A stretch of 64,000 nucleotides of DNA from an uncultured delta proteobacterium. Lineage in GTDB: Bacteria > Myxococcota_A > Polyangia > Fen-1088. Position numbers and translations under genes: made by a program. Shown one piece after another: positions 1-64,000 of the stretch. The stretch covers positions 780,553 to 844,552 of the forward strand of contig CAWCMR010000008.1 of the NCBI GenBank assembly GCA_963796685.1, written 5' to 3'. Each line of letters opens with the position of its first letter. Within the stretch, counting starts at the first letter, position 1. The notes beneath the pieces were generated by a model. That model was not told the DNA's origin and ran no database searches. It worked only from the letters and a program-made list of their open reading frames with translations.

Positions 1-557
1 AAGGGTCCCGCGATCACATTGATGACCCCGTCGATGGCGTAGCGAACCGACGCCAACCGACCGGTTGCGCCGCCTTCCTGCCCGGCCTCCACCAGAAGAC
101 CTCCGATGCTGGTGCTGGCGATGACCATGGACACGTTCAGCGACATCATCAGCCAGAAGAAGGCTGCGTAGGAGCGAGGTGCCACGGCGAAGAGCGACCA
201 GGTCAGGCCCGCGACCACGCCCGCCAGCAACAAGTAGCTCCGCCGTCGCGTGCCGAAGAGCGGAAAGCTGTCGCACAGCAGGCCGGCAAGCGGTTTGAGA
301 TACCAGGCAAATGTCGCAATGGCGAAAAAGTTCGCCTGCTCGGCTGCGTTGAGATGAAACTGGTTCTTGAAGAGAAATCGGAAAGGGAGCTGTCCGATGA
401 CGCCCGGCTGCCCCAAGGTCGTGATGAAGAGCCCCGCCGAGATGAGGAAGAACATGCGTCGCAGATCCGCGGGCGTGCGCACGAGCGCCGCGGGGGCGGC
501 CTCGGAAGGGAGTGCCTCCGGGGGTGCCGTCGCGCCGTCGGTGGAGCTGGATGTCAT
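1..557 (-). CDS. MFS transporter, BT1/folate-biopterin-like (runs off the window edge)
   Basis: Manual translation from ATG at 557: MTSSSTDG...FAIATFAWYLKPLAGLLCDSFPLFGTRRRSYLLLAG...; hydrophobic helices and a WxxKPxxGxxxDxFPxFGxRRRSY motif typical of BT1-type MFS. Absent from the ORF track because it is open at the edge. Confidence 0.75.
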   Translation of the reverse strand, partial: MTSSSTDGATAPPEALPSEAAPAALVRTPADLRRMFFLISAGLFITTLGQPGVIGQLPFRFLFKNQFHLNAAEQANFFAIATFAWYLKPLAGLLCDSFPLFGTRRRSYLLLAGVVAGLTWSLFAVAPRSYAAFFWLMMSLNVSMVIASTSIGGLLVEAGQEGGATGRLASVRYAIDGVINVIAGP

Positions 558-649
558 GATGGTGACTACTTTCACGGCTCACGATAGCCCATCTGGGCAA
601 CCATGCTCGCCATATTCCGTAGCCCGCGAACGGCAACCGGACGACCAGC

Positions 650-946
650 CTAGAAGGGATAATCCGGAGTTCCGCTGCAGGTGCGATCGTAGGCGAATCC
701 GGGCTCGGCGCATAGGCCGTCCGACGTACACACGAGCGTGTCCATGCATGCGTACCCTCCAGTGAACGAGCACGCTTGCCCGGCCGTGGCCCTGGCGCGA
801 CACCGCAAGGTCGCATTGTCGCAAATGGCGCTGCTCACGCAGGAGTCCAGATTGCCGGCGCAGCTTCCTCCCATGTCAACGAGGGGCGCGCAGGTCGACG
901 GATTGGAGGCAGTGCTGCAGAACAGGCGGTGCCAGCATGCTGGCAC
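650..946 (-). CDS. Small cysteine-rich protein or fragment
   Basis: 98-aa ORF with repeated GxxC...C...C units (GGSCAGNLDSCVSSAICD, GQACSFTGGYACMDTLVC); start uncertain, no signal peptide. Confidence 0.45.
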   Translation of the reverse strand: MPACWHRLFCSTASNPSTCAPLVDMGGSCAGNLDSCVSSAICDNATLRCRARATAGQACSFTGGYACMDTLVCTSDGLCAEPGFAYDRTCSGTPDYPF

Positions 947-1027
947 CCGGCGGAAACACAGGGTGTATCAATATTCCGCAGCTCGTGGCGCGTAGTCTAT
1001 TATCCGAAGGCCGGCTCCGCCGGCTCG

Positions 1028-2893
1028 ATGAGCGACGCGCGCCACACCATCTCGAGTCTTGCCGGCGGTCTTTCCCGCCGATTCGTGATCGTGATCGTCG
1101 CCATCACGCTTTTCGGCGGCAGCCTGATCCTCTACGCACCGTCCCTGGGTTTCGGCTTCATCGGCTACGACGAAAGCGCGGTCCTGCTCGGCCATCCGAA
1201 TCTGTACAACCAGCCCTCGCTGGCAAGCTCGGCACGGCAGATCCTGTTCGGCTACTTCCCGCGCGAAGAACCCCTCATCGTGCGCGACCTGTCCTGGTTG
1301 CTCGATGCGCGCCTGTTCGGATTCACCAACCCCCTTGGCTATCACCTCGGCAACGTCGCGCTGAACGCCATCGACGTCGTGCTCCTCTTCCTCTTTCTCC
1401 TGCACGCGACACGGTCGCTGCCGTTCGCAAGTCTGACCGCGGCACTCTTCGCGTCGCTCGCCATCCACGTCGAACCGGTGTGTTGGGCCATGGGACGCAA
1501 GGATGTCCTCGCCGCCTTCTTCACCCTGCTGGCCTTGCTGCTCCAATCGATGGCCCTGCGCGAGCCCCGTCGGCCAAGACGGCTCGCGCTGCACGCCTTG
1601 GTTTTCCTGTTGTGCCCGCTCGCCATCCTATCGAAATTCAGCGCCATCGTCCTGGCTCCACTGCTCGCCCTGCACCGCCTCTTCGCCCCCTTCCTCGAAG
1701 GTGCGCGCGGGCCACGCGAACGGCTCGGCCTTCGCGCGCGCTGGCGTGAGCTGGCCGGCTACGTGCCGCACGTGGCGGTCACGGCCGGGCTCTTCTTTTG
1801 GTACCAGCGCCAACTCAGCGCCTTCCAAGTCATCGGCGATCGCGGGCCGGCCGCCCTGTCTCTGCAGCACCTCGCGACGCTCGCCCTGCTGGTCCCGCTC
1901 AGCCTGGCGCGCACGCTTGGCCACATCGCCTGGGCCGCCGAGCACTCCATCTCCTATCTGCGCCCGAACGTGGCGCTTCCACTCTTGTCCGGCGAGATCG
2001 CCAGCATCGTCGTCATGGGGCTTGGCTCGGCCGCCGCGCTGTGGGTGACCCTTCGCTACCGCAAGGATCTGGCCTTCTTCGTTCTCGGCTTCTTTCTCTT
2101 CATGCTGCCGTACTGCAACGTCGAATACATCGGCATCTGGGTCGCGGATCGCTACGCGTACCTTTCATCCTTCTGCGTGGTGGCGCTGCTGTCCGCGCTG
2201 GCCATCGAAGGCTGGCGCAGCCGGCAAGCGTGGGCTCGCGGGCTGGGCGCCGGGCTATTCCTCACCCTGGCGGTTCTCGCCGGGCTGGGACTGGTGGCAG
2301 GTCGAAAGCACCAGCAGGCCTTTCGCGATCCGCACGCCTTCTGGAGCTACGAGATCGCCCGAGCACAGCCCTCGCTGCTGGCCTTCGAGTCGTATGCCAA
2401 GACCGCTCTCGGCGATGCCGCAGCTTCCGAACCGGGCTCGCCCGAGCGCCGGCAAGCAATCGAACGGGTGTCGCGCACAGCGGAGAGCGGCATTCGCTAC
2501 TACCACACCCTGCCCTGGCGACCGGCGCCTGGCTATTTCAGTCGAGAACGCACCCATCTTGCCGGCCTCTACTCGACCCTCGGACACGCGGCGACCCTGT
2601 CCGAGAAGCCGCTCGAAGATCGTCTCGGCTATTTTCAGCAGGCCTACCGGGTCATGCCGAATGGGCAAACCGCCCTGATGCTGGCCCAGGTTCTGCTGGA
2701 CATGGCCAGGCGCGATCCCCCCAGCGAGCGGCTGGCCCGCTATTCCTTGCGCTTCTTCGATCGGTATCTTCGCCAGGCGAGCAGCGATCCCTTGCACCGG
2801 CAGGGACTTGTCAGGCTGCTCGATCAATACACCGACGCGTTCCCGGCCCTGGCCAGCGAGGTGCGCCGAATCTCCGAAGAGATCCTGAAATGA
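1028..2893 (+). CDS. GT-C membrane glycosyltransferase, TMTC-like, with helical/TPR-like C-terminus
   Basis: GYDE after TM1, GYHLGNVALN, HVEPVCWAMGRKD, ADRYAYL and many TM helices; ATG at 1028 chosen as start; overlaps next gene (ATGA). Confidence 0.8.
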   Translation: MSDARHTISSLAGGLSRRFVIVIVAITLFGGSLILYAPSLGFGFIGYDESAVLLGHPNLYNQPSLASSARQILFGYFPREEPLIVRDLSWLLDARLFGFTNPLGYHLGNVALNAIDVVLLFLFLLHATRSLPFASLTAALFASLAIHVEPVCWAMGRKDVLAAFFTLLALLLQSMALREPRRPRRLALHALVFLLCPLAILSKFSAIVLAPLLALHRLFAPFLEGARGPRERLGLRARWRELAGYVPHVAVTAGLFFWYQRQLSAFQVIGDRGPAALSLQHLATLALLVPLSLARTLGHIAWAAEHSISYLRPNVALPLLSGEIASIVVMGLGSAAALWVTLRYRKDLAFFVLGFFLFMLPYCNVEYIGIWVADRYAYLSSFCVVALLSALAIEGWRSRQAWARGLGAGLFLTLAVLAGLGLVAGRKHQQAFRDPHAFWSYEIARAQPSLLAFESYAKTALGDAAASEPGSPERRQAIERVSRTAESGIRYYHTLPWRPAPGYFSRERTHLAGLYSTLGHAATLSEKPLEDRLGYFQQAYRVMPNGQTALMLAQVLLDMARRDPPSERLARYSLRFFDRYLRQASSDPLHRQGLVRLLDQYTDAFPALASEVRRISEEILK

Positions 2894-3525
2894 GCACGCG
2901 CAATCCCTACGTGGGCGCCTATCCCTGGCTGACAGGTCGGGCGGGCGTGTGGCGCGAGATCGCCCGCTACGTTCTTCGCAAGGTGCCGAGCACGCGGACC
3001 GTGGTCGAGCTGGGCGCGGGGTACTGCGACTTCATCAACAGCGTGCCCGCCCAAACCCGCATGGCCTTCGACCTGAACCCCGAGATGTCGCGCTTCGCTG
3101 CCCCCGGCGTGGATCTACGCGTGGGCGACTGCCGAGGCCTGCCCGGCGTCGAGGACAGCAGCGTGGATTTGTTATTCGCCAGCAACTTCCTGGAGCACTT
3201 CACCCTCGACGAGGCCACCGCCCTGTTGCGCGACATCCACCGCGTGCTGCGGCCGGGCGGACGCATCGCCCTCATCCAACCCAACTACCTGCGCTGCCCG
3301 ACGCACTACTGGGACGACCCGACCCACAAGACCGCGTTCCACCACCAGAACCTGCCCGAGCTGCTGACGCGCAACGGATTTCGCGTGCTGCGCGTGGAGC
3401 CCGGTCTCTTGCCTTTCTCGATGAAAAGCCGGCTACCCAAGATCCCGCTTCTGGTACGCTGGTACCTGCGTTCCCCCATCAGGCCGCTGGCCGCGCAAAT
3501 GTACGTGGCCGCAGAAAGGGTCTAG
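2890..3525 (+). CDS. Class I SAM-dependent methyltransferase
   Basis: VVELGAGYC motif I, FASNFLEH, VLRPGG; ATG at 2890 coupled to the upstream stop. Confidence 0.85.
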   Translation: MSTRNPYVGAYPWLTGRAGVWREIARYVLRKVPSTRTVVELGAGYCDFINSVPAQTRMAFDLNPEMSRFAAPGVDLRVGDCRGLPGVEDSSVDLLFASNFLEHFTLDEATALLRDIHRVLRPGGRIALIQPNYLRCPTHYWDDPTHKTAFHHQNLPELLTRNGFRVLRVEPGLLPFSMKSRLPKIPLLVRWYLRSPIRPLAAQMYVAAERV

Positions 3526-3527
3526 CC

Positions 3528-4268
3528 ATCTGGAAGGGTCAAGTCGTTTCTCTCATCCTGCCCACCTACAACGAGCGGGATTCCATCCGGCGTTCCATCG
3601 AGGATTTCGCGGCTACCGGCTTCATCGACGAGATCCTGGTCATCAACAACAACGCCGCGCCCGGAACCAGCGACGAGGTCGCGCACACATCGGCACGCGA
3701 GATCCACGAACCCGTGCAAGGCTATGGCGCGGCCATGCGGCGCGGCCTGCGCGAGGCCAAGGGCGACCTGCTCATCGTGGCCGAGCCCGACGGAACCTTC
3801 CGCGGGCACGACACCGTGAAGATGCTCGCCTACTCGGACGACTTCGAGGTCGTGTACGGCACGCGCACGGTCAAAGAGCTCATCTGGCGCGGCGCCAACA
3901 TGGGCCTGTTTCTCAAGTGGGGCAACTACTGGGTGGCCAAGCTGATGGAATTCCTATTCGATTCCACGTCGCTGACCGACGTCGGCTGCACCCTTCGCTG
4001 CATTCGCCGCGAGGCCCTGCTCGACATGCAACCGCACTTCACCATCGACGGCAGCTTCTTCGGCCCGCAGATGATGGTGCTGTCGATCCTGATGAAGATG
4101 AAGATGATCCAGATCCCGGTGAACTACACCAAGCGCATCGGACATTCTTCGGTCACCGGCAACAAATGGGTCGCCTTCAAGCTGGGCCTGCGCATGATCC
4201 GCATGATCCTGGGCTACCGCCTGCGCGCATGGACCAGCCCTGGCAAGTTCCCACGCTCGCGAGCGTGA
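3528..4268 (+). CDS. Glycosyltransferase family 2 (DPM-synthase-like)
   Basis: SLILPTYNE, GYGAAMRRGL, EPDGT, TDVGC motifs; apparent start codon is ATC at 3528 (see findings). Confidence 0.85.
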   Translation: MWKGQVVSLILPTYNERDSIRRSIEDFAATGFIDEILVINNNAAPGTSDEVAHTSAREIHEPVQGYGAAMRRGLREAKGDLLIVAEPDGTFRGHDTVKMLAYSDDFEVVYGTRTVKELIWRGANMGLFLKWGNYWVAKLMEFLFDSTSLTDVGCTLRCIRREALLDMQPHFTIDGSFFGPQMMVLSILMKMKMIQIPVNYTKRIGHSSVTGNKWVAFKLGLRMIRMILGYRLRAWTSPGKFPRSRA

Positions 4269-4600
4269 AAGGGTCACTGCGACTCGGCCCGCCCATCCCG
4301 TCGTGCGCTCACACCATCAGGCGACAACGCGGACGGTCGTCTCCAGCCGACGACACGTCTATTCGACACGGATGACGGTCCCGTGCCACGACCGGCGAGC
4401 AGAGTAGATCGCGGAGTTCTTCGGCAGGCGGCGCTCGGGCATGCTCGGCTCCAACGTCAACCCCGGTCCATGGCAGGGACATCGTATTGAATCGCAGCGT
4501 CGGCTTGGAGGCGCCCACACCGCTTGAACGGCAAATCGTTCGGCAGACGACATCATCCCTCCACTGCGGACGTTCGCGGAACGTGTGGTAGGCTTCTCCC

Positions 4601-4801
4601 ATGCTCGCGACGAAGCAGAAAGTCAGGGATCTCTTGGAGAAGCTGCCCGACGATTGCAGCCTGGACGACGTCGTGTATCACCTCTACGTCATGCAGAAGG
4701 TCGAGGCTGGACTCGCCGACGCCGAGGCCGGCCGACTCATCCCCCATGATGTCGTTACGGCGGAGCTTCGGCGCAAGTGGACAGCGGCAAGCGAGCTGTA
4801 G
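4601..4801 (+). CDS. Putative type II antitoxin (partner of ParE/RelE toxin)
   Basis: 66 aa, KQKVRDLLEKLPDD...KVEAGLADAEAGRLIPHD; overlaps the downstream toxin ORF. Confidence 0.75.
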   Translation: MLATKQKVRDLLEKLPDDCSLDDVVYHLYVMQKVEAGLADAEAGRLIPHDVVTAELRRKWTAASEL

Positions 4802-5088
4802 TCTGGACCCCATCCGCCCGAGACTGCCTCGACGAGATCCTGCAGCACATCGCGGCTGATTCGCCAGCCGCCGCTGCGAAAGTTCTGGAGGTCGTCCTCG
4901 CAGCGGTGGAATCACTCTCCGTGTTTTCGGAGCGCGGTAGGATCGTACCTGAGGTCGGGAACCGGTCAATTCGGGAGATCTTCGTCTACCGATTTCGACT
5001 CTTGTATCAAGTCTCGTCCAGCGACGTTCGCATACTCGCGGTTCTGCACGGAGCAATGGACTTTGATCGGTGGCTGCGGCACACGTAG
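4777..5088 (+). CDS. Type II toxin, RelE/ParE family
   Basis: VVWTPSARDCLDEI...GRIVPE...REIFVYRFRLLY...ILAVLHGA, the ParE/RelE pattern. Confidence 0.85.
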   Translation: MDSGKRAVVWTPSARDCLDEILQHIAADSPAAAAKVLEVVLAAVESLSVFSERGRIVPEVGNRSIREIFVYRFRLLYQVSSSDVRILAVLHGAMDFDRWLRHT

Positions 5089-5136
5089 CGCTGCCATAAG
5101 GCCGTTGCAGCTGGGAATCCCACTGCAGAGAAATCA

Positions 5137-5622
5137 CTACCGGCCAATTCCGAGCATCCCGCTGAGCCAGCGCGTGGCGCGGGCGCGAAAGCCCGAGCCG
5201 TGGCCGCGGTTGATGTGGCGGATGATCGTCCGTTCATCCAGGAAGAACGTCGTGGGCAAACGATCCTCACCGAAGGCGCGCGCGAGAGCGCCGCTCCCGT
5301 CCAACGCGACCGTGGCTTGCGCGGGCAAGGGATGGCTGACGAGGAATTCCTTCAACTCAGGCGCATCCCCCTCCTCGGCCACGATCATCAGGGCGAAGCT
5401 CGGATTGAGCTTTTCCCGGAGGGCCAGGATCTCGGCCAGTCCTTCCTTGCACGGCTCGCACCAACTGGCAAAGAAGTCCACCACCGTCACGTGCCCTCGC
5501 AAATCGTCGTTGCTTACGCTTGCTCGTGTCAGGGTTTCTGCCTCGAAGGACGGGACCGGCGCGCCGACCTGCGGCCGGGCTGCATCGGCCAGGAGCAACG
5601 GTAAGAGCAAGAGGGAGATCAT
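5137..5622 (-). CDS. TlpA-family thiol-disulfide reductase
   Basis: Signal peptide, VVDFFASWCEPC active site, LPTTFFLD. Confidence 0.85.
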   Translation of the reverse strand: MISLLLLPLLLADAARPQVGAPVPSFEAETLTRASVSNDDLRGHVTVVDFFASWCEPCKEGLAEILALREKLNPSFALMIVAEEGDAPELKEFLVSHPLPAQATVALDGSGALARAFGEDRLPTTFFLDERTIIRHINRGHGSGFRARATRWLSGMLGIGR

Positions 5623-5680
5623 GTCCCCAGTCTATCGCGCTCGAGGCGCGAGACCGAGACTGGTCTTTGTCGCAGATGCG

Positions 5681-6577
5681 TCAGCGATGACCGCCGTGAC
5701 CGCCGCCGAACCCGCCACCATGACCGCCGCCGAACCCGCCACCATGGCCACCACCGAACCCGCCACCATGACCGCCGCCGAACCCGCCACCATGGCCACC
5801 ACCGAACCCGCCACCATGGCCACCGGCAAAGCCTCCGCGCATGCCACCGCCGAACCGCGGTCCACCGCCGCCGAACCCGGCACGACCGCTGCCCGCATAG
5901 TTCATGCGCGCGCCGCCGCCGCGAAATCCGCCCGCTGCGAAGCCGCCGCGACCGCCGGAGGCGCGGTAGCCGCCGCCGAAGCGCGGTCCACCTCGGTACC
6001 CATAGCCACCGTGATTGCCGAAACCATATCCACCGCGGGGCCCGTGATAGCCGCCCCAGCCATACCCGGCCCGGTACAATCCACGATACCAGCCGAAGCC
6101 AAGGGCGCCGCGCACGCCGAAGTAGGGATAGGCGCCCCAGCCCCAAATCCAAGGCGCGGCCAACCAGGTCCAGCCGTAGGTCGGGTAGTACACGTAGGCG
6201 TAAGGAGAGCTGTCGTAGACCGTGCCCTCGTAGGTGTACTGATCACCGTACGGCATCCAAACCCAGCCGTACTGATCCGTGTACACCCATTGGCCCGCGG
6301 CCGGTCCCTGGTCGACCACAACGGGTTGCTGCACTGGCTGGACTTGTGCTTGCGGCTGCGCCTGGGACTGCACGGGCGGCGCGGGCGGCTGCAAAGGTGG
6401 CGCAGGCGGCTGCAGATTTGGCGCTGCCGTGGCAGGCTGCACTTGTGCCTGGGTGGGCTGGGACGCTGGCGCCTGATTGTTGGAGATTTCGACGAAATCT
6501 CCAGCGCGATCATCGGCTTGCGCGACGCCGGAGCCCAAGAGCAAGAGAGCAAGGCAAGGAGTCAGTTGAGTCTTCAT
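5681..6577 (-). CDS. Secreted Pro/Gln-rich, Trp/Tyr/Gly-rich protein with GGGHGGGF tail
   Basis: Signal peptide MKTQLTPCLALLLLGSGVAQA, P/Q linker, GQWVYTDQYGWVWMP and YGWTWLAAPW motifs, Gly-rich repeats. Confidence 0.7.
   Translation of the reverse strand: MKTQLTPCLALLLLGSGVAQADDRAGDFVEISNNQAPASQPTQAQVQPATAAPNLQPPAPPLQPPAPPVQSQAQPQAQVQPVQQPVVVDQGPAAGQWVYTDQYGWVWMPYGDQYTYEGTVYDSSPYAYVYYPTYGWTWLAAPWIWGWGAYPYFGVRGALGFGWYRGLYRAGYGWGGYHGPRGGYGFGNHGGYGYRGGPRFGGGYRASGGRGGFAAGGFRGGGARMNYAGSGRAGFGGGGPRFGGGMRGGFAGGHGGGFGGGHGGGFGGGHGGGFGGGHGGGFGGGHGGGFGGGHGGHR
5699..5826. repeat. 24-bp coding tandem repeat, about 5 copies (GGGHGGGF)
   Basis: Units accgccgccgaacccgccaccatg / gccaccaccgaacccgccaccatg read directly. 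Confidence 0.9.
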
Positions 6578-6943
6578 GGAACACCTCACATCCTAACCGT
6601 GACATCAGCAACGTTCATGCCATGCCGATCGCGCGGCGGACAGCCCGATTGCCGCTTGCGCTTCACATTCTACGCCCCCTTGCCGGCCGCGACATGCGTG
6701 ACCTTGACCTCACCTTCGAGCCCGCTCGGCCCGCTGTGAACAGGATTCACGCAGCATTTTAATTGCGCCACACGGCTCGATCTTCGAACGCTACCATCGT
6801 GCACAAAGGCTGAACGTCCTGCGCCACCGCGGATGCTGTCGGGCGATTTAGTTGGCGCAAGCAGCCTTTCGCGGTCATAGTCTGGCCGTCCTTGCCTTCG
6901 CATGCTGCGAAGCGCGCCGGAACCGGTTGGCGGTCTTGCTGTC

Positions 6944-7025
6944 TGAACGGTTTTTCTTGCACGGACCGTTCACATAACCCCTGACCTTCCGCCTTCGTAG
7001 GCGGGGCGCACCGAAGGGTCGGGGG
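6944..7025 (+). promoter_or_regulatory. Structured 5' leader of the DEAD-box helicase gene
   Basis: Stems tgaacggt/accgttca and cccctgaccttc/gaagggtcggggg enclosing ccgcct-tcgt-aggcgg. Confidence 0.4.
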
Positions 7026-7045
7026 AGACTGCCAAGAGGATCGCT

Positions 7046-8365
7046 TTGATGATCGCTACCAGTTCCATACCCGTATCACGCCCTGCACCTGCCCCGACCT
7101 CCACCAATGCTTCGACCGTGGTGCCTTCTCCCGCGCCCCAGTCGAGTGCCTTCGCGGCCTTCGGCTTGCGCGTGCCCATTCTGCGCGCCGTGGCGTCCGA
7201 GGGCTACACCACCCCCTCGCCCATCCAGATGCAGGCCATACCCTTCGTCATGCAAGGACGCGACTTGCTCGGGTGCGCCCAGACGGGAACCGGCAAGACC
7301 GCGGCCTTCGCACTGCCGCTGCTCCACCGCATGTCCGATCCGGCACAGACCAAGCGTCGCGTGGGACCGCGCGTGCTGGTGCTGGCGCCGACGCGCGAGC
7401 TGGCCGTGCAGATCGCGGACAGCTTTCGCGTGTACGGCAAGCACGTCTCGCTCAACTACGGCGTGATCCTGGGTGGCGTCTCGCAGGGCTCGCAAATCGC
7501 GACCTTGCGCCGTGGCGTCGACGTGCTGGTGGCCACGCCGGGCCGTCTGCTCGATCTCATGAGCCAAGGCTGTGTCCCGCTTGCCGATGTCGAGACCCTG
7601 GTGCTCGACGAGGCCGATCGGATGCTCGACATGGGTTTCATCGATCCCATCCGCCGCATCATCGCCAAGCTGCCGTCCAGGCGGCAAAACCTGCTCTTCT
7701 CGGCCACCATGCCGCCCGCCATCGCGACCCTTGCCGGCCAGATCCTGCGCGACCCGGCCAAGGTGTCCGTCGCGCCTGCGGCCACCACCGTCGACACGGT
7801 CTCGCAATCGGTGTACTTCGTCCGCCAATCCGACAAGCGCACCCTGCTGCGCGAGGTGCTGCGCGATCCGGCCTTGACCCGCGCCATTGTCTTCACGCGC
7901 ACCAAGGCCGGGGCCAACCGCGTCGCGCGCGACCTCGATGCCGCCGGGATAACCGCCGACGCCATCCACGGCAACAAGAGCCAAAACGCCCGCCAGAACG
8001 CTCTCATGGGATTCCGCAACGGCAAGGTGCGCGTCCTGGTGGCCACCGACATCGCCGCGCGCGGCATCGATGTGGACGGTATCAGCCACGTCATCAACTT
8101 CGAATTGCCCAACGAGCCCGAGAGCTACGTCCACCGCATCGGCCGCACCGCGCGTGCCGGAGCCAGCGGCGTGGCGCTTTCATTCTGCGACGCCGCCGAG
8201 CGCACCTACCTGCGCGACATCGAGCGGCTCACGCGCAAGAGCATCTCCGTGGTCGCCAACCACCAGTTCGTGGCCGGCAGCGACGTGCCGACGCCAATCC
8301 CGACCCGCCAAGGGCGCGGCGGCGGTCGCGGCAACGGTGGAGGCAACCGCGGCTGGCGGCGTTAA
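7046..8365 (+). CDS. DEAD-box RNA helicase (RhlE-like)
   Basis: Q motif, AQTGTGKT, PTRELA, TPGRL, DEAD, SAT, ARGID, HRIGRTAR; RG-rich tail. Confidence 0.95.
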   Translation: MMIATSSIPVSRPAPAPTSTNASTVVPSPAPQSSAFAAFGLRVPILRAVASEGYTTPSPIQMQAIPFVMQGRDLLGCAQTGTGKTAAFALPLLHRMSDPAQTKRRVGPRVLVLAPTRELAVQIADSFRVYGKHVSLNYGVILGGVSQGSQIATLRRGVDVLVATPGRLLDLMSQGCVPLADVETLVLDEADRMLDMGFIDPIRRIIAKLPSRRQNLLFSATMPPAIATLAGQILRDPAKVSVAPAATTVDTVSQSVYFVRQSDKRTLLREVLRDPALTRAIVFTRTKAGANRVARDLDAAGITADAIHGNKSQNARQNALMGFRNGKVRVLVATDIAARGIDVDGISHVINFELPNEPESYVHRIGRTARAGASGVALSFCDAAERTYLRDIERLTRKSISVVANHQFVAGSDVPTPIPTRQGRGGGRGNGGGNRGWRR

Positions 8366-8373
8366 GATGGGAA

Positions 8374-8450
8374 CCCTGACCTGAACCTCGCCCCGCGAAG
8401 CGGAGCGCAGCGGGGAGAGGTCGCCGAGCGCAGCGAGGCGGGTGAGGGGC
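8374..8450. repeat. REP-like palindromic element (ccccg...cggggagagg...gggtgagggg type)
   Basis: cctcgccccgc...gcggggagagg stem and cgagcgcagcgaggcgggtgagggg downstream of the helicase stop. Confidence 0.65.
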
Positions 8451-8499
8451 TGTCACGTTTCATGCCTGAAGGATCCGGGCCATCGGCCCGGCGGCGCGA

Positions 8500-8560
8500 C
8501 TGGGAGGGTTCCCATACCCTCCCGCGCTCTGGCTTCGGTGGGCAAAGCCCGCCTTCGCCT
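8500..8560 (+). repeat. Dispersed repeat family A, copy 1
   Basis: ctgggagggttcccataccctcccgcgctctggcttcggtgggcaaagcccgccttcgcct, matching copies at ~51665 (reverse) and ~57304. Confidence 0.8.
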
Positions 8561-8671
8561 GGCGGCCCTATCGCCCCCCCACGCGACTCGCCCGAGAACT
8601 TTCGGGTTTGTGCCCCTGCTGTGTCACAATGGATCGAGGCGCTGTCTTGTGCATGACGGCGCGGAGGACCC

Positions 8672-9703
8672 ATGAGAAACACCACTTTCGCCGTCGCGTT
8701 CCTGATGGTTTCCGCTTGCGGCGGATCGAACGGTAACTCCACCCCGCCGTCCGACAATGCTGACGCCGCGGCCAGCGAAACCGGTGTGCCGACCAAGGGC
8801 GGTCCCGACGCCAAGGCACTGGCCTCAGGCTGCGATCATGCGGCAGCGCTTTGCTCGAAGCTCGCCGAGTGCGCGCCGTTCTTACTCGAGGCCGGCTACG
8901 GCGACGAGGTTACCTGCGCGGATCGTCTGACCAAGGCATGTACCGAGCAATCGCTGTCCGCGGGCAGCGGGATGACCGAGGCCAACATCTTGGCCTGCGA
9001 ATCCGCCTTGACCGCGGCCAGCTGCAACGACGTATTCGCCAACAATGTTCCGGCCTGCACCTTCCGCGGCACCCTGGCCGATGGTGCTACGTGTGGCGAC
9101 GGCAGCCAGTGCGCGAGCGGATTCTGCTCGCACGGTAGCGACCTCTGCGGCGTGTGTGCCGACAAAGGCGGGGCCGGAGCCGCCTGTCCGTCCGGGAGCA
9201 ACGACGAGTGCCAAACCGGGCTGGTGTGCAGCTCGGGCAAGCTCTGCGCGAAGCCCGCCGGGCTCGGTCTCGCGTGCGACGACACGACCCAGCCCTGCCT
9301 GACCGGTACGTTTTGCACCACTGCGAAGACCTGCGCCTTGACCGTGAAGGCGGGCGAGGCCTGTCCGGGCACCTATCTGAATTTTGGCGACGGAACCCTC
9401 TGTCTCGGCGCCACGAGCACCCAGATAGGCACAGCCTCGAAAGGCGAGCCCTGCGGTCTGGCGCCTGATACGGGTCTGCCACCCACCCTTTGCGCCCCCG
9501 GCAGCGTCGCGGGTTGCACCCTTGTTTCCGGCGGCATCCAGCTCTTCGGCCTTCCGACCAAAGGCATTTGCGCCGCGCCAAGAGACGATGGCTTTACGTG
9601 TACCGCCACGGACATCTGCCAACCCGCCGCCCAGTGCATCAGCGGCACCTGTCGGATCCCGTCCGGCAGGTACTGCCAGCAAACCGTGGACGGCGGTAGC
9701 TGA
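8672..9703 (+). CDS. Cysteine-rich lipoprotein
   Basis: Lipobox (LMVSAC), many GxxC...C...C repeats. Confidence 0.8.
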   Translation: MRNTTFAVAFLMVSACGGSNGNSTPPSDNADAAASETGVPTKGGPDAKALASGCDHAAALCSKLAECAPFLLEAGYGDEVTCADRLTKACTEQSLSAGSGMTEANILACESALTAASCNDVFANNVPACTFRGTLADGATCGDGSQCASGFCSHGSDLCGVCADKGGAGAACPSGSNDECQTGLVCSSGKLCAKPAGLGLACDDTTQPCLTGTFCTTAKTCALTVKAGEACPGTYLNFGDGTLCLGATSTQIGTASKGEPCGLAPDTGLPPTLCAPGSVAGCTLVSGGIQLFGLPTKGICAAPRDDGFTCTATDICQPAAQCISGTCRIPSGRYCQQTVDGGS

Positions 9704-9722
9704 GCCGGTTGGTCTAGCCGAG

Positions 9723-10562
9723 CTAGCGCCACAGATCGGCGATGAAGCTCAGGATGCCGGCGGCGGAGTGGACGTGCCCGGTTCTCGCCGAGCCGACCCC
9801 GCTGGCGTCGAGGTCGATGCCCAAGCTGTCCATGCGCTCGCTTCGCCTCTCGGCCGTGCGCAGGCGCCGTTCCTGCTCGGACAGCTCGGCCAGCTCGCGC
9901 TCGCGCTCGCGTTCCAAGCCGCCCTGCTCGACGAAGCGGATGACTTCCGCCAGCTCGCCAGCGTCGAACCAGACCCCATGGCTCTTGCAAACGTCGACGA
10001 TCACGCCCGAGATGCGTCCGAAGGCCTGACGGTTCATGGATTTGCCGCACGTCGGACAAGCGATGTAGCGAACTGCGCTCTCGCGTTTCATCTCGCGCTT
10101 GGGCAGGGCCAGGCGCAGGCTCGTCGGCATGTCCCGCGCGGCCACCAAGCGATCCATGGTGGTTGGCGCCAGGAAGAGGCCGCCGCACTTGTCGCATTCT
10201 TCGACGCTCAGGTCGCCGTACTCGCGCGCTTGCAACTGGCTGCGGCAGCGCGGGCAACCATAGGCTGCGGCGATCCCCGCGCTCGCGGCCTGGGGCGCGA
10301 GCGAACGACCGCACGCCTGGCAGTGCGCCGCCCCGGCAAGATTCCAGGCGAGACACGCGGCGCAGCGGCAGGTGGCCACGGTGGAGCCGCAGTAGGGACA
10401 TGCACGCGCGCCGACCGCGATCGATCCGCCGCAACCCGGGCAGGCGATCGATTTCGCTTCCTCGCTCGGCTTCGGACAATGGCACACCCGAGCTCGCGAC
10501 GCCGCATCCACTGGCGGGTCGACGATTCCTCCGCAGGCTAGGCAGACGAGGGCATCCGACAT
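9723..10562 (-). CDS. Multi-zinc-ribbon protein (DZR plus two zf-TFIIB-like domains)
   Basis: Many CxxC pairs; CPRC...EECDKCGGLFL and CPTC...DVCKSHGVWFDAGEL. Confidence 0.85.
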   Translation of the reverse strand: MSDALVCLACGGIVDPPVDAASRARVCHCPKPSEEAKSIACPGCGGSIAVGARACPYCGSTVATCRCAACLAWNLAGAAHCQACGRSLAPQAASAGIAAAYGCPRCRSQLQAREYGDLSVEECDKCGGLFLAPTTMDRLVAARDMPTSLRLALPKREMKRESAVRYIACPTCGKSMNRQAFGRISGVIVDVCKSHGVWFDAGELAEVIRFVEQGGLERERERELAELSEQERRLRTAERRSERMDSLGIDLDASGVGSARTGHVHSAAGILSFIADLWR

Positions 10563-10577
10563 GGTCGCAATTCTAGT

Positions 10578-11210
10578 TCAAAGCGACGAGTGCCCAGAGC
10601 TGTCCTCGATGGGCGTTCCGGCTTCGATACGCATGGGGGCGTTGTGATGGCGGACCGCCTTGGTTGCCTCCAGGCACGCGTGGCCGAAGGGTTTCTCGAT
10701 CTTCTTCCACAGCTCGTCCTCGGCGTCCGCGTAGATCTTGCGTCGACTTCCCGTGAGCCTGACCGTCGTGAGCTTTCGTCCGTTGACGCCGCTGCGCAGC
10801 TCGAGGGTCAGGACGGCCGTGTCCTTGCCCGTATCCTTGAGACGGCCGTGGATGTAGAGCGCGAGATTCAGAGCCGCGCCCATGTCGCGGTACTGCTCGG
10901 CAGTGTCCGGCGATTTCAGGTTGGTCGACACCTCCCTGACCTTGGACCTCAGGACCTTGATGACCTGCGCGCGAATGCGATCCACATCGTCGCCACGAAA
11001 TTCGAGCAGCGCGATCCTGCTATCCGCCACCGCCGCGGCTTCCTCGCGTGCGTGGGTCTCGGCGCTGGCTCGCGCCTTGGCACCGCCGCGCGCGTGACCC
11101 TTGTGAGGCGCCGCCTGCGCTATCGATACAGCGCCGACCATGACCACCGCCAGGATACAGACCGACGCGGCGGACGAGACGGGCAATTCCGGGGCGAACA
11201 TCCGGGACAT
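10578..11210 (-). CDS. Secreted hypothetical protein
   Basis: Signal-like hydrophobic N-terminus, GC3-rich codons; start uncertain. Confidence 0.6.
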   Translation of the reverse strand: MSRMFAPELPVSSAASVCILAVVMVGAVSIAQAAPHKGHARGGAKARASAETHAREEAAAVADSRIALLEFRGDDVDRIRAQVIKVLRSKVREVSTNLKSPDTAEQYRDMGAALNLALYIHGRLKDTGKDTAVLTLELRSGVNGRKLTTVRLTGSRRKIYADAEDELWKKIEKPFGHACLEATKAVRHHNAPMRIEAGTPIEDSSGHSSL

Positions 11211-11302
11211 CGGGATCTTTTACCCGCTTTGCCCCGCTGGTGACCAGGGACTTCTGACAAGGTTGCGCACTTGCGCCAAGAAATGGTAGCCACACGCCCG
11301 TC

Positions 11303-11500
11303 ATGGACGCGGTCAAGCACATGGGCGAGCAGTCGATCGGACGGCTGCTGCTCCGCTATTCTCTGCCGGCCATTGGCTTCTACGGAATCTATCTCGTCGG
11401 CCCCTGCGCAGACCTTCTCTTCGCCGTCATCGCCGCCAACGTGATGATGCGCGAGCTCGGCAGGCTGCGCTTGGCGCCGGACTTGGCCTCTAGTCCCTGA
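11303..11500 (+). pseudogene. Internally deleted MATE-family efflux transporter remnant
   Basis: N-terminus MGEQSIGRLLLRYSLPAIG resembles a MATE start and is joined in frame to GFYGIYLVGPCADLL...RELGRL, resembling a MATE end; only 65 aa. Confidence 0.65.
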
Positions 11501-11502
11501 GG

Positions 11503-12642
11503 CTAGCGACGATAGAAATCTTCGATCTGGGACAGCACGCGGTCGACGCGCTCGGGTCCCATGCCGTACCACAAGGGCAGGCGAAGCAGGCGCTGGCTCT
11601 CGCGCGTGGTATGGCGGTCCTCCCCCACGAGCTGGCCGTACCGGCGTCCGGCCTCCGCGCTGTGCAGGGGAATGAAGTGAAAGGTCGCACTGGTGCCTCG
11701 CTCGGCAAGGTATGCCAGAAGTCGGCTCCGTTCATCGAGATCGGCCGTCTTCACATAGAACATATGCCCATTGTGCTGGCAGTCTCGCGGAACGGTCGGC
11801 ATTTCGATGCGCTCGCGTGCGACCAGGTCGCGCAGGCCGAGGGCATAGCGCCGCCAACTGGCCAGCCAATCGACCAAGACGTCGTCGCTGCCCTCGAACT
11901 GCCCCCAAAGGAACGCGGAGCACAGCTCGCTCGGCGTGTACGAGGAGCCCAGGTCGACCCAGGTGTACTTGTCGACCTGGCCGCGGATGAAGCGCCTGCG
12001 GTTGGTTCCCTTGTCGCGGATGAACTCGGCGCGCTCGACGTAGCTTGGCTGATTGATGGCCAGCGCGCCGCCCTCGCCACAGTGCAGGTTCTTGCTTTCA
12101 TGAAAGCTGAGGCAACCGAACGTCCCGAGCCCGCCGAGCTGTCGACCCTTGTACGTGCCGAGGATGGCGTGGGCCGCATCCTCGACGATCAGGATGCCGT
12201 GCCGTTCCGCGATCTCGGCCAGCACATCCATGTCGCACGCGACCCCGGCGTAGTGCAAGGCGCAGATGACCTTGGTTCGCGGCGTGACCGCGGCGAGCAC
12301 CAAGCGTTCGTCGAGGTTGAGCGTGTCGGCCCGAATGTCCACGAAGCGCAGCGCGGCCCCGCGTAGCGCGAAGGCATTCGCCGTCGACGTGAAGGCGAAG
12401 GACGGCAGGATGACCTCGTCCCCCGGGCCGATCCCCGCCAGCAGGGCTGACATCTCGAGAGCGTGGGTGCAGGAAGTGGTCAGAAAAACCTTGCCGCCGC
12501 CGAGTCGCCGCGAAAGCCACGTCGTGCACCGTTCGGCGTAGTCGCCTTCTTGCAACGACCTTTCTCCCTCGAGCAAGCAACGCATGTGCGCCGGCTCGCG
12601 GCCGGTGCGGGTAGGTTTGTGGAACGGGATTGTTTGCGACAT
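11503..12642 (-). CDS. wecE: dTDP-4-amino-4,6-dideoxygalactose transaminase
   Basis: TTSCTHALEM, HYAGVACDM, EDAAH, SFHESKN (PLP Lys), GQVDKYTWVDLGSSY. Confidence 0.92.
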   Translation of the reverse strand: MSQTIPFHKPTRTGREPAHMRCLLEGERSLQEGDYAERCTTWLSRRLGGGKVFLTTSCTHALEMSALLAGIGPGDEVILPSFAFTSTANAFALRGAALRFVDIRADTLNLDERLVLAAVTPRTKVICALHYAGVACDMDVLAEIAERHGILIVEDAAHAILGTYKGRQLGGLGTFGCLSFHESKNLHCGEGGALAINQPSYVERAEFIRDKGTNRRRFIRGQVDKYTWVDLGSSYTPSELCSAFLWGQFEGSDDVLVDWLASWRRYALGLRDLVARERIEMPTVPRDCQHNGHMFYVKTADLDERSRLLAYLAERGTSATFHFIPLHSAEAGRRYGQLVGEDRHTTRESQRLLRLPLWYGMGPERVDRVLSQIEDFYRR

Positions 12643-12645
12643 CGA

Positions 12646-13452
12646 TTACCTTCCGACAAGCCGCGAAGCGAGCTGCTGCATATGGAAGAACGCCTTGCGC
12701 GTAAAGTTCTTCTGCGATTGGGCGGGGCGAGACACCTCGGCCGGGTAGCCCAGGGAACGCGCGATGCGCTCCATCCGCGCGTTGCCCGAGGCGTGAAGGA
12801 GGCAGGGCCAGGTTCCCGTGGCACGGTTGAAAACCCGTCCCTTCTCGAATTCGAGGTCGGTCAAATTGGGCCTCCGGGTCAGAAAGTCCCTGAATAGCAG
12901 GTTGTGGAAGAGGTCGCAGCGCCAATCGAGCGCGACCTCGGCGTCCCCGCGAACGTACAGGCCGGTCAACCGCTCTTGGTCCATGTCCTTGTCGGTCATC
13001 TTCTCCTGCTCGACCAGCCAATCGATGACCGAGCGGGCGCAAGCCGCGCTTGCCATCCAGGTTCCGCTGTTGAGGAAGTCGTAGCCGAACGAGGTATGCG
13101 GCATGGCCTGCCCGCTCTTGTTGAACTCGGTGTTGTAGACAGCCGCGAGTCCGCGCCCCAGCTTGAGCGAGCCGCAAACGAACTTGCCCCGGTACGGCCG
13201 GTAGCGCTCGGCCAGCTCGCCGAGGTCGGTGAGGAAGACCACGTCGAAGGGATCCACGGACAGGACGAGGTCGTCATCCGCCAGGTCGGCGATGGCCCGG
13301 CGGATATCCGTGGTCTTGCGCCCGAATCCGATCCACGGCTGTCCCCATCCGAGTGGAATCGGCTCGACGCCGAAGCGCCTGCACGAGGCCATGAACAGGT
13401 CGAAGTACGCTTGCTTTCCGGTGGCGTAGGCGAATACCGAAACCACGACCAT
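12646..13452 (-). CDS. Glycosyltransferase resembling the PLOD/LH3 GT domain
   Basis: LGWGQPWIGFGRK, LVLSVDPFDVVF, FLNSGTWM, DMDQ, LDWRCDLFHNL, PCLLHASG. Confidence 0.65.
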   Translation of the reverse strand: MVVVSVFAYATGKQAYFDLFMASCRRFGVEPIPLGWGQPWIGFGRKTTDIRRAIADLADDDLVLSVDPFDVVFLTDLGELAERYRPYRGKFVCGSLKLGRGLAAVYNTEFNKSGQAMPHTSFGYDFLNSGTWMASAACARSVIDWLVEQEKMTDKDMDQERLTGLYVRGDAEVALDWRCDLFHNLLFRDFLTRRPNLTDLEFEKGRVFNRATGTWPCLLHASGNARMERIARSLGYPAEVSRPAQSQKNFTRKAFFHMQQLASRLVGR

Positions 13453-13539
13453 TTCTGACCCGAACTTCGACTTTCGTCCAGTGGCGTTCGCGCGGCCCTG
13501 GTCCTTTTCCCGGCCCGTCGCTGGGACGGGCGAGCATCG

Positions 13540-14641
13540 CTAGCGCCGGCCGGCGCGCAACTTGGCGCGGACGAACCTGCCGCTGGCCGTGCAGCTCGTC
13601 CGCACCCCAGGTGGGGTAGCCTTCAGGACCCACGGTTTCGGGCACGAGCAGCGACTCGCGATCGGCAAGAGCGGTCTTGCCTTGCTTCATCAACGTGTAG
13701 AGGTCGACGAGCACCGCCGAGGTCTCGCTCTTGTCGCAAAAGGACCAGTTGACCCAGCTGATCCCATGACGATCCAAGAACGCCAGCCACGCTTCGGATT
13801 CGGGCAGGAACGTCCCCCCGGTGCCCGAGGCCTGGCTGGTGCCCCATTCCGAGGCGAACACGGCGACCCCTCGATCGATCGCGGCCTGCACCTTGTCGCG
13901 CAGGACTTGCCCGTGGGTCCCGGCGTAAAAGTGGAACGTGTAGAGCAGGTTCTTTCCCTGCAAGGGATCGGCCGCCGCGAGATCCACGTCCTGACTCCAG
14001 GTGGAAGAGCCGATCAGAATGGGGTTATCCGGATCGTTGGCGCGAATGGTGGCGACGATCTTCTCCGCGTACGGCTTGAGGTCAACGGACCAGGTGACAG
14101 GGCCGTTGGGCTCGCTCATGATCTCGTAAAGGACGTTGGGTATTTTGCCGTATCGCCGCGAGGCCTCGTCGAAGAAGGCCTGAGCGCCGCCGTAAAGCGG
14201 GTCATTGGGATTTCCCGGGGACAGCATCTGCCAATCGATGATGACGTACATCCCGTATCGCACGGCCAGCTCGACGCCCTTCCAGACCAGTTGCTTGAGC
14301 TCGGGATGAAAGGCATAGCCCCCCTCGCCCGGATACATGGCAAGGCGGACGACGTCTGCCTTCCAGTCCTTCGCCAGCGCCGCGAAGGCGGTATCGTTCA
14401 CGATCCCGCCGTACCATTGCAGGCCCGCCGTGCTCATGCCTCGCAACTGAATCGGCTTGCCGGTGCTGTCGCACAGGTGGGTTCCAACCACCTGCAAGGG
14501 ACCGTACCTCACCGGCAGGCTTGCCTGCACGGTCGACGATGCGGCTGGCTGCGCCGGCTTGGGTCGGGAAGTGGAAGCACAGGTTGCGCTGGCCAGCGCC
14601 AGGAGAGCGATGCCGCCGCGGAAAAGAGTCGTCATGACCAT
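13540..14641 (-). CDS. GH5 endoglucanase (cellulase), with +1 frameshift near the C-terminus
   Basis: QLRGMST, VRLAMY, YVIIDW, YEIMSEPN (acid/base E), FHFYAGTH, FASEWG (nucleophile), WVNWS; removing one base near 13591 gives ...ELTASGRFVRAKLRAGRR* ending at 13540. Confidence 0.85.
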
Positions 14642-14710
14642 CGTTCCTAGCACGCACCTCGGCGGACCTAAAGAAGCGACAGCTGGCGCGGGCGGCGTGG
14701 TCGGGCGGCC

Positions 14711-15985
14711 CTACCGGTCTGCAAGCAAGCGTCGACGCTCGTCCTCGTCGAAAACGCGCACGACGCCGTATTCTCCGTCGAAGCCCGCCATGCGCTTCAC
14801 CTCGCCCGCGCGCATGCGCCGCAAGGCCTCTCCGAGCAGCGGCGGCCCTACGCGCTCGGCGTCCTCGACCGGCCATTCCGTCAGCAGCGAGAGCTCGCTA
14901 CCCACGCCGGCCAGCAGCTTGTCGTAGCTTCCGCGCACGCGCCCCGACGAGGCGCCCACGTCCAGAATCTCGCCCAGCAGCTCGACCAAGGGCACCAGGT
15001 TGATGAAGGGCTTGGCACCGCCCGGACGGAAGCCCTCGGGCCAATCGGCGAGCGCATCCACGCGGCTGGCCACACCGCCGGTCAAGGGCTTGCCGCAGCG
15101 GGGACACAGGTGGCCGAGGGCCACGGCTTCGGCGGGCGCCAGGTTCACGCCACAGGCGCGATGTCCTTCGTGGTGGTACTTGCCTTCTTCGGGAAAGAAT
15201 TCCACGGTGCCGAGGAACTTGGGGCTGCGCTCGCGCAGGGCATCGCGCATGGCGAAGTAGGACAGCTCGCAGTCGAAGCGGTTGGCCTCGCGGCCGAGCT
15301 TCTCGGGTGAATGGGCGTCCGAGCTCGACACCAGGCTGACCCGATCCAGCGCCGACAGCCGCCAGTTCATGGCCGGATCCGACGACAACCCGGTTTCGGC
15401 GGCGAAGATGTGCTCTGCCAGGTCGCCGAAGCATTCGTCCAGGGAATCGAAACCCGACTTCGCGCCGAGCGCGGAAAACCACGGCGTCCACACGTGCGCC
15501 GGGATCAGAAACGCGTCGGACGATGCTTCGAGCGTGATTTCGAGCAGGTCGCGCGAATCGAGGCCAAGGATGGGCCGGCCGTCGGATGCGATGTTCCCGA
15601 TACGCGCCAAACGCGAGGCGATGCGCGCGGCGGTCTCGAAATCGGGCGCGTAGACAAGGTTGTGCACCTTGCGCACCCGATCGCCGCGCTTGTAGATGCT
15701 GCTGACCTCGACGGACAGGATGAAGCGCACGGGGGCGTGGCAGGCAGGCTGCACACCTTCGTCGACCTTGGCCGCCAAGTCGTCGCGCAGACGAAAAAGC
15801 CCGTTTCCCGCCGGCACCAGCTTGTCGCGCAATTCGGCGAACCAGTGCGGGTGGGTGAAGTCGCCGGTGGCGAGCACCGCGATGCCCTTGCGCTGGGACC
15901 AGGCGTGCAGGTGCTCCAAGTCGAGCGTGCGGCTGGTCGCGCGCGACAGGTAGGAATGGACGTGGAGATCCGCCACGAAGGGCAC
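14711..15985 (-). CDS. Endonuclease Q family protein (PHP fold)
   Basis: ADLHVHS, TGDFTHP, PAHVWTPW, ETGLSSD, SDAHS, GKYH, CPRC...GV, GFDGEYG. Confidence 0.88.
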   Translation of the reverse strand: MPFVADLHVHSYLSRATSRTLDLEHLHAWSQRKGIAVLATGDFTHPHWFAELRDKLVPAGNGLFRLRDDLAAKVDEGVQPACHAPVRFILSVEVSSIYKRGDRVRKVHNLVYAPDFETAARIASRLARIGNIASDGRPILGLDSRDLLEITLEASSDAFLIPAHVWTPWFSALGAKSGFDSLDECFGDLAEHIFAAETGLSSDPAMNWRLSALDRVSLVSSSDAHSPEKLGREANRFDCELSYFAMRDALRERSPKFLGTVEFFPEEGKYHHEGHRACGVNLAPAEAVALGHLCPRCGKPLTGGVASRVDALADWPEGFRPGGAKPFINLVPLVELLGEILDVGASSGRVRGSYDKLLAGVGSELSLLTEWPVEDAERVGPPLLGEALRRMRAGEVKRMAGFDGEYGVVRVFDEDERRRLLADR

Positions 15986-16006
15986 GAAGCCAATCTACCC
16001 TTATGA

Positions 16007-16082
16007 TGGTCGGGGCGGCCGGATTTGAACCGACGACATCCTGCTCCCAAAGCAGGCGCGCTACCAACTGCGCTACGCCCCG
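16007..16082 (-). tRNA. tRNA-Pro(TGG)
   Basis: CGGGGCGTAGCGCAGTTGGTAGCGCGCCTGCTTTGGGAGCAGGATGTCGTCGGTTCAAATCCGGCCGCCCCGACCA; cloverleaf with encoded CCA. Confidence 0.97.
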
Positions 16083-16160
16083 GATCCCGCCGAAGACCGG
16101 CGGGAGGGCGCAGATACTAGCAGAACCTATCGCCTTTGCTCACCCACCTGGTGCCAACTG

Positions 16161-16769
16161 TCACTTTTTCGACAAGACGTCCGGCAGGGCCTGGGCCAAA
16201 GCTCGAAAAGCCACGGCGCGATGGGAAAGGCGGTTCTTCTCGGCCAGGTCGATCTCGGCCATGGTGCGGCCCAGCGAGGGGATGAAGAACAGCGGGTCGT
16301 AGCCGAATCCGCCCGAGCCGCGCGCCTCCGTCAACAGAACGCCCTCGCACGCGCCCGAGCGAACAAGCTCTCGGCCCCGCGCCCCATCTACGAAGGCGGC
16401 GGCGCAGCGGTAGCGGGCGGTTCGCTTTTCGGCGGGAACCTGCGCCATCTCGCGCAGCATCTTCCGGTTGTTGCGATCGTCGTCGCAGGGCTCGCCAGCC
16501 CAGCGCGCGGAGCGCACGCCGGGCGCGCCGCCGAGCGCGTCCACCTCGATGCCCGAGTCGTCGGCGATGGCGGGCAGGCCGCAGGCCAGGCTGGCCTGGC
16601 GGGCCTTGGCCAGGGCATTGCCTTCGAAGGTGTCTTCGTCCTCGATCAGCGCGGCGTCGGGCGCTACCTCGTCGATGGTGACGGCGGTGACGTCCAGGCC
16701 GGCTTCGGTCAGGAGCACGCCGATCTCTCGCACCTTGTGCCGGTTGCGAGTCGCCACCACCAGCTTCAC
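16161..16769 (-). CDS. rdgB: Non-canonical purine NTP pyrophosphatase
   Basis: [35 protein letters not shown]. Confidence 0.95.
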
Positions 16770-17479
16770 GGCAGGTTGGCCTCCGCCAACGCTTTCTGCT
16801 GAAGGGCGAACAATTCCTGGGCGCCCTTTTGGGCCAGGGCCACCAGGCGCTGGTAATCATCGGGCGAGAAAGGCTCACCCTCGGCCGTGCCCTGGATCTC
16901 GACGAAATGGCCGCCGTCGGTCAGCACGAAATTGAAATCGACGTCCGCCGAGGAGTCCTCGGCGTAGGCAAGATCCAGGCGCGGCTCGCCATCGACGATG
17001 CCCGTGGACACGGCGCACACCGCCCGGCGCAGGGGATCCTTCTTCAGGCTCTCCTTGGCCACGAGACGACGCACGGCCAGCGCCAGCGCCACCCATCCGC
17101 CGGTGATGGCCGCGGTCCGCGTGCCACCGTCGGCCTGGATGACGTCGCAGTCCACGGTGATCTGCCGCTCGCCCAGGTTCTTGGTGTTGATGGCCGCGCG
17201 CAGGGCCCGGCCGATGAGACGCTGGATCTCCTGACCCCGGCCGCCCGGATTGCGCCCCGAGCGGGTGTGCGTCGAGCGCGGCAGCATGGCGTACTCGGCG
17301 GTGATCCATCCCTTGCCCTGCCCTTCCAGGAACGGCGGCACCTTGCGCTCGACACTGGCGGTGCAGATGAGCTTGGTCTCGCCGAACTCGACCAGCACGG
17401 ATCCCTCGGCGTACCGGTTGTAGTCCGGGGTGATCCGGATCGGCCGCAACTCGTCGGACTTTCGACCATCTGGGCGCAT
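16766..17479 (-). CDS. rph: Ribonuclease PH
   Basis: [43 protein letters not shown]; rph-rdgB synteny. Confidence 0.97.
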
Positions 17480-17666
17480 GGCCAGGCAGGATGGAAGGCG
17501 CCTGCCCGGCTGTCAACCGCGCCCGCAAAGATTTGTCCGCGCAGCCTTTCGATCTGCTAGCTTTGAGTCCTATTCGCGGCCTTCGCGCCGCGCTTCGAGT
17601 CTGGCTTTCTTCGCTTAGTCGAGTGGGAAGGCGCCTCGGGACGAGGCGTTTTCAGGTAAGAACACC

Positions 17667-18869
17667 ATGATGGACGAAGCAGACGCGCGACTCGGAACCA
17701 GGCTCGGCAACTACGCCCTCAGGGAAATCATCGGCCGTGGCGGCATGGGCGTGGTCTATCGCGCCTCGCACATCTACATCCGCCGACCAGCCGCAGTGAA
17801 GGTCCTGCATCGCCACCTCTTCGCCCAGCCCGGCGCCAAGGCGCGTTTCCTCCGCGAGGCGCAAACGGCCAGTCTGGTCGATCACCCCAACATCGTGGGC
17901 GTCACCGATTTCGGCGAAGCTCCGGACGGGACCGTGTACCTCGTGATGGCCGAAGCGCATGGCAAGGGGCTCGACCTGGTGCTGGAGGAAGAAGGCACCT
18001 TACCCCTGTTTCGCACCCTCGGGATCCTGAGCCAGGTGGTGCAGGCCCTGGCCGCCGTCCATGCCCGTGGCATCGTTCATCGCGATGTCAAGCCCGAGAA
18101 CATCATGCTGGCTCGCCGGATCGGCAAGCGCGAGCTCGTGCGCCGCGTCCGCGGGAGCGACGGCTATGCCGATCGCGTCGAGCCCGAAGAGTGCTTCGAC
18201 CTGGTCACCCTTCTCGATTTCGGCGCCGCGCGTACACTGCAACCGGAGCTCCAGGCGGCGACCGAGCCGACGCGAATCTTCGGCACGCCCGCGTACCTGG
18301 CGCCCGAGACGGCCCAAAGCGGCCATGCGGACGCGCGCTCGGAGGTCTATTCCGTCGGAATCCTGTTCTACGAGCTCGTGACCGGACGGGTGCCATTCGA
18401 CAGCGACAGCGCCGAGGAGACACTGAGCCTGCAGATCCGCTGCCCGCCGCAGCCACCACGCGTACGCAACCCGAATGTGGAAATCACGGAAGAGGCCGAG
18501 CGCGTGATCCTCCGCGCCCTTGAAAAGGATCCAGGTCGCCGCCAGTCCGGCATGGACGAGCTGTGGTCGGACCTGCAGCGATGCTACGGGGCCACACGCT
18601 GGAGTCGGCCCGATCTGGCCGCCACGGAGGGGTTCGAATCCCTGCGCGAGCCCGCGCAAGCACCGTCCTCGAGCGTGCGCCGGCAAAGCCAAGCGGTTCC
18701 CGAGGTGCCGGTGCCTGCCATCGCCACCCAGACCGCCATCGCCTCGCACCCGTTGCTCCTTACCCGACGCAAGAGCGACCGGTTCGGGGCCGTGGTCAAT
18801 CCCGAGGACGTTCCCACGCCCCCGCCTTCACGCCCCATCGACTTCGGCACCTTTGCCAAGGCCAGATAG
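17667..18869 (+). CDS. Hanks-type Ser/Thr protein kinase
   Basis: IGRGGMGVVY, AVK, HRDVKPEN, DFG, GTPAYLAPE. Confidence 0.92.
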   Translation: MMDEADARLGTRLGNYALREIIGRGGMGVVYRASHIYIRRPAAVKVLHRHLFAQPGAKARFLREAQTASLVDHPNIVGVTDFGEAPDGTVYLVMAEAHGKGLDLVLEEEGTLPLFRTLGILSQVVQALAAVHARGIVHRDVKPENIMLARRIGKRELVRRVRGSDGYADRVEPEECFDLVTLLDFGAARTLQPELQAATEPTRIFGTPAYLAPETAQSGHADARSEVYSVGILFYELVTGRVPFDSDSAEETLSLQIRCPPQPPRVRNPNVEITEEAERVILRALEKDPGRRQSGMDELWSDLQRCYGATRWSRPDLAATEGFESLREPAQAPSSSVRRQSQAVPEVPVPAIATQTAIASHPLLLTRRKSDRFGAVVNPEDVPTPPPSRPIDFGTFAKAR

Positions 18870-18874
18870 TCAAA

Positions 18875-19240
18875 CTACGGTCCCTGACGAGGCATGCACT
18901 GGTGGTACGGGACGCCGCCCGGGGGAGCCACGATTTCACGGCACTCTTCCGTGCGCGGGCAGTCCGGATCCTCGGTACACGCCACGCCGACGGCCAGCCA
19001 GCCCCCTGCGGCGAACACCGCGATGGCGCCAAGCGCAGTAGTCGCCATACCGGCCGCGGCCACACTGCCGTGATGTTCATGATCGCCCACGACCCAGGCC
19101 GTGCCACCGGCGGCCAGTAGGCCAACACCCAGGGCGGCCAGGGTCTTGGGCCCCGCGTACGGCCGCGCGCAGCCTGCGCCCAGCAGACCGGCGACGGCCA
19201 GGCACAAGCACGCACGTTCGAAGAGACGACCCGAGCCCAT
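18875..19240 (-). CDS. Hypothetical lipoprotein/membrane protein with Cys-rich tail
   Basis: Lipobox LGAGC, two hydrophobic segments, CTEDPDCPRTEEC. Confidence 0.6.
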   Translation of the reverse strand: MGSGRLFERACLCLAVAGLLGAGCARPYAGPKTLAALGVGLLAAGGTAWVVGDHEHHGSVAAAGMATTALGAIAVFAAGGWLAVGVACTEDPDCPRTEECREIVAPPGGVPYHQCMPRQGP

Positions 19241-19341
19241 GGAATGGGCATTGTGCCACGACGGTCCGCGGCTGTCGCGGGCTGGCGATAAGTCGCCGCT
19301 TCTTGGAGCGCGGGCCGGGCCGACATATGCTGAAGCGGTCT

Positions 19342-20547
19342 ATGGCGAAGAGCACGACCCCTACGGTGAAAATTGGATCGCGTGGCCGCGCGCGCTTGGC
19401 CAGCGGCCATCCCTGGATCTACCGTCAGGACGTGGTGGCCGGTCCAGAGCGGGACGCGCGCAGCGACGGCCCCGCCCTGGTGCTGGTGACGGACGAACGC
19501 AACCGGCCTCTCGGCATCGCGACCTGGTCTCTGGAATCGCCGGTCGCCCTGCGCATTCTCCAGCGCCTGAACCAAAGCGAGGGGCCGCCCGACCTGCTAC
19601 AAATCGTCGAGGCTCGACTTGGGCTGGCGCGAGCCCGTCGCGCCGGGCTCGCGCTCGATCGCGACGCCTTTCGCGTGGTTCACGGCGAAAGCGACGCCCT
19701 ACCCGGCCTGTTCATCGACGTCTATGCCGACGCCGCCGTCATGCAAACCACCTCGGTGGCCATGAATGCGCATCGGGCGCAGATTGCCAGCATGGCCCGG
19801 ACCATGCTGGGTGTCCGGCTGGTCATCGCCCGCGACGACGGATCGGCTCGCGACTTCGAGGGGCTGCCACGCAGCCGCGAGATCCTGTGCGGCGAAGGAA
19901 GCACCGCGATCACGTATCGGCTGGGCCAGAACCGCCTGACGGCCGATCTGCTCGCCGACAGCAAGACCGGCGGCTTTCTCGACCAGGCCGACAACCACGC
20001 GCTGGTGGCAACTCTGGCACCAGCAGGCGCGCGCTGCCTCGACGCCTTCACCTACCACGGGGGATTCGCCCTGGCGCTCGCGCGCAAAGGCGGCCCGGTG
20101 CTGGCCACCGACGAGGACGCGCAGGCTGTGGCGCGCACGAGCGCGAACGCAGCCCGCAATGGGCTGCGCAATTTGACCGCCCGGCAGGCCAATGCCTTCG
20201 ATCTCCTGCGCACGCTCGAGGCCGAGCGCGAGCGCTTCGACGTCGTGGTGCTCGATCCTCCGGCCCTGGCCAAGCGCAAGAGCGGCGACAACGCCGCCGA
20301 GCGCGCCTATCGCGAGATCATCCTGCGCGGTCTGCGCCTCGCGGTGCCCGATGGCCTGGTGGTGGCATGCTCGTGCTCGGGGCGCATCTCGCGCGAGCAA
20401 TTCGACCACATCGTCGCCGAGGCCGGCGCGGACTGTGGCCGCTCCGTGCAGGTTCTGGCCCGCATGGGCGCCGGGCGCGACCATCCGGAGCTGGTCGGTG
20501 TGCCGGAAACCGGCCACCTCAAGTGCTGGATCATGAGAGCGCTCTAG
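19342..20547 (+). CDS. RlmI-like class I SAM-dependent rRNA methyltransferase
   Basis: GHPWIY (PUA), HGESDALPGL, KTGGFLDQ, LDAFTYHGGF, VVLDPP, ACSCS, DHP. Confidence 0.9.
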   Translation: MAKSTTPTVKIGSRGRARLASGHPWIYRQDVVAGPERDARSDGPALVLVTDERNRPLGIATWSLESPVALRILQRLNQSEGPPDLLQIVEARLGLARARRAGLALDRDAFRVVHGESDALPGLFIDVYADAAVMQTTSVAMNAHRAQIASMARTMLGVRLVIARDDGSARDFEGLPRSREILCGEGSTAITYRLGQNRLTADLLADSKTGGFLDQADNHALVATLAPAGARCLDAFTYHGGFALALARKGGPVLATDEDAQAVARTSANAARNGLRNLTARQANAFDLLRTLEAERERFDVVVLDPPALAKRKSGDNAAERAYREIILRGLRLAVPDGLVVACSCSGRISREQFDHIVAEAGADCGRSVQVLARMGAGRDHPELVGVPETGHLKCWIMRAL

Positions 20548-20709
20548 GAGGCTGGTGTTAATCGGCGTACCGAGCTCTGGCGGAGCGAGGAGCCCCGGCC
20601 GCGAGGCGCGAGGAGGGCGAATACTGGACGTTTTGAACCGACGAGCAACGAAGCGGGCAGGGCCCGCAGCCCGCCAAGCGACGGGCGCCGTTTGACACCA
20701 GCCTCCTAG
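20544..20709. mobile_element. MITE-like element with 14-bp TIRs and CTAG flanks
   Basis: CTAG-gaggctggtgttaa (20548-20561) ... ttgacaccagcctc (20692-20705)-CTAG; one mismatch between TIRs; no coding capacity. Confidence 0.75.
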
Positions 20710-23675
20710 AACCAGACGCGCGCACCCAAGCGCCCACTGATGGGCAATTGGTAGGAGGTCGCGTGAAGGTAGTTGGCGTTGTTCGGGGAAGCGAAACCCG
20801 CTGCACAGGTGGTATTCGCGCAGGTTTGTCCATAGTTGTCGGCGAGAGGGACTTGTGAAAGCTTCGTGCCAGGCGTCGCCGGCATGACCTGGTCATAGGT
20901 GTACGTCGGATCCACCGTTAGCACTGTCTTTTGGTTGAAGACGTTGAAGATATCAATGAAGGCCTCGACGGATAGAGCATTCGAGAGCTTGGTCCGGTAG
21001 GAAAAGTGCGCGTCGAGCTGGGTGACGAACGGGGTTCGGCCAGCCGATCCGCGTGGGAGGATAAAGGTTTCGTCCGTTCCTTCAAAAGGCGCGGTGCCGA
21101 GGGGTGTGACGGGTTGGCCGGAATGCCCCACAAAACCGAGCCCAGGCGAAAAAGCGTGCTGCCCCCAAACGAACCGGTAATACCCATCCAAGTGAATGAC
21201 GTGCGGCCGATCGTTGGGCAGCGGGCCGTATCGGTTCGCCATCAATTCTCTAACATCGTATTGGGTCGAGTTATTCGGACTGAGCTGCCCGTTGTCCTCA
21301 TCGTAGAGCCCGGTATAATTGCCCATGGTGCGGGAATAGGTATAGGAACCGGCGAAAAACCAGCTTTTGGCAATCCGCTTGGCCGCCGTGAGTTGAAGCC
21401 CTTTGTAGGTTCGCACCGGCTTGGGGTCCGTGGGGTTGGCCAAGATCGTTGGACCGGTTCCATCGGCGAGGCTACCCCCCGTGTCCTCGACGATCCTGCC
21501 CAGCCAGCGATAAATAACCGACCCTCCAATGATGAGGTCGGGCAAGAGCTGGTATTGGCCGCCAACGACGACTTCGTTGTTGTAGCTGCCTTTGATGTTG
21601 GGTTGTACCAAGAGCCTCGGACTGGTGATGGGGTAGGGAAGGCCGTTGACGGCGCCGGAAGGCAAATAGTCCGTCGCCAGCGCTCCCTGTCCGCCAAATG
21701 CGCGGACGGCAAGATCCATCGGAATGGATTCATAGTACTGGCCGTAGTGTGCAAAGACCTTGGAGCGACCTTCCTTGGTCGGGTCGTAGACCACGCCGAT
21801 CCGTGGTGCGAGCGAATTGTTAATCGAGAGTGCGGTGTTGCCCATGTAATCTGTCAGCCGCTGCGCTTCCCAACGAACGCCCAGATTCACGGTCAAGTTG
21901 GACAAGGGCATGTAAGCTTCTTGTATAAACGCCCCATTGTTGAATGCACGGGTCTTGGACTGAACCGAATCTTGATAGCCGTCCCGATAGAGCGAGTAGA
22001 CGGTTGAGCTTGAGTCCGGCCAGATCTGGACGGAGCCGCGCGATCCATCTAATCCTGAGTTCGACACCCTGTCGCTGTATTGATTGAATTCGTAGTCGAT
22101 TCCGTATTTGAGCTCGTGCGAGCCAAGCGCCGTGAAGATGTTGGTGCTCTTGATCTGGCCCGCCAGCCGAAACGCCGAAGTGTCATGCATGAGCCCATAC
22201 CCACCGGATTGATATCCCTGCGCCGGGCACGGCTGAAAATTCGAATTCTCGCCAGGCTGCGGTGTGCAAGGCCCTGCCAGCACCGGGTTGAACTGCGCGA
22301 GCGGCTGCTGCGGATTGTACCAAGTCACGTCGTTCATACTCTCGGCGTCGCCATAGGGCGAATGTTGCGAGAAGCCTTCCGTGTGCAATCCCAAGGTGGC
22401 GTCCAGGCGCCAGCGGCGCTGAAAGAACGCCGATTGCCAGTGCGCGATGATGTCCTGACGATTGATCTGATCGTGTGTCATGCCCGCCAGCAGATCCATG
22501 TTCGCGCCGCGCATATATTCCTGGTCTTTACGAATGCCGACGAGGCTCAGGCTCAAGGTCTGATCTGGCCCGATGCGCCAGGTCAGCTTGCCAGCGTAGT
22601 TCTGCGTGGTCGATTCGCCGGGAATCACGCGGCTGAAAAGGGGCTGGACCACGGGCGAACCGTTCGGGTTCGTGTCGGGGGCGCCATCTCCATTCTTGTC
22701 AACGAAGCGATCCGTGTACTGAATGAAGTTGCTACGACCGATCTCGGGAACGTAGCCCATCCAGATAAAGAGCTTGTCCTTGATGATCGGGCCACCGACT
22801 TCGAGACCCATTTGGGTGGTGTAGTCGGGCTGCGTGGTACCGGTCAGCACCGTAGAGCCGCTCAAGATCCGCTGCGGGCTTCCCGCCATCCCCCCGGGTT
22901 CGACCCAGGAAAACGCGCTCCCTTTCCATTCGTTGGTACCCGACTTCAAGGCCATGTTGACGACGCCGCCCATAGCGCGACCATACTCCGCGCCGTAACC
23001 CGAGCTCACGACCTCGGCTTCCTCAAGAAAAGCCACGTTCAGATTCGTTGCAAGCATGCCATAGCGCAACGAGGTTACGTTGAGCCCTTCGAGGTAGTAG
23101 GCGTTGTCCGCCCCTGTGCCGCCCGCCAACGAGACGCCGGGGTCACCTTGGTAACCGGCCGGCGTCTCCGCGTATCCTCCCGGCGTCTTCTGCATCAATG
23201 ACGCGACATCGGCCCCAGCGTTGGGAATGCCATCGATGAAATCCGATCCGAAGGTGGTGCCGATGCGGGACGAGCCGACATCGATGAGGGGCGGGCTGTA
23301 GGTTGGGGCCACCGTCGCGACCTCGTCGGGAAGCGCGGGAAGACGCATGTTCACGCGCATCACCTTGTCCACGGACACCGTCGCCTCGCGCTCGCCCAAC
23401 ACGTCGCCACGATGAAATCGGACCGTGTACTTCCCGATAGGTAGCGCGCGAAACTGATAGCCGCCCTTTGCGTCGGTGAAAGCTGCCCGATCGCCCTCGG
23501 GCCCGCTCGCGATGACGGTCACGCCCGGGACGGGTTGCGCGGTGTCGAGATCGCGCACCTGGCCCAGGATCGCCCCCTCGGTGGGGGCCGCCGCCCGCGC
23601 CACGGGGATCTCGACGAGGATCGAGGCAGCCATCATGGCCAGAGCTGACCACGCGATTGGATGGAATCGATTCAT
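20706..23675 (-). CDS. TonB-dependent receptor, Oar-like, with carboxypeptidase-regulatory-like N-domain
   Basis: Signal peptide, GQVRD...TDAKGGY, GYGAEYGRAMGGVVN...KSGTN, GGPIIKDKLF, NLGVRWE, C-terminal Phe. Confidence 0.9.
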   Translation of the reverse strand: MNRFHPIAWSALAMMAASILVEIPVARAAAPTEGAILGQVRDLDTAQPVPGVTVIASGPEGDRAAFTDAKGGYQFRALPIGKYTVRFHRGDVLGEREATVSVDKVMRVNMRLPALPDEVATVAPTYSPPLIDVGSSRIGTTFGSDFIDGIPNAGADVASLMQKTPGGYAETPAGYQGDPGVSLAGGTGADNAYYLEGLNVTSLRYGMLATNLNVAFLEEAEVVSSGYGAEYGRAMGGVVNMALKSGTNEWKGSAFSWVEPGGMAGSPQRILSGSTVLTGTTQPDYTTQMGLEVGGPIIKDKLFIWMGYVPEIGRSNFIQYTDRFVDKNGDGAPDTNPNGSPVVQPLFSRVIPGESTTQNYAGKLTWRIGPDQTLSLSLVGIRKDQEYMRGANMDLLAGMTHDQINRQDIIAHWQSAFFQRRWRLDATLGLHTEGFSQHSPYGDAESMNDVTWYNPQQPLAQFNPVLAGPCTPQPGENSNFQPCPAQGYQSGGYGLMHDTSAFRLAGQIKSTNIFTALGSHELKYGIDYEFNQYSDRVSNSGLDGSRGSVQIWPDSSSTVYSLYRDGYQDSVQSKTRAFNNGAFIQEAYMPLSNLTVNLGVRWEAQRLTDYMGNTALSINNSLAPRIGVVYDPTKEGRSKVFAHYGQYYESIPMDLAVRAFGGQGALATDYLPSGAVNGLPYPITSPRLLVQPNIKGSYNNEVVVGGQYQLLPDLIIGGSVIYRWLGRIVEDTGGSLADGTGPTILANPTDPKPVRTYKGLQLTAAKRIAKSWFFAGSYTYSRTMGNYTGLYDEDNGQLSPNNSTQYDVRELMANRYGPLPNDRPHVIHLDGYYRFVWGQHAFSPGLGFVGHSGQPVTPLGTAPFEGTDETFILPRGSAGRTPFVTQLDAHFSYRTKLSNALSVEAFIDIFNVFNQKTVLTVDPTYTYDQVMPATPGTKLSQVPLADNYGQTCANTTCAAGFASPNNANYLHATSYQLPISGRLGARVWF

Positions 23676-23859
23676 ACTGATGGGCCTCTCCTGCGCAGCA
23701 ATCCGCGGCGTGTTGACAGATCGGCGGAAGTCAGCGTCACCTTTAAGGAATTCATTGTCAAGGGCCGGACAAAGCGTCAGACGGTCAGACTCGTCACACC
23801 CATGCCAACGCCGCACCTTGGAGCGAATCTCCAAGCGCCTGGTAAATGCCCGAGGCGCT

Positions 23860-25344
23860 CTACTCGAGCACGGTATCGCCCATCAGGAAGCGGTCGATGC
23901 CGATGGCGGCATCCCGGCCTTCGGCGATCGCCCACACCACCAGCGACTGGCCGCGCGACATGTCGCCCGCGGAGAAGACCCCGGGTACGCTGGTCTGCTT
24001 GTTCGCGTCGACTGCGACGTTGCCGCGCCCATCGAGCTTCACGCCGAGATCGGCGAGCAGCCCTGCTCTCTCGGGGCCGAGAAAGCCCATGGCCAAGAGC
24101 ACCAGATCGGCCGGCAGCTCGCGCGCGGTTCCCGGCACCTCTTCGATCTTGGGCGGTCCGCTCGGCTGGGCCACGAAACGAACCTCCACCACCTCGATGG
24201 CGCGCACGTGGCCCTGGTCGTCGCCGAGCATGCGCTTGGTTTGCACCTGGAAGCGACGCGGATCCTTGCCAAAGATGGCGGCGGCCTCTTCCTGACCGTA
24301 GTCCATGCGAAAGATCTTCGGCCACTGCGGCCAGGGATTGTCGAGGGCGCGCGTCTCCGGCGGACGCGTGAGCAGCTCCAATTGCACCAGGCTCTTGCAG
24401 TCGTGGCGCATGGACGTGCCCACGCAATCGGTACCGGTGTCGCCGCCACCGATAACGATGACATGCTTGTCCTTGGCCGAAATCAACCCCGCCGCCGCCT
24501 TGCTGCCGTCGAGCAGGTGCTTGGTGTTGGCGGTCAGGAACTCCATGGCAAAGTGTACGCCCGCGAGCTTGCGGCCCTCGACAGGCAGATCGCGCGGCAC
24601 GGTCGAGCCGCCGCACAGGGCGATGGCGTCGAATTCCTGGCGCAGCTTCTCGGTCGGGAAGGTCTTGCCCACCTCGGTGTTGACCCGAAACTCGACCCCC
24701 TCCTCGGCCAATAGCTTGATCCGGCGCTCGACGATGCCCTTGTCGAGCTTCATGGCCGGGATGCCGTACATCATCAGGCCGCCGATGCGATCGGCGCGCT
24801 CGAACACGGTGACCGAATGGCCGGCCATGTTCAGCTCGGCGGCACAGGCCAGACCGGCGGGGCCAGAGCCGACCACCGCGACCTTCTTGCCCGTGCGGAA
24901 GCTGGGCGGGCTTGCCACCACCCAGCCCTCGGCAAAGGCCCGATCGGCGATGGCGGCCTCGTTGACCTTGATGGTGACCGGCGGGGCGTTGATGCCGAGC
25001 ACGCACGAGCCCTCGCAAGGCGCCGGACACACGCGGCCGGTGACCTCGGGAAAATTGTTGGTGCGGTGCAAGCGGTCGATGGCCTCGCGCCAGCGGCCCT
25101 TGTAAATGAGGTCGTTCCACTCGGGAATCAAGTTGTGCAGCGGACACCCGCTGGCAAGACCATCGATCATCTTGCCGGTGTGACAGAAGGGAACGCCGCA
25201 GTCCATGCACCGCGCTCCCTGCTCGCGCATGGTGGCTTCGGGCAAATGCTTGTGGAACTCGCCGAAGTCGGCGACCCGCTCGCGCGGTGGCCGGTCTTCG
25301 GGGACGATACGATTGAACTCCAGGAATCCTGTTGGCTGGCCCAT
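23860..25344 (-). CDS. gltD: Glutamate synthase small subunit
   Basis: RCMDCGVPFC, GRVCPAPCE, GSGPAGL, GGGDTGTDC, RGQSLVVWAI. Confidence 0.97.
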   Translation of the reverse strand: MGQPTGFLEFNRIVPEDRPPRERVADFGEFHKHLPEATMREQGARCMDCGVPFCHTGKMIDGLASGCPLHNLIPEWNDLIYKGRWREAIDRLHRTNNFPEVTGRVCPAPCEGSCVLGINAPPVTIKVNEAAIADRAFAEGWVVASPPSFRTGKKVAVVGSGPAGLACAAELNMAGHSVTVFERADRIGGLMMYGIPAMKLDKGIVERRIKLLAEEGVEFRVNTEVGKTFPTEKLRQEFDAIALCGGSTVPRDLPVEGRKLAGVHFAMEFLTANTKHLLDGSKAAAGLISAKDKHVIVIGGGDTGTDCVGTSMRHDCKSLVQLELLTRPPETRALDNPWPQWPKIFRMDYGQEEAAAIFGKDPRRFQVQTKRMLGDDQGHVRAIEVVEVRFVAQPSGPPKIEEVPGTARELPADLVLLAMGFLGPERAGLLADLGVKLDGRGNVAVDANKQTSVPGVFSAGDMSRGQSLVVWAIAEGRDAAIGIDRFLMGDTVLE

Positions 25345-25349
25345 TCCTG

Positions 25350-28300
25350 TTACTTTCCGTAGATTCGGGCGGCGTCTTTGGAATTGAGCTCGAAAGCGGC
25401 CATTTCCGCCTCCTCGCGCGACATGCCGGTTGCCAGCATCTTGTTCTGCGCCTCCAGCACGCGGCGATAGTCGTGCGGAATCACGCGCACGAACAGCGGC
25501 CGGAAGAGCGACCAGCTGACCAGCACGTTGTGGGCGCGCTTGCTGCCCGTCAGCTCGTGGTGACGCCGGAGCATGCCCAGGACCAGCTCGATCTCCGCCG
25601 GATCGTCGAGGGGACCGGTGCCCACCATCTCGGTGTTGCAGTTTCGCCTCATCTCGCGGTTCTCGTCGAGAACGTAGGCCATGCCGCCCGACATGCCGGC
25701 GGCGAAATTGCGCCCCGTGGGCCCCAGGATGACGACCCTACCGCCGGTCATGTATTCGCAGCCGTGGTCGCCCACGCCTTCGACCACGGCGTTGGCGCCG
25801 CTGTTGCGTACGGCGAAGCGCTCGCCGGCCAGCCCGCGAATGTAGACCTCACCGCTCGTCGCCCCGTACAGCGCCACGTTGCCCACGATGACGTTTTGTT
25901 CGACCACGAAGGTGGCCTCCGCCGGCGGGAACACCACCAGCTTGCCGCCCGAGAGGCCCTTGCCGAGATAGTCGTTGGCGTCGCCCTCCAGGGTGAAGGT
26001 CACCCCCCTCGGCACGAAGGCCATGAAGCTTTGCCCGGCCGAGCCCTCGAAATGGACCTGGATGGTGTCCTCGGGCAGACCCGAGGGACCATAGCGCCGC
26101 GTGATCTCGCTGCCCAAACGCGTGCCCACGGTCCGGTTGACGTTGCGAATCGCCAGGTTCGCACGCACCGTTCGCTTCTCATCGAGCGCCGGCCGGCACA
26201 TCGGGATGAGGCGACTGTCGTCGAGCTCGTTTTCCAGGCCGTGGTTCTGCGCTATCGTACAGTGACGGCCGACGCTGTCCGCGACCTTGGGCTGGTGCAG
26301 GATGGCGCTCAAATCCACGCCCTTGGCTTTCCAGTGGTCGACGGCCTTTCGCAGCTCCAGACATTCCGTGTGCCCCACGGCCTCGGCCAGGGTGCGGAAA
26401 CCGAGCTGGGCGAGCAACTCTCGTACATCGCGGGCCACGAAACGCATGAAGTTGACGACGTGCTCGGGCTTGCCGGCGAAGCGCTCGCGCAGCTCAGGAT
26501 CCTGGGTGGCGATGCCGGCCGGGCAGGTGTTGAGGTGGCACGCACGCATCATGATACAGCCCAGGGAAACCAGCGGTGCCGACGCGAAGCCGAACTCCTC
26601 GGCGCCGAGCAGGGCGGCCACCACGACATCGCGCCCGGTCTTGAGCTGGCCATCGGTCTCGACCGCGACGCGGCTGCGCAAATCGTTGAGCAGGAGGACC
26701 TGGTGGGTTTCCGCCAGACCGAGCTCCCACGGTCCGCCCGCGTGCTTGATGCTGGTAAGCGGCGACGCGCCGGTCCCGCCGTCGTGGCCGCTGATGAGGA
26801 TGACGTCGGCCCTGGCCTTGGCCACGCCGGCCGCGACCGTTCCCACACCCACCTCGGCCACCAGCTTCACGCTGATACGCGCCCAATCGTTGGCGCACTT
26901 GAGATCGTGGATGAGCTGGGCCAGATCCTCGATGGAGTAGATGTCGTGATGGGGCGGTGGCGAAATCAGGCCGACCCCGGGGGTGCTGTGGCGGACCTTG
27001 GCGATCCAAGGATAGACCTTCTTGCCGGGTAGCTGGCCGCCCTCGCCGGGCTTCGCCCCTTGGGCCATCTTGATCTGGAGCTCGGAGGCGTTGGTCAGGT
27101 AGTCGCTGGTGACGCCGAAACGCCCCGAGGCTACCTGCTTGATGGCGCTGCGCTTGGAATCGCCGCTCGGCAGCAGCTTGAAGCGCTCGGGATCCTCGCC
27201 GCCCTCGCCCGTGTTGCTGCGACCGCCGAGACGATTCATGGCGATGGCCAACGTCTCGTGCGCCTCTTTGCTGATCGAACCGTAGGACATGGCGCCGGTC
27301 TTGAAGCGCTTGACGATGTCCTCGAGCGGCTCGACCTCGTCGATGGCGATGGGTTTGCGCGACGACTTGAGCTCCATGAGGCCGCGCAGGGTGTTCAGGT
27401 TCTTCGACTGATCGTTGATGAGCAGGGCGTACTGCTTGAACGTGTCGTAGCTCTCGGTGCGAACCGCGTGTTGCAACTTGGCGATGGCCTCGGGACTGAA
27501 CAGGTGGTTCTCGCCCTCGCTGCGGTAGCGATACTCGCCCCCCGAATCGAGGCCCGGGCGGCGCACGGGCCGGCTGGGGTAGCCCCGGGCGTGACGGCGG
27601 CGCGCCTCTTCGGCGATCACGTCGAGGCCGACGCCACCGATACGCGACGCGGTCCCGGTGAAGTAGCGATCGACCACATCTTTGCGCAGACCGATGGCTT
27701 CAAAGACCTGGGCGCCATGGTAGCTCTGCACGGTCGAGATGCCCATCTTCGAGATGACCTTGACCACGCCCTTGACCGCGGAGCTGATGTAGTTCTTGCG
27801 TGCCTTCTCGGGCTTGGCCTTGACCACCCCCTGGCGCACCAGATCGTCGACGGTTTCGAGCGCCAAGTAGGGGTCGATGGCGCTGGCCCCGAAGCCGATG
27901 AGCAGACAGAAGTCGTGCACCTCGCGCGGCTCGCCGCTCTCGACGACGATGCAGGTTTGCGTGCGCGTGGCCTCGCGCAAGAGGTGGTGATGCACCGCCG
28001 CGCAGGCGAGCAGCGAGGGGATGGGCGCCAACTCGCGGCTGTGCTCGCGATCGGAAAGAATGACCACCGCGCACCCCTCGCGCACGGCGGCCGCCGCCTT
28101 GGCGCACAGATCGTCGAGCGCCTCGCGCAGAGCCGTCTCGCCGCCGGCGGCGCGGAACAGGGAGGGGAGCGTGCGCGAGCGGAAGCCGCGGCTCTTGGCC
28201 GAACCGTCGAGGGCGCGCAGTTGCTCGCTCTCGGCGTTGTACAGCACCGGCCCCTGCAGATCGATCTGGTGGGCCGACTCGGGCTGGGGATCGAACAAGT

Positions 28301-29984
28301 TTCGTTCGGGGCCGATGGTGGTGCCCGCGGCCATGATGAGCTCTTCGCGGATGGCGTCCACCGGCGGATTGGTCACCTGGGCGAAGAGCTGCTTGAAGTA
28401 GCTGAACAGGTTCGGCGAACGATTCGACAGCACGGCCAGGGGTGTATCGGTGCCCATCGAGCCGATGCCTTCGCCGCCGATCTCGGCCATGGGCGTAAGC
28501 AGGCGGAGGTCCTCGGTGGTGTAGCCGAACGTGCGTTGGCTGGTTTCGAGCGCCACAGGATCGAGCGGCGGCTTGGCCTCTCCCGGCGGAAGCTCGAACA
28601 GAAACACGCGCTGCTGGTCCAGCCACTCGATGTACGGGCGCTCCGTCGAGATCCTTTCCTTGATCTCCTCGTCGGCGATCAGGCGCTTCTCGGAGGTATC
28701 GACCAGAAACATCCGGCCGGGTTGAATACGGCCCTTGAAAGCGACCTCGGCGGGCGGGATGTCGAGCACCCCGGTTTCCGACGCCATGACCACCATGCCG
28801 CCCTTGGTGACGGTGTAGCGCAGGGGCCGCAGGCCGTTGCGGTCGAGCACGCAGCCGATCTGCACGCCGTCGCTGAAGGCCACCGCGGCCGGGCCGTCCC
28901 ACGGCTCCATCAGACAAGAGTGGTATTCGTAGAAGGCGCGCTTCTCGGGGCTCATGGTCTTGTGCTTGTGCCACGGCTCCGGAATCATCATCATCATGGC
29001 GTGCGGCAACGAACGGCCGCCCATGACCAGGGTTTCGAGCACGTTGTCGAACATGGACGAATCGCTGCCCGACTGGTCGACCACGGGATGCAGGTGCTTG
29101 ATGTCGTCGCCGAAGAGCGGCGAGGCCAGGATGCTCTCGCGCGCGCTCATCCAGTTGACGTTGCCGCGCAGGGTGTTGATCTCCCCGTTGTGCGCAATCA
29201 TGCGGTAGGGGTGCGCACGCGACCAACTGGGGAAGGTGTTGGTGGAAAAACGCGAGTGGACGAGCGCCAGGGCCGACACCACCGACAAATCCGAGAGATC
29301 CGGGAAATACGAATCGAGCTGCTCGGCGGTGAGCATGCCCTTGTAGACCACGGTCCTGGCCGAGAGGCTGACCACGTAAAAGAGATCCTTCGCGGGGAGG
29401 TCGCTGGCCCGCACCATCTTCTCGGCCGCGCGCCGGACCAGGCACAGCCTACGCTCGAAGGCCGCCGTGTCGGACACGCCCGCGCCGCGCGCGACGAAGA
29501 CCTGGCGAATCCGCGGGCGCGAGAGGATCGCGCTTCTGCCGAGGCCGGTCGGATTGACGGGCACATCTCGCCAGCCGAGCACAGACTGCCCGAGCAGGGT
29601 GACCGCTTGCTCGAACAATTGCTCGCAGCGCTCGGACTGCTGGCTATCCTGGGGCAGGAACACCATGCCCACGCCATACTCCTCGGGTCCCGGCAAGGCG
29701 ATACCGAGCGCGTCGGTCACGTTGCGCAAAAAGGCATCGGGAATTTGCAGCAAGATGCCGGCGCCATCGCCGGTGTTCTCTTCGCAGCCGCAGGCACCAC
29801 GATGAGCCAGGTTTTCCAGCACCTGAATGCCGTTGCGAACGATCCGATTCGACTTCCTTCCCTCGACATCGACCACGAGGCCGACGCCGCACGCGTCGTG
29901 CTCGTGACCCGGATGGTAAAGACCTTCCGCTTGGGGAGGCGAGAGATGGGGCTGCTGGCTTCGGAAGTTGTCCTTGTTGCTCAT
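25350..29984 (-). CDS. gltB: Glutamate synthase large subunit
   Basis: [48 protein letters not shown] repeats; start MSNKDN at 29984. Confidence 0.97.
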
Positions 29985-30117
29985 AGGGATGGTTGCTCGG
30001 GCAGGCGAGACGCGCGACCTATCTATATACCTGGTGAGAACCCTAGCGTCCGGGCCTATCGTCGGCAATTCGCAGCCCATGCAAGGCAAAGAAAGTTTCC
30101 CGGCATGAAATGGCTGC

Positions 30118-30193
30118 GAAACAAAGAAGAAACCTATCTTCAACGGCGATCGAACGCCGAAACATGAAAGAGCTCCAGTTACCTTAAAACAAC
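30118..30193 (+). promoter_or_regulatory. GlnR/OmpR-type direct-repeat boxes in the divergent gltB/regulator region
   Basis: GAAAC-n6-GAAAC-n6-TCAAC-n6-CGAAC (30118-30155) and GTTAC-n6-ACAAC (30178-30193). Confidence 0.5.
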
Positions 30194-30231
30194 TGTTGTT
30201 TCTGTTTTGGCTGGGCTATGTTTCGTAACCG

Positions 30232-30928
30232 ATGCGTTCCCTTGTCGTCACCTCGAGACCACAACTCGGCGCTTCCGAACCCGATTCTTCGGCCGCGGCG
30301 CTACGCGAATTGGGATGTGAGGTCGTCACGGTCGGCTACGACCTGGATGACCTGCCGGATGACATCGAGCACGTGAGGCCATCCGTCGTCGTGGTGGATG
30401 CCGGACCCCACCTCGAGGTGGGCCGAGCTGTGGTCAAGCGCGCCAAGCAGTCTGCCAACGCTGGCCGACATCCCCATTCTTCTGTGCATCGAGGTCTCGC
30501 GCCTGGCCGGTCTCGATCCGGAGCTGGGCATGGACGATTTCATCCTGTCGCCCATCGTCGGCCCCGAGCTCTACGCGCGCGTGCGCCAGCTCGACTGGCG
30601 ACTGTCCTCGTTTTCCGCCGCGGGACGAATCAAGCTTGGCGATCTGGTCATCGACACGGTGGCTGTCGAGGCCACCTTTCGCGGTCGCGTGCTGAAGCTG
30701 CCGCGCCAGGAATTCCAACTGCTCAAGTTCCTGGCCTCTGGCACCGGCCGCGTCTTCACCCGCGAGCAACTGCTCTCCCGCGTCTGGGGCTACCGCTACA
30801 CGGGGAACACGCGCACCGTCGACATTCACGTGCGCAGGCTGCGCGCCAAGCTGGGCACGGGTGCCGAGATGATCGAAACGGTTCGCCACGTCGGCTACAA
30901 GATGAAGTCGCCGGCCACCACGCCCTAG
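30232..30928 (+). CDS. OmpR-family winged-helix regulator, GlnR-like, with +1 frameshift at ~30451
   Basis: Receiver-like N-half in the frame of ORF 30232; C-half (GMDDFIL...GRVFTREQLLSRVWGY...RTVDIHVRRLRAKLG) in the frame of ORF 30398; removing one T in aagcag-t-ctgcca joins them. Confidence 0.85.
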
Positions 30929-30939
30929 ACACGCCGGCC

Positions 30940-31836
30940 ATGGTTCGATCGTCGCGAACGCGCAAGCTTCGGGTCGCCTTCCAGGGCGAACGCGGCGCGT
31001 TCTCCGAGGAGGCCGGGCGACGCATCTTGGGCGACGCCATCGAGCCCCATCCCAAGCGCGAGTTCGATCAGATGTTCGAGTCCGTGATTCGCGACGAAGC
31101 CGACTGCGCGGTGGTGCCGATCGAGAACACCCTGGCCGGCTCGGTCATCAAGAACTACGACCTGTTGGTGGAGAACGACCTCGAAATCATCGGCGAGGTC
31201 GTGTTGCGGGTGGCGCACAACCTCATCGCGCCCAAGGGCACCAAGCTCGCCTCGCTGCGAAGGATCTACTCGCACCCGGTGGCCCTGGCCCAATGCGAGG
31301 ACTACTTGCGCAAGTTGCGCGCCAACACCCCCGCCCTCGAGGTCCTGCCCGCCTATGACACCGCGGGCGCGGTGAAGATGGTCGTGGAGAATGGCCGTCG
31401 CGACGAGGCCGCCATCGCCAGTCGCATCGCCGCGGCGACCTACCACGCGCAGATTTTGGCCGAGGGCATCGAAAGCAACCCGCAGAACTTCACCCGCTTC
31501 TTCGTCATGGCGCGGCCCGACCGCCGCGGGCTCATTCGTCTCAAACGACGCAAGAGCGACAGGGGCGGGTCACGGGCGCTCAAGACCAGCATCGTCTTTC
31601 GCACCACCAACAAGCCAGGGGCGCTCTTCCATGCTCTCGAGGCCTTCGCCAAGAGCAAGATCGACCTGACCAAGATCGAGTCGCGCCCCATCGTGGGCCG
31701 GCCGTGGGAGTATTCCTTCTATCTGGATTTTCTCGGCGACCGCAACACGCCGGCCGCGCGCCGCGCCCTGGCCAGCCTGACCCACGTGGCCGAAAGCCTG
31801 CGCATCTTCGGCACCTACCCACGCGCCGAGCAATAG
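30940..31836 (+). CDS. pheA: Prephenate dehydratase (PDT plus ACT)
   Basis: VAFQGERGAFSE, VPIENT, SHPVALAQC, NFTRF, LTKIESRP. Confidence 0.93.
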   Translation: MVRSSRTRKLRVAFQGERGAFSEEAGRRILGDAIEPHPKREFDQMFESVIRDEADCAVVPIENTLAGSVIKNYDLLVENDLEIIGEVVLRVAHNLIAPKGTKLASLRRIYSHPVALAQCEDYLRKLRANTPALEVLPAYDTAGAVKMVVENGRRDEAAIASRIAAATYHAQILAEGIESNPQNFTRFFVMARPDRRGLIRLKRRKSDRGGSRALKTSIVFRTTNKPGALFHALEAFAKSKIDLTKIESRPIVGRPWEYSFYLDFLGDRNTPAARRALASLTHVAESLRIFGTYPRAEQ

Positions 31837-31888
31837 CCCCACAAGCAAACCTTGACCTTGGCCGGGGCTGCGCGGAAGCATTGTCTTC

Positions 31889-32815
31889 ATGTTGACGATC
31901 GACTTGCGCGGGAAACGCGCCCTGGTTGCCGGTGTGGCCGACGACGCGGGGTTTGGCTTCGCCATCGCCAAAGCCCTGGCCGAGGCCGGGGCCTCGGTGT
32001 GCATCGGCACGTGGCCGCCAGCGCTGGGGGTCTTTCGGACCATGCTGGATCGTGGAAAGCTCGATCGCGCTCTGGCGCTCGCCGATGGCGGCAAGCTTTC
32101 CTTCGAGCGCATCTATCCCCTCGACGCCGACTACGACACCGCCACCGATGTCCCCGCGGAGGTGCAGTCGAACAAGCGCTACCGCGACCAGGGCGATGTG
32201 AGCATTCAGGGGCTGGCCGATCGATTGGCCGCGGATTTCGGCGGTTCGTGCCTCGACATCGTGGTGCACAGCTTGGCCAACGCCCCTGAGGTAAAGAAAC
32301 CGCTGCTCGAAACCACCCGGCGAGGCTACCTGGCCGCCGTCGGCACCAGCTCTTACTCGTTTACTTCCATGCTGGCCAGGCTCGGGCCGCTGACACGGCA
32401 AGGGGGAGCGTTCCTCGCCCTCTCCTATCTCGCGGCCGAGCGCGTCGTGCCTGGCTATGGCGGCGGCATGTCCTCAGCCAAGGCCGCGCTCGAAAGCGAC
32501 ATGAGAACGCTCTCGTTCGAAGCCGGTCGCAAATGGGAGATACGTGTCAATGCCATCTCCGCCGGCCCCATGCCTTCCCGCGCCGCCAGTGCCATCGGCG
32601 ACATCGAGTCCATGATCGAACATTGCAGCGCATCTTCACCGCTGGCACAGGCAATTTCTGCCGCCGAGGTCGCGGTTGCGGCGTCCTTTCTTTCGAGCCC
32701 CTTGGCGTCCGGAATCACCGGAACAACGCTCTACGTCGACAAGGGATATCACGCGATGGGTCTATCCGGGTCAGCGCTCCCCCACATGTCGGCCCCTGTG
32801 AGGAGGGCTCCCTAA
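31889..32815 (+). CDS. fabI: Enoyl-ACP reductase, chlamydial/plastid-type FabI
   Basis: IDLRGKRALVAGVADDAGFG, GTWPP, NKRY, VHSLAN, YGGGMSSAKAALESD, ISAGP. Confidence 0.9.
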   Translation: MLTIDLRGKRALVAGVADDAGFGFAIAKALAEAGASVCIGTWPPALGVFRTMLDRGKLDRALALADGGKLSFERIYPLDADYDTATDVPAEVQSNKRYRDQGDVSIQGLADRLAADFGGSCLDIVVHSLANAPEVKKPLLETTRRGYLAAVGTSSYSFTSMLARLGPLTRQGGAFLALSYLAAERVVPGYGGGMSSAKAALESDMRTLSFEAGRKWEIRVNAISAGPMPSRAASAIGDIESMIEHCSASSPLAQAISAAEVAVAASFLSSPLASGITGTTLYVDKGYHAMGLSGSALPHMSAPVRRAP

Positions 32816-32853
32816 TTTCAACATAAGGCGTATAGTGTGCGCAGGGATCGTCC

Positions 32854-34509
32854 TTGCGCTCGTTGCCATGCCATTTCGGAATTCTGGCCACGCTTGTGGC
32901 GACCAACTCCGCGCTCGCGGGTGGCACGCGATCGACCGAGCCGGCTGCCGTCAACGAAACAGCGGTCGACCGCATGATCGACCTCAATCGCAAAGCCTTT
33001 GCGGACATCCAAGAGCAGCACTTCCAGGCCGCCAAGTACCGGCTGACCGAGGCGCTGGTAATCAGTGAAACCGCGGGGCTTGAAGCCGACGAGATGACCG
33101 CACGGACGTACGTTCACATGGCGGCAGTGTACCTCACCGGGCTCAAGGATCGCGAGGAAGCCATCCAGCAGTTCACGCTGGCGCTGCGGATCAACCCCAA
33201 CATCTTCATCACCCCGGGATTGGAATCGCCCGCGCTGAAGTCCGCCTACCTGCAAGCCCGCGAGCAGATGGGCCTGCCGCCCGAGCCGGATACGACAGCT
33301 CCCCTTTCTCCGCACGGGCCACCCGCGCCACCTGCGTCGCCTGCGCCGCCCGTGCCCGCATCCGAGGCCGGCACGACCAGCCCGCAAACCGGCGCCAAGC
33401 AGCCCGCCGACGACGCGAAGGCGCAGGAGTGGGCCCAGGAACCGGATCTACCGGCGCGTGTTCCCACCCCGCTCTACTGTCAGCTGCCCTTCGATACCCC
33501 GCCAGGGCAGGACGTGGTGGTGCGCTGCCTGACGCAAAAACAGCACCGAAAATCCAGCGCCACCTTTCACTATCGACCACACGGCAGCGAAGCCGAGTTC
33601 GTCGGCATCCCCATGGAGCGCAGCCCCAAGGGATGGTTGTCGATCGTCGTGCCCGGGCGGGCGATTCGAGGCAAGTCGCTTTCCTATTACGTGGAGGCGG
33701 AAGTTCCCGACTCGCCCAGTGCGCTCTTTCTTGGCCATCCCGAGGCCCCCAACGAGCTCATCATCAGGAACCCGACGGCTCCTGACAGCAGCGAAGACGC
33801 CGTCGAAGAGCCCGCCCCATCCGCCTCCGGCATATACATCCCGCGCCCATCGCGCCCGCGCGCGCCTGGCTCGATCTGGTTCGCGTTGGGGGTGGGGACC
33901 GGCGCGGCCTATCACGGTCGCGAGCCCGTCGACAGTGGTGCGAAGATCACCGACACCAGCACGACCGTGCGCACCCGATCCGGCTTTTCGCCCACGACCC
34001 TGTTCCAGATTGAGCCGGAGATCGGCTACCAACTCAGCAGACGGTTTTCGATTTCGCTCTTGGGCAGGTACCAGTACGCGCCGAAGGACCCTGAAGGATA
34101 CCAACCACGCCCGAACGAAAATGCCGTGCTCACCACCGCGTACGCAGGCTTTCTGCGCGGCCAATTCGCCTTCTTGAGTCGGGGCGGGCTGCAAACCTAC
34201 GTGTCTGGCGGCGCCGGGCTCGGCACCAGCTTCCTGGCCATCGTGAGCAAGCAGTGCGGTTCGGGTCTTTGCAGCCTCGACCACAGCGATACGCTGCACG
34301 GGGGCGCCGTGGGACTGACCGCCGGGGTGGGTGCCATCTACCACTTCAGCCCCAGGTTCGGGGTCTTTCTCGATGTCAAGGAGATCGCCACGCTGCCCAA
34401 GCTCATGGCGGACACCGAGGTCAACGTGGGCGTGGCCTTCGCGCACCGATTCCTGGGCGCGGAGGGTGCAAAGAACACGGCTTCCACTGGCCGGGCTTCC
34501 TGGCGATAG
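32854..34509 (+). CDS. Secreted TPR-like plus Ig-like plus outer-membrane beta-barrel-like protein
   Basis: Signal peptide, helical repeat N-domain, Pro-rich linker, LSYYVEA beta domain, alternating beta strands at the C-terminus. Confidence 0.7.
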   Translation: MRSLPCHFGILATLVATNSALAGGTRSTEPAAVNETAVDRMIDLNRKAFADIQEQHFQAAKYRLTEALVISETAGLEADEMTARTYVHMAAVYLTGLKDREEAIQQFTLALRINPNIFITPGLESPALKSAYLQAREQMGLPPEPDTTAPLSPHGPPAPPASPAPPVPASEAGTTSPQTGAKQPADDAKAQEWAQEPDLPARVPTPLYCQLPFDTPPGQDVVVRCLTQKQHRKSSATFHYRPHGSEAEFVGIPMERSPKGWLSIVVPGRAIRGKSLSYYVEAEVPDSPSALFLGHPEAPNELIIRNPTAPDSSEDAVEEPAPSASGIYIPRPSRPRAPGSIWFALGVGTGAAYHGREPVDSGAKITDTSTTVRTRSGFSPTTLFQIEPEIGYQLSRRFSISLLGRYQYAPKDPEGYQPRPNENAVLTTAYAGFLRGQFAFLSRGGLQTYVSGGAGLGTSFLAIVSKQCGSGLCSLDHSDTLHGGAVGLTAGVGAIYHFSPRFGVFLDVKEIATLPKLMADTEVNVGVAFAHRFLGAEGAKNTASTGRASWR

Positions 34510-34517
34510 TAGGCGCC

Positions 34518-35588
34518 GTGGATCCACTTCCGTTCGTTCGCGACCAGGTTCTGGGGCATTTCCCGGGATGGGAAGGCGCCACGGTCGCCCCTTTGGGTAG
34601 CGGCCTCATCAACCAAACCTTCCTCGTCACCTCCGTCCCCGCGAGCGACGCGGGCCCTCGGCGCGCCGTTCTGCAACGCCTGGCCCCGATCTTCTCACCC
34701 ACCATCAACGAGAACATCGCGGCCGTGACCTCGACGCTCGCGGCGGCGGGGCTCGCGACGCCGCGCCTCCTGCCAACCCGCGAGAAGCGCCTTTGGCTGG
34801 ACCTCGGCGGCGAGAATGGCACTTGGAGGTTGCAGACCTTCATCCCCGGCACGTCCTTCGACAAGGTGCAAAGCCCGGCCCAGGCGTACCAGGCGGGCGC
34901 GCTGGTGGCGCGCTTCCATCGCGCCATCGACGGCCTGACACACGATTTTCGCGGCCTGCGCGAAGGCGTGCACGACACGGCGAAGCACTTGGCCCGCCTG
35001 CGCGAGGCCCTGTCCGTCCACGAGGCTCATCGACTGATGGCGAGGGTCGAGCCCGTGGCCGAGGCCATTTTGACCCGCGCGCAGGGGTTGGAGCCCCTGC
35101 CGGCGCTGGCCCCGCGACTGTGCCACGGCGATCTCAAGCTGAACAACATTCTCTTCAAGGGCGACGAGCCGCCAGCTTCGGAGGAGGCTCTCTGTCTCAT
35201 CAATCTCGACACCGTCGGCCCCATGCCGCTCGCCTACGAGCTCGGCGATGCCTGGCGCTCGTGGTGCAACGCAAGCGGCGAGAACGACACGGTCGCGCGC
35301 ATCAACATGGCGGTGTTTCGCGCGTCCTTCGCGGGCTATACCTCGAGCATCGGGCGGGAGCTGAACGAAGCCGAGCGCCGCGCGCTTCTTCTTGGTGTCG
35401 AATGGATCAGCTTGGAGCTGGCGAGCCGCTTCGCGGCCGATGCCCTCTTCGAAAGCTACTTCGGCTGGAACGCAAAGCGCTTCCCGAGTCGCGGCGAGCA
35501 CAACCTGGTTCGCGCTCGCGGCCAGCTGTCCTTGCACGAAGCCTTCTTGGCCACTCGCAACGAGCGCGCCGCGATCCTCGGGTTGTAG
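34518..35588 (+). CDS. Aminoglycoside phosphotransferase-family kinase (N-acetylhexosamine-kinase-like)
   Basis: LGSGLINQTF, CHGDLKLNNILF, LINLDT, ELGDAWRS, LELASRF; GTG start. Confidence 0.85.
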   Translation: MDPLPFVRDQVLGHFPGWEGATVAPLGSGLINQTFLVTSVPASDAGPRRAVLQRLAPIFSPTINENIAAVTSTLAAAGLATPRLLPTREKRLWLDLGGENGTWRLQTFIPGTSFDKVQSPAQAYQAGALVARFHRAIDGLTHDFRGLREGVHDTAKHLARLREALSVHEAHRLMARVEPVAEAILTRAQGLEPLPALAPRLCHGDLKLNNILFKGDEPPASEEALCLINLDTVGPMPLAYELGDAWRSWCNASGENDTVARINMAVFRASFAGYTSSIGRELNEAERRALLLGVEWISLELASRFAADALFESYFGWNAKRFPSRGEHNLVRARGQLSLHEAFLATRNERAAILGL

Positions 35589-35626
35589 AAGCCACCGTCC
35601 GTGCGACGAGAGAGGGAGGCAGACAA

Positions 35627-35742
35627 TTCACCACAGAGGCACGGAGATCACAGAGTCCGGACAAGTGCGGAAGGGTTCGGATCCGGATCCGAACTATCCC
35701 CAACTCCTCCGCTCTCTGTGCTCTCTGTGCCTCTGTGGTGAA
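35627..35742. repeat. REP-like cacagag-type inverted repeat
   Basis: ttcaccacagaggcacggag ... ctctgtgcctctgtggtgaa, with an internal perfect 20-bp palindrome gttcggatccggatccgaac (35675-35694). Confidence 0.85.
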
Positions 35743-35762
35743 CGTCTTCCTTCCCTCGCCGG

Positions 35763-37799
35763 CTACACCCGCACGCGGGCGAGGCCGTCCATGAGCGACG
35801 CGAACTCGGGATAGGTCAGGCTCTGGTCGCCGTCGGAGAGTGCCTTGTCGGGGTCGGGATGGACCTCGATGCACACGCCGTGCGCGCCGCACGCGCGCGC
35901 GGCCCACGCCATCGGCGCCACGTACGGGCGACGGCCGGTGCCGTGGCTGGGATCCACGACGATGGGCAAATGGGTGCGCTCGCGCAACACCACCACCGCC
36001 GACAGATCGAGTGTGTTGCGGGTGGCGCTCTCGAAGGTCCGGATGCCGCGCTCGCACAGCACCACCTGGCCATTGCCCTGGGCCAGGATGTACTCGGCGG
36101 CGGCCAGCCATTCCTCGATGGTGCTCGACATGCCACGCTTGAGAAGGACCGGTCGGTCGACCTTGCCCACGGCGTTGAGCAGCGCGAAGTTCTGCATGTT
36201 GCGTGCGCCGATCTGAAGCATGTCGGATTTCTCGGCCACCGGGCGCACCTGCTCGGGCGACATGACCTCGGTCACGATGGGCAGGCCCGCCGCCTTGCCG
36301 GCCGCGGCCAACATGTCGAGCCCTTCGAGACCAAGCCCCTGAAAGGCGTAGGGGCCCGTGCGCGGTTTGAAAACCCCGCCGCGCAACATGTGGGCGCCCT
36401 TGTCGCGCACGTAAAGAGCGGTCCTTTCGATCATCTCGGCCGACTCGACCGAGCACGGTCCGGCCATGACCACGAAGCCTTCGCCGCCGATGAGCAGGTC
36501 GCCCACGCGCACGATGGTGTCCTGGGAGCGCGTGGCCCGGTCGGCCAGCTTGTAGTGTTTCGAGGCGCGCACGGCGACCTTCGCGGGAGCCGCTGGTGGC
36601 GAGACCTCGACCGGCGAGGCTTCGCTGGCTGGCTTGATTTCCGAAGCCTGCGCCACCTGGGGAGTGGCCTTGGCCGGGTAGCAGCCGAGCACCTTGAGAT
36701 AGAGCGCTTCGGTGCGCAGGGCTTCGAGGGCGGTGGCCACGCGCGGCTCGACCACGTTGCCCTCGAAATCGACGAAGAACATGTATTCCCAAGGCCGGTT
36801 GGGACGCGGCCTCGACTCCAACTTGGTCAGGGACAATCCGTATTCGCCGAGCACCTGCAGGCAACGCAGAAGCGCCCCCTTCTCGTGTCGGGTAGACAGG
36901 ATGAGGCTGGTCTTGCACGACACGCGTTCGTCGACAGGCAGGGGCGCGCGAGCCAGCGCCACGTAGCGCATGAGGATCTCGTCCTGGTTGCCGATCTCGC
37001 TGCGTAGGATGACCAGGCCATGGGCGCGCGCGGCCTCGGGCGAGCCGACGGCCGCCAGAGTGGGATCCTTGGCTTCGGCCACCGCACGCATGGCATCGCG
37101 CGAGTCCGCGAAGGGCGCAGTCTGCACCTGCGGCAGACCGTCGATGAAGGCGGAACACTGTTCGAGCGCGAGCGGGTGGGAAAGGATTCGGCGCAGGGCC
37201 GGCAGCGGCACGTCGGCGACGGCGGCCAGGCACAATTCGATGCGAAACGAATCCTCGCCCACGATGTGCAATTCGCGTTCGCGAAGCACGTCGTAGACCT
37301 GATTCACGCTGCCGGCGACGGTGTTCTCGATGGGTAGGAAAGCCAGGTCGACCTGGCCCGCGGCGAGCTGCTCGATGACCTGGGTGAGCGAGGCCAGCCC
37401 CACGAAGTGCCCGGTGAGCCCCCGACTGGCGACATACTGCTCGGCCGCCAGTTGATTGTAGGTGAGCGGTTGCCCCTGGTAGGCCACGGTGATGTGGCTG
37501 CGCTCGGCATCGACCAGCGACGCCACCTGACGGCTGACCGAGTAGTCGATGACCTCGGAAAAGATCTTGCGCGTGAGCGGCCCCGAGATGCCGAGCGAAT
37601 TGGCCAGGGCCTCGACCCGCGCCAGGACCTCGCGTTCGCGTCCGGGATCGCGGATCTGGGTCGAGTGCTCGGCCTTGGCCTTGGCAATGAGCCCCACAGT
37701 CTCCAGCCGGCGCGCGAGCAAACGAACAATCTCGTCGTCGGTCTTGTCGAGTTGCTGGCGAAGCTCGGCGATGGGCGTTGTCGGCGAATCAGTGCTCAT
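35763..37799 (-). CDS. Trifunctional chorismate mutase / prephenate dehydratase / DAHP synthase (type I-beta)
   Basis: CM (LRQQLDKTD...RDPGRE), PDT-ACT ([23 protein letters not shown]), DAHPS ([34 protein letters not shown]). Confidence 0.93.
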
Positions 37800-37821
37800 A
37801 GGGGTCGCTCATTCTAGCCTA

Positions 37822-37902
37822 GGAGAGCACAGAGGTCATGGAGTTCACGGAGAGATGCCGCGCGTCCAGCTCTGTGCTCTCTCCTTCCTCTGTGCGCTCT
37901 CC
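37822..37902. repeat. Degenerate cacagag-type inverted repeat
   Basis: ggagagcacagag ... ctctgtgcgctctcc; same family as 35627-35742. Confidence 0.6.
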
Positions 37903-37926
37903 TTCACTGGTGTATGCTGCGCCACC

Positions 37927-39483
37927 ATGATCAACGAAGTTCTGATTTTCGACACCACGCTGCGCGACGGCGAGCAGGCGCTGCCCGCCAGCTTGTCGGT
38001 GGGCCAGAAGATTCGCATTGCGCGCCAGCTGGCCCTGCTCAAGGTCGACGTCATCGAGGCAGGCTTCCCCATCTCGTCGCCGGGCGATTTCATCTCCGTC
38101 GAAACCATCGCCAAGGAGGTCAGGGGCCCCATCATTTGCGGCCTGGCCCGCGCCGTGGAGAAAGACATCCTCGCCTGCGCCAAGGCCGTGCGCCCGGCCA
38201 AGCGTCCGCGCATCCACACCTTTCTCGGCACCTCGACCATCCACCGCGAAAAGAAGCTGCGCCGCTCGCAAGACGAGATCCTGGCCATGGTCGCCGCGAG
38301 CGTGAAGTTGGCGCGCGGCAAGTGTGGCGACGTGCAATTTTCCGCCGAGGACGCCGGGCGCACCGAGCGTGATTTTCTGTGCCGGGTGGTCGAGACTGCC
38401 ATCAAGAACGGAGCCCGCACCGTGAACATCCCGGACACCGTGGGCTACACCACGCCGGAGATCTTCGCCTCGATCATCGACGACATCATGAACCGCGTAC
38501 CCAACGTGGACAAGGCCATCATCGCGGTCCACTGCCACAACGACCTTGGTCTTGCCACCTCGAACTCGATCACCGCGGTCAAGCACGGCGCGCGCCAGGT
38601 GGAGTGCACCATCAACGGTATCGGCGAGCGCGCGGGCAACGCCGCGCTCGAAGAGGTCGTGATGATCATGAAGGTGCGCCACGACTACCTCGGCGTCACC
38701 TCGGGGGTGGACACCACCGAGATCATGCGCACGAGTAAGTTGGTGCGCGACGTGTGCGCGATGCCGGTGCAGCCCAACAAGGCCGTGGTCGGCAGCAATG
38801 CCTTCGCCCATTCCTCCGGCATCCATCAGGACGGCGTGCTCAAGTTCAAGTCGACCTACGAGATCATGACCCCGCAGTCCATCGGCCTCCAAGACAACAA
38901 GATGAACCTGACCAGCCGGTCGGGCAGCCACATGGTGAGGAGCCGCCTCGAAAGCCTGGGCTACCGCGAGAAGGACATCGACATCGAGACCTTCCACCCC
39001 AAGTTTAAGGCCCTGGCCGACAAGAAGGGCACGGTCTACGACGACGATCTGGTGGCCCTGATGGAGGCCGACACCATCGAGGAGCTCGCCGACACCTACA
39101 AGCTCGAGTACCTCAACGTGACCGGCGGTATGGGGGTGATCCCCACGGCCACGGTGCGCATCGTGTCCGACGGCAAGGTCCGCGAGGAAGCGGCCAGCGG
39201 CGATGGCGTGGTGGACGCCACGACCAAGGCCATCGACCGCGTGGTCGGCTTCAAGATCAAGGTCAAGGACTACCATCTCGACGCCATCAGCGAGGGCCGC
39301 GAGGCGCTCGGCCGCGTGAAGATGGTCGCGGTATCGCCCGAGGGAACCTTCACCGGCATCGGCACCAGCACCGACATCGTCGAGGCCTCGGCCAAGGCCT
39401 ACATGGACGTGGTCAACAAGCTCTGCCGCATGCGCAAGTACGCGCCCAAGCTGCGCGGCAAGCGCGCCAAGGCGGCGCTCTAG
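37927..39483 (+). CDS. leuA: 2-isopropylmalate synthase
   Basis: IFDTTLRDGEQ, EAGFP, PDTVG, HCHNDLG, GIGERAGN, HSSGIHQDG, regulatory domain. Confidence 0.96.
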   Translation: MINEVLIFDTTLRDGEQALPASLSVGQKIRIARQLALLKVDVIEAGFPISSPGDFISVETIAKEVRGPIICGLARAVEKDILACAKAVRPAKRPRIHTFLGTSTIHREKKLRRSQDEILAMVAASVKLARGKCGDVQFSAEDAGRTERDFLCRVVETAIKNGARTVNIPDTVGYTTPEIFASIIDDIMNRVPNVDKAIIAVHCHNDLGLATSNSITAVKHGARQVECTINGIGERAGNAALEEVVMIMKVRHDYLGVTSGVDTTEIMRTSKLVRDVCAMPVQPNKAVVGSNAFAHSSGIHQDGVLKFKSTYEIMTPQSIGLQDNKMNLTSRSGSHMVRSRLESLGYREKDIDIETFHPKFKALADKKGTVYDDDLVALMEADTIEELADTYKLEYLNVTGGMGVIPTATVRIVSDGKVREEAASGDGVVDATTKAIDRVVGFKIKVKDYHLDAISEGREALGRVKMVAVSPEGTFTGIGTSTDIVEASAKAYMDVVNKLCRMRKYAPKLRGKRAKAAL

Positions 39484-39513
39484 CGGAGGTCCGCCCATCA
39501 AGATCCCGCCTGC

Positions 39514-41274
39514 ATGAAAAGCCCCGAAACGGACGAAGGACTTCCTGTTCCACGCTGGATGGTGTGGCTCGGCTTGTTGGCTTGGGTCGGCGTCCTCGTG
39601 CTTTGGACGTCCCGAGCGGATCTGGGCACGGCCGTCTTTTCCACGGAGAGCCTGCGCAACTGGGCGACCCTTTCCGCCTGGATTCGGAGGACCGTCGTGC
39701 TGGCCGGCGAGAACCTCGCCTGCTTCGTTCCCGTCGGGTTTCTGTCGATCCTGGCCCTGCCCTCCCGACGAGGTTGGCTCGATCGCACCGTGCGCAGGTG
39801 GATTCCTGCCCTCGCCATCGCGTTTCTGCTTGCTGCTCTCATCCCTGCTTGGCGTCCGCGTCCAACCGCCCCGGTCATCGCGCCAGGTGTGCTTGGCCTG
39901 CTTCTGCCTTGGGGTGGTTGCGCGCTTGGCACCTGGGCGGGCATGGCTTGGACACGGGGAGCCCTGGCGCGCATCCTATTCTTGCCCAAGTTGGCCCTGC
40001 TGATGGCGCTGCTCGCAGGAGCTGCAGGGGCCGTGGCCTACAGGGCTGTCGAATCCACGCCCGCCAGCATCGAGATGCCCAAGGTCACCTCGGCAGACAG
40101 ACGCCACTTGTACGACGTGTTCGCCGGCAAGAACCCGCTCAAGGTTCAAGAGGGATCGACGGTCACCCTCGGCATTACCGGTCACGAGCTCAATTTACTC
40201 CTGGCATGGGGCCTGTCGGTGCAGAACTGGCCTGCCCTGGCGACAGTCGAGATCGGCAAGAGTGCCGGTGAGCTGCGGGCCGCATTACCGCTGCGAGGGC
40301 GCTCGCGTTTTTTGAACATCACCGCCCGGGGAACCTTCCAGGTACGAGAGGGAATCCTGGCCGTACACGCCGAACGCTTGCGCGTGGGTCGGATCGAAAT
40401 CCCCAAGCTCGTGCTCGCGGCCCTGACCCCCGTGGTCGCCAACGCGTTCGCTGCCGATCCGCGGCTGCAGCCGGTCTTGTCCCGCGTCCACACTGCCGGG
40501 CTGCAATCGGGCTTGCTGACCGTGAGCTACGGGCACGGCGCGCCTCCGAGAGGCTTCGTCTCGGGGCTTTTCCACGGCCCGGAGGCGGCCCCGATCGATA
40601 TCCCGGCCGTCTACGCGCAGGTGCTGAATCTCATTGCGGCGGCACCCCAGCTGCCGCGCGATAGCGATGCGCGCTTCGGCGCGGCGGTGCGCACCGCCTT
40701 TCGTCTTGCCCAAGCTCGCTCGCTGCCGGGTCGCGCGGTCGAGGAGAATCGGGCGGCCTTGCTGGCGCTCGGCATTGCGCTTGGCCATCCGCACGTGGAG
40801 ACGCTTATCGGTGGGGTCATGGATGAAGCCACCCGCCGCGCGCTCCTCAGCGCCTACGACGGAACCACCCTGCGCAAGCGCTCGGACTGGCCCAAGCACT
40901 TCTTCGTCAGCGCCGCGCTCGTGGTCATCGCCGCGCGCAACATCAGCGACGCGAGCGGCCTGCTCAAGGAAGAGAAGGACGCCGCGGGCGGGAGTGGTTT
41001 TTCGTTCGCCGATCTGCTGGCCGATCGGTCGGGAACGACTTTCGCGCAGGTCGCCACGCGTGACGAGACCTCGGCCCGAGCGCTTCAGGAGACGCTTGAA
41101 AAGGGCTTCAAGGTCGACGCGTTCTTTCCCCGGGCTGACGATCTGCCCGAAGGCATCCCGGATGCCGACTTCCAAACCCGCTACGGCGGAACCGAGGGCG
41201 AGGGATACCGCCGACTGGCCGCGGAGATCAATCGACGTGTCAAGAGCTGCACGGCCTACGCCAGGGCGCCCTGA
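39514..41274 (+). CDS. Membrane protein with VanZ-like N-terminus and conserved hypothetical C-domain
   Basis: Several TM helices, ENLACFVPVGFL; C-terminal RSDWPKHFFVSAAL...KEEKD...GSGFSFADLLAD. Confidence 0.65.
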   Translation: MKSPETDEGLPVPRWMVWLGLLAWVGVLVLWTSRADLGTAVFSTESLRNWATLSAWIRRTVVLAGENLACFVPVGFLSILALPSRRGWLDRTVRRWIPALAIAFLLAALIPAWRPRPTAPVIAPGVLGLLLPWGGCALGTWAGMAWTRGALARILFLPKLALLMALLAGAAGAVAYRAVESTPASIEMPKVTSADRRHLYDVFAGKNPLKVQEGSTVTLGITGHELNLLLAWGLSVQNWPALATVEIGKSAGELRAALPLRGRSRFLNITARGTFQVREGILAVHAERLRVGRIEIPKLVLAALTPVVANAFAADPRLQPVLSRVHTAGLQSGLLTVSYGHGAPPRGFVSGLFHGPEAAPIDIPAVYAQVLNLIAAAPQLPRDSDARFGAAVRTAFRLAQARSLPGRAVEENRAALLALGIALGHPHVETLIGGVMDEATRRALLSAYDGTTLRKRSDWPKHFFVSAALVVIAARNISDASGLLKEEKDAAGGSGFSFADLLADRSGTTFAQVATRDETSARALQETLEKGFKVDAFFPRADDLPEGIPDADFQTRYGGTEGEGYRRLAAEINRRVKSCTAYARAP

Positions 41275-41691
41275 TCGCCCAGTGAGGAGCATCACCCGAG
41301 GCTCACCACGCCGCGCACGGTGGTGGCTTTCCCGCACGTTCCATCTCGCGTAACGTGAACGTGTCCTCACGCCGAGCAGGCTTCTGAATTGCCAAGTGTG
41401 TTGTGGCGTTTGACGCACAAGCAGGAGCGGCGCCAAGACCACCGGCCATCTCGACCACTGCAACCGCCGTTACACAGAGCAATTGTCGGGCTCGCCTGCC
41501 CAGTGCGAAGAGGCGGCGCGCTGTCGTGGCGCCGATTTGGACACCGCCTTTGCGATGCCAGGGCCCCCAAGCGTGCGCTCACACTGCTTTCGACTGCACG
41601 CAGGCTCAGGCTATTTGTAATGCCGTTTCAAGGGATTGCGCGCCTTTGCTCATTGGTTCGATTGCTCGGCAATGGCCATTTCCTGGCCAGA

Positions 41692-41717
41692 ACGGGACAG
41701 ACGGGACAGACGGGACA
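41692..41717. repeat. 9-bp tandem repeat (acgggacag) x3
   Basis: acgggacag acgggacag acgggaca read directly. Confidence 0.85.
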
Positions 41718-41755
41718 AATGACGCTTGTGTTCTAAAACAGCACAATATTGCGCA

Positions 41756-41801
41756 TTGACTGACCGAGGGGCCTGTAATACGAGGCTAAACTGTGTATGA
41801 T
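41756..41801 (+). promoter_or_regulatory. Candidate sigma70-like promoter elements
   Basis: TTGACT (41756) and TATGAT (41796) in an AT-rich tract upstream of the SD caggaga; the spacing does not form a single canonical pair. Confidence 0.3.
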
Positions 41802-41826
41802 ACGCGGTACACACTCAGGAGAACCA

Positions 41827-42378
41827 ATGCCGAACACAGAAATGAACATCACCGCCATTGTCGAGAGCTTCACCAACCAAATCACGTCCGCCGTGGAAGC
41901 CTCCGTGGTTGACCGAATTCAGGCTGCGCTGGCTGGCGCCTTCGGGACACCACAGAGACGCGGACCAGGAAGGCCTTCAAGGCAGACCGTGGCATCCAAA
42001 GCGGCGGCAGGCGAGAGCAAGCCCAAGCAGCTGTGTCCAGTTCCCGGCTGCAAGAACGTGGCGGCACCAATCTTCGGAATGGTCTGCAAGGACCATAGGA
42101 ACGTGGCCAAGTCCAAAATCGCCAAGTACCGCGAGGCTCGACGCGAAGGCCAGGTCGTCCAGACCGGCAGCGCAAAGCCCGCTGCGGCCAAGGTCATCAA
42201 GAAGGCCAAGAAGGCGAGCCCCAAGGTCGCTCGAGCGCGCAAACTGCAAGGGCAGTATCTCGGTGCCTTGAAGTCTCTCACCGGTGTGGATCGCGCAAAG
42301 GTGAAACAGCTTGCCAAGGACAAGGGCGTTGCCGATGCCGTGAAGTTGGCGATGACACTGAAGAAGCCTCGCGCGTAA
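41827..42378 (+). CDS. Small basic DNA-binding-like protein (AT-hook-like, C3H Zn-finger, Lys/Ala-rich)
   Basis: SD caggaga; RRGPGRPS, CPVPGC...VCKDH, KVIKKAKKASPK, RKLQGQYLG. Confidence 0.75.
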   Translation: MPNTEMNITAIVESFTNQITSAVEASVVDRIQAALAGAFGTPQRRGPGRPSRQTVASKAAAGESKPKQLCPVPGCKNVAAPIFGMVCKDHRNVAKSKIAKYREARREGQVVQTGSAKPAAAKVIKKAKKASPKVARARKLQGQYLGALKSLTGVDRAKVKQLAKDKGVADAVKLAMTLKKPRA

Positions 42379-42428
42379 GCGGTCGGGGCCAATCGTTCCG
42401 GCGCTTTGTGGATTGAAGACCCAAGGGG

Positions 42429-42457
42429 AGGCCCTGTGCAAGCAGGGCCTTTTCTTT
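42429..42457 (+). terminator. Rho-independent terminator
   Basis: aggccctg-tgcaag-cagggcct followed by a T-rich tract. Confidence 0.75.
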
Positions 42458-42495
42458 ATGTGGCCCACCAACACCGACTTTCGTGGCGACGCCGT

Positions 42496-43695
42496 CTACC
42501 CCGAGCCTTCGCAAAGCAGCGCTGCCAGGGCTCGCATGACGTGGCCGAAGGCGATGCGTTCTTGCTCCAGCCGCACACGCGCGCCCAGTCGGTCGAATCG
42601 AAGATCCTCGTAGACGCCTTCCTCGTCCGGGGTGAGATGCGGTAGAGGCTTGTCGTACCGATCCGGCTCCGCCACCCACAACGCCCGATGGCCGAGCAGA
42701 GTCTCGCGGTCCATCAGGAAGGAACGCACATCAGGGAAGATCGCGCGCAGGCTATCCAGGATGGCAAACCCGTGCGTGTCGAGGTCACCCCAATAGAAGA
42801 TGGCTTTGTCTTGCAACCAGGGAACGAGCCTCAATCGGTCGACGCCGTAGCCGAGACCGAAAATAATGATGCCGGCCTCGACCTCGGGGAAAGCCAGGCC
42901 GTTGATCTCGTTCTCCGTGATGAACACCCTGCGGACGGGCAGATCGAGTCGGGCGACCTGCGCGACCGGAGCCGTGATGTCGTCGAGACCGTGAATGCGC
43001 AGCCGGTCGTCGAGAACGCGAAAGCGCAACTGGGCCGGCTTGCCGAGAAGACCGTAGCGTTGGTCGAAGGCCTGGCCGCCCACGGCCAGGCGGTCGACGG
43101 CCTCCACGGGCAAGACGAGGTCGAGCAGCTCGACCAGCAGCCGATGGTGGGTCTCGATGAACTTCGTGTGCACGCCGGCGACATCGATCTGGCGGGCGTA
43201 GACGCCTGGGCGCGGGTGGTTGCGGAACCATGTCACCACGTTCAGAATGCGTTCCCAATCCCCGGCGGTTTCGAGCAAGTCGAGCGGCCGACGGGCGATC
43301 CATGGCACCAGCTCGGAGTGCGCGTCCCGGGTTGCCTGGACCAGCCGATCGAACAGTTCCGCCTGGCGGCGTTTTCCGAGCATCGCCAGCGCATCCTCTT
43401 CGCTCGGCACGACGACAGACCGGGGCACGCGGTTCACACCGAGTTGGCGGTGATTGACTTCGGCATAGACGACTTCGTAGCCCGTGCCTACGCAGCTCTT
43501 GCTGCCTTCCTCCAGAGTGCGAATCCAGGTCCGCGCTTCCACGAATCGGTCGGACAGATCCCGCACCTGTGGCCGCTTCATACGCACGGCATAGGGGAAC
43601 AGCGGTGCGCCGCCAAGCCGCGCCCCGAGAATGAGGCCCCGATCCCACAGGCGCTGGACCTGCGCGCGAACATCGTCGGGGGTAGTCCAAGCCAT
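42496..43695 (-). CDS. jetD: Wadjet JetD TOPRIM nuclease (DUF3322 plus DUF2220)
   Basis: MAWTTPDD..., RQIDVAGVHTKFIE, FITENEIN, YWGDLDTHG, RLEQERI; downstream of jetC. Confidence 0.93.
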   Translation of the reverse strand: MAWTTPDDVRAQVQRLWDRGLILGARLGGAPLFPYAVRMKRPQVRDLSDRFVEARTWIRTLEEGSKSCVGTGYEVVYAEVNHRQLGVNRVPRSVVVPSEEDALAMLGKRRQAELFDRLVQATRDAHSELVPWIARRPLDLLETAGDWERILNVVTWFRNHPRPGVYARQIDVAGVHTKFIETHHRLLVELLDLVLPVEAVDRLAVGGQAFDQRYGLLGKPAQLRFRVLDDRLRIHGLDDITAPVAQVARLDLPVRRVFITENEINGLAFPEVEAGIIIFGLGYGVDRLRLVPWLQDKAIFYWGDLDTHGFAILDSLRAIFPDVRSFLMDRETLLGHRALWVAEPDRYDKPLPHLTPDEEGVYEDLRFDRLGARVRLEQERIAFGHVMRALAALLCEGSG

Positions 43696-43702
43696 GGCAC
43701 GC

Positions 43703-46700
43703 CTACGATGCTCGGGCCGCGCGCTCTTTCCGGTATTCTTCGATGGTGAGATTGCGCAGCATGGACGAGCGACCATCGTCGGTGTGGACGAAGCCAACGC
43801 CGGCCACGTGGGGTTCGATGATGTGGATCTTCTGCAGGGGGGTGACGATGAGGAGCTGCAGGTTCATGCGAGCGAAAAGCTCGAGCGCGTAGCGGGCCGA
43901 CTCATCGGAGCCGCGCCCGAAGGCCTCGTCGATGGCCACGAAACGAAACGAGCGCGAACGTTTCACGCCGCGTTCCAGGCCGAACTGGTAGGCCAGGCTG
44001 GCCGCCAGCACCGTGTATGCCAGCTTCTCCTTCTGCCCGCCCGACTTGCCGCCCGAGTCGGTGTAGTGCTCGTGCTCGCGATCGTCCTCGCGCCACCTCT
44101 CCGAAGCCGAGAAGGTGAACCAGTTGCGCACGTCGGTGACCCTGCGGGTCCAGCGCCGGTCGGCGTCGGTCGAGCCTTCCCGACCGCGAAAGCGCTCGAT
44201 GAGGCTCCTGACTTGCAAGAACTTGGCCTCGGAGTAGACGGCATCCTCGGAGCCGGTAAGAGCGCCTTCGGTGCAGACGCGCAGGTCCTGCTGGAAATCG
44301 CGGATGTCGGCATCTTGCGACGCGACGATTTCCAGCGCGATGTAGCGATTCGGGTTGTAGTCGATGTCACGCAGGGATCGGTTGATGGCCACGATGCGCT
44401 CGCGGATGGTTTGCCGTTCGCGGTGCAGCTGCGACTGGAAATTGGCCACCTCGCGAATGGCGTTTTCGTTCAGCAGCTCCTTGAACTTGGCCTCGAAGCG
44501 GGGCAAGTCGTCTTGGGTGAGACGCGCCAGCATCGAGCCGAGCTCGCCCAAGGCGTCGACACGCGCATCGATCTCCTGCGTCTCGACCGGGTAGTCCTTG
44601 CGATAGGCCTCCATGGCCTTGACGATCTTTTCTTCCAGGCGCCGCAGACGCTGATCGCGCGCATCGATCTCTTTCTGCAACCAATCGCGCAAGTCCTTCT
44701 CGCGGCCATCGCACGACTCGACGGTCAGCATGTGCGGACCCAGAGCCTCGTCGCGCATCTCGTCCAGGCGGGCAAAATCGCGGGTCTTCACCTCGGCCGT
44801 CGTGGCATCGAGCAACGCCTGGCACGCCTGACGCAAGGAGGTGGCTTGCTCCTGCTTGAGGCGCGTGGTGGCGAGCTCGCGATTGTCTTCGTCCTGCTCC
44901 GCCTCGGTCGCGCGCATGCGCTCTTCGAGCGTAGCCAATTGTTCTTCGAGCGCGCGCAAGACATCCGAGGCCGCCTCCAGTTGGCGACGTTCGCCATCCA
45001 AGCGCTCGATCTCGACCGACAGCGGCTTCCAGTCGATTTCGCGAAAGTCCTCGAACACCGACAGTTGGTGCAAGTGCGCGAGCCGCTCGCCGAGCGCACC
45101 CTGCTCGTCCTGCAATCCGGCCAGACGGGCAGCGATGGCCTGCATACGCGCCTCCAGCATTTCGCGTTCCGCATCGAAGGCGGCGATCTTGGCTTCGTTC
45201 GACCAACCGAGCACGTAGCGTGATTTGTCGTCCAGGCGATGGCGATCGTCTTTCTCGTGACGACCGCCGCTGGCCTTGATTTGGCCGTTCCTGGTGATGG
45301 CCTGCTTTTCGCGTCGAAACTGTTCCAAGCTGTCGCAACAGACGTGGTCGAATCGGCGCGCGATCTCCGATTCCAGCCAGACATAGAACGCCGAGTCCGG
45401 CTTGATGACCAGCTTGTGCAGCACCGCTGCCGGCGAGCTCGCAACCGCGGTGGCGCGTTGGCTGACCACGCGAAAGTAGACCAATCGCTCGCCGAGGTGC
45501 GTGCCGTCCACCCACGCGGCCACGCGCGCGTAGTCCCGGTCCGGCACCAGCAGCGACAAGCCGAAGTTGTGCAGCAGGCGCTCGACGGCGCCTTCCCAGG
45601 CCCGCTCCTCCGGGCGCACCTGGATGAGCTCGCCGACAAAGGGCAAGTCCTCGTCCCGCAGGTCGAGCGCCCGGCAAAGCGCGGCGCGGATTTCGAGCAT
45701 GCGCGAGGGAATGTTCGACCGACGCGCGTGCAGCGACGCCAGCTCGCGCGAAATCTCGCCGTGCTGATCCTTGAGGCCGCGGAGCTCGACCGAGACCTCG
45801 GTCACTGCATTTTGTGCCCGGCCCTGCCGCGCCTTCGAGACCTCCACATCCTCGGCAAGCGCCCGACGGTTGGCCTGGAATGCGTCGCCATCGCCGGGCA
45901 GGCGCAACCCCGAGGCCGCCGCCAGGTGAGCGTACTGGTCGGCATGGCGCGAGCGCGCGTCCCTCTCGGTGCGTTTCCGCGCGATGTCCGTCTTGATGCG
46001 CTCGATGCGGTCGCCGCCGTTCTCGGCGATGGCCCGTTTCAGCTCATCGCGCGAGGTCTGCTGGTTGCGCCGCTTCTCGACGCCTTCGGCGATGCGCGCT
46101 TCCAGCTTCGCCAGCTCGACCTGCAGGTTGCCAAGGCGCTTGTCCAGCAACACCGCCTTGTGCTGGGCAAAGTAGGCATGCAAGGCACCGCGACAGTTGC
46201 GCAGAGACTCGGCTTCGCCCGAGAGCCGTCCGTGTTCGCACCCGTCCTCGACGATGGGCGAAAGACGCGCGATCTGCGCCTTGGCTTTGAGCACCGCCTC
46301 GTGGGCACGGTTGAGGTCGTCGAAGTGATGCACCAGCGCCTCGATGCGTTCGTCGACGGGAAACGCCTCCAGCATGTGCTGGCGGACGAAGTCGGTCAGG
46401 TTGCCCACCGACTTCATCGATACGGTCTGGTGAAACAGGTCGAGCGCCTGGTCGTTCTCGATGCCGAAGCGGCGACGAAACGCCGCCGCGTAAGGCGGGA
46501 ACGAATCGAAGATCTCGGTCTTGGCCAGCCGGCGCAAACGCTTGCGCAAATCGCCGATGTCCTGCCCGAAATTGGAGAAGTGCTCGGCGATCGAGAGCGT
46601 CCCGTCCGACAGCACGAAGAGCCGCGCCGGCTGTCCCTCCACGTCCTTGAGCCAGAACACCTGCGCCAGCGTCACCGTCTGCTCATAGCCTTGGTTGTGA

Positions 46701-47077
46701 AAGCGCGCGACCAGCACGGAGTAGCTGTTTCCGTCGCGCAACGACACCGGCCGCGCCGAAAGGCCGAGGTCGTTGCGTTCGGTCTTGTAGTGGCCAAGCA
46801 CATACGAGCGCAAGGTGCGCTCGCGCACCTCGGCCCCGGCGGCCTTGTTGTACGCGATCCTCTGCGGCGGCACGAGCAAGGTGGTGATGGCGTCGACCAG
46901 CGTCGACTTGCCCGAGCCGATATCCCCGGTGAGGAGGACATTGTCCCCACCCGGCGCCAACGTCCAGATCCGCTGGTTGAAGGTGCCCCAGTTGTAGATC
47001 TCCAGGCGGTACAGGCGAAAGCCCGTGTGCTCGTCGGAAACGGCGAAATCGAGCGCGCCCTGCCCGGCTTCGCTCAT
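43703..47077 (-). CDS. jetC: Wadjet JetC SMC-like ATPase
   Basis: NWGTF, Walker A GDIGSGKS, long coiled coils, signature SGGKSGGQKE, Walker B FVAIDEAF. Confidence 0.95.
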   Translation of the reverse strand: MSEAGQGALDFAVSDEHTGFRLYRLEIYNWGTFNQRIWTLAPGGDNVLLTGDIGSGKSTLVDAITTLLVPPQRIAYNKAAGAEVRERTLRSYVLGHYKTERNDLGLSARPVSLRDGNSYSVLVARFHNQGYEQTVTLAQVFWLKDVEGQPARLFVLSDGTLSIAEHFSNFGQDIGDLRKRLRRLAKTEIFDSFPPYAAAFRRRFGIENDQALDLFHQTVSMKSVGNLTDFVRQHMLEAFPVDERIEALVHHFDDLNRAHEAVLKAKAQIARLSPIVEDGCEHGRLSGEAESLRNCRGALHAYFAQHKAVLLDKRLGNLQVELAKLEARIAEGVEKRRNQQTSRDELKRAIAENGGDRIERIKTDIARKRTERDARSRHADQYAHLAAASGLRLPGDGDAFQANRRALAEDVEVSKARQGRAQNAVTEVSVELRGLKDQHGEISRELASLHARRSNIPSRMLEIRAALCRALDLRDEDLPFVGELIQVRPEERAWEGAVERLLHNFGLSLLVPDRDYARVAAWVDGTHLGERLVYFRVVSQRATAVASSPAAVLHKLVIKPDSAFYVWLESEIARRFDHVCCDSLEQFRREKQAITRNGQIKASGGRHEKDDRHRLDDKSRYVLGWSNEAKIAAFDAEREMLEARMQAIAARLAGLQDEQGALGERLAHLHQLSVFEDFREIDWKPLSVEIERLDGERRQLEAASDVLRALEEQLATLEERMRATEAEQDEDNRELATTRLKQEQATSLRQACQALLDATTAEVKTRDFARLDEMRDEALGPHMLTVESCDGREKDLRDWLQKEIDARDQRLRRLEEKIVKAMEAYRKDYPVETQEIDARVDALGELGSMLARLTQDDLPRFEAKFKELLNENAIREVANFQSQLHRERQTIRERIVAINRSLRDIDYNPNRYIALEIVASQDADIRDFQQDLRVCTEGALTGSEDAVYSEAKFLQVRSLIERFRGREGSTDADRRWTRRVTDVRNWFTFSASERWREDDREHEHYTDSGGKSGGQKEKLAYTVLAASLAYQFGLERGVKRSRSFRFVAIDEAFGRGSDESARYALELFARMNLQLLIVTPLQKIHIIEPHVAGVGFVHTDDGRSSMLRNLTIEEYRKERAARAS

Positions 47078-47721
47078 GATTCCCCGTCTTTTTCGCCTGC
47101 CGACTCGTTCTTCCAATGCTCGGCGTAGGCCGCGAGCCGCCGATCGAATTCCGATAGCCACTGGGCATCCACGAAGGCCTTGAGAATGCGCTGGATCTCG
47201 AGCTCGCCGTCATTGCCGTCATTGCCGCCTTTGCCGCCTTTGCCGCGCAACCGGCGCAGAAATCCCATCTCGACCGCCTTGTTGATGTGCGCATCCAAGC
47301 GATCCGTCAGGCGCGCTTCGTTGCCGCTGTCGGGAAGAAAGACCCGCACCAAATCGGCGATCTGCTCGCGACTCAGGATGATGCGGGTGCCGTCGCCCTG
47401 CGCATCCGATTCGGCGAGCTTCTTTCGCAACAGCACCAGCAGCAAGCTTACCTGGAAACCGAGCGGCCGGCGCGGCACCAGGCGCGGCAGCTCGGGCTCC
47501 CCCTCGCCGACCGCCCGCTGGCGAAGGTACGCATAGCCCTCGGCCTCGTCGACGATCAGCTCGAGCCCGAGCGGCGCCACGTGATCGCGCACCCGCGCCT
47601 GCAGATCGAGCAACGCCTGCCAATTCTTGGGCTCGTCCTCCGCGTGGAGCACGCCCCTCATCAGCGACACGAGCACCAGCGAGAAGGCATTCGACGCCTC
47701 CTTGGGCTGCGTGTCGGTCAT
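47074..47721 (-). CDS. jetB: Wadjet JetB (DUF4194)
   Basis: LGLELIVDEAEGYAYLRQ, LPRLVPRRPL, EIQRILKAFVDAQWL; overlaps the jetC start. Confidence 0.92.
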   Translation of the reverse strand: MTDTQPKEASNAFSLVLVSLMRGVLHAEDEPKNWQALLDLQARVRDHVAPLGLELIVDEAEGYAYLRQRAVGEGEPELPRLVPRRPLGFQVSLLLVLLRKKLAESDAQGDGTRIILSREQIADLVRVFLPDSGNEARLTDRLDAHINKAVEMGFLRRLRGKGGKGGNDGNDGELEIQRILKAFVDAQWLSEFDRRLAAYAEHWKNESAGEKDGES

Positions 47722-48872
47722 GGTGGTGCGTGCCTCGAGGACATGTTCGGTGCCGTGCGGGGACTTACTCCATCGGAATCGAAGGGGGCGGCTCGCCAGA
47801 GCACCATCACAAAATCCTCGCCAAACCTCCAGTCAAGCAGAGCCCGATCAGGCGCGGACACATTCGCGTATAGGCGGTGCTCCTCGATGGGGTGGTTCGA
47901 ATCGGCGGACAGCCCCAGGAACGAGAGCCCCTTCTTGAACGGGAAATGCTCTCTCTGCTCTGGCGTCAGGCGCAGCAGTGCGGCGATGCGCGGCCGCGCC
48001 GACGTGTGTTCTCGGGTGTCAGCCCACTCGGCGATGACCTCGTCGGGGATGTAGTTCTCGATCGCCCTCTTGGTTAGAACGACGTGCGGTATGCCGAGAC
48101 GTTCGCACGTCTCGCGAATCTCGTTGGCCATCTTCGAGATGTCGCCCGGGAAACGACTATCGTTGTCGGTGAACACGACTGCGCGAAATGGGACGTCGGC
48201 AGCTTCGCTCTTCTCGTGTTCGTGCTTCACGAGCTTTTTCAACTCCCCGCTACCACCCACACTGTCGTACTTGAGAGCCTGGTCCCGAAGCTGTTTGAGG
48301 CGCAACAGCTCCGGATCGCCGAGGACGGCCAAGACCGCATCCAGGAAAGCCCCATCAGTGTTCCGATTCTCCATCAAAACCACCAACGGTTTCTGCAAGA
48401 GCTGGACGGCTTTCTCGGGACTCAGGGAAACCGGCCTCTCCTGCTTCCCCACCAGAGACACCACCGTAGTCTCTGACGCGTCTACGGTCGCGGACAAGTC
48501 CAGAACTCCCAGCCGATCATGGCTAGCTTTGAAATCGAAGGCCACCGAGCCGTGAGGAGCGCCGCCATGTATTAGATCTCGAAGCGTCCGTCCAAACGAA
48601 ACCCCATCAACCTCCAGCGGAAAGCCACCCGGAGTAGTCAGAGAGGAGGATCCGATAGAACCCTGAGGCCCGATCGCACCCTGCGGGCCGGCGAAAGGCA
48701 TTCCTGCACGCGGCGCACGGGAGGAGAGGGAGCGAAGGAGCAGTCGGGGTAGCCGAAGCAAGGCGGACTTGCCGCTGTTGTTTCGGCCGATGAAGAGCGT
48801 GAGAGGGCACACGTCGATGGTTACCGGCGACTTGAACGGCTTGTAATTGGTACAGCCAAATCGACGAAGCAT
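47718..48872 (-). CDS. Fusion of an N-terminal ABC/AAA ATPase fragment and an OLD-like TOPRIM domain
   Basis: NYKPF...LTLFIGRNNSGKS (Walker A); no Walker B or signature seen; then VVLMENRNTD, GGSG, VFTDND, KRAIENY. Confidence 0.7.
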   Translation of the reverse strand: MLRRFGCTNYKPFKSPVTIDVCPLTLFIGRNNSGKSALLRLPRLLLRSLSSRAPRAGMPFAGPQGAIGPQGSIGSSSLTTPGGFPLEVDGVSFGRTLRDLIHGGAPHGSVAFDFKASHDRLGVLDLSATVDASETTVVSLVGKQERPVSLSPEKAVQLLQKPLVVLMENRNTDGAFLDAVLAVLGDPELLRLKQLRDQALKYDSVGGSGELKKLVKHEHEKSEAADVPFRAVVFTDNDSRFPGDISKMANEIRETCERLGIPHVVLTKRAIENYIPDEVIAEWADTREHTSARPRIAALLRLTPEQREHFPFKKGLSFLGLSADSNHPIEEHRLYANVSAPDRALLDWRFGEDFVMVLWRAAPFDSDGVSPRTAPNMSSRHAPP

Positions 48873-48994
48873 ATGTGTCTCCTCGCTTCCTCGGAAGGAT
48901 AGTTCTTACCACGCAGTGCCACTTCCGTGGAGCAGGTTCTTCCGCTTCCGGAGGGACGTCCTGGGCGCCCCTGGCCGGGGAAACGATGCAATGC

Positions 48995-49156
48995 TTACCT
49001 GCAATACACCACCAGCGGCACCGTGGCCTGGCGCCGGAGGCCGGTGGCGTCGGTCCAGGCGATGACCTGCTTGTGCTCGTCGTCGATGAGCGCATGGCTA
49101 TCGTCGGCGGCCAGGCTCAGGTAGGCCACGATCTCGGCCATGCCGCGTTCGAGCGG
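48995..49156 (-). pseudogene. Orphan diverged duplicate of the jetA 3' end
   Basis: Encodes PLERGMAEIVAYLSLAADDSHALIDDEHKQVIAWTDATGLRRQATVPLVVYCR*, near-identical to the JetA C-terminus (49907-50068). Confidence 0.9.
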
Positions 49157-49193
49157 CGCGCACCTTATCTTCGAGAGAGCATCGGTTGTCGGG

Positions 49194-49219
49194 ACACCTC
49201 CGAATGTGTATAGTGGTGT
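49194..49219 (+). promoter_or_regulatory. Candidate vapBC promoter/operator
   Basis: -10-like TATAGT (49209-49214) 7 bp before the ATG, inside the inverted repeat acacc...ggtgt. Confidence 0.4.
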
Positions 49220-49221
49220 GT

Positions 49222-49443
49222 ATGGCGACTGCAGCGCGGTCAACCCGCACCAACATCCTACTCGACGAGGATCTGATCTCCGAGGCGACTCGCCTGACGG
49301 GCATCTCCACCCGACGCGGCCTTGTCCACGAAGCCCTGCGCGCACTCATCGCGCAGAGACGCCGACGACCGCTGTCCGAGCTTAGGGGCAAGATCGAGTT
49401 TGTACCAGGCTACGACTACAAGGCGGCACGGTCTGCTCGCTGA
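49222..49443 (+). CDS. vapB: VapB-type antitoxin
   Basis: RTNILLDEDLISEA...LVHEALRALI...LRGKI RHH pattern; overlaps the PIN gene. Confidence 0.88.
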   Translation: MATAARSTRTNILLDEDLISEATRLTGISTRRGLVHEALRALIAQRRRRPLSELRGKIEFVPGYDYKAARSAR

Positions 49444-49862
49444 TGATCCTGGTCGACACCTCGGTTCTGATCGATTTCCTACGCGGAAAGAATACCCCCG
49501 CCGTCGCATTCCTCGCCCGCCTAGAGGCGGACGATGTGCCGTTCGCGATTCCCCTCGTGTGCTGCCAAGAGGTCATGCAGGGCGCGCGTGACGAAAAGGA
49601 ATGGCGGCTGTTGCGTGAGCATCTGTCTTCGCAGCAACTCGCCGTGCCGGTGGATCCCGCGGCGCTACATTGGGAAGCAGCCCGCATCTTCTTCGACTGC
49701 CGCCGTCGCGGGCTCACCGTACGAAGCAGCGTGGATTGCCTCATCGCTGCCCATGCCATCGAGGCCGAGGCCACTCTTCTCCACAACGACGAAGACTTCG
49801 AGCGCATCAAGAGAGTACGGAAAGGGTTGCGAACGGAGATGGGTGCCGACCCAAAGCGGTGA
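49443..49862 (+). CDS. vapC: VapC PIN-domain toxin
   Basis: MILVDTSVLIDF, QEVMQG, SSVDCLIAA, LHNDEDF. Confidence 0.92.
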   Translation: MILVDTSVLIDFLRGKNTPAVAFLARLEADDVPFAIPLVCCQEVMQGARDEKEWRLLREHLSSQQLAVPVDPAALHWEAARIFFDCRRRGLTVRSSVDCLIAAHAIEAEATLLHNDEDFERIKRVRKGLRTEMGADPKR

Positions 49863-49906
49863 TCTCGACGAGGGACCGAGATTCGTCGAACATTGCTATT
49901 CTGCGC

Positions 49907-51343
49907 TCACCTGCAATACACCACCAGCGGTACCGTCGCCCGACGCTCGCAACCGGTGGCGTCGGTCCAGGCGATGGTCTGCTTGTGCTCGTCGTCGATG
50001 AGGGCGCGGCTGTCGTCGGCGGCCAGGCTCAGGTAGGCAACGATCTCGGCCAAGCCACGTTCGAGCGGACGTGTCTCGACGATCTCGGCCAGGGAAATCT
50101 GCGGCCGGGTCTGCAAGGCACGACGGATGTGCGCGGCCAATTCCGTCTTGTCGACGTAGATCTGTTCATAAAGCATGTCGGTGGGAATGTCGCCCGCACC
50201 TTCGACCAGAATCTGGTCGGCGATGGTCGGCTTCCAGGGCGGCGAAAACAGCGGACGCTCCATGGGCAGATCGACGGTGGGCCCCGGCTCATCGAGCTCG
50301 ATGAAGGTGCCGGGGGGAGGCCGATCGCGCATCGCCAGCGCGCCTTGCTCGATGGCGCGGATGGTCTGCATGATCTGCCGATTCTCCAACCACACCTTGT
50401 CATCGAGGTAGCGGCGTAGTTGCTCCGACAGACGCGCCACGGTCCGCTGCGCGACCTCGCCGGCTTCCAACCAGTCGTAGTGCACGCGCAGAAGGCGCGT
50501 GCTCGGCTCCAGCTTCTGCACCGCCGCAAGCGCGAAGACCGACTCGAGCAGCGAGGACAGCTCCTCCTGCCGGACCGGCGACATCAGGAAATCCCAGAAC
50601 GCGCGAAAGCTGCGGCCTTGGTCCGAATCGCTGATGGCGTCGCGCTCGCCGAAGATCTCGTCGAGCAGGGCACCCTTGCTGCCGTCCCAGGTCGCGATCT
50701 TTTCCCGCACCGCACGGTCGAGGTCGCGAAAGCTCTGCTCGAGCTCGCGAAAATCCGCCAGCAAGGCATACGCGGTGTCCGACATCTGCGCGAAACGATC
50801 GCGCACCTGGGCCGCATCCATCAAGTCGACGCGGCCTTCGCGCACGCGCGCAAGCTCGGCGGCAATCTCGGCCTGGCGCTTTTCCAGCTCGGCGATGCGC
50901 GCCTTGGGATCGACCTCGGTGCCCTGCACGATCTGGCGCAGGAGCTCGAACACCGTGATGAGGCGCGACTCGGTGCCGACGAATTGGCGTTGCTGCAAGC
51001 CGGCCAGCCAGGCCAGGGCCTTTTCCGTCGCGGGCGTCAGATCGAAGTGCGGCTCGTCGCTGTCCGGTGGGTAGTACTTGCGCAGCCAGCCCCGCCCGTC
51101 CGCCGCCCACTCGTCGAGATACTCGCCCGCGGCGCGCGGGAACGCGCCCTCTCCCAGCCGCTCGCGCAGGTGGAAAAGGTAGTCGTCGAGCTTCGCGACC
51201 AACTCTTGCCGCGCGAGGGTCCGCACATTGGGCTCGACGAAGCTGCGGTATAGAAAGCTCGCCACGAGCGGCGCGCTGTCCGCCATCAGCAGGCGCCAAG
51301 CCGGGTGCCGCTTACGAAGAGCCTCGAGGGTCTGGAAATCCAT
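49907..51343 (-). CDS. jetA: Wadjet JetA (DUF3375)
   Basis: HPAWRLL...APL, GWLRKYY, FVGTESRL, SDQGRSFRAFWDFL, SEQLRRYLDD, GLAEIVAYL. Confidence 0.93.
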   Translation of the reverse strand: MDFQTLEALRKRHPAWRLLMADSAPLVASFLYRSFVEPNVRTLARQELVAKLDDYLFHLRERLGEGAFPRAAGEYLDEWAADGRGWLRKYYPPDSDEPHFDLTPATEKALAWLAGLQQRQFVGTESRLITVFELLRQIVQGTEVDPKARIAELEKRQAEIAAELARVREGRVDLMDAAQVRDRFAQMSDTAYALLADFRELEQSFRDLDRAVREKIATWDGSKGALLDEIFGERDAISDSDQGRSFRAFWDFLMSPVRQEELSSLLESVFALAAVQKLEPSTRLLRVHYDWLEAGEVAQRTVARLSEQLRRYLDDKVWLENRQIMQTIRAIEQGALAMRDRPPPGTFIELDEPGPTVDLPMERPLFSPPWKPTIADQILVEGAGDIPTDMLYEQIYVDKTELAAHIRRALQTRPQISLAEIVETRPLERGLAEIVAYLSLAADDSRALIDDEHKQTIAWTDATGCERRATVPLVVYCR

Positions 51344-51535
51344 TGCCTAGCTCGGCAAATTCGGCCGCTGACTCAAGATTTCGAACGCCTCGCCGTCAGG
51401 CACGGACAGACCTGCGGCCAACGTGGATTCGAACATGGCTTTTTCTATCATGCTCGAAACGGAATCGGTGCCGGCCAGAGAGACAACGATTCGCCATGAG
51501 TCTGCTCCACTACGCGGGGCGAGGTGTTTCAGGTC

Positions 51536-51651
51536 AGTTGCCCACCGGTGGTCCGACCCACGTCGCATGAAACTGGCAGTGCAGTTTCGTCCTAGTTGCC
51601 CACCGGTGGTCCAACCCACGTCGCGTGAAACTGGCAGTGCAGTTTCGTCCT
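51536..51651. repeat. 58-bp tandem duplication
   Basis: agttgcccaccggtggtcc(g/a)acccacgtcgc(a/g)tgaaactggcagtgcagtttcgtcct x2 with 2 mismatches; each unit contains the hairpin gaaactg-gcagtg-cagtttc. Confidence 0.92.
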
Positions 51652-51664
51652 AATGTTCCCATTA

Positions 51665-51741
51665 CCCGCGTTGGCGGAGGCCGGCTTCGCCGGCCGTAGC
51701 CATAGCGCGGGAGGGTTTGGGAACCCTCCCAGGGTTCCCAT
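51665..51741 (-). repeat. Dispersed repeat family A, copy 2
   Basis: Reverse complement atgggaaccctgggagggttcccaaaccctcccgcgctatggctacggccggcgaagccggcctccgccaacgcg. Confidence 0.8.
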
Positions 51742-51750
51742 TACAATGAG

Positions 51751-51834
51751 TGCGGTCGGGGAGACTCGAACTCCCACAGCCGTAAAGCCACCAGAACCTG
51801 AATCTGGCGCGTCTACCAGTTCCGCCACGACCGC
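51751..51834 (-). tRNA. tRNA-Leu(CAG)
   Basis: GCGGTCGTGGCGGAACTGGTAGACGCGCCAGATTCAGGTTCTGGTGGCTTTACGGCTGTGGGAGTTCGAGTCTCCCCGACCGCA; long variable arm; CCA not encoded. Confidence 0.96.
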
Positions 51835-51988
51835 ATATGAAGTTTTTCGATCAAGCTCTGCTGCGTTTCTGCCGAATAGGAGGGCTCTTGTAGCACAAGA
51901 GCCTATAGCTACCAAGCCCTTCTCTTCCTGCCGAGGTCGGCGGCGAAGATCGGGCGGGTGTAAACTTGGAGACGAGGTGGGCGACAAA

Positions 51989-53146
51989 ATGCCGCGACGA
52001 GACAATGGCTACTCCCGGTTGGTCGGCTGGGGCGCGCTGGTCGTGCTTGGCTTGGCAGTCAGCGCCGCGGATGGGTCAGAGCTCGGCGATCGGACCGCAC
52101 ATCGCATGAGCGGCAGTGCCCCTGGCAAACCTGCCTACCTGTGGCTCTGGTACGCCGACGGCAAGGTGCCGCCTGGAATCGACCCCTGCAGCGCTGCAAC
52201 GAGCCAGTTGCCTCCCGTCTTCACGTGCAACTACCCGGCGACCCCAGACGAAGCGTCGACGACCGACACAACCGAGTGCAAGCGCAGAGTGCAGGAGCTC
52301 TTGAACGAGTGGTATGCGGACTTCAATCTGCTCTTCACTTTCACGCAACCGCCGAGCGGGGACTACTACACGATGGTCATCACAAACGGGTGGGCCGAGT
52401 GTCAGGACGCCCTCGCCACCAGCCAATATGGAACCGCTCCCGCCGACGAAGCCGGGGCAGCCCCACCAAGCTGTAGCGACGTTCCCGGGGGGACCGCAAT
52501 CGCTATCGAATGCGGAAAGAGCGCCCACAACTGTGCCACGATCATTGCCCACGAGCACGGACACCTGGTCGGCCTCGAGCATACGATGCTCAGCTCGACC
52601 GATGTGATGAACAGCTCTGTCCTCCCTACAGCAGCAGGCTTCGACAACCAGGACCTTCGAACTGCGACCAACGACAGCTACCCTCAGTGCGAGCCGACGC
52701 AGAACTCGTATCGGGAGATGCTGGCCGCCCTGGGAGCCTGGCCCGGCGGAAACAAGCCGAGCCCGTTTGGCGACCTGCCCGACGCCGGTGCAGCGGATTT
52801 GCCTCCGGCCACCAAAGGCGCCGATGCCTCGTCCGGCGGCGGTTCGGTCGGACCCTCTCCGACTCCGACAGGCATCGACGGCGGGGTCGTCACTGTCGTC
52901 CCGGGTTCCGATGGCTCTGGCCTGGTGCGACCTCGGCTACCCACTGTAGACGCCGCCGCAACCGGGAGCGCTGGTTCCCACGGCGGCTGCGACATGCTGC
53001 CTGGTCCGGCCGACGCTGCGGCCCCGGTCGCTGTCATCTTCTTCCTGCTCGCGCTCTGCGCCCGGCGGGCCGGTCTAGGCCGGTCCGCGGCCGGAGCCCG
53101 GGTGGCTTCCTCGCGCCGCCCGAAGCCTAGCGACTTCCTTGCGTAG
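51989..53146 (+). CDS. Secreted matrixin-like zinc metalloprotease with MYXO-CTERM-like tail
   Basis: AHEHGHLVGLEH plus Met-turn (DVMN); GGC...hydrophobic...RR C-terminus. Confidence 0.8.
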   Translation: MPRRDNGYSRLVGWGALVVLGLAVSAADGSELGDRTAHRMSGSAPGKPAYLWLWYADGKVPPGIDPCSAATSQLPPVFTCNYPATPDEASTTDTTECKRRVQELLNEWYADFNLLFTFTQPPSGDYYTMVITNGWAECQDALATSQYGTAPADEAGAAPPSCSDVPGGTAIAIECGKSAHNCATIIAHEHGHLVGLEHTMLSSTDVMNSSVLPTAAGFDNQDLRTATNDSYPQCEPTQNSYREMLAALGAWPGGNKPSPFGDLPDAGAADLPPATKGADASSGGGSVGPSPTPTGIDGGVVTVVPGSDGSGLVRPRLPTVDAAATGSAGSHGGCDMLPGPADAAAPVAVIFFLLALCARRAGLGRSAAGARVASSRRPKPSDFLA

Positions 53147-54181
53147 CGCTTGGACGCTCGACTTCTGTTTGTCGATCTCGCGATTCGCGGCTTCGACCTC
53201 GCCCTCGAACGCGGCTATCTTGCGCCGCAATTGATCCCGCTCGAGCGCGAGCAGCTCCCGCCCTGCCGCATCGTCGCCGATCTGGCGCAGATAGCGCTCT
53301 ACATCTTTGCGCATGGCCGCGACGGTCCGGCCTAGGCCCTCGGCGCGATCTTGCAGGTTCATCTGCCGCTCGCGCAGCTCGTCCCGTTCGCGCGTGATGG
53401 CCAGATTGGCCGTGGTGAGCCGTTCGACCTCGCCTCGCCATGCTGCCAACTCTCCTTCACCCGCTTCTCCACCTTCGCCAGGCCCCGTGGGAACAAGGAG
53501 ACTCTCGGAAAGGTGCCAGGGTCGCTCGGCGGCGGCGGTACACAGGGCAATGAGGTGTGAGGGCCTGCCTCCGACCTTGGACATGGCTTCGCTGACCGCG
53601 AGATCTTCGCTCCCTGGTGCGAAGTACGAAACTGCGCGAAAGGGGGTTTCCTCGACGATGTCCACGGTCGCGAAGTGCTCGAGCACCATGTCGGCCAGCA
53701 TGGCCCGCTGCGAGACCCCCGCCGCGACACTCTCCAACGACGCTGCCACGGCGCGCAGCACGCACATGCCGTCGCGACGCAAGATCCGGCGGATCTCCGC
53801 AAACAGGTCCGCCCGCAGGCGATCGTCGTTCACCTCGGCTGCGGCGAGAGCGCAGATGACGAGGTCGGCCCCGCCATCCGGAAAAGGGAATGGCAATCCA
53901 GGCCGGGCGGGTGACAGCACATCCACGGCACCTGCCTTGCGCAACATTTCCGCGCCGGGGCCGCCCTTCGACGAGAGATCGACGACCACCTTGCCCACGC
54001 TGAACGGCTCGACGAACAGGTAGAAGGCCAGTCCCCAAGGATAGTCCGCGGCCACAGGATGGACCGTGGCAGGAGGGGGCATGGCAGCAGTCCCCACCGG
54101 CCCGGGCGCCAAAGAATTCGGGCCCGCCTTCGGGGCTGGGGCTGGGGCAGCGGAGCTACTGTCCTCGGCATCATGAGTCAT
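53075..54181 (-). CDS. Degenerate methyltransferase-fold protein with C-terminal coiled coil
   Basis: GKVVVDL, PFPDGGADLVI, EIRRILRRDG, then heptad repeats. Confidence 0.7.
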   Translation of the reverse strand: MTHDAEDSSSAAPAPAPKAGPNSLAPGPVGTAAMPPPATVHPVAADYPWGLAFYLFVEPFSVGKVVVDLSSKGGPGAEMLRKAGAVDVLSPARPGLPFPFPDGGADLVICALAAAEVNDDRLRADLFAEIRRILRRDGMCVLRAVAASLESVAAGVSQRAMLADMVLEHFATVDIVEETPFRAVSYFAPGSEDLAVSEAMSKVGGRPSHLIALCTAAAERPWHLSESLLVPTGPGEGGEAGEGELAAWRGEVERLTTANLAITRERDELRERQMNLQDRAEGLGRTVAAMRKDVERYLRQIGDDAAGRELLALERDQLRRKIAAFEGEVEAANREIDKQKSSVQALRKEVARLRAARGSHPGSGRGPA

Positions 54182-54307
54182 GAAAGACGTTTCCGCCCCT
54201 CAGTGTTACCCTTGGACAGCGAATACACAAGCGTGTCGTGTCAAACGAGCTGTCCGAGCAGCGCCAAAGCGGAACCGACACGCGATTCATGCGATAGTGG
54301 ATAGCCT

Positions 54308-55255
54308 ATGCGCAAGAAGATAGGGCCCGTCCTGGGCTGGGTCGTGACCATCGCCATCCTGGTCTACCTCTTTCGGACCATCCGCCCTGCCCAGATCGCG
54401 AAGGCGTTCCAGGCCGCGTATTGGTGGGCGATTCCAGCCAACGCCGTTCTGGTTCTCGCCGTCTACCTGGCCGATTCGTTCGCCATCAAGAAGACCTTCG
54501 GCTGGTTCGTGGCCAAGCTCTCTTACCGCGAGGTCCTGGTAGTCCGCGGGGCGACCTATCTTCTGGCCCTGGTCAACTACACCGTGGGCCAGGGGGCCAT
54601 CGTCTACTTCGTGAACCGCTCGCGCGGCGTGCCTGTCCTGCGCGGAACCGCGGCGGTGCTGCTGATCATGGGGATCAACGTGCTCGTGTTGCTGGTGCTG
54701 GCAAGCGTGGGACTCGTGGTGTCGACCGACGTGCCCCAGGTTCTCGAGCTCATCGTCCTCATCGCCTACGCGGGGTTGGCAGGGTACATCATCGTGGTGG
54801 CTGCCAAGCCGCGGTGGCTGGTGCGCAGACCCATCTTCGACGTCCTGCTTTCGGCCGGCATCGGCGGCCACCTGCGCTCGATGGCCGTCCGCCTGCCGCA
54901 CATCCTTGCCTTGATGGCCCTGAGCTGGTTCTCCATGGCCGCCTTTGGCGTGGTGCTGCCGCTTGCCAAGGCGATCCTGTGTCTGCCCATCGTCTACTTC
55001 GTCGCCGTACTGCCCATCTCCTTCCAGGGTCTCGGCACATCGCAAGCCATGCTCATTCACTTCTTTGCCGCCTACGCGCCAGGCGCGACCGACGAAGCGC
55101 GCTGGGCCGTGATCCTCGCGGCCAGTCTGGTTTCCCAGGCCATCGCCTTCGTCATTCAGCTCTCCATCGGCCTTCTCTGCGTGCGGAACCAACTGGCGCG
55201 CAGCCTGGGCAAGGCGCGGGACCCCGCAGCCGTGGCGGAAAAGGGGCTGTCGTGA
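54308..55255 (+). CDS. Lysylphosphatidylglycerol synthase TM-region/flippase-like membrane protein
   Basis: Multiple TM helices, LPISFQGLG motif. Confidence 0.78.
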   Translation: MRKKIGPVLGWVVTIAILVYLFRTIRPAQIAKAFQAAYWWAIPANAVLVLAVYLADSFAIKKTFGWFVAKLSYREVLVVRGATYLLALVNYTVGQGAIVYFVNRSRGVPVLRGTAAVLLIMGINVLVLLVLASVGLVVSTDVPQVLELIVLIAYAGLAGYIIVVAAKPRWLVRRPIFDVLLSAGIGGHLRSMAVRLPHILALMALSWFSMAAFGVVLPLAKAILCLPIVYFVAVLPISFQGLGTSQAMLIHFFAAYAPGATDEARWAVILAASLVSQAIAFVIQLSIGLLCVRNQLARSLGKARDPAAVAEKGLS

Positions 55256-55656
55256 AATACAAGAAACCACGATCGATCAACGTCGTTACGTTCATGATTC
55301 TCGGTGCCATGGGAGCGTGCGCCTACGTCGGCGTGTGTCTGTGGCCGGTATACTCGGCGTCTTCGCGGGCCAAGGGCATTCTCTACGACTTCGTTCCGGC
55401 CCTCTACAAAGCCAACTTGCGCACCGACGATGTCACGCGGGCCATGATGGACAACATCAGAACCGGCATCGCGAAGGAGCTGGAGAAGGCCGGCATCAAC
55501 GACAAGGGCGCGAAGATATTCCTCTATCGCGGCGAGAAGGAGATCGGCCTCGAGGTTCGCTTCAAGACCACGGCACACTTTCCCTTCCCCGACAAGACCT
55601 ATGAGTTCGAGGTTTCGCCCAAAGTGGTGTCGGATGCGACTCGGATCGACTGGTAG
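55252..55656 (+). CDS. Hypothetical single-pass membrane protein
   Basis: GTG start overlapping the upstream stop; one TM helix; GC3-biased codons. Confidence 0.65.
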   Translation: MKYKKPRSINVVTFMILGAMGACAYVGVCLWPVYSASSRAKGILYDFVPALYKANLRTDDVTRAMMDNIRTGIAKELEKAGINDKGAKIFLYRGEKEIGLEVRFKTTAHFPFPDKTYEFEVSPKVVSDATRIDW

Positions 55657-55689
55657 GATCGCCACCGTGATACAATCCCGAAGCTAGGC

Positions 55690-57297
55690 ATGGCGAAGAT
55701 TATCGTTCAGAGCAGCGAGGACCGCCGCGAGTTCGAGCTCGGCCCCGTCACCACCATCGGCCGGCACCCGCACAACGCCGTTCAAGTCCTCGATCGCATC
55801 GTCTCCAAGGAGCACGCACAGATCATTCGCCAACCCGATGGCAGGTTCCTGTACCGGGACCTCGGCAGCTTGAACGGGTCCTTCATGAAGGATCAGCGCA
55901 TCAGCGATCACCTGTTCGTCGACGGGGACGAAATCACGCTGGGCGGAACCGTGCTGGTCTTCGCCGAGGTCTCCGCGCAGGCCCAGCAGGCCGCCCAGCA
56001 CGTCAGCATCGAGCAGCCGGCGCAGAACGACGGCGCATTCATCCAACAGAAGGTCAAAGCCAGCACCGACTTTCTGCCCGAGAAAGAAATCGTCAGCGTC
56101 GAGGCCCTGCGCGCCGACTACGAGAAACTGCGTCTGGCCCATGAGCTCGGGCGATCCATCGGCCTCGAGGTGGACATCGATGGTCTTCTGGAAAAGATCA
56201 TCATGAAGGCCTTCGAGCTCATCCCGGCGGATCGCGGGGTGATTCTGCTCATGGAGAGCGACGGCCCCAAGCCACGCGTGGCCAAGACCCGCGACGGCCG
56301 CAACGAGCAGATCCTGCTCTCGCGTTCAATTCTCTCCGAGGTGGTTCAACACAAGACCGCGGTCCTGTCGTCGGATGCCAGCGCCGACAGTCGCTTCCAG
56401 GGCGCGCGCTCCATCATCATGCAGGGCATCCGGTCGACCATGACGGTGCCCTTGATTCACCAGGACCAGCTGCTCGGTATCATGCACCTCGATTCGATGG
56501 TGGCGGCCAATGCCTTCGGCGAAAAGGATCTGCAAATCTTCGCCAGCATCGGCAACCAGGCCGCGGTGGCCATCCGCAACGCCATGCTGGCCCTGAAGAT
56601 CGAGCACGAGGCCAAGACGCGCGCCCAGTTCCAGCGCCTGCTGTCGCCCAACCTCGTCGAGCAAGTGGTGGCCGGCAATCTGCAACTGGAAAAGGGCGGC
56701 GCGCTCACCGAAGTCACCATGCTGTTCTCCGACATCCGCGGCTTCACCGCCATGAGCGAGAAGCGCGAGCCGCAAGAGATCGTGCGCATGCTCAACGAGT
56801 ACTTCGAGCTGATGGTGGACGTCATCTTCAAGCATGAAGGCACCCTCGACAAGTTCGTGGGCGACGAGATCGTGGCCCTGTTCGGCGCGCCCGTGGCGCT
56901 ACCGAGCGCGGAGATCAAGGCGGTCGAGTGCGCGCTCGACATGATCATGGTCTTGGCGGAGTTCAATCGCGTGCGTGCGGCCGAGGGCAAGGAAGAGATC
57001 AAGATCGGCATCGGCGTCAACACCGGCAGTGTGGTCACGGGTGCCATCGGCAGCTCGCGCGCGCTGCAGTACACCGCCATCGGCGATGCCGTGAATACCG
57101 CGTCGCGCCTGTGCAGCGTGGCCAAGGCAAACGAGATCCTGGTCTCGGAAGCCACCTTTGCCCGCGTGCAATCGGTGGTCAACGCCACGGCCCTTACGCC
57201 GGTTCGGGTCAAAGGCAAGACCGACGTGCTGCGCGTCTGGAACATCACCGGCATGCGCACGCCGGACTGGCGCGCGGAAACCACCAAGCCGTTTTAG
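55690..57297 (+). CDS. FHA-GAF-class III adenylate cyclase
   Basis: FHA (IGR, VSKEHA, GSLNG), GAF, FSDIRGFT, DKFVGDE, YTAIGDAVNTASRL; upstream TGnTACAAT at 55668. Confidence 0.92.
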   Translation: MAKIIVQSSEDRREFELGPVTTIGRHPHNAVQVLDRIVSKEHAQIIRQPDGRFLYRDLGSLNGSFMKDQRISDHLFVDGDEITLGGTVLVFAEVSAQAQQAAQHVSIEQPAQNDGAFIQQKVKASTDFLPEKEIVSVEALRADYEKLRLAHELGRSIGLEVDIDGLLEKIIMKAFELIPADRGVILLMESDGPKPRVAKTRDGRNEQILLSRSILSEVVQHKTAVLSSDASADSRFQGARSIIMQGIRSTMTVPLIHQDQLLGIMHLDSMVAANAFGEKDLQIFASIGNQAAVAIRNAMLALKIEHEAKTRAQFQRLLSPNLVEQVVAGNLQLEKGGALTEVTMLFSDIRGFTAMSEKREPQEIVRMLNEYFELMVDVIFKHEGTLDKFVGDEIVALFGAPVALPSAEIKAVECALDMIMVLAEFNRVRAAEGKEEIKIGIGVNTGSVVTGAIGSSRALQYTAIGDAVNTASRLCSVAKANEILVSEATFARVQSVVNATALTPVRVKGKTDVLRVWNITGMRTPDWRAETTKPF

Positions 57298-57303
57298 TTA
57301 TAG

Positions 57304-57378
57304 ATGGAAACCCTGGGAGGGTTTCCATGCCTTCCCGCGCTGTGGCTCCGGTGGGCATAGCCCACCTTCGCCTACGCG
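57304..57378 (+). repeat. Dispersed repeat family A, copy 3
   Basis: atggaaaccctgggagggtttccatgccttcccgcgctgtggctccggtgggcatagcccaccttcgcctacgcg. Confidence 0.8.
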
Positions 57379-57468
57379 AACACGAAGAACGAAGAACGAA
57401 GAAAGAGAAACCCGCGGGGGTGGCCGGCATCAAAGAAGGAAGCTAGAATCCGTTTGGAAGGAGACAGC

Positions 57469-57846
57469 ATGTCCGCAGTCGTCGAAAACAAACAAGAATC
57501 TTCGGTCGAGGAAACCCAAGAACTGGTCAAGCTGACCGCGAAGGCCGCGGAAAAGGTGAAGGCCATTCGCGCCGAGGAAAAGATCGAAGAGGGCTATGGG
57601 CTCCGGCTCAAGGTTATGGGCGGCGGGTGCTCCGGGTTCGCCTACGATCTATTCTTCGACCAGGCTCAGGATGTCGACCAGACCTTCGAGTCGCAGGGCG
57701 TGCGGATGCTGTGCGACCAGATGAGCCTGATGTACCTCGTTGGCACCGAAATCGACTACGTCGAGAGCGTGCAAGGATCGGGCTTCAAGTTCACGAACCC
57801 GAACGTCAAATCGACCTGCGGCTGCGGCTCTTCCTTCAGCGTTTGA
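57469..57846 (+). CDS. A-type Fe-S carrier (ErpA/IscA family)
   Basis: GGGCSGF, GFKFTNPN, TCGCGSSF. Confidence 0.95.
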   Translation: MSAVVENKQESSVEETQELVKLTAKAAEKVKAIRAEEKIEEGYGLRLKVMGGGCSGFAYDLFFDQAQDVDQTFESQGVRMLCDQMSLMYLVGTEIDYVESVQGSGFKFTNPNVKSTCGCGSSFSV

Positions 57847-57874
57847 CGTTTGACCGGGATCGACCGGAGGGCCC

Positions 57875-58228
57875 TCACTCGACGGTGATGCCGTCCTCTT
57901 CCTTCATGCGGATGATCTTGGTCAGGCACTGATCGCGGATCACGCCGCGCATCTTCGGGCTCTGGTCTTCGACTGATTCCTTGAAGACCACCTGGTAGCT
58001 GTTGCACTTGGCGACATCTGTCAGAGCCTTCTTGCAGAAATAGTCGCGCACGCGTTCGCAGGGGTTGCGGCTCGCCACCGCCATGTCCATCGCCACCCAG
58101 ACGACGGCGGTGCAAAAAGCCACCGCAAGCACCGTCATCACCAGTCGGTAGCGTCTGCGGTATTTCTGGGGGTCGATGGTTTCGGCCTCGCGTCGTATCT
58201 GCTCGAGCTCTTCGGGGGTTTCGTCCAT
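57875..58228 (-). CDS. Hypothetical membrane-anchored protein with 4 Cys
   Basis: One TM helix, then NPCERVRDYFC...KC...QC. Confidence 0.65.
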   Translation of the reverse strand: MDETPEELEQIRREAETIDPQKYRRRYRLVMTVLAVAFCTAVVWVAMDMAVASRNPCERVRDYFCKKALTDVAKCNSYQVVFKESVEDQSPKMRGVIRDQCLTKIIRMKEEDGITVE

Positions 58229-58309
58229 CGCCGACGATTACAGCGCACTCGAGGCACCGCCGCAAACCCGGAGATGCGAAATCTCGAGGCTGCGTGCTAG
58301 ATCGTCGCC

Positions 58310-59020
58310 ATGCCCGGCCTGCCCCCGCCCCACGCCCGTAAAGTCACCAAGGCCACGCGCAAGCCGGCGCGCCAAGCGTGGCCGCCCGACCCCAGGCGGG
58401 TCAGGGCGATTCTTCGCGAGCTCGATCGCCTATACCCCGACGCCGATTGCGCGCTGGTTCGTGGCAATCCGTTCCAGCTTCTTTGCGCCACCATCTTGTC
58501 CGCCCAGTGCACGGACGAGCGCGTGAACAGGGTTACGCCCGACTTGTTCGCGCGCTTTCCGACGTCCGCCGCCATGGCCAAGGCACCTCAGGCCACCCTT
58601 GAAGACATCATTCGATCCACCGGCTTCTTTCGCAACAAGGCCAAGAACCTGATCGGGGCCTCGCGGATGCTTGAAGAGAGATGGGGTGGAGCGATCCCGC
58701 AGTCGATGGACCGATTGCTCGAGCTTCCAGGCGTCGCGCGCAAGACCGCCAACGTGGTGCTCGGCTCCGCGTTCGGAATCGCCGCGGGCGTGGTGGTCGA
58801 CACCCATGTCACCCGCGTATCGCAAAGGCTGGGGCTCACGCGCGCGACCAACGCGGAGTCCATCGAGCGCGACCTCATGGAGATTCTGCCTCGCCCGCGC
58901 TGGATTCTCTTTTCCCACCAAATCATCTGGCACGGGCGGCGGCTCTGCCGGGCGCGCAATCCGGATTGCGACCTATGTCCCTTGGTTCCGCACTGCCCGA
59001 GCGCGTACCGAGAGACCTAG
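58310..59020 (+). CDS. nth: Endonuclease III
   Basis: LSAQCTD, HhH LPGVARKTA, VVDTHV, C-x6-C-x2-C-x5-C Fe-S motif. Confidence 0.95.
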   Translation: MPGLPPPHARKVTKATRKPARQAWPPDPRRVRAILRELDRLYPDADCALVRGNPFQLLCATILSAQCTDERVNRVTPDLFARFPTSAAMAKAPQATLEDIIRSTGFFRNKAKNLIGASRMLEERWGGAIPQSMDRLLELPGVARKTANVVLGSAFGIAAGVVVDTHVTRVSQRLGLTRATNAESIERDLMEILPRPRWILFSHQIIWHGRRLCRARNPDCDLCPLVPHCPSAYRET

Positions 59021-59032
59021 CACCCGCTCCGA

Positions 59033-61288
<2,256 letters not shown>

Positions 61289-61292
61289 TGCT

Positions 61293-61385
61293 CGGTCCTC
61301 CCTACGCCGGTATTGCCCGGATCAGGTTCAAGGGGTCGCGCCACATTGCAGCGCCTCTCAGCCACCACGGCTCCCCCACCCGCAA
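61293..61385 (-). ncRNA. TPP riboswitch
   Basis: Minus strand ggggagcc...ggCTGAGAgg...acccctTGAACCTGATCcgggcaataccggCGTAGGGA directly upstream of thiC and overlapping its SD. Confidence 0.93.
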
Positions 61386-61490
61386 TATTAGGGAGATGGG
61401 CGCCGATTGCAAACCTGTTGGTCCGCGGAGTGTGCTTGACAGAAGGCGAGGCCTCTACCTCCGAGGAAGCCAGGAGCCAGGAATGGGAGG

Positions 61491-62936
61491 TTACGGAGGA
61501 GGCGCACAGGTACCCACGCACAGCACGGGAGAGCTCTTGCGCCGTCCTTCAGCCGCCGCGGTGGCACGCACGCCCTTGGCTTTCTTGTCGCGCTTTTCCC
61601 GCTCCGCGGCCGAGCCGAAGACATTCCCGCTTTGCGGACACCAAGGCGCCTTGATGTGCTCGGGGCGATGCTGAAGCAAGGCCATCGTCTTGCCCGACGG
61701 ATGGGCGGCCAGCCCGCGCAAGGCGGTCATGGTGACCTCGTTGCGCATGGTGGGGTTCCAAAACAAGTAGCCATCGCTGCCGGCGCGCTCGGCCGCCAGG
61801 ACCTGCTCGGCGATGAAATCGGGTCCCCACATGTGCTCGACCCCGTTGGCGTAGCCTTGCAGATAGGGCCGGAGCACGATGTCCTTGGCCTTGTGCCGCC
61901 CACGCTGCAGGCCGCACTGGATGAGATCGATCACGTGCGGCGTGATATGGCCACCGCGGAAATAGGTGTCCATGCCGTTGGCGTACATCATGGGCGAAAT
62001 GGCCTCGATGAACTTGGCCATGCGCTCGATGTACTGCCCGAGGCCACGCGGATCGCCGTCGACCAGCGTGGTCAGGCCGAACACGTCGGCCGAAATCGGA
62101 AGGCTGAGGGCGCGATCGGCCCTTTCCAGGAAGCCGGCGATCACGTCGGCATGCGAGCCAGGCTTGTCGCCCGCGTGCAGCCAGGTGGCATGCGACGAGG
62201 GGTAGCCGCGGGGGAAGCGCATGTAGTCGAATTGGATTTCGTCGAAGCCGAACGACTGAAGCTCGAGGGCGATGTCGATGAGATAGTCCTGCACTTCCGG
62301 CGAATACGCATCGAGCCAGTTCTCGCCGACGGAGTACAAGCGTTCGGCATGGGCGCCGATGCGCACGGCGAGATCGGGACGCACATAGGGCAGCCGGCTA
62401 TCCTTGAATGAAACGATGCGAGCGATGACGTAGATGCCTTGCTGGTGGAAGGTCTTCACCATGGCCGCCGGATCCTTGATGAGAACATCCAACTGCTTCT
62501 GTCCCAGCGGAATCTTCGACGGATAGGTGAGGTGGCCGAAATCGTCCTTCATGTCGACGACCACGGCATCGAGGTTGCCCCGCTTCATCGCCGCAGCGGT
62601 GCGCGCGGGCCCGAGCGCGCGCAGGTACATCGGCGTGATGTAGAAACCGCGCGCATGGCGGCCCTGTTCGGTCATGGTGTCGGCCAGCCCGTGGTCGGGG
62701 TAACCATGCGCCGTGTACGGCACGAGGTCGGTCCCCAATCGTTTGATTACGCAGCCGGGAAGGGTGCTGCGCGCGTTGCAGGGAGAATAGGGAAACGTGA
62801 TGCGACTCTTTCCCTGCGCGGATCTGCTCGCGCCCACCGTTGACAACAGCAAGATCGCGGCGACCGCGATGAATCGAGAAAGAGCAAATCCGGAATTCCG
62901 AGAAGAACCGACGACAGCCGTGCCCATGAGGTACAT
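61491..62936 (-). CDS. Putative glycoside hydrolase (DUF4015-like)
   Basis: AVVVDMKDD, IYVIARIVSFKD, GFDEIQFDYMRFP, ISADVFG, SPMMY, RPYLQG. Confidence 0.82.
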   Translation of the reverse strand: MYLMGTAVVGSSRNSGFALSRFIAVAAILLLSTVGASRSAQGKSRITFPYSPCNARSTLPGCVIKRLGTDLVPYTAHGYPDHGLADTMTEQGRHARGFYITPMYLRALGPARTAAAMKRGNLDAVVVDMKDDFGHLTYPSKIPLGQKQLDVLIKDPAAMVKTFHQQGIYVIARIVSFKDSRLPYVRPDLAVRIGAHAERLYSVGENWLDAYSPEVQDYLIDIALELQSFGFDEIQFDYMRFPRGYPSSHATWLHAGDKPGSHADVIAGFLERADRALSLPISADVFGLTTLVDGDPRGLGQYIERMAKFIEAISPMMYANGMDTYFRGGHITPHVIDLIQCGLQRGRHKAKDIVLRPYLQGYANGVEHMWGPDFIAEQVLAAERAGSDGYLFWNPTMRNEVTMTALRGLAAHPSGKTMALLQHRPEHIKAPWCPQSGNVFGSAAEREKRDKKAKGVRATAAAEGRRKSSPVLCVGTCAPPP

Positions 62937-63263
62937 CCCATTCTCATCGCGAGCGACGTTCTCGTGAAGTTTCGCGATCTCTTTTACATATCCCTGAATG
63001 CGCGCGATTCCGCAACAGGAATATAGTAAGGCTCGGCACCTTTTTCGGCAACGAATTCTTACTTGACGGGTTCCGCCATGGGCGCCGGCGCGGCCACAAT
63101 CCGCGATAGTCCTAGAAGGCCGTGGCCGTGGCCGGTTGTGATTCCGTCCGCCACGACGGCGAAGACGCCTACGGCCACGGTAAGCCGTCTACGGCTGCGA
63201 CCACCCGTCAATCGCGCCTATCGGGCGGTGTCCTTCCGCGCTGTCGCCCTTCTCGGCGAGGAG

Positions 63264-63821
63264 TTAGGGCGCGGGCTTGTCTCCGGCCGCCTTCTCGGTC
63301 CGCTTCCTGGGCACGAAGGTCGAGCGCAGGCCCTTGATGATCTGATCCTTGGCGGAGTTCGGATCCCTCCGCATGTCCAGGTGCTTGATGCGATCCAGCG
63401 TACGTTCGAGAATGACCATGCGGCCGTGCTCGGCCTCGTCACAGGGTGCGGAGGAGCCATCCTCGCACAAGGTCAGTGCGCGCATGGCCTCGCCGTAGGC
63501 GTAGCCCGCCTCGAAGTGGTCGACGAAGGCAAGGCTGCGCGCGAGGTGAATGCGATGGTCGTCGGGATGGGCAGCCAACGCCGATTCCAGCGACGCCAAC
63601 GCCCACTCGGGGTGTCCGACGTCCATGAAAATGCCGGCCAGCTCGAGCGCCGTCTTGGGATCCGACGGCTTGGCCATCAGCTGGGCCTGCAGCTCGGCGA
63701 CGCGCTGCCTGGCTGGCGAGCTCTCCGACAAGGCGGGTTTGACCTTCACATCCGGGCGGGGCATGAGGATTGCCACCGCGAGAAGCACCAGAATGGCCAA
63801 ATCGAGAGCACGGGTTACCAC
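63264..63821 (-). CDS. Hypothetical TPR-like membrane-anchored protein
   Basis: N-terminal TM helix, helical repeats (PSDPKTALELA, HPDDHRIHLA). Confidence 0.65.
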   Translation of the reverse strand: MVTRALDLAILVLLAVAILMPRPDVKVKPALSESSPARQRVAELQAQLMAKPSDPKTALELAGIFMDVGHPEWALASLESALAAHPDDHRIHLARSLAFVDHFEAGYAYGEAMRALTLCEDGSSAPCDEAEHGRMVILERTLDRIKHLDMRRDPNSAKDQIIKGLRSTFVPRKRTEKAAGDKPAP

Positions 63822-64000
63822 GGTTCTCTACTCGTACCGCAAACCCGCCACAGGATCCAGCCGACCGAACAGGCGGTCCAGCGATAGCCGCGGAAGGTCG
63901 TGGCCTCCTGACCAACGCGCCAGTCCACAACTGCACCATTTCTCCCCGCACTGGGGTAAAAAACCCCAATCCTCGAAACCGGGTCTAGCCTAGGCTCCGG

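Follow-up and report, generated by a model that had tools for sequence, protein, structure and literature searches.

Cargo genes between jetA and jetB of a chromosomal type I Wadjet operon and their turnover in relatives

Type I Wadjet is an anti-plasmid system. The window analyzed here, a 64,000-nt stretch of DNA from an uncultured delta proteobacterium, contains an operon of this type that is not contiguous, with 2185 nt between the stop of jetA and the start of jetB. The locus raises the question of what occupies this gap, how it came to be there, and whether it serves the operon. The answer that we favor, and hold to be probable, is that the gap is embedded cargo in a working Wadjet operon, and that the junction serves as a permissive sink, into which recombination anchored in the tail of jetA brings genes, rather than as a selected back-up.

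The operon and the contents of its gap

The four jet genes are full-length, ordered, and on one strand (Table 1). JetA matched Pfam DUF3375 over positions 2-473 of 474 (E 8.5e-159) and PADLOC JetA1 over 1-478 of 480 (E 5.7e-220). For jetC, which also matched SbcC_Walker_B/AAA_29 in Pfam, alignment to relatives began at about residue 23-31 of the longest ORF, and matches to jetD began at about residue 34. A sequence-only reading had described jetABCD as intact, with about 2.2 kb between jetA and jetB occupied by an oppositely oriented vapBC and by a second 3' end of jetA. All of this was borne out by near-complete coverage of the type I profiles (Pfam and PADLOC), by the measured distance, by Pfam-matched vapB and vapC ORFs, and by a match of the second tail to the JetA1 profile (E 9.2e-14). 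The flanks, LeuA..jetD on one side and jetA-peptidase on the other, are common to the window and to the related genomes G002 and G010, which makes this a syntenic chromosomal site.

Table 1. Features of the Wadjet locus, in window coordinates
Feature	Position	Strand	Description
jetA	51343-49907	-	478 aa; intact type I Wadjet kleisin-like subunit
Functional jetA 3' tail	49905-50068	-	One arm of 164-nt direct repeat (D1)
vapC	49443-49862	+	PIN-domain toxin, 139 aa, convergent with jetA; Pfam PIN 1-119 of 120, E 8.9e-15
vapB	49186-49443	+	Longest ORF 85 aa; Pfam VapB_antitoxin 2-47 of 47, E 4.6e-16
Older jetA 3' end remnant	48993-49156	-	Codons 422-478 (JetA1 profile 422-478) and stop; repeat D1, 88% identical to functional tail
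Spacer	48873-48992	-	120 nt; purine-rich ribosome-binding-like stretch before 384-aa ORF (sequence reading)
384-aa ORF	48872-47718	-	Stop overlaps jetB ATG (ATGA)
ORF, 5' part	48450-48872	-	First 141 codons; ABC-type (AAA_15/AAA_21) ATPase, Walker A only
ORF, middle	47796-48455	-	Codons 80-302 of OLD-type TOPRIM partner
ORF, last 25 codons	47718-47795	-	Unrelated to family; read-through into pre-jetB spacer
jetB	47721-47074	-	215 aa, intact; Pfam DUF4194 E 1.9e-46, PADLOC JetB1 E 3.6e-84
jetC	47161-43703	-	Longest ORF 1152 aa; PADLOC JetC1 E 0, profile 7-1120 of 1123
jetD	43797-42496	-	Longest ORF 433 aa; JetD1 E 1.9e-147; Pfam DUF3322 and JetD_C

The vapBC module has the layout of a type II system, with a full PIN toxin preceded by a small VapB gene and base 49443 common to the end of vapB and the start of vapC. 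The true start of vapB is probably the ATG at 49222, and a weak consensus scan placed a promoter-like site nearby, at 49186-49214. Relatives of vapC or vapBC were present in 26 of 61 genomes, mostly outside Wadjet loci, and the closest of them (86%) is a decayed copy at a non-Wadjet site. By this distribution, vapBC is a generic mobile toxin-antitoxin (TA) module. An RNA-library contig of 620 nt spans the vapBC of a relative, which is no proof of expression.

The possibility that the insertion blocks jetBCD was contradicted by dN/dS, which was 0.11-0.19 for jetB, 0.13-0.17 for jetC, and 0.18-0.21 for jetD (0.08-0.12 for jetA, against four relatives). There were no stops in jetB, jetC, or jetD of G002, G010, or G004. 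The jetBCD genes remain under purifying selection. A weak consensus scan of the gap found no terminator-like site on the operon strand, and the jetA promoter would presumably drive jetBCD as well, with transcription reading through the cargo. An operon that still works despite its cargo is part of the joint explanation that we favor; it would still restrict circular plasmids, for which dN/dS of 0.08-0.21 across the four genes is indirect evidence.

A fused remnant of an ATPase/TOPRIM pair

The gene upstream of jetB had been read as an ATPase-TOPRIM gene whose stop overlaps the jetB start; the overlap is real, but the intact gene is not, and the 384-aa ORF is a chimera with its 3' end cut off. 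Its residues 2-50 matched positions 3-51 of PADLOC family PDC-M55A, and residues 150-361 matched positions 82-284 of PDC-M55B (E 7.3e-33). Likewise, residues 1-141 aligned to 1-147 of a 426-aa ATPase (P0007, 66% identity), and residues 140-359 aligned to 80-302 of a separate 348-aa protein (P0003, 61%). Another ATPase (P0030, 79%) runs on as a normal ATPase beyond the fusion point. At the other end, the alignment to P0003 and P0002 stops at about residue 360, while P0002 (87% identical) proceeds to a normal C-terminus; similarity to the genomes G002 and G010 picks up again at 47749 and 47755. The pair occurs as two adjacent, separate genes in all 7 related loci with enough DNA. PDC-M55 consists of two separate genes (A of about 420 aa, B of about 320-350 aa), compared to one ORF here, and the ATPase is not complete, as the AAA_15/AAA_21 C-terminal matches of P0007 lie at residues 242-353. 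Two PADLOC families on one ORF and the truncated alignments rule out an intact ATPase-TOPRIM gene. On these alignments, the ORF is a deletion-fusion remnant of the two-gene PADLOC candidate PDC-M55. A deletion of about 1.1 kb would have joined ATPase codon 141 to nuclease codon 80, and the 3' end of the nuclease is lost as well, so that the reading frame continues as far as the start codon of jetB.

The ATPase has lost everything past residue 141, and the nuclease lacks 79 N-terminal and approximately 46 C-terminal residues. The conserved residues of the B family are kept (E108, N109, D113, D174, D176, K206, R207, I209, E210, and Y212 in the numbering of alignment A1), as are the motifs MENRNTDG, FTDNDS, and KRAIENY with the conserved E..D and DxD acidic residues. 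The ORF may have residual function, since its frame is open and coupled to that of jetB, a ribosome-binding-like site precedes it, and none of the conserved TOPRIM motifs is missing.

An OLD-like TOPRIM fold was found for the relative P0003, rather than for the window remnant itself. The P0003 model (pLDDT 89.8) matched the C-terminal regions of OLD proteins with Z of 11.1, 9.9, 9.3, 9.3, and 8.8; the best match was 6nk8_B (Z 11.1, rmsd 3.4 over 172 residues), and AriB gave Z 7.2. Foldseek alone found no match to this model at E <= 0.001. Searches found no match to Pfam DUF4435 and no sequence match among solved chains. The intact relatives resemble PARIS (AriA/AriB) and split OLD-family systems in that an AAA_15/AAA_21 ABC ATPase of about 420 aa is followed by a TOPRIM protein of about 340 aa, and their modeled TOPRIM comes near both AriB and the OLD C-terminal regions. 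However, they fall in PADLOC family PDC-M55 rather than AriAB, do not match DUF4435, and are represented in the window by a remnant only.

Turnover of cargo in related loci

Wadjet is patchy, being present in 9 of 61 related genomes. Each of the 5 other Wadjet loci in the genus carries a different insert at the jetA-jetB junction (222-7317 nt). Gaps of 943 nt (HicA), 757 nt, and 222 nt (G004) were found along with one of 3441 nt that holds vapB only, a PifA-like P-loop gene, and two jetA tail remnants, and one of 7317 nt that holds Phd and PIN genes, among others. With the window, the junction is interrupted in six of six loci in the genus, possibly through one ancestral opening and not six independent events. 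Outside the genus, the jetA-jetB junction was interrupted in 8 of 75 loci, compared to 3 of 70 for jetB-jetC and 4 of 62 for jetC-jetD (Fisher p = 0.21 and 0.55); the other 67 of the 75 were contiguous at jetA-jetB, with a median gap of 10 nt. For all related loci, the counts were 13/80, 3/75, and 4/67. The proposed variable hotspot at jetA-jetB is therefore supported within the genus, where all 5 inserts differ, but its specificity for this junction is not supported outside the genus, where the other two junctions are interrupted as well. The idea that relatives are nearly always contiguous is true outside the genus only.

That the junction holds toxins or defense-type genes was upheld for many loci. 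With the window counted, TA genes were present in 7 of the 14 gapped jetA-jetB loci and Uma2/PDC-S03 in 3 of them; the cargo of relatives includes the PADLOC candidates PDC-S03 and PDC-S02. It lies on either strand, in mixed orientation among relatives, and much of it is decaying. In G010, a 94% identical copy of vapB sits at the same place, whereas vapC is gone; a P-loop gene there, with open stretches in three frames one after another, appears from its ORF layout to be frameshifted. Between the window and G010, dS was 0.11 for vapB and 0.37-0.59 for the jet genes.

These data bear on two scenarios in which the cargo is kept for the sake of the operon. The TA modules could have been retained as a guard against deletion of Wadjet, a deleting cell losing the antitoxin gene and being poisoned, so that a costly operon persists longer. 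The frequency of TA genes in gapped jetA-jetB junctions is consistent with such addiction, as are TA genes at jetC-jetD (TumE at L078, RHH and PIN at L090), the presence of Wadjet in so few genomes, which implies that loss is common, and the addictive nature of most validated chromosomal TA systems in the available portion of PMC13617665. However, the operon of G010 is intact without vapC, the gap of G004 is just 222 nt, and most loci outside the genus have no insert. An addiction effect would, moreover, come as a side effect of selfish persistence, and the two are not separable by sequence. We consider retention through addiction unlikely.

The second scenario is the selected back-up role proposed in the sequence-only reading, in which a toxin or nuclease, kept inactive by Wadjet or regulated together with it, would fire once an invader blocks Wadjet. 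A precedent is the anticodon nuclease PrrC within EcoprrI hsdMSR, as presented in the available portions of Payne et al. 2024 (10.1101/2024.01.29.577857) and PMC1484252; there, too, a DNA-targeting defense operon has the gene of a toxic ABC-ATPase-type effector among its own genes. PrrC, by that account, is intact, latent via the host enzyme, and triggered by the phage T4 Stp peptide, whereas the ATPase/TOPRIM effector here is a truncated fusion. The PARIS-like architecture of the pair and the translational coupling of the remnant to jetB would fit a back-up, but the truncation of both domains, the absence of adjoining jet genes at all 7 loci with intact relatives, the opposite strand of vapBC, and the different cargo in every relative stand against it, and so do the loss of vapC and the apparent frameshift in G010. 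A back-up is thus quite improbable, and the cargo would lack functional coupling to Wadjet.

Proposed recombination scars and embedding in defense operons

The favored explanation, a permissive sink filled by tail-anchored recombination, would account for the cargo as two pieces of different ages. The first, vapBC, would have entered through a recombination event with its anchor in the 3' region of jetA, leaving the full jetA tail next to vapC and the second tail, 912 nt downstream, as a dead remnant. Such a double tail is the scar expected when DNA of a different Wadjet locus is integrated by homology-facilitated illegitimate recombination, and the window has both of its marks, a homologous anchor on one side and a diverged duplicate of the sequence adjoining that anchor. 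The second piece would be the wreck of the PDC-M55-type defense candidate, an ABC ATPase with an OLD-type TOPRIM nuclease. Once opened, the junction would gain, swap, and lose small selfish or defense genes, its homology arms being jetB and the conserved tail of jetA or what remains of that tail. The predominance of TA modules would follow from their small size, their self-regulation, and the difficulty of losing them.

In G002 and G010, the jetA tails are 90.2% identical to the tail remnant of the window. The 5' part of this remnant matches the first of two remnants in G010 and its 3' part the second, so that the extra cargo of G010 lies within the old remnant and brought another jetA tail. 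A relative represented by contigs of runs X2 and X3, from two peat studies, also has two remnants, in the order jetA-vapCB-tail (267 nt)-2185 nt-tail-jetB, and its tail junction (50170) is not that of the window, although these contigs are possibly strain chimeras; in it, the sequence of the window's functional tail sits in the remnant position with 0-1 differences. The tail copies are star-like (88-91.5% identical within a set of four), so donor and recipient are not distinguishable, and the copies may have arisen by tandem duplication. Tail remnants were found in 0 of the other 11 gapped loci; the anchored mechanism is thus seen only in this lineage.

A duplicated tail could also arise if assembly had merged two strains whose jetA tails are 88% alike, in which case duplication and gap would both be false. 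The genome is in 26 contigs with 6.5% contamination, no sequencing run contained half of the sampled words, and independent coverage is lacking at about 47755-47800, where the 384-aa ORF meets the pre-jetB spacer. However, the vapB-to-remnant junction is colinear in G010 (90.6%), related contigs from two other studies show jetA-vapCB-jetA tail, and a 261-nt contig (X1), which may be from the source sample, connects the remnant to the beginning of the 384-aa ORF. For that ORF, a protein look-up gives 844,552 bases as the longest contig. With this agreement, the misassembly raised as a possible refutation is very unlikely.

The locus is a Wadjet example of the embedding of genes in defense operons already described in the available portion of Payne et al. 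2024, which also discusses genomic sink, selfish-linkage, and back-up ideas. As in those cases, an intact multi-gene defense operon has additional genes lodged between its own, and the cargo here and in relatives includes candidates defined in that paper (PDC-M55, PDC-S03, PDC-S02). In contrast to the 96.7% of embedded genes reported there as host-oriented, vapBC is opposite; the M55 remnant has the orientation of the operon. The main cargo here is classical TA modules, partly decayed. The TA islets of PMC13617665, in the portion available, are small TA-only insertions without mobile-element genes that spread when the genes flanking them recombine homologously and that erode when the toxin is lost, the fate of vapC in G010; TA genes there are rarely clustered with other defense systems, whereas here they lie inside one. 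No published report of embedding in Wadjet was found, and the supplementary tables of Payne et al. 2024 may list other host systems.

A further reading, for which we hold out little expectation, is that in this genus the conserved jetA tail and the jetB head are the fixed homology arms of a cassette-exchange site between the Wadjet operons of different strains and that the embedded toxins are selected. If so, TA modules and small nucleases would pass between the Wadjet operons of different strains, and the toxins would make the operon undeletable or fire once Wadjet has been disabled. Embedded immunity would in that case have a fifth host in Wadjet, where cargo would turn over by a mechanism of its own.

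Anatomy and state of the Wadjet operon

The Wadjet region has a G+C content of about 63%, and the stop codon of jetA is separated from the start of jetB by 2185 nt. The sequence-only reading had listed in this gap an opposite-strand vapBC pair, a second jetA 3' end and an ATPase-TOPRIM gene whose stop overlaps the start of jetB, and this inventory was borne out by ORF, Pfam, PADLOC and repeat searches.

Table. Features of the Wadjet locus in the window
Feature	Coordinates	Strand	Description
jetA	51343-49907	-	478 aa; Pfam and PADLOC type I profiles, near-full length
jetB	47721-47074	-	215 aa; Pfam and PADLOC type I profiles, near-full length
jetC	47161-43703	-	1152 aa (longest ORF); Pfam and PADLOC type I profiles, near-full length
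jetD	43797-42496	-	433 aa (longest ORF); Pfam and PADLOC type I profiles, near-full length
vapB	49186-49443	+	VapB_antitoxin, E 4.6e-16 (Pfam)
vapC	49443-49862	+	PIN, E 8.9e-15, full domain (Pfam)
Direct repeat, 164 nt	48993-49156 vs 49905-50068		88% identical; duplicates jetA codons 422-478, stop codon included
384-aa ORF	48872-47718	-	End overlaps jetB start as ATGA
586-aa ORF	39514-41274		No Pfam family; between leuA and the gene adjoining jetD

When the window was compared to four relatives of the same genus, dN/dS was 0.08-0.12 for jetA, 0.11-0.19 for jetB, 0.13-0.17 for jetC, and 0.18-0.21 for jetD. These values point to jetB, jetC and jetD having been kept under purifying selection since the window and genome G010 split. 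Only one internal stop was found in the jet genes of the four relatives, a single in-frame stop in the jetD match of genome G007 (region about 8079-9281 of its locus), and that Wadjet copy may be broken. The G007 locus also has a 710-aa open frame around jetA, compared to the 478-aa gene.

A consensus scan, which is weak evidence, found nothing terminator-like on the operon strand within the gap and a single promoter-like site just before vapB. We infer that jetBCD is transcribed by read-through from the jetA promoter. Contigs from RNA libraries, which are no proof of transcription, included one over the vapBC of a relative and small pieces over jetA; there were none on jetB or the 384-aa ORF, and they are uninformative on expression. 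The 586-aa ORF is present in G010 too (76% identity) and had no match in genome G002; its site is a second variable spot beside the Wadjet operon.

Two genes fused in the frame before jetB

PADLOC matched residues 2-50 of the 384-aa ORF to positions 3-51 of 421 in the candidate family PDC-M55A, and residues 150-361 to positions 82-284 of 315 in PDC-M55B. A search of a large protein collection returned 36 proteins at E <= 0.001, the window's own ORF included. A few truncated entries aside, the relatives formed two length classes: AAA_15/AAA_21 ATPases of about 405-426 aa, matching the first third of the query, and proteins of about 322-348 aa that lack a Pfam family and cover its last 57%. Residues 1-141 aligned with residues 1-147 of a 426-aa ATPase, P0007 (66% identity), and residues 140-359 with residues 80-302 of a 348-aa partner protein, P0003 (61% identity), while the last 25 residues matched neither. 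Beyond the fusion point of the window ORF, the relative P0030 (79%) continues as a normal ATPase, and beyond its 3' break P0002 (87%) has the usual family C-terminus.

Enough DNA was present at 7 related loci, and in all 7 the ATPase and the partner were separate, adjacent genes with no jet genes beside the pair; the closest intact pair, P0003 and P0007, lies on one 33.8-kb contig. Taken together, the alignments and the separate genes in relatives indicate that about 1.1 kb has been deleted in the window ORF, made up of roughly 280 codons of the ATPase, the short spacer and 79 codons of the partner. The partner has further lost about 46 codons at its 3' end, and the frame continues across the former spacer into jetB.

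In alignment A1, the partner family shows a KRxIENY motif as well as invariant acidic residues, all of which the window copy retains. An AlphaFold model of P0003 (pLDDT 89.8) was aligned by VIA-align with C-terminal TOPRIM regions of OLD nucleases at Z 11.1 (rmsd 3.4 over 172 residues), with further OLD TOPRIM alignments at Z 9.9, 9.3, 9.3 and 8.8; Z was 7.2 against AriB of PARIS and 7.1 against GajA. Foldseek found no PDB match for the model at E <= 0.001, a profile of the partner family gave nothing meaningful against PDB sequences (best E 0.088, TerB), and neither P0003 nor the protein P0004 matched a Pfam family at E <= 1. The 384-aa ORF is thus the remnant of a split OLD/PARIS-like pair. 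The domain labels of the supposed ATPase-TOPRIM gene stand, on the profiles and the P0003 model; an intact gene does not, since most of the ATPase is gone. Annotators should be aware that an open 384-aa "ATPase-TOPRIM" frame can arise from two genes by deletion.

It had also been proposed that the cargo may be a back-up layer, for example when Wadjet is blocked. A layer like that of PrrC is quite improbable, because the sole candidate effector with such an architecture is broken and the intact pairs in relatives have no Wadjet beside them; a selected back-up role found no support.

Cargo turnover at the jetA-jetB junction in the genus

JetA was present in 9 of 61 related genomes, the window's own included. 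The gap between jetA and jetB was open in all 5 other loci of the genus, with different contents in each. Genome G002 has 943 nt with a HicA toxin gene, a small upstream ORF and a further piece that resembles a PIN C-terminus by ORF reading, without Pfam confirmation. The gap in G010 (3441 nt) holds vapB, a P-loop gene and two jetA tails, that in G007 (757 nt) a 152-aa ORF without a family, and that in G004 (222 nt) no ORF of at least 60 aa; in G001 (7317 nt) there are Phd and PIN genes, DUF1847 and others. The flanking genes are common to the window, G002 and G010 (LeuA ... orf193-jetD on one side, jetA-peptidase on the other), which indicates that the three loci occupy one orthologous position in the chromosome, with contents that turn over locally. 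Elsewhere in the family, the two loci from other genera have gaps of about 0 and 84 nt. With the window included, the six of six open junctions in the genus could reflect one ancestral opening.

Upstream of jetA in the G002 locus (16439-17499) is a metallopeptidase-like gene whose first 25 codons match three times, at 16439, 16710 and 16981 (spacing 271 nt), which suggests a tandem repeat of the 5' end of this gene.

Compared with G002, the window loses homology 6 nt past the jetA stop (49901) and regains it 28 nt ahead of the jetB ATG (47749). In G010, the sequence directly past the jetA stop corresponds to window 49484-49061 (90.6% identical) and comprises vapB and the start of the jetA tail remnant; the 420 nt of vapC are absent. 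Next come a jetA tail with a divergent 3' part and about 2.8 kb with the P-loop gene, which has a weak PifA match (PADLOC), is open in three successive frames and, from this ORF layout, looks frameshifted; then a second jetA tail, 70 nt long, and jetB. The 5' part of the window remnant matches the first G010 remnant and its 3' part the second, indicating that the extra cargo of G010 lies inside the old remnant and brought another jetA tail.

A relative about 90% alike was found in contigs of two sequencing runs from two peat studies (X2 and X3). There, jetA is followed by vapCB (96% alike) and, after 21 nt, by a jetA tail of 267 nt with a different starting point (50170); 2185 nt of other DNA separate this tail from another one, which lies 117 nt from jetB. 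The tail in the remnant position of these contigs has 0-1 differences over 165-267 nt from the functional tail of the window (49904-50170), which could be a recent exchange between lineages or a chimeric contig; the run contigs could be strain chimeras. No sequencing run held half or more of the sampled words, and lack of cover at 47755-48800 proves nothing. The window and G010 have the junction of vapB with the remnant in common, so that insertion is older than their split; misassembly of the gap is very improbable.

The layouts in the window, G010 and X2/X3 are as would be expected from recombination with one homologous end, in jetA or an old tail, and one illegitimate end. The dS of vapB between the window and G010 was 0.11 (83 codons) compared to 0.37-0.59 for the jet genes, which would fit a later exchange of the cassette. 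A tree or identity matrix of the tail copies, used in search of a donor, gave no answer; the four best-preserved tails were 88-91.5% alike, and with such star-like identities donor and recipient cannot be named. A general site-specific mechanism was dropped because tail remnants were absent from all other 11 gapped loci.

VapC relatives occurred in 26 of 61 genomes, and vapBC is a common mobile module. The closest relative (86%) belonged to a decayed copy in G004, at a site other than Wadjet. This vapBC copy (about 1470-1981 of locus L111 on contig C14) is 89% identical over 512 nt, with vapC split over two frames and vapB reduced to its last 22 codons.

We consider it probable that the Wadjet operon is an intact chromosomal one whose first junction has become a sink that takes up small genes, selfish or defensive. 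Cargo would be gained and swapped by recombination with the jetA tail and jetB as arms, and it would be lost by ordinary decay, as in the M55 remnant, the missing vapC of G010 and the P-loop gene that looks frameshifted.

Junctions across Wadjet and meaning of the embedded genes

The wider sample consisted of the best 80 of 574 JetA-encoding loci, of which 2 were duplicates (L021 and L059, of L018 and L020) and 5 had no measurable jetB; downstream DNA was too short in L022, L056 and L096, and L091 ends ahead of any jetB. Locus L055 was rejected as a cargo case and left out of the counts because its jetA looks like an orphan: at 10001-14619, a jetA 61% identical to that of the window is followed by rnhB, lpxB and lpxA on the opposite strand, with no jetB within 3179 nt of jetA. 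With loci fetched earlier included, 80 jetA-jetB junctions were measured. The gap exceeded 150 nt in 13 of 80, namely all 5 loci from the genus and 8 of the 75 others, and closed junctions had a median gap of 10 nt.

Outside the genus, jetA-jetB was interrupted in 8 of 75 loci, jetB-jetC in 3 of 70 (Fisher p 0.21 against jetA-jetB) and jetC-jetD in 4 of 62 (p 0.55); some cases share descent (L087 with L090, L041 with L057). The proposal of a variable hotspot at jetA-jetB is supported in part: the junction is variable in the genus, where all five other loci differ, and a uniquely insertion-prone jetA-jetB across Wadjet was rejected on the loci outside it.

By Pfam and PADLOC on gap ORFs, the jetA-jetB cargo was Uma2/PDC-S03 in L041 and L057, a partial copy of it in L044, Phd+PIN in L087, and Phd+PIN plus MazE-like+PIN in L090; L049 has a PIN and a ParE gene, two GT4-conflict glycosyltransferase ORFs and a STAND/TPR protein, and L066 and L097 held nothing recognisable. 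In L091 a PIN gene follows jetA before the contig stops. The L049 insert (4128-10984) is the largest outside the genus at 6855 nt; its 929-aa protein matches GT4-conflict, TPR repeats and, weakly, STAND NTPase, and its ParE toxin gene ends 2 nt ahead of the projected jetB start. Cargo at jetB-jetC and jetC-jetD was of the same sort: a NACHT-like protein and YhcG/PDC-S02 (L036), two nucleotidyltransferases and Uma2 (L079), TumE and an HVO_A0114 protein (L078), and RHH+PIN (L090).

Toxin-antitoxin (TA) genes were present in 7 of 14 filled jetA-jetB gaps, the window counted. That TA addiction stabilises the operon is nonetheless unlikely as an explanation of the cargo, and such stabilisation is possibly a mere by-product. 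TA islets are described in PMC13617665 as spreading by recombination at flanking genes and eroding by toxin loss, and the behaviour of vapBC at the window locus matches theirs.

A genomic sink, selfish linkage and PrrC-type back-up are all discussed in the main text of Payne et al. 2024 (10.1101/2024.01.29.577857), where the PDC models were derived and Wadjet appears only as an ABC ATPase example. No account of genes inside Wadjet operons was found in the literature searched, this main text included (its supplements might name more hosts), and the available portions of defence surveys of Ralstonia and Stenotrophomonas and of Bürmann et al. 2025 held nothing on them. Within that literature, Wadjet is therefore a new host of a known phenomenon.

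In practical terms the finding carries modest weight, since part of the cargo is dead and any functional link to Wadjet is hypothetical. PADLOC candidates recur within Wadjet operons (PDC-M55 in the window, PDC-S03/Uma2 and PDC-S02/YhcG in relatives), which lends those candidates slight independent support through "guilt by embedding". The finding is no new kind of system; it is a new host for known embedding with an unusually legible recombination record, in which the nested jetA-tail remnants let the swapping of cargo by recombination be read.

Follow-up and report, generated by a model that had tools for sequence, protein, structure and literature searches.

Duplicated jetA 3′ ends and a vapBC cassette between jetA and jetB of a predicted type I Wadjet operon

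Why should the 3′ end of jetA, the first gene of a Wadjet operon, occur twice in one locus, once attached to its gene and once as an orphan behind a toxin-antitoxin pair? We addressed this question in a 64,000-nt stretch of DNA from an uncultured delta proteobacterium (hereafter the window), which belongs to a metagenome-assembled genome that is 88.6% complete with 6.5% contamination. From its domain content and gene order, the locus is classed as a putative type I Wadjet (JetABCD) operon. In published accounts of other Wadjet systems circular plasmid DNA is restricted, and the same activity is predicted here. The four core genes keep the order A-B-C-D on one strand (reverse), but 2185 nt of cargo separates jetA from jetB. 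jetA (49907..51343) is full length and encodes a predicted 478-aa kleisin-like subunit that matches DUF3375 over residues 9-475 (E 8.5e-159) and the PADLOC model JetA1 over residues 1-478 (E 5.7e-220). Its residues 8-319 align with the solved chains 8dk1, 8q72 and 8as8; the alignment covers these residues only, and the tail could not be placed on the solved structures by sequence. Downstream lie jetB (47074..47721; 215 aa; MksE-type; DUF4194, E 1.9e-46; JetB1, E 3.6e-84), jetC, predicted to encode the SMC-like ABC ATPase with its Walker A and B regions (ORF 43703..47161; JetC1, E 0; Pfam AAA_29 and SbcC_Walker_B), and jetD, predicted to encode the nuclease subunit (ORF 42496..43797; Pfam DUF3322 and JetD_C; JetD1, E 1.9e-147). 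The true start of jetC is probably further inside its ORF, since the PADLOC match opens at residue 37, and the family matches of jetD open at residues 34-40 of its ORF.

Read in the direction of the operon, jetA is followed by a 44-nt spacer, vapC and vapB on the opposite strand, the orphan tail, the remnant of a defence candidate, and then jetB, jetC and jetD. The spacer (49863..49906) separates the stops of jetA and vapC, and its first six nucleotides in the jet direction, GCGCAG, also trail the attached tails of G002, G010 and L172, three relatives of the window, before their cargo. The second item of cargo is a 384-aa ORF (47718..48872, reverse strand) whose stop overlaps the jetB start (ATGA) and whose GC content at third codon positions (GC3) is 70.6%. 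It matches PDC-M55A at residues 2-50 (E 2.4e-14) and PDC-M55B at residues 150-361 (E 7.3e-33), and Pfam AAA_15 at residues 3-47 only. We read it as a probable remnant of the two-gene PDC-M55 defence candidate, in which the opening 50 residues of the ATPase A are fused to positions 82-284 of B: A positions 3-51 of 421 and B positions 82-284 of 315 are joined in one ORF. A search of 88 further genomes from the family gave no homologue at E ≤ 1e-5.

The repeated jetA ends form the sole direct-repeat family found, a pair (48993-49156 and 49905-50068) of 164 nt with 88% identity, no gaps and a spacing of 912 nt (E = 2e-56 in self-BLASTN of the region). Against the whole 7.3 Mb genome, the 162-nt coding segment gave two strong matches only (E 7e-80 and 3e-54), the third best having E 0.007. 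Each copy encodes the last 53 residues of JetA in frame. The attached copy (49907..50068, reverse strand) ends in TGA, and the orphan (48995..49156, reverse strand) ends in TAA, is without the upstream jetA body and covers DUF3375 profile positions 422-473 only. Comparison with relatives extends the orphan's homology weakly by about 14 nt further upstream (to ~49170, or ~-176 from the stop-codon end). The initial annotation had recognized the 162-bp repeat as the last 53 residues of JetA, with many substitutions and no indels, and the differences that it listed (SRALI/SHALI, QTIAW/QVIAW, GCERRAT/GLRRQAT and TGA/TAA) proved exact. The 19 substitutions between the copies fall at third (9), second (6) and first (4) codon positions; 8 altered codons are synonymous and 6 non-synonymous, and the dS analysis counted 9 synonymous and 9 non-synonymous differences, with a dS of 0.27. 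The longest exact matches are 26, 24, 24 and 22 nt. As the initial annotation had held, the pair is not a fresh target-site duplication. The 6 of 53 residues that differ between the tails sit at positions that also vary between species, and the variant residues of the orphan also occur in attached tails of other species.

The assignment of the cargo behind jetA to vapBC was likewise upheld. vapB (49222..49443, forward strand) encodes a predicted antitoxin (VapB_antitoxin, PF09957, E 4.6e-16); its ORF runs from TTG at 49186, the likely start being ATG at 49222. vapC (49443..49862, forward strand, convergent with jetA) would encode a 139-aa PIN-domain toxin (PF01850, E 8.9e-15), with acidic residues at about positions 5, 43, 98 and 116 as read by eye from the translation. 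The vapB stop and the vapC start overlap by 1 nt, at 49443, so that a gene for a VapB-domain antitoxin lies directly upstream of, and overlaps, a PIN gene, in the arrangement of a putative type II VapBC system. A sigma-70-like consensus match (TTGTCG, 17 nt, TATAGT; 49186..49214, forward strand) just upstream of vapB is the sole such match in 47500-51700 and may serve as its promoter. GC3 is 72.9% in vapC and 71.6% in vapB, versus 77-85% in the jet genes. vapBC is also younger than its flanks: between the window and the metagenome contig L172, vapC is 96.6% identical at the nucleotide level, and dS is 0.05-0.08 for vapBC (11/163 synonymous sites) versus 0.40 for jetA (95.5/310; Fisher p = 3e-10). 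By these measures the cassette seems of foreign origin, and its sharing more recent than that of jetA. The two sequences diverge abruptly at 49183, within the cassette edge, so the recent exchange of vapBC need not have involved the tails. The initial annotation had proposed that the toxin-antitoxin pair could select against excision, and such a stabilizing effect is conceivable; since vapC of G010 is deleted to 14 codons, any such stabilization is not permanent. Homologues of vapBC in G018, G020 and contig 14 of G004 have no jetA tail nearby, and the PIN modules that adjoin the orphans of the window, of L112 and of L107 are unrelated to one another (BLASTP E > 0.2).

The slot that runs from the jetA stop to jetB gathers cargo, both within the genus and in distant bacteria. 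When empty, it measures ~85 nt in close relatives (87 nt in L171, whose JetA is 92% identical, and ~88 nt in G072). Elsewhere in the genus, the gap is 222 nt in G004, ~760 nt in G007 (a DUF6036 nucleotidyltransferase), ~946 nt in G002 (HicA), 3.4 kb in G010 and 7.3 kb in G001 (PIN and DUF1847). G010 holds three jetA tails, two of them orphans, with vapB and the vapC remnant, and L172 holds an attached and an orphan tail with vapBC; a third tail is present in peat contigs of the same layout, recovered from four runs of four studies. All contigs from public runs belonged to relatives, with at most 0.21 of the sampled words found per run, and none spans 47750-49000 of the window. A motif, TTGCCT, 17 nt, TAGATT, lies ~45 nt upstream of jetB in 15 of 18 clade loci, including all cargo-bearing relatives, and is absent from the window itself. 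In L171 and in L030 (the G010 locus), where it matches the consensus at 8 of 12 positions, a simple promoter scan did not flag it. The motif may act as a promoter of jetB, and the evidence points to jetA and jetBCD being transcribed separately in this clade. A recombination breakpoint inside jetA was also considered and rejected, jetA identity among the window, G010 and G002 being flat at ~90%.

A wider survey comprised 160 more distantly related JetA loci, and jetB was located in 73 genome and 66 metagenome loci. The gap exceeded 200 nt in 10 of the 73 and 100 nt in 4 of the 66. L172, L178, L227 and L250 carry cargo, with no jetB detected by tblastn within 2.3-6.4 kb downstream; in L178 there is a short blastn match to jetB ~1.35 kb downstream. 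Distant cargo includes toxin-antitoxin-type domains (PIN, Phd, ParE, MazE and HepT/MNT), Uma2 (PDC-S03), GT4-conflict with STAND, EcoO109I with a C5 methylase, and an SNF2 helicase conserved in three congeneric species. Pfam scans of cargo ORFs, those of the 6.4-7.3 kb inserts included, detected no domain of an integrase, recombinase or transposase; as these ORFs had been selected by length and nesting, a small or broken gene could escape such a scan. Copies of the jetA tail are present in 5 of 22 cargo-bearing loci, representing three lineages, among them L112 and L107 from other phyla with two tails each. A class-wide PF11855 profile scan, limited to three candidates in each genome, missed the orphans of G010 and so cannot serve as a census. 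The expectation of the initial annotation that repeated tails with differing cargo would be met elsewhere was thus confirmed in G010, L172 with the peat contigs, L112 and L107. Its further suggestion of a cassette array keyed on the jetA tail found less support: 17 of the 22 cargo loci have no tail copy, so cargo collection needs no tails, and the type of cargo is unrelated to tail sequence.

Where the orphans begin differs from case to case. Counted from the stop-codon end, their boundaries are at ~-69 and -176 in G010, -144 and -267 in the peat contigs, -267 to -285 in L172, ~-174 in L112 and ~-200 in L107, all within the last 285 nt of the 1437-nt jetA. In three lineages they are near the start of the conserved RPLExGLAE block. 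We explain the clustering by proximity of the anchor together with the instability of long repeats; an unrecognized site preference is an alternative cause. The cassette end is common to G010 and L172: the G010 junction equals that of L172 minus 104 nt between two TCGTCG hexamers, and 16 of the next 19 nucleotides match. The junction of cassette and orphan in the window (49157..49182) is unlike both. The orphans are decaying, with an in-frame stop in those of L172 and L112 and indels in tail 2 of G010, and in a tree of the tails the terminal branch of the window orphan is 0.15, versus 0.042 for the attached copy.

In the same tree the attached tail of the window groups most closely with the orphan of L172, and the window orphan with the tails still attached to jetA in G002, G010 and L171; 10 of 19 inner branches are unsupported, and the topology is suggestive only. 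It bears on a claim of the initial annotation, that the tail was imported from another allele. The orphan does read like a working allele and not like the sister of the attached copy, with the weak support just given. Its divergence does not in itself establish import, since the dS of 0.27 between the copies is close to the jetA dS of 0.32-0.40 between species that share the insertion, and age alone could account for it. In the peat contigs X2 and X3, the two orphan tails are free of differences from the attached tail of the window (over 267 and 144 nt); in L172, which has this layout but was assembled independently, identity in the tail region is 90%. We considered these perfect tails as proof of recent exchange and set that aside, as contig building can thread the variant of a co-occurring strain into a repeat.

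Several known systems resemble this slot in part. Islands that target tRNA genes, and e14 and phage 21 in icd, leave an intact target, inserted DNA and a displaced, diverged 3′ end, as in the Wadjet locus. Their integration relies on an integrase and on an invariant attachment core, and the Wadjet slot shows neither an integrase nor a fixed boundary. Chromosomal integrons, with arrays stabilized by toxin-antitoxin cassettes, stack small cassettes, many of them toxin-antitoxin genes, and newcomers push older ones along much as in this slot; in both, toxin-antitoxin cargo could counter-select deletions between repeats. Unlike integrons, the Wadjet slot is without IntI and attC, its repeat is a piece of a coding gene, and its arrays have at most three units.

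The closest likeness is to the arrays of rhs, cdiA and type VI secretion loci as described in Kirchberger et al. (2017; PMC5361080), which cites Jackson et al. (2009) and Koskiniemi et al. (2014). There, too, a full gene is followed by 3′ fragments that lack the 5′ part, each with its own downstream genes; newer units adjoin the full gene and push older ones downstream, no recombinase is involved, and the mechanism proposed combines homology on one side with illegitimate joining on the other. The layout of such a displacement array, with two or three tails per locus, is that of the window and of the four other loci with repeated tails. In the arrays of that account, however, the displaced 3′ piece is a variable toxin tip and the cargo its immunity gene, whereas the Wadjet locus repeats the conserved end of a structural subunit beside unrelated toxin-antitoxin or defence genes, and no variable tip is matched to the gene downstream. 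The rhs/cdi analogy drawn by the initial annotation therefore stands for topology and fails for the nature of the repeated piece. Nothing suggests that swapping of the JetA tip is meaningful, and the jetA tail is best read as a conserved handle, not a swappable functional tip. Overall, the interpretation in the initial annotation is upheld in part.

The content of the slot recalls 'guilt by embedding' (Payne et al., 2024; doi 10.1101/2024.01.29.577857), in which additional genes of defence or toxin-like character sit among the core genes of defence operons: recurrent and diverse defence-like genes lie between the Wadjet core genes. Two of the cargo families, PDC-M55 and PDC-S03, are PADLOC PDC ('candidate') models, and PDCs are presented in that preprint as candidates that embedding revealed, although no PDC-M family is named in its main text. 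Embedding is described there for Hma, BREX, DISARM and type I restriction-modification; Wadjet is mentioned four times in the main text, on ATPase folds and not on embedding, and the preprint takes up neither the duplication of gene ends nor the origin of embedding. Embedded genes are reported as 96.7% co-oriented, in contrast to the convergent vapBC of the window. Literature searches on Wadjet together with embedded or toxin-antitoxin genes gave no description of jetA-jetB cargo, and the supplements of Payne et al. (2024) may list Wadjet-embedded genes.

The account that we prefer, and consider probable, is that the orphan is a functionless leftover of the insertion of a vapBC cassette just behind the jetA stop, anchored by homology and free of any recombinase. 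The interval from the jetA stop to jetB would be a permissive landing pad: as jetB of the relatives has its own conserved promoter-like element, DNA inserted ahead of this element breaks no gene. Cassettes would enter without a dedicated recombinase, with homology to the jetA 3′ end anchoring one side and a non-homologous or microhomology join sealing the other. The easiest topology would be a circularized fragment of [jetA 3′ end + vapBC] that integrates by a single crossover, which would leave jetA intact and place a further, truncated copy of its end beyond the cargo. At first this duplicate would have been at least 267-285 nt long, a length still present in L172, and later trimmed to ~176 nt in the lineage of G010 and the window. 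Repeated insertion would stack units, hence the three tails of G010 and of the peat contigs with the L172 layout, and the copies would then decay or be overwritten by recombination with other strains. The mechanism is compatible with the homology-facilitated illegitimate recombination proposed for displaced type VI effector-immunity arrays and rhs orphans (PMC5361080). Classical homology-facilitated strand replacement yields deletions, not duplications, so we infer a circular or double-strand variant of it, and the circular intermediate is part of that proposal. Several points count against our account: no circular or donor intermediate was observed among the public contigs, all from relatives; most insertions in the slot (17 of 22) leave no duplication and may have come by another route; the divergence of attached and orphan copies would fit an old duplication in place equally well; the orphan boundaries cluster near the end of jetA; the recent exchange of vapBC may have bypassed the tails; and the pre-jetB motif is missing from the window and unflagged in L171 and L030.

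A duplication in place is the first of two alternatives that we regard as unlikely. Slippage at microhomology would have copied the jetA 3′ end and the first spacer bases in tandem, vapBC being captured at or with the joint, and the copies would have drifted apart for as long as the clade has existed, with gene conversion now and then. The dS between the window copies is close to that of jetA between the species sharing the insertion, and a single event accounts for the junctions of vapBC and tail in both G010 and L172. The second cargo of G010 is flanked on either side by the tail together with the 10 nt that follow the stop codon, as a duplicated target predicts, and in X2 and X3 the orphans match the attached tail of the window over 144 nt, a perfect repeat around cargo; this identity comes from short-read contigs and may be an effect of assembly. 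Attached and orphan copies, however, are not separated in the weakly supported tail tree, two rare events would be needed at one place, and vapBC is five to eight times less diverged synonymously than jetA, for which simple vertical descent is insufficient. The second alternative, which we likewise hold doubtful, gives the jetA end a more active part: it would be a portable homology arm, and, once two copies flank a cassette, units of tail and cargo would loop out and re-enter related Wadjet operons by the general recombination of the host alone.

That the orphan is functional is very unlikely. It would be expressed as a JetA C-terminal mini-protein, or would regulate or insulate the downstream genes, and be retained on that account. 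In its favour, the 54 codons of the window copy have no internal stop or indel, an L-to-M change has created an in-frame ATG at codon 6, and boundaries recur near the RPLExGLAE block in three lineages. The stops and indels of the other orphans speak against it, as do the long branch and the equal number of synonymous and non-synonymous differences from the attached copy; the promoter scan found no promoter-like match on the orphan's strand, and the sole long ORF containing the orphan crosses vapB in antisense.

A site-specific element, already disfavoured, we consider highly improbable. Here integrase-driven islands with an attachment site in the jetA 3′ end would carry a replacement end, and the small cassettes would be deletion derivatives mobilized in trans. 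The topology is identical, every boundary is inside the last 285 nt of jetA, and tandem accretion is known for integrase-driven islands. Yet the scanned cargo ORFs, even of the largest inserts, have no integrase, recombinase or transposase domain, the boundaries vary between events from -69 to -285, no core sequence is common to them beyond the coding conservation of jetA, and 17 of 22 cargo loci are free of repeats. Finally, a collapse of the differing jetA ends of two strains into one contig is scarcely credible: the genome is metagenome-assembled with the contamination noted above and the exact arrangement of the window was in no public run, but the order jetA, vapB or vapBC, second tail recurs in an independent genome, G010, in the separate metagenome contig L172 and in the contigs of four runs from four studies, and the longest exact run shared by the copies, 26 nt, is too short to mislead usual assemblers.

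If insertion of cassettes behind jetA holds as the explanation, Wadjet would join the defence systems with embedded passenger genes, and a precise slot, from the jetA stop to the promoter-like element of jetB, could be named and mined for new defence and toxin-antitoxin genes such as the SNF2 helicase and the Uma2-type nucleases. The separate transcription of jetA and jetBCD would then matter for expressing or annotating such operons. The duplicated gene ends would be rare physical footprints of embedding, pointing to a homology-anchored insertion free of recombinases, and the process of embedding would become testable at the bench. Should the portable homology arm be true instead, type I Wadjet would gather cassettes much as an integron does but with no integrase, and toxin-antitoxin and defence cassettes would spread themselves as passengers of a system directed against plasmids; in a bolder version, the cutting of small DNA circles by Wadjet itself would supply the recombinogenic ends.

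By domain content, the window holds a genuine type I Wadjet operon, its jet genes all on the minus strand, and a genuine VapBC-type module. jetA (51343-49907; DUF3375, PADLOC JetA1) is separated by a 44-nt spacer from vapC (49443-49862), which, like vapB (49222-49443), is on the plus strand and convergent with jetA. Beyond vapB are an orphan tail, a copy of the jetA 3′ end without the jetA body (49156-48995, minus strand), a gap of 122 nt, a 384-aa ORF (48872-47718, minus strand), and jetB, jetC and jetD, in that order. The initial annotation had described 48995-49156 and 49907-50068 as a direct repeat of the last 53 residues of JetA, and repeat search, BLASTN and translation confirmed it as genuine, with exactly the amino-acid differences originally listed. 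The repeat search returned 164 nt (48993-49156 / 49905-50068; 88% identity, ungapped, 912 nt apart); the copies match each other with E = 2e-56 (BLASTN), and no third copy was found in the 7.3 Mb genome (next match, E 0.007). Both are read on the minus strand and their stop codons differ (TGA vs. TAA). The 19 substitutions between them fall at codon positions 3 (nine), 2 (six) and 1 (four), and no identical run exceeds 26 nt, the next longest being 24, 24 and 22 nt.

Another feature of the locus is the 384-aa ORF, which matches only parts of the two genes of a PADLOC defence candidate: the first 50 positions of PDC-M55A, an ATPase, and positions 82-284 of PDC-M55B. No homologue was found at E <= 1e-5 in the 88 other family genomes, and the ORF is read from its sequence as what is left of a second cargo of foreign origin (M55 remnant). 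On a Thiotrichaceae contig that ends soon after (L115, 9311-9463), an ATPase gene begins 66 nt past jetA and, over its first 51 residues, is similar to the N-terminal part of the M55 remnant (33% identity, E 4e-6). Third-position GC is lower in the cargo (71-73%) than in the jet genes (77-85%), and just one sigma-70-like match occurs in 47500-51700, directly ahead of vapB. On the jetA strand, a tRNA-Leu (CAG) gene (51750-51834) is located ~400 nt upstream of jetA, with two copies of a 58-nt tandem repeat (97% identity; 51536-51651) in between; the Wadjet operon may be part of an island adjoining a tRNA gene.

The slot, i.e., the interval from the jetA stop to jetB, is highly variable in length inside the genus. 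Among genomes of relatives (G numbers), it spans ~222 nt in G004, ~760 nt in G007 (DUF6036 nucleotidyltransferase), ~946 nt in G002 (HicA), 3.4 kb in G010 and 7.3 kb in G001 (PIN, DUF1847, unknown ORFs), with 2185 nt in the window. Empty sites with a spacer of ~87 nt occur in G072 and in L171, one of the extracted JetA loci (L numbers; JetA 92% identical). The G001 cargo contains a direct repeat of ~790 nt (84% identity; 6033-6818 / 6963-7751 of the reversed locus L033, in jet orientation). A partial copy of the window's vapBC (89% nt identity, matching 49376-49887) lies outside the jet slot of a sister species (L035, G004 contig 14, ~4827-5307); its vapC appears frameshifted, and no jetA tail lies close by. 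Additionally, jetA was matched in two frames in L126/L168 (G089) and L127 (G091), which suggests from sequence that both genes are frameshifted and possibly inactive.

Cargo also occurs in the slot of distant bacteria. Among 80 more distant JetA loci from genomes (53-76% identity), jetB was in reach in 73, with gaps of <=100 nt in 61, 116-139 nt in two, and >200 nt in ten (243 nt to 7.3 kb; G001 is counted again among these). A metagenome sample of 80 loci had jetB in reach in 66, with gaps of <=100 nt in 62 and >100 nt in four; four others (L172, L178, L227 and L250) carry cargo with no jetB by tblastn in 2.3-6.4 kb downstream, L178 having a short blastn match to jetB ~1.35 kb downstream, and the remaining 10 had downstream sequence too short to judge. 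Toxin-antitoxin cargo of the distant and family loci includes PIN with Phd or other antitoxins, ParE, MazE, and HepT with MNT; further cargo includes Uma2 nucleases (PADLOC PDC-S03), a GT4-conflict/STAND pair, and EcoO109I with a C5 methylase. The Uma2-family genes recur in the slot of several unrelated proteobacterial contigs (L061 1714-2307; L092 11712-12305; L072 11502-11909; L227 3964-4491). Three sister-genus species share an 879-aa SNF2-family helicase in the slot (94-96% nt identity; L167 7311-9950 in G086, with the same insert in L168 of G089 and L166 of G098), best matched in PADLOC by ZorD and DpdE, and these loci may represent a conserved Wadjet variant of five genes. The scanned cargo ORFs, from lists filtered by length and nesting, contained no domain of an integrase, recombinase or transposase.

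A recognisable second tail was present in 5 of 22 cargo-bearing loci (the window, G010, L172, L112 and L107); the other 17 gave nothing beyond chance-level matches of 11-19 nt. A JetA tail occurs in 17 of the 89 genomes of the window's family, in more than one copy only in G010 and the window's own genome. In G010, jetA is followed by a vapC reduced to its first 14 codons and by vapB (protein 94% identical), after which comes a second tail interrupted by indels. Other cargo then occupies 2.8 kb, among it a 452-aa ORF whose PifA-like match is weak, and a third tail, made up of the last 23 codons, precedes the native 84-nt spacer and jetB. On the metagenome contig L172 (JetA 94% identical), vapBC is intact (96-98% nt identity) behind jetA, and 21 nt separate it from a 267-nt orphan with an in-frame TAG; the orphan's jetA homology is traceable to about -285, counted back from the end of the jetA stop codon, and beyond it is cargo homologous to the second cargo of G010. 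Peat contigs from four metagenome runs of four studies repeat the L172 layout and have a third, 144-nt tail that lies 117 nt ahead of jetB; in one low-depth 418-nt contig, the jetB leader follows an orphan-like tail, with no M55 remnant between them. The multi-tail layouts of G010, L172 and the peat contigs indicate that repeated tails are not an artefact of the window's assembly, and they set aside the possibility, allowed for in the initial annotation, that no other locus has them. Further afield, a Methylococcaceae genome (L112) mirrors the window, with jetA, a convergent PIN gene and partner, and a 56-codon orphan with an in-frame stop, and in an Accumulibacter genome (L107) jetA is followed by Phd-PIN and, 4.8 kb beyond, by an orphan of 49 codons. 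The PIN proteins of these three lineages (window, L112, L107) are unrelated. In L107 (11444-21443), cobalamin and housekeeping genes follow jetA and the orphan tail, no jetB occurs within 10 kb, and the Wadjet operon appears broken or rearranged.

We infer from these sequences that a single entry of vapBC, in a common ancestor of the window, G010 and L172, duplicated at least 267-285 nt of jetA, the orphan being shortened afterwards. The cassette end beyond vapB is the same in G010 and L172. L172 has TCGTCG twice, at the cassette end and ~178 nt from the orphan end, and removing the 104 nt between these copies yields the G010 junction and a match at 16 of the 19 nt that follow; the window orphan and the G010 second tail have derived bases in common at the junction. 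Synonymous divergence between the window and L172 is 0.40 in jetA (95.5 of 310 synonymous sites), vs. 0.084 in vapC and 0.05 in vapB (together 11 of 163 sites; Fisher p = 3e-10). Since vapBC is far less diverged than jetA, whose last 267 nt are as diverged (91% identity) as the remaining gene, the cassette has been exchanged between strains after their jetA genes diverged. The two loci differ abruptly at 49183, inside the cassette edge, so this recent exchange need not have used the tails. In a poorly resolved tree of 22 tails (10 of 19 inner branches open), the window's two copies do not pair: the attached copy (49907-50068) is nearest the L172 orphan, and the orphan, on a long terminal branch, groups with the attached tails of G002, G010 and L171. 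A comparison of jetA in the window, G010 and G002 showed flat identity of ~90% and no breakpoint.

Direct duplication, orphan boundaries from -69 to -285, the lack of a recombinase, junction microhomology and foreign cargo together point to homology-anchored insertion followed by decay, the microhomology being documented so far for the later trimming deletion alone. Cargo would be inserted by homology anchoring and the tail copies would decay afterwards; a circularised fragment could enter by a single crossover, or by an equivalent double-strand event, a route favoured because simple strand replacement creates no duplications. The main rival is an old duplication of the tail made in place, which the divergence of the window's two copies (dS 0.27) fits equally well. 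All orphan boundaries fall within the last fifth of jetA; this clustering can be explained by anchor proximity and the loss of long, unstable repeats, and could also come from an unrecognised site preference. The array resembles C-terminal displacement loci in topology but lacks their defining variable functional tip. The observation in the initial annotation stands, and its interpretation holds in part. Rather than a swappable part, the orphan is most probably a by-product in decay. From the general behaviour of such modules, it is plausible that the toxin-antitoxin pair would guard against excision, and G010 shows the usual escape route, in which the toxin is lost first.

A possible reason for the tolerance of cargo lies ahead of jetB. 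A motif of TTGCCT, 17 nt and TAGATT, ~45 nt upstream of jetB, is common to 15 of 18 clade loci, including every cargo-bearing relative, and is absent from the window, L180 and G045. Eight of its 12 positions agree with the sigma-70 consensus, which is under the promoter-scan threshold, and it was not flagged in the two relatives scanned, L171 (motif at ~6495-6530) and L030, the G010 locus (motif at ~7275-7310). Because it is conserved within an otherwise diverged spacer, it is probably a separate jetBCD promoter, which would explain why DNA could be placed harmlessly, in either orientation, between the jetA stop and the motif. In the window, the corresponding interval (47722-47800) contains the 3′ end of the M55 remnant instead of the motif, so that transcription of jetBCD must start further upstream.

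Our literature searches found no description of jetA-jetB cargo or duplicated jetA ends. Embedded passenger genes like those in the Wadjet slot here have been described for Hma, BREX, DISARM and type I restriction-modification in a preprint whose main text does not report Wadjet embedding (10.1101/2024.01.29.577857). The slot, and the footprints preserved there, are a more interesting result than the orphan tail itself.
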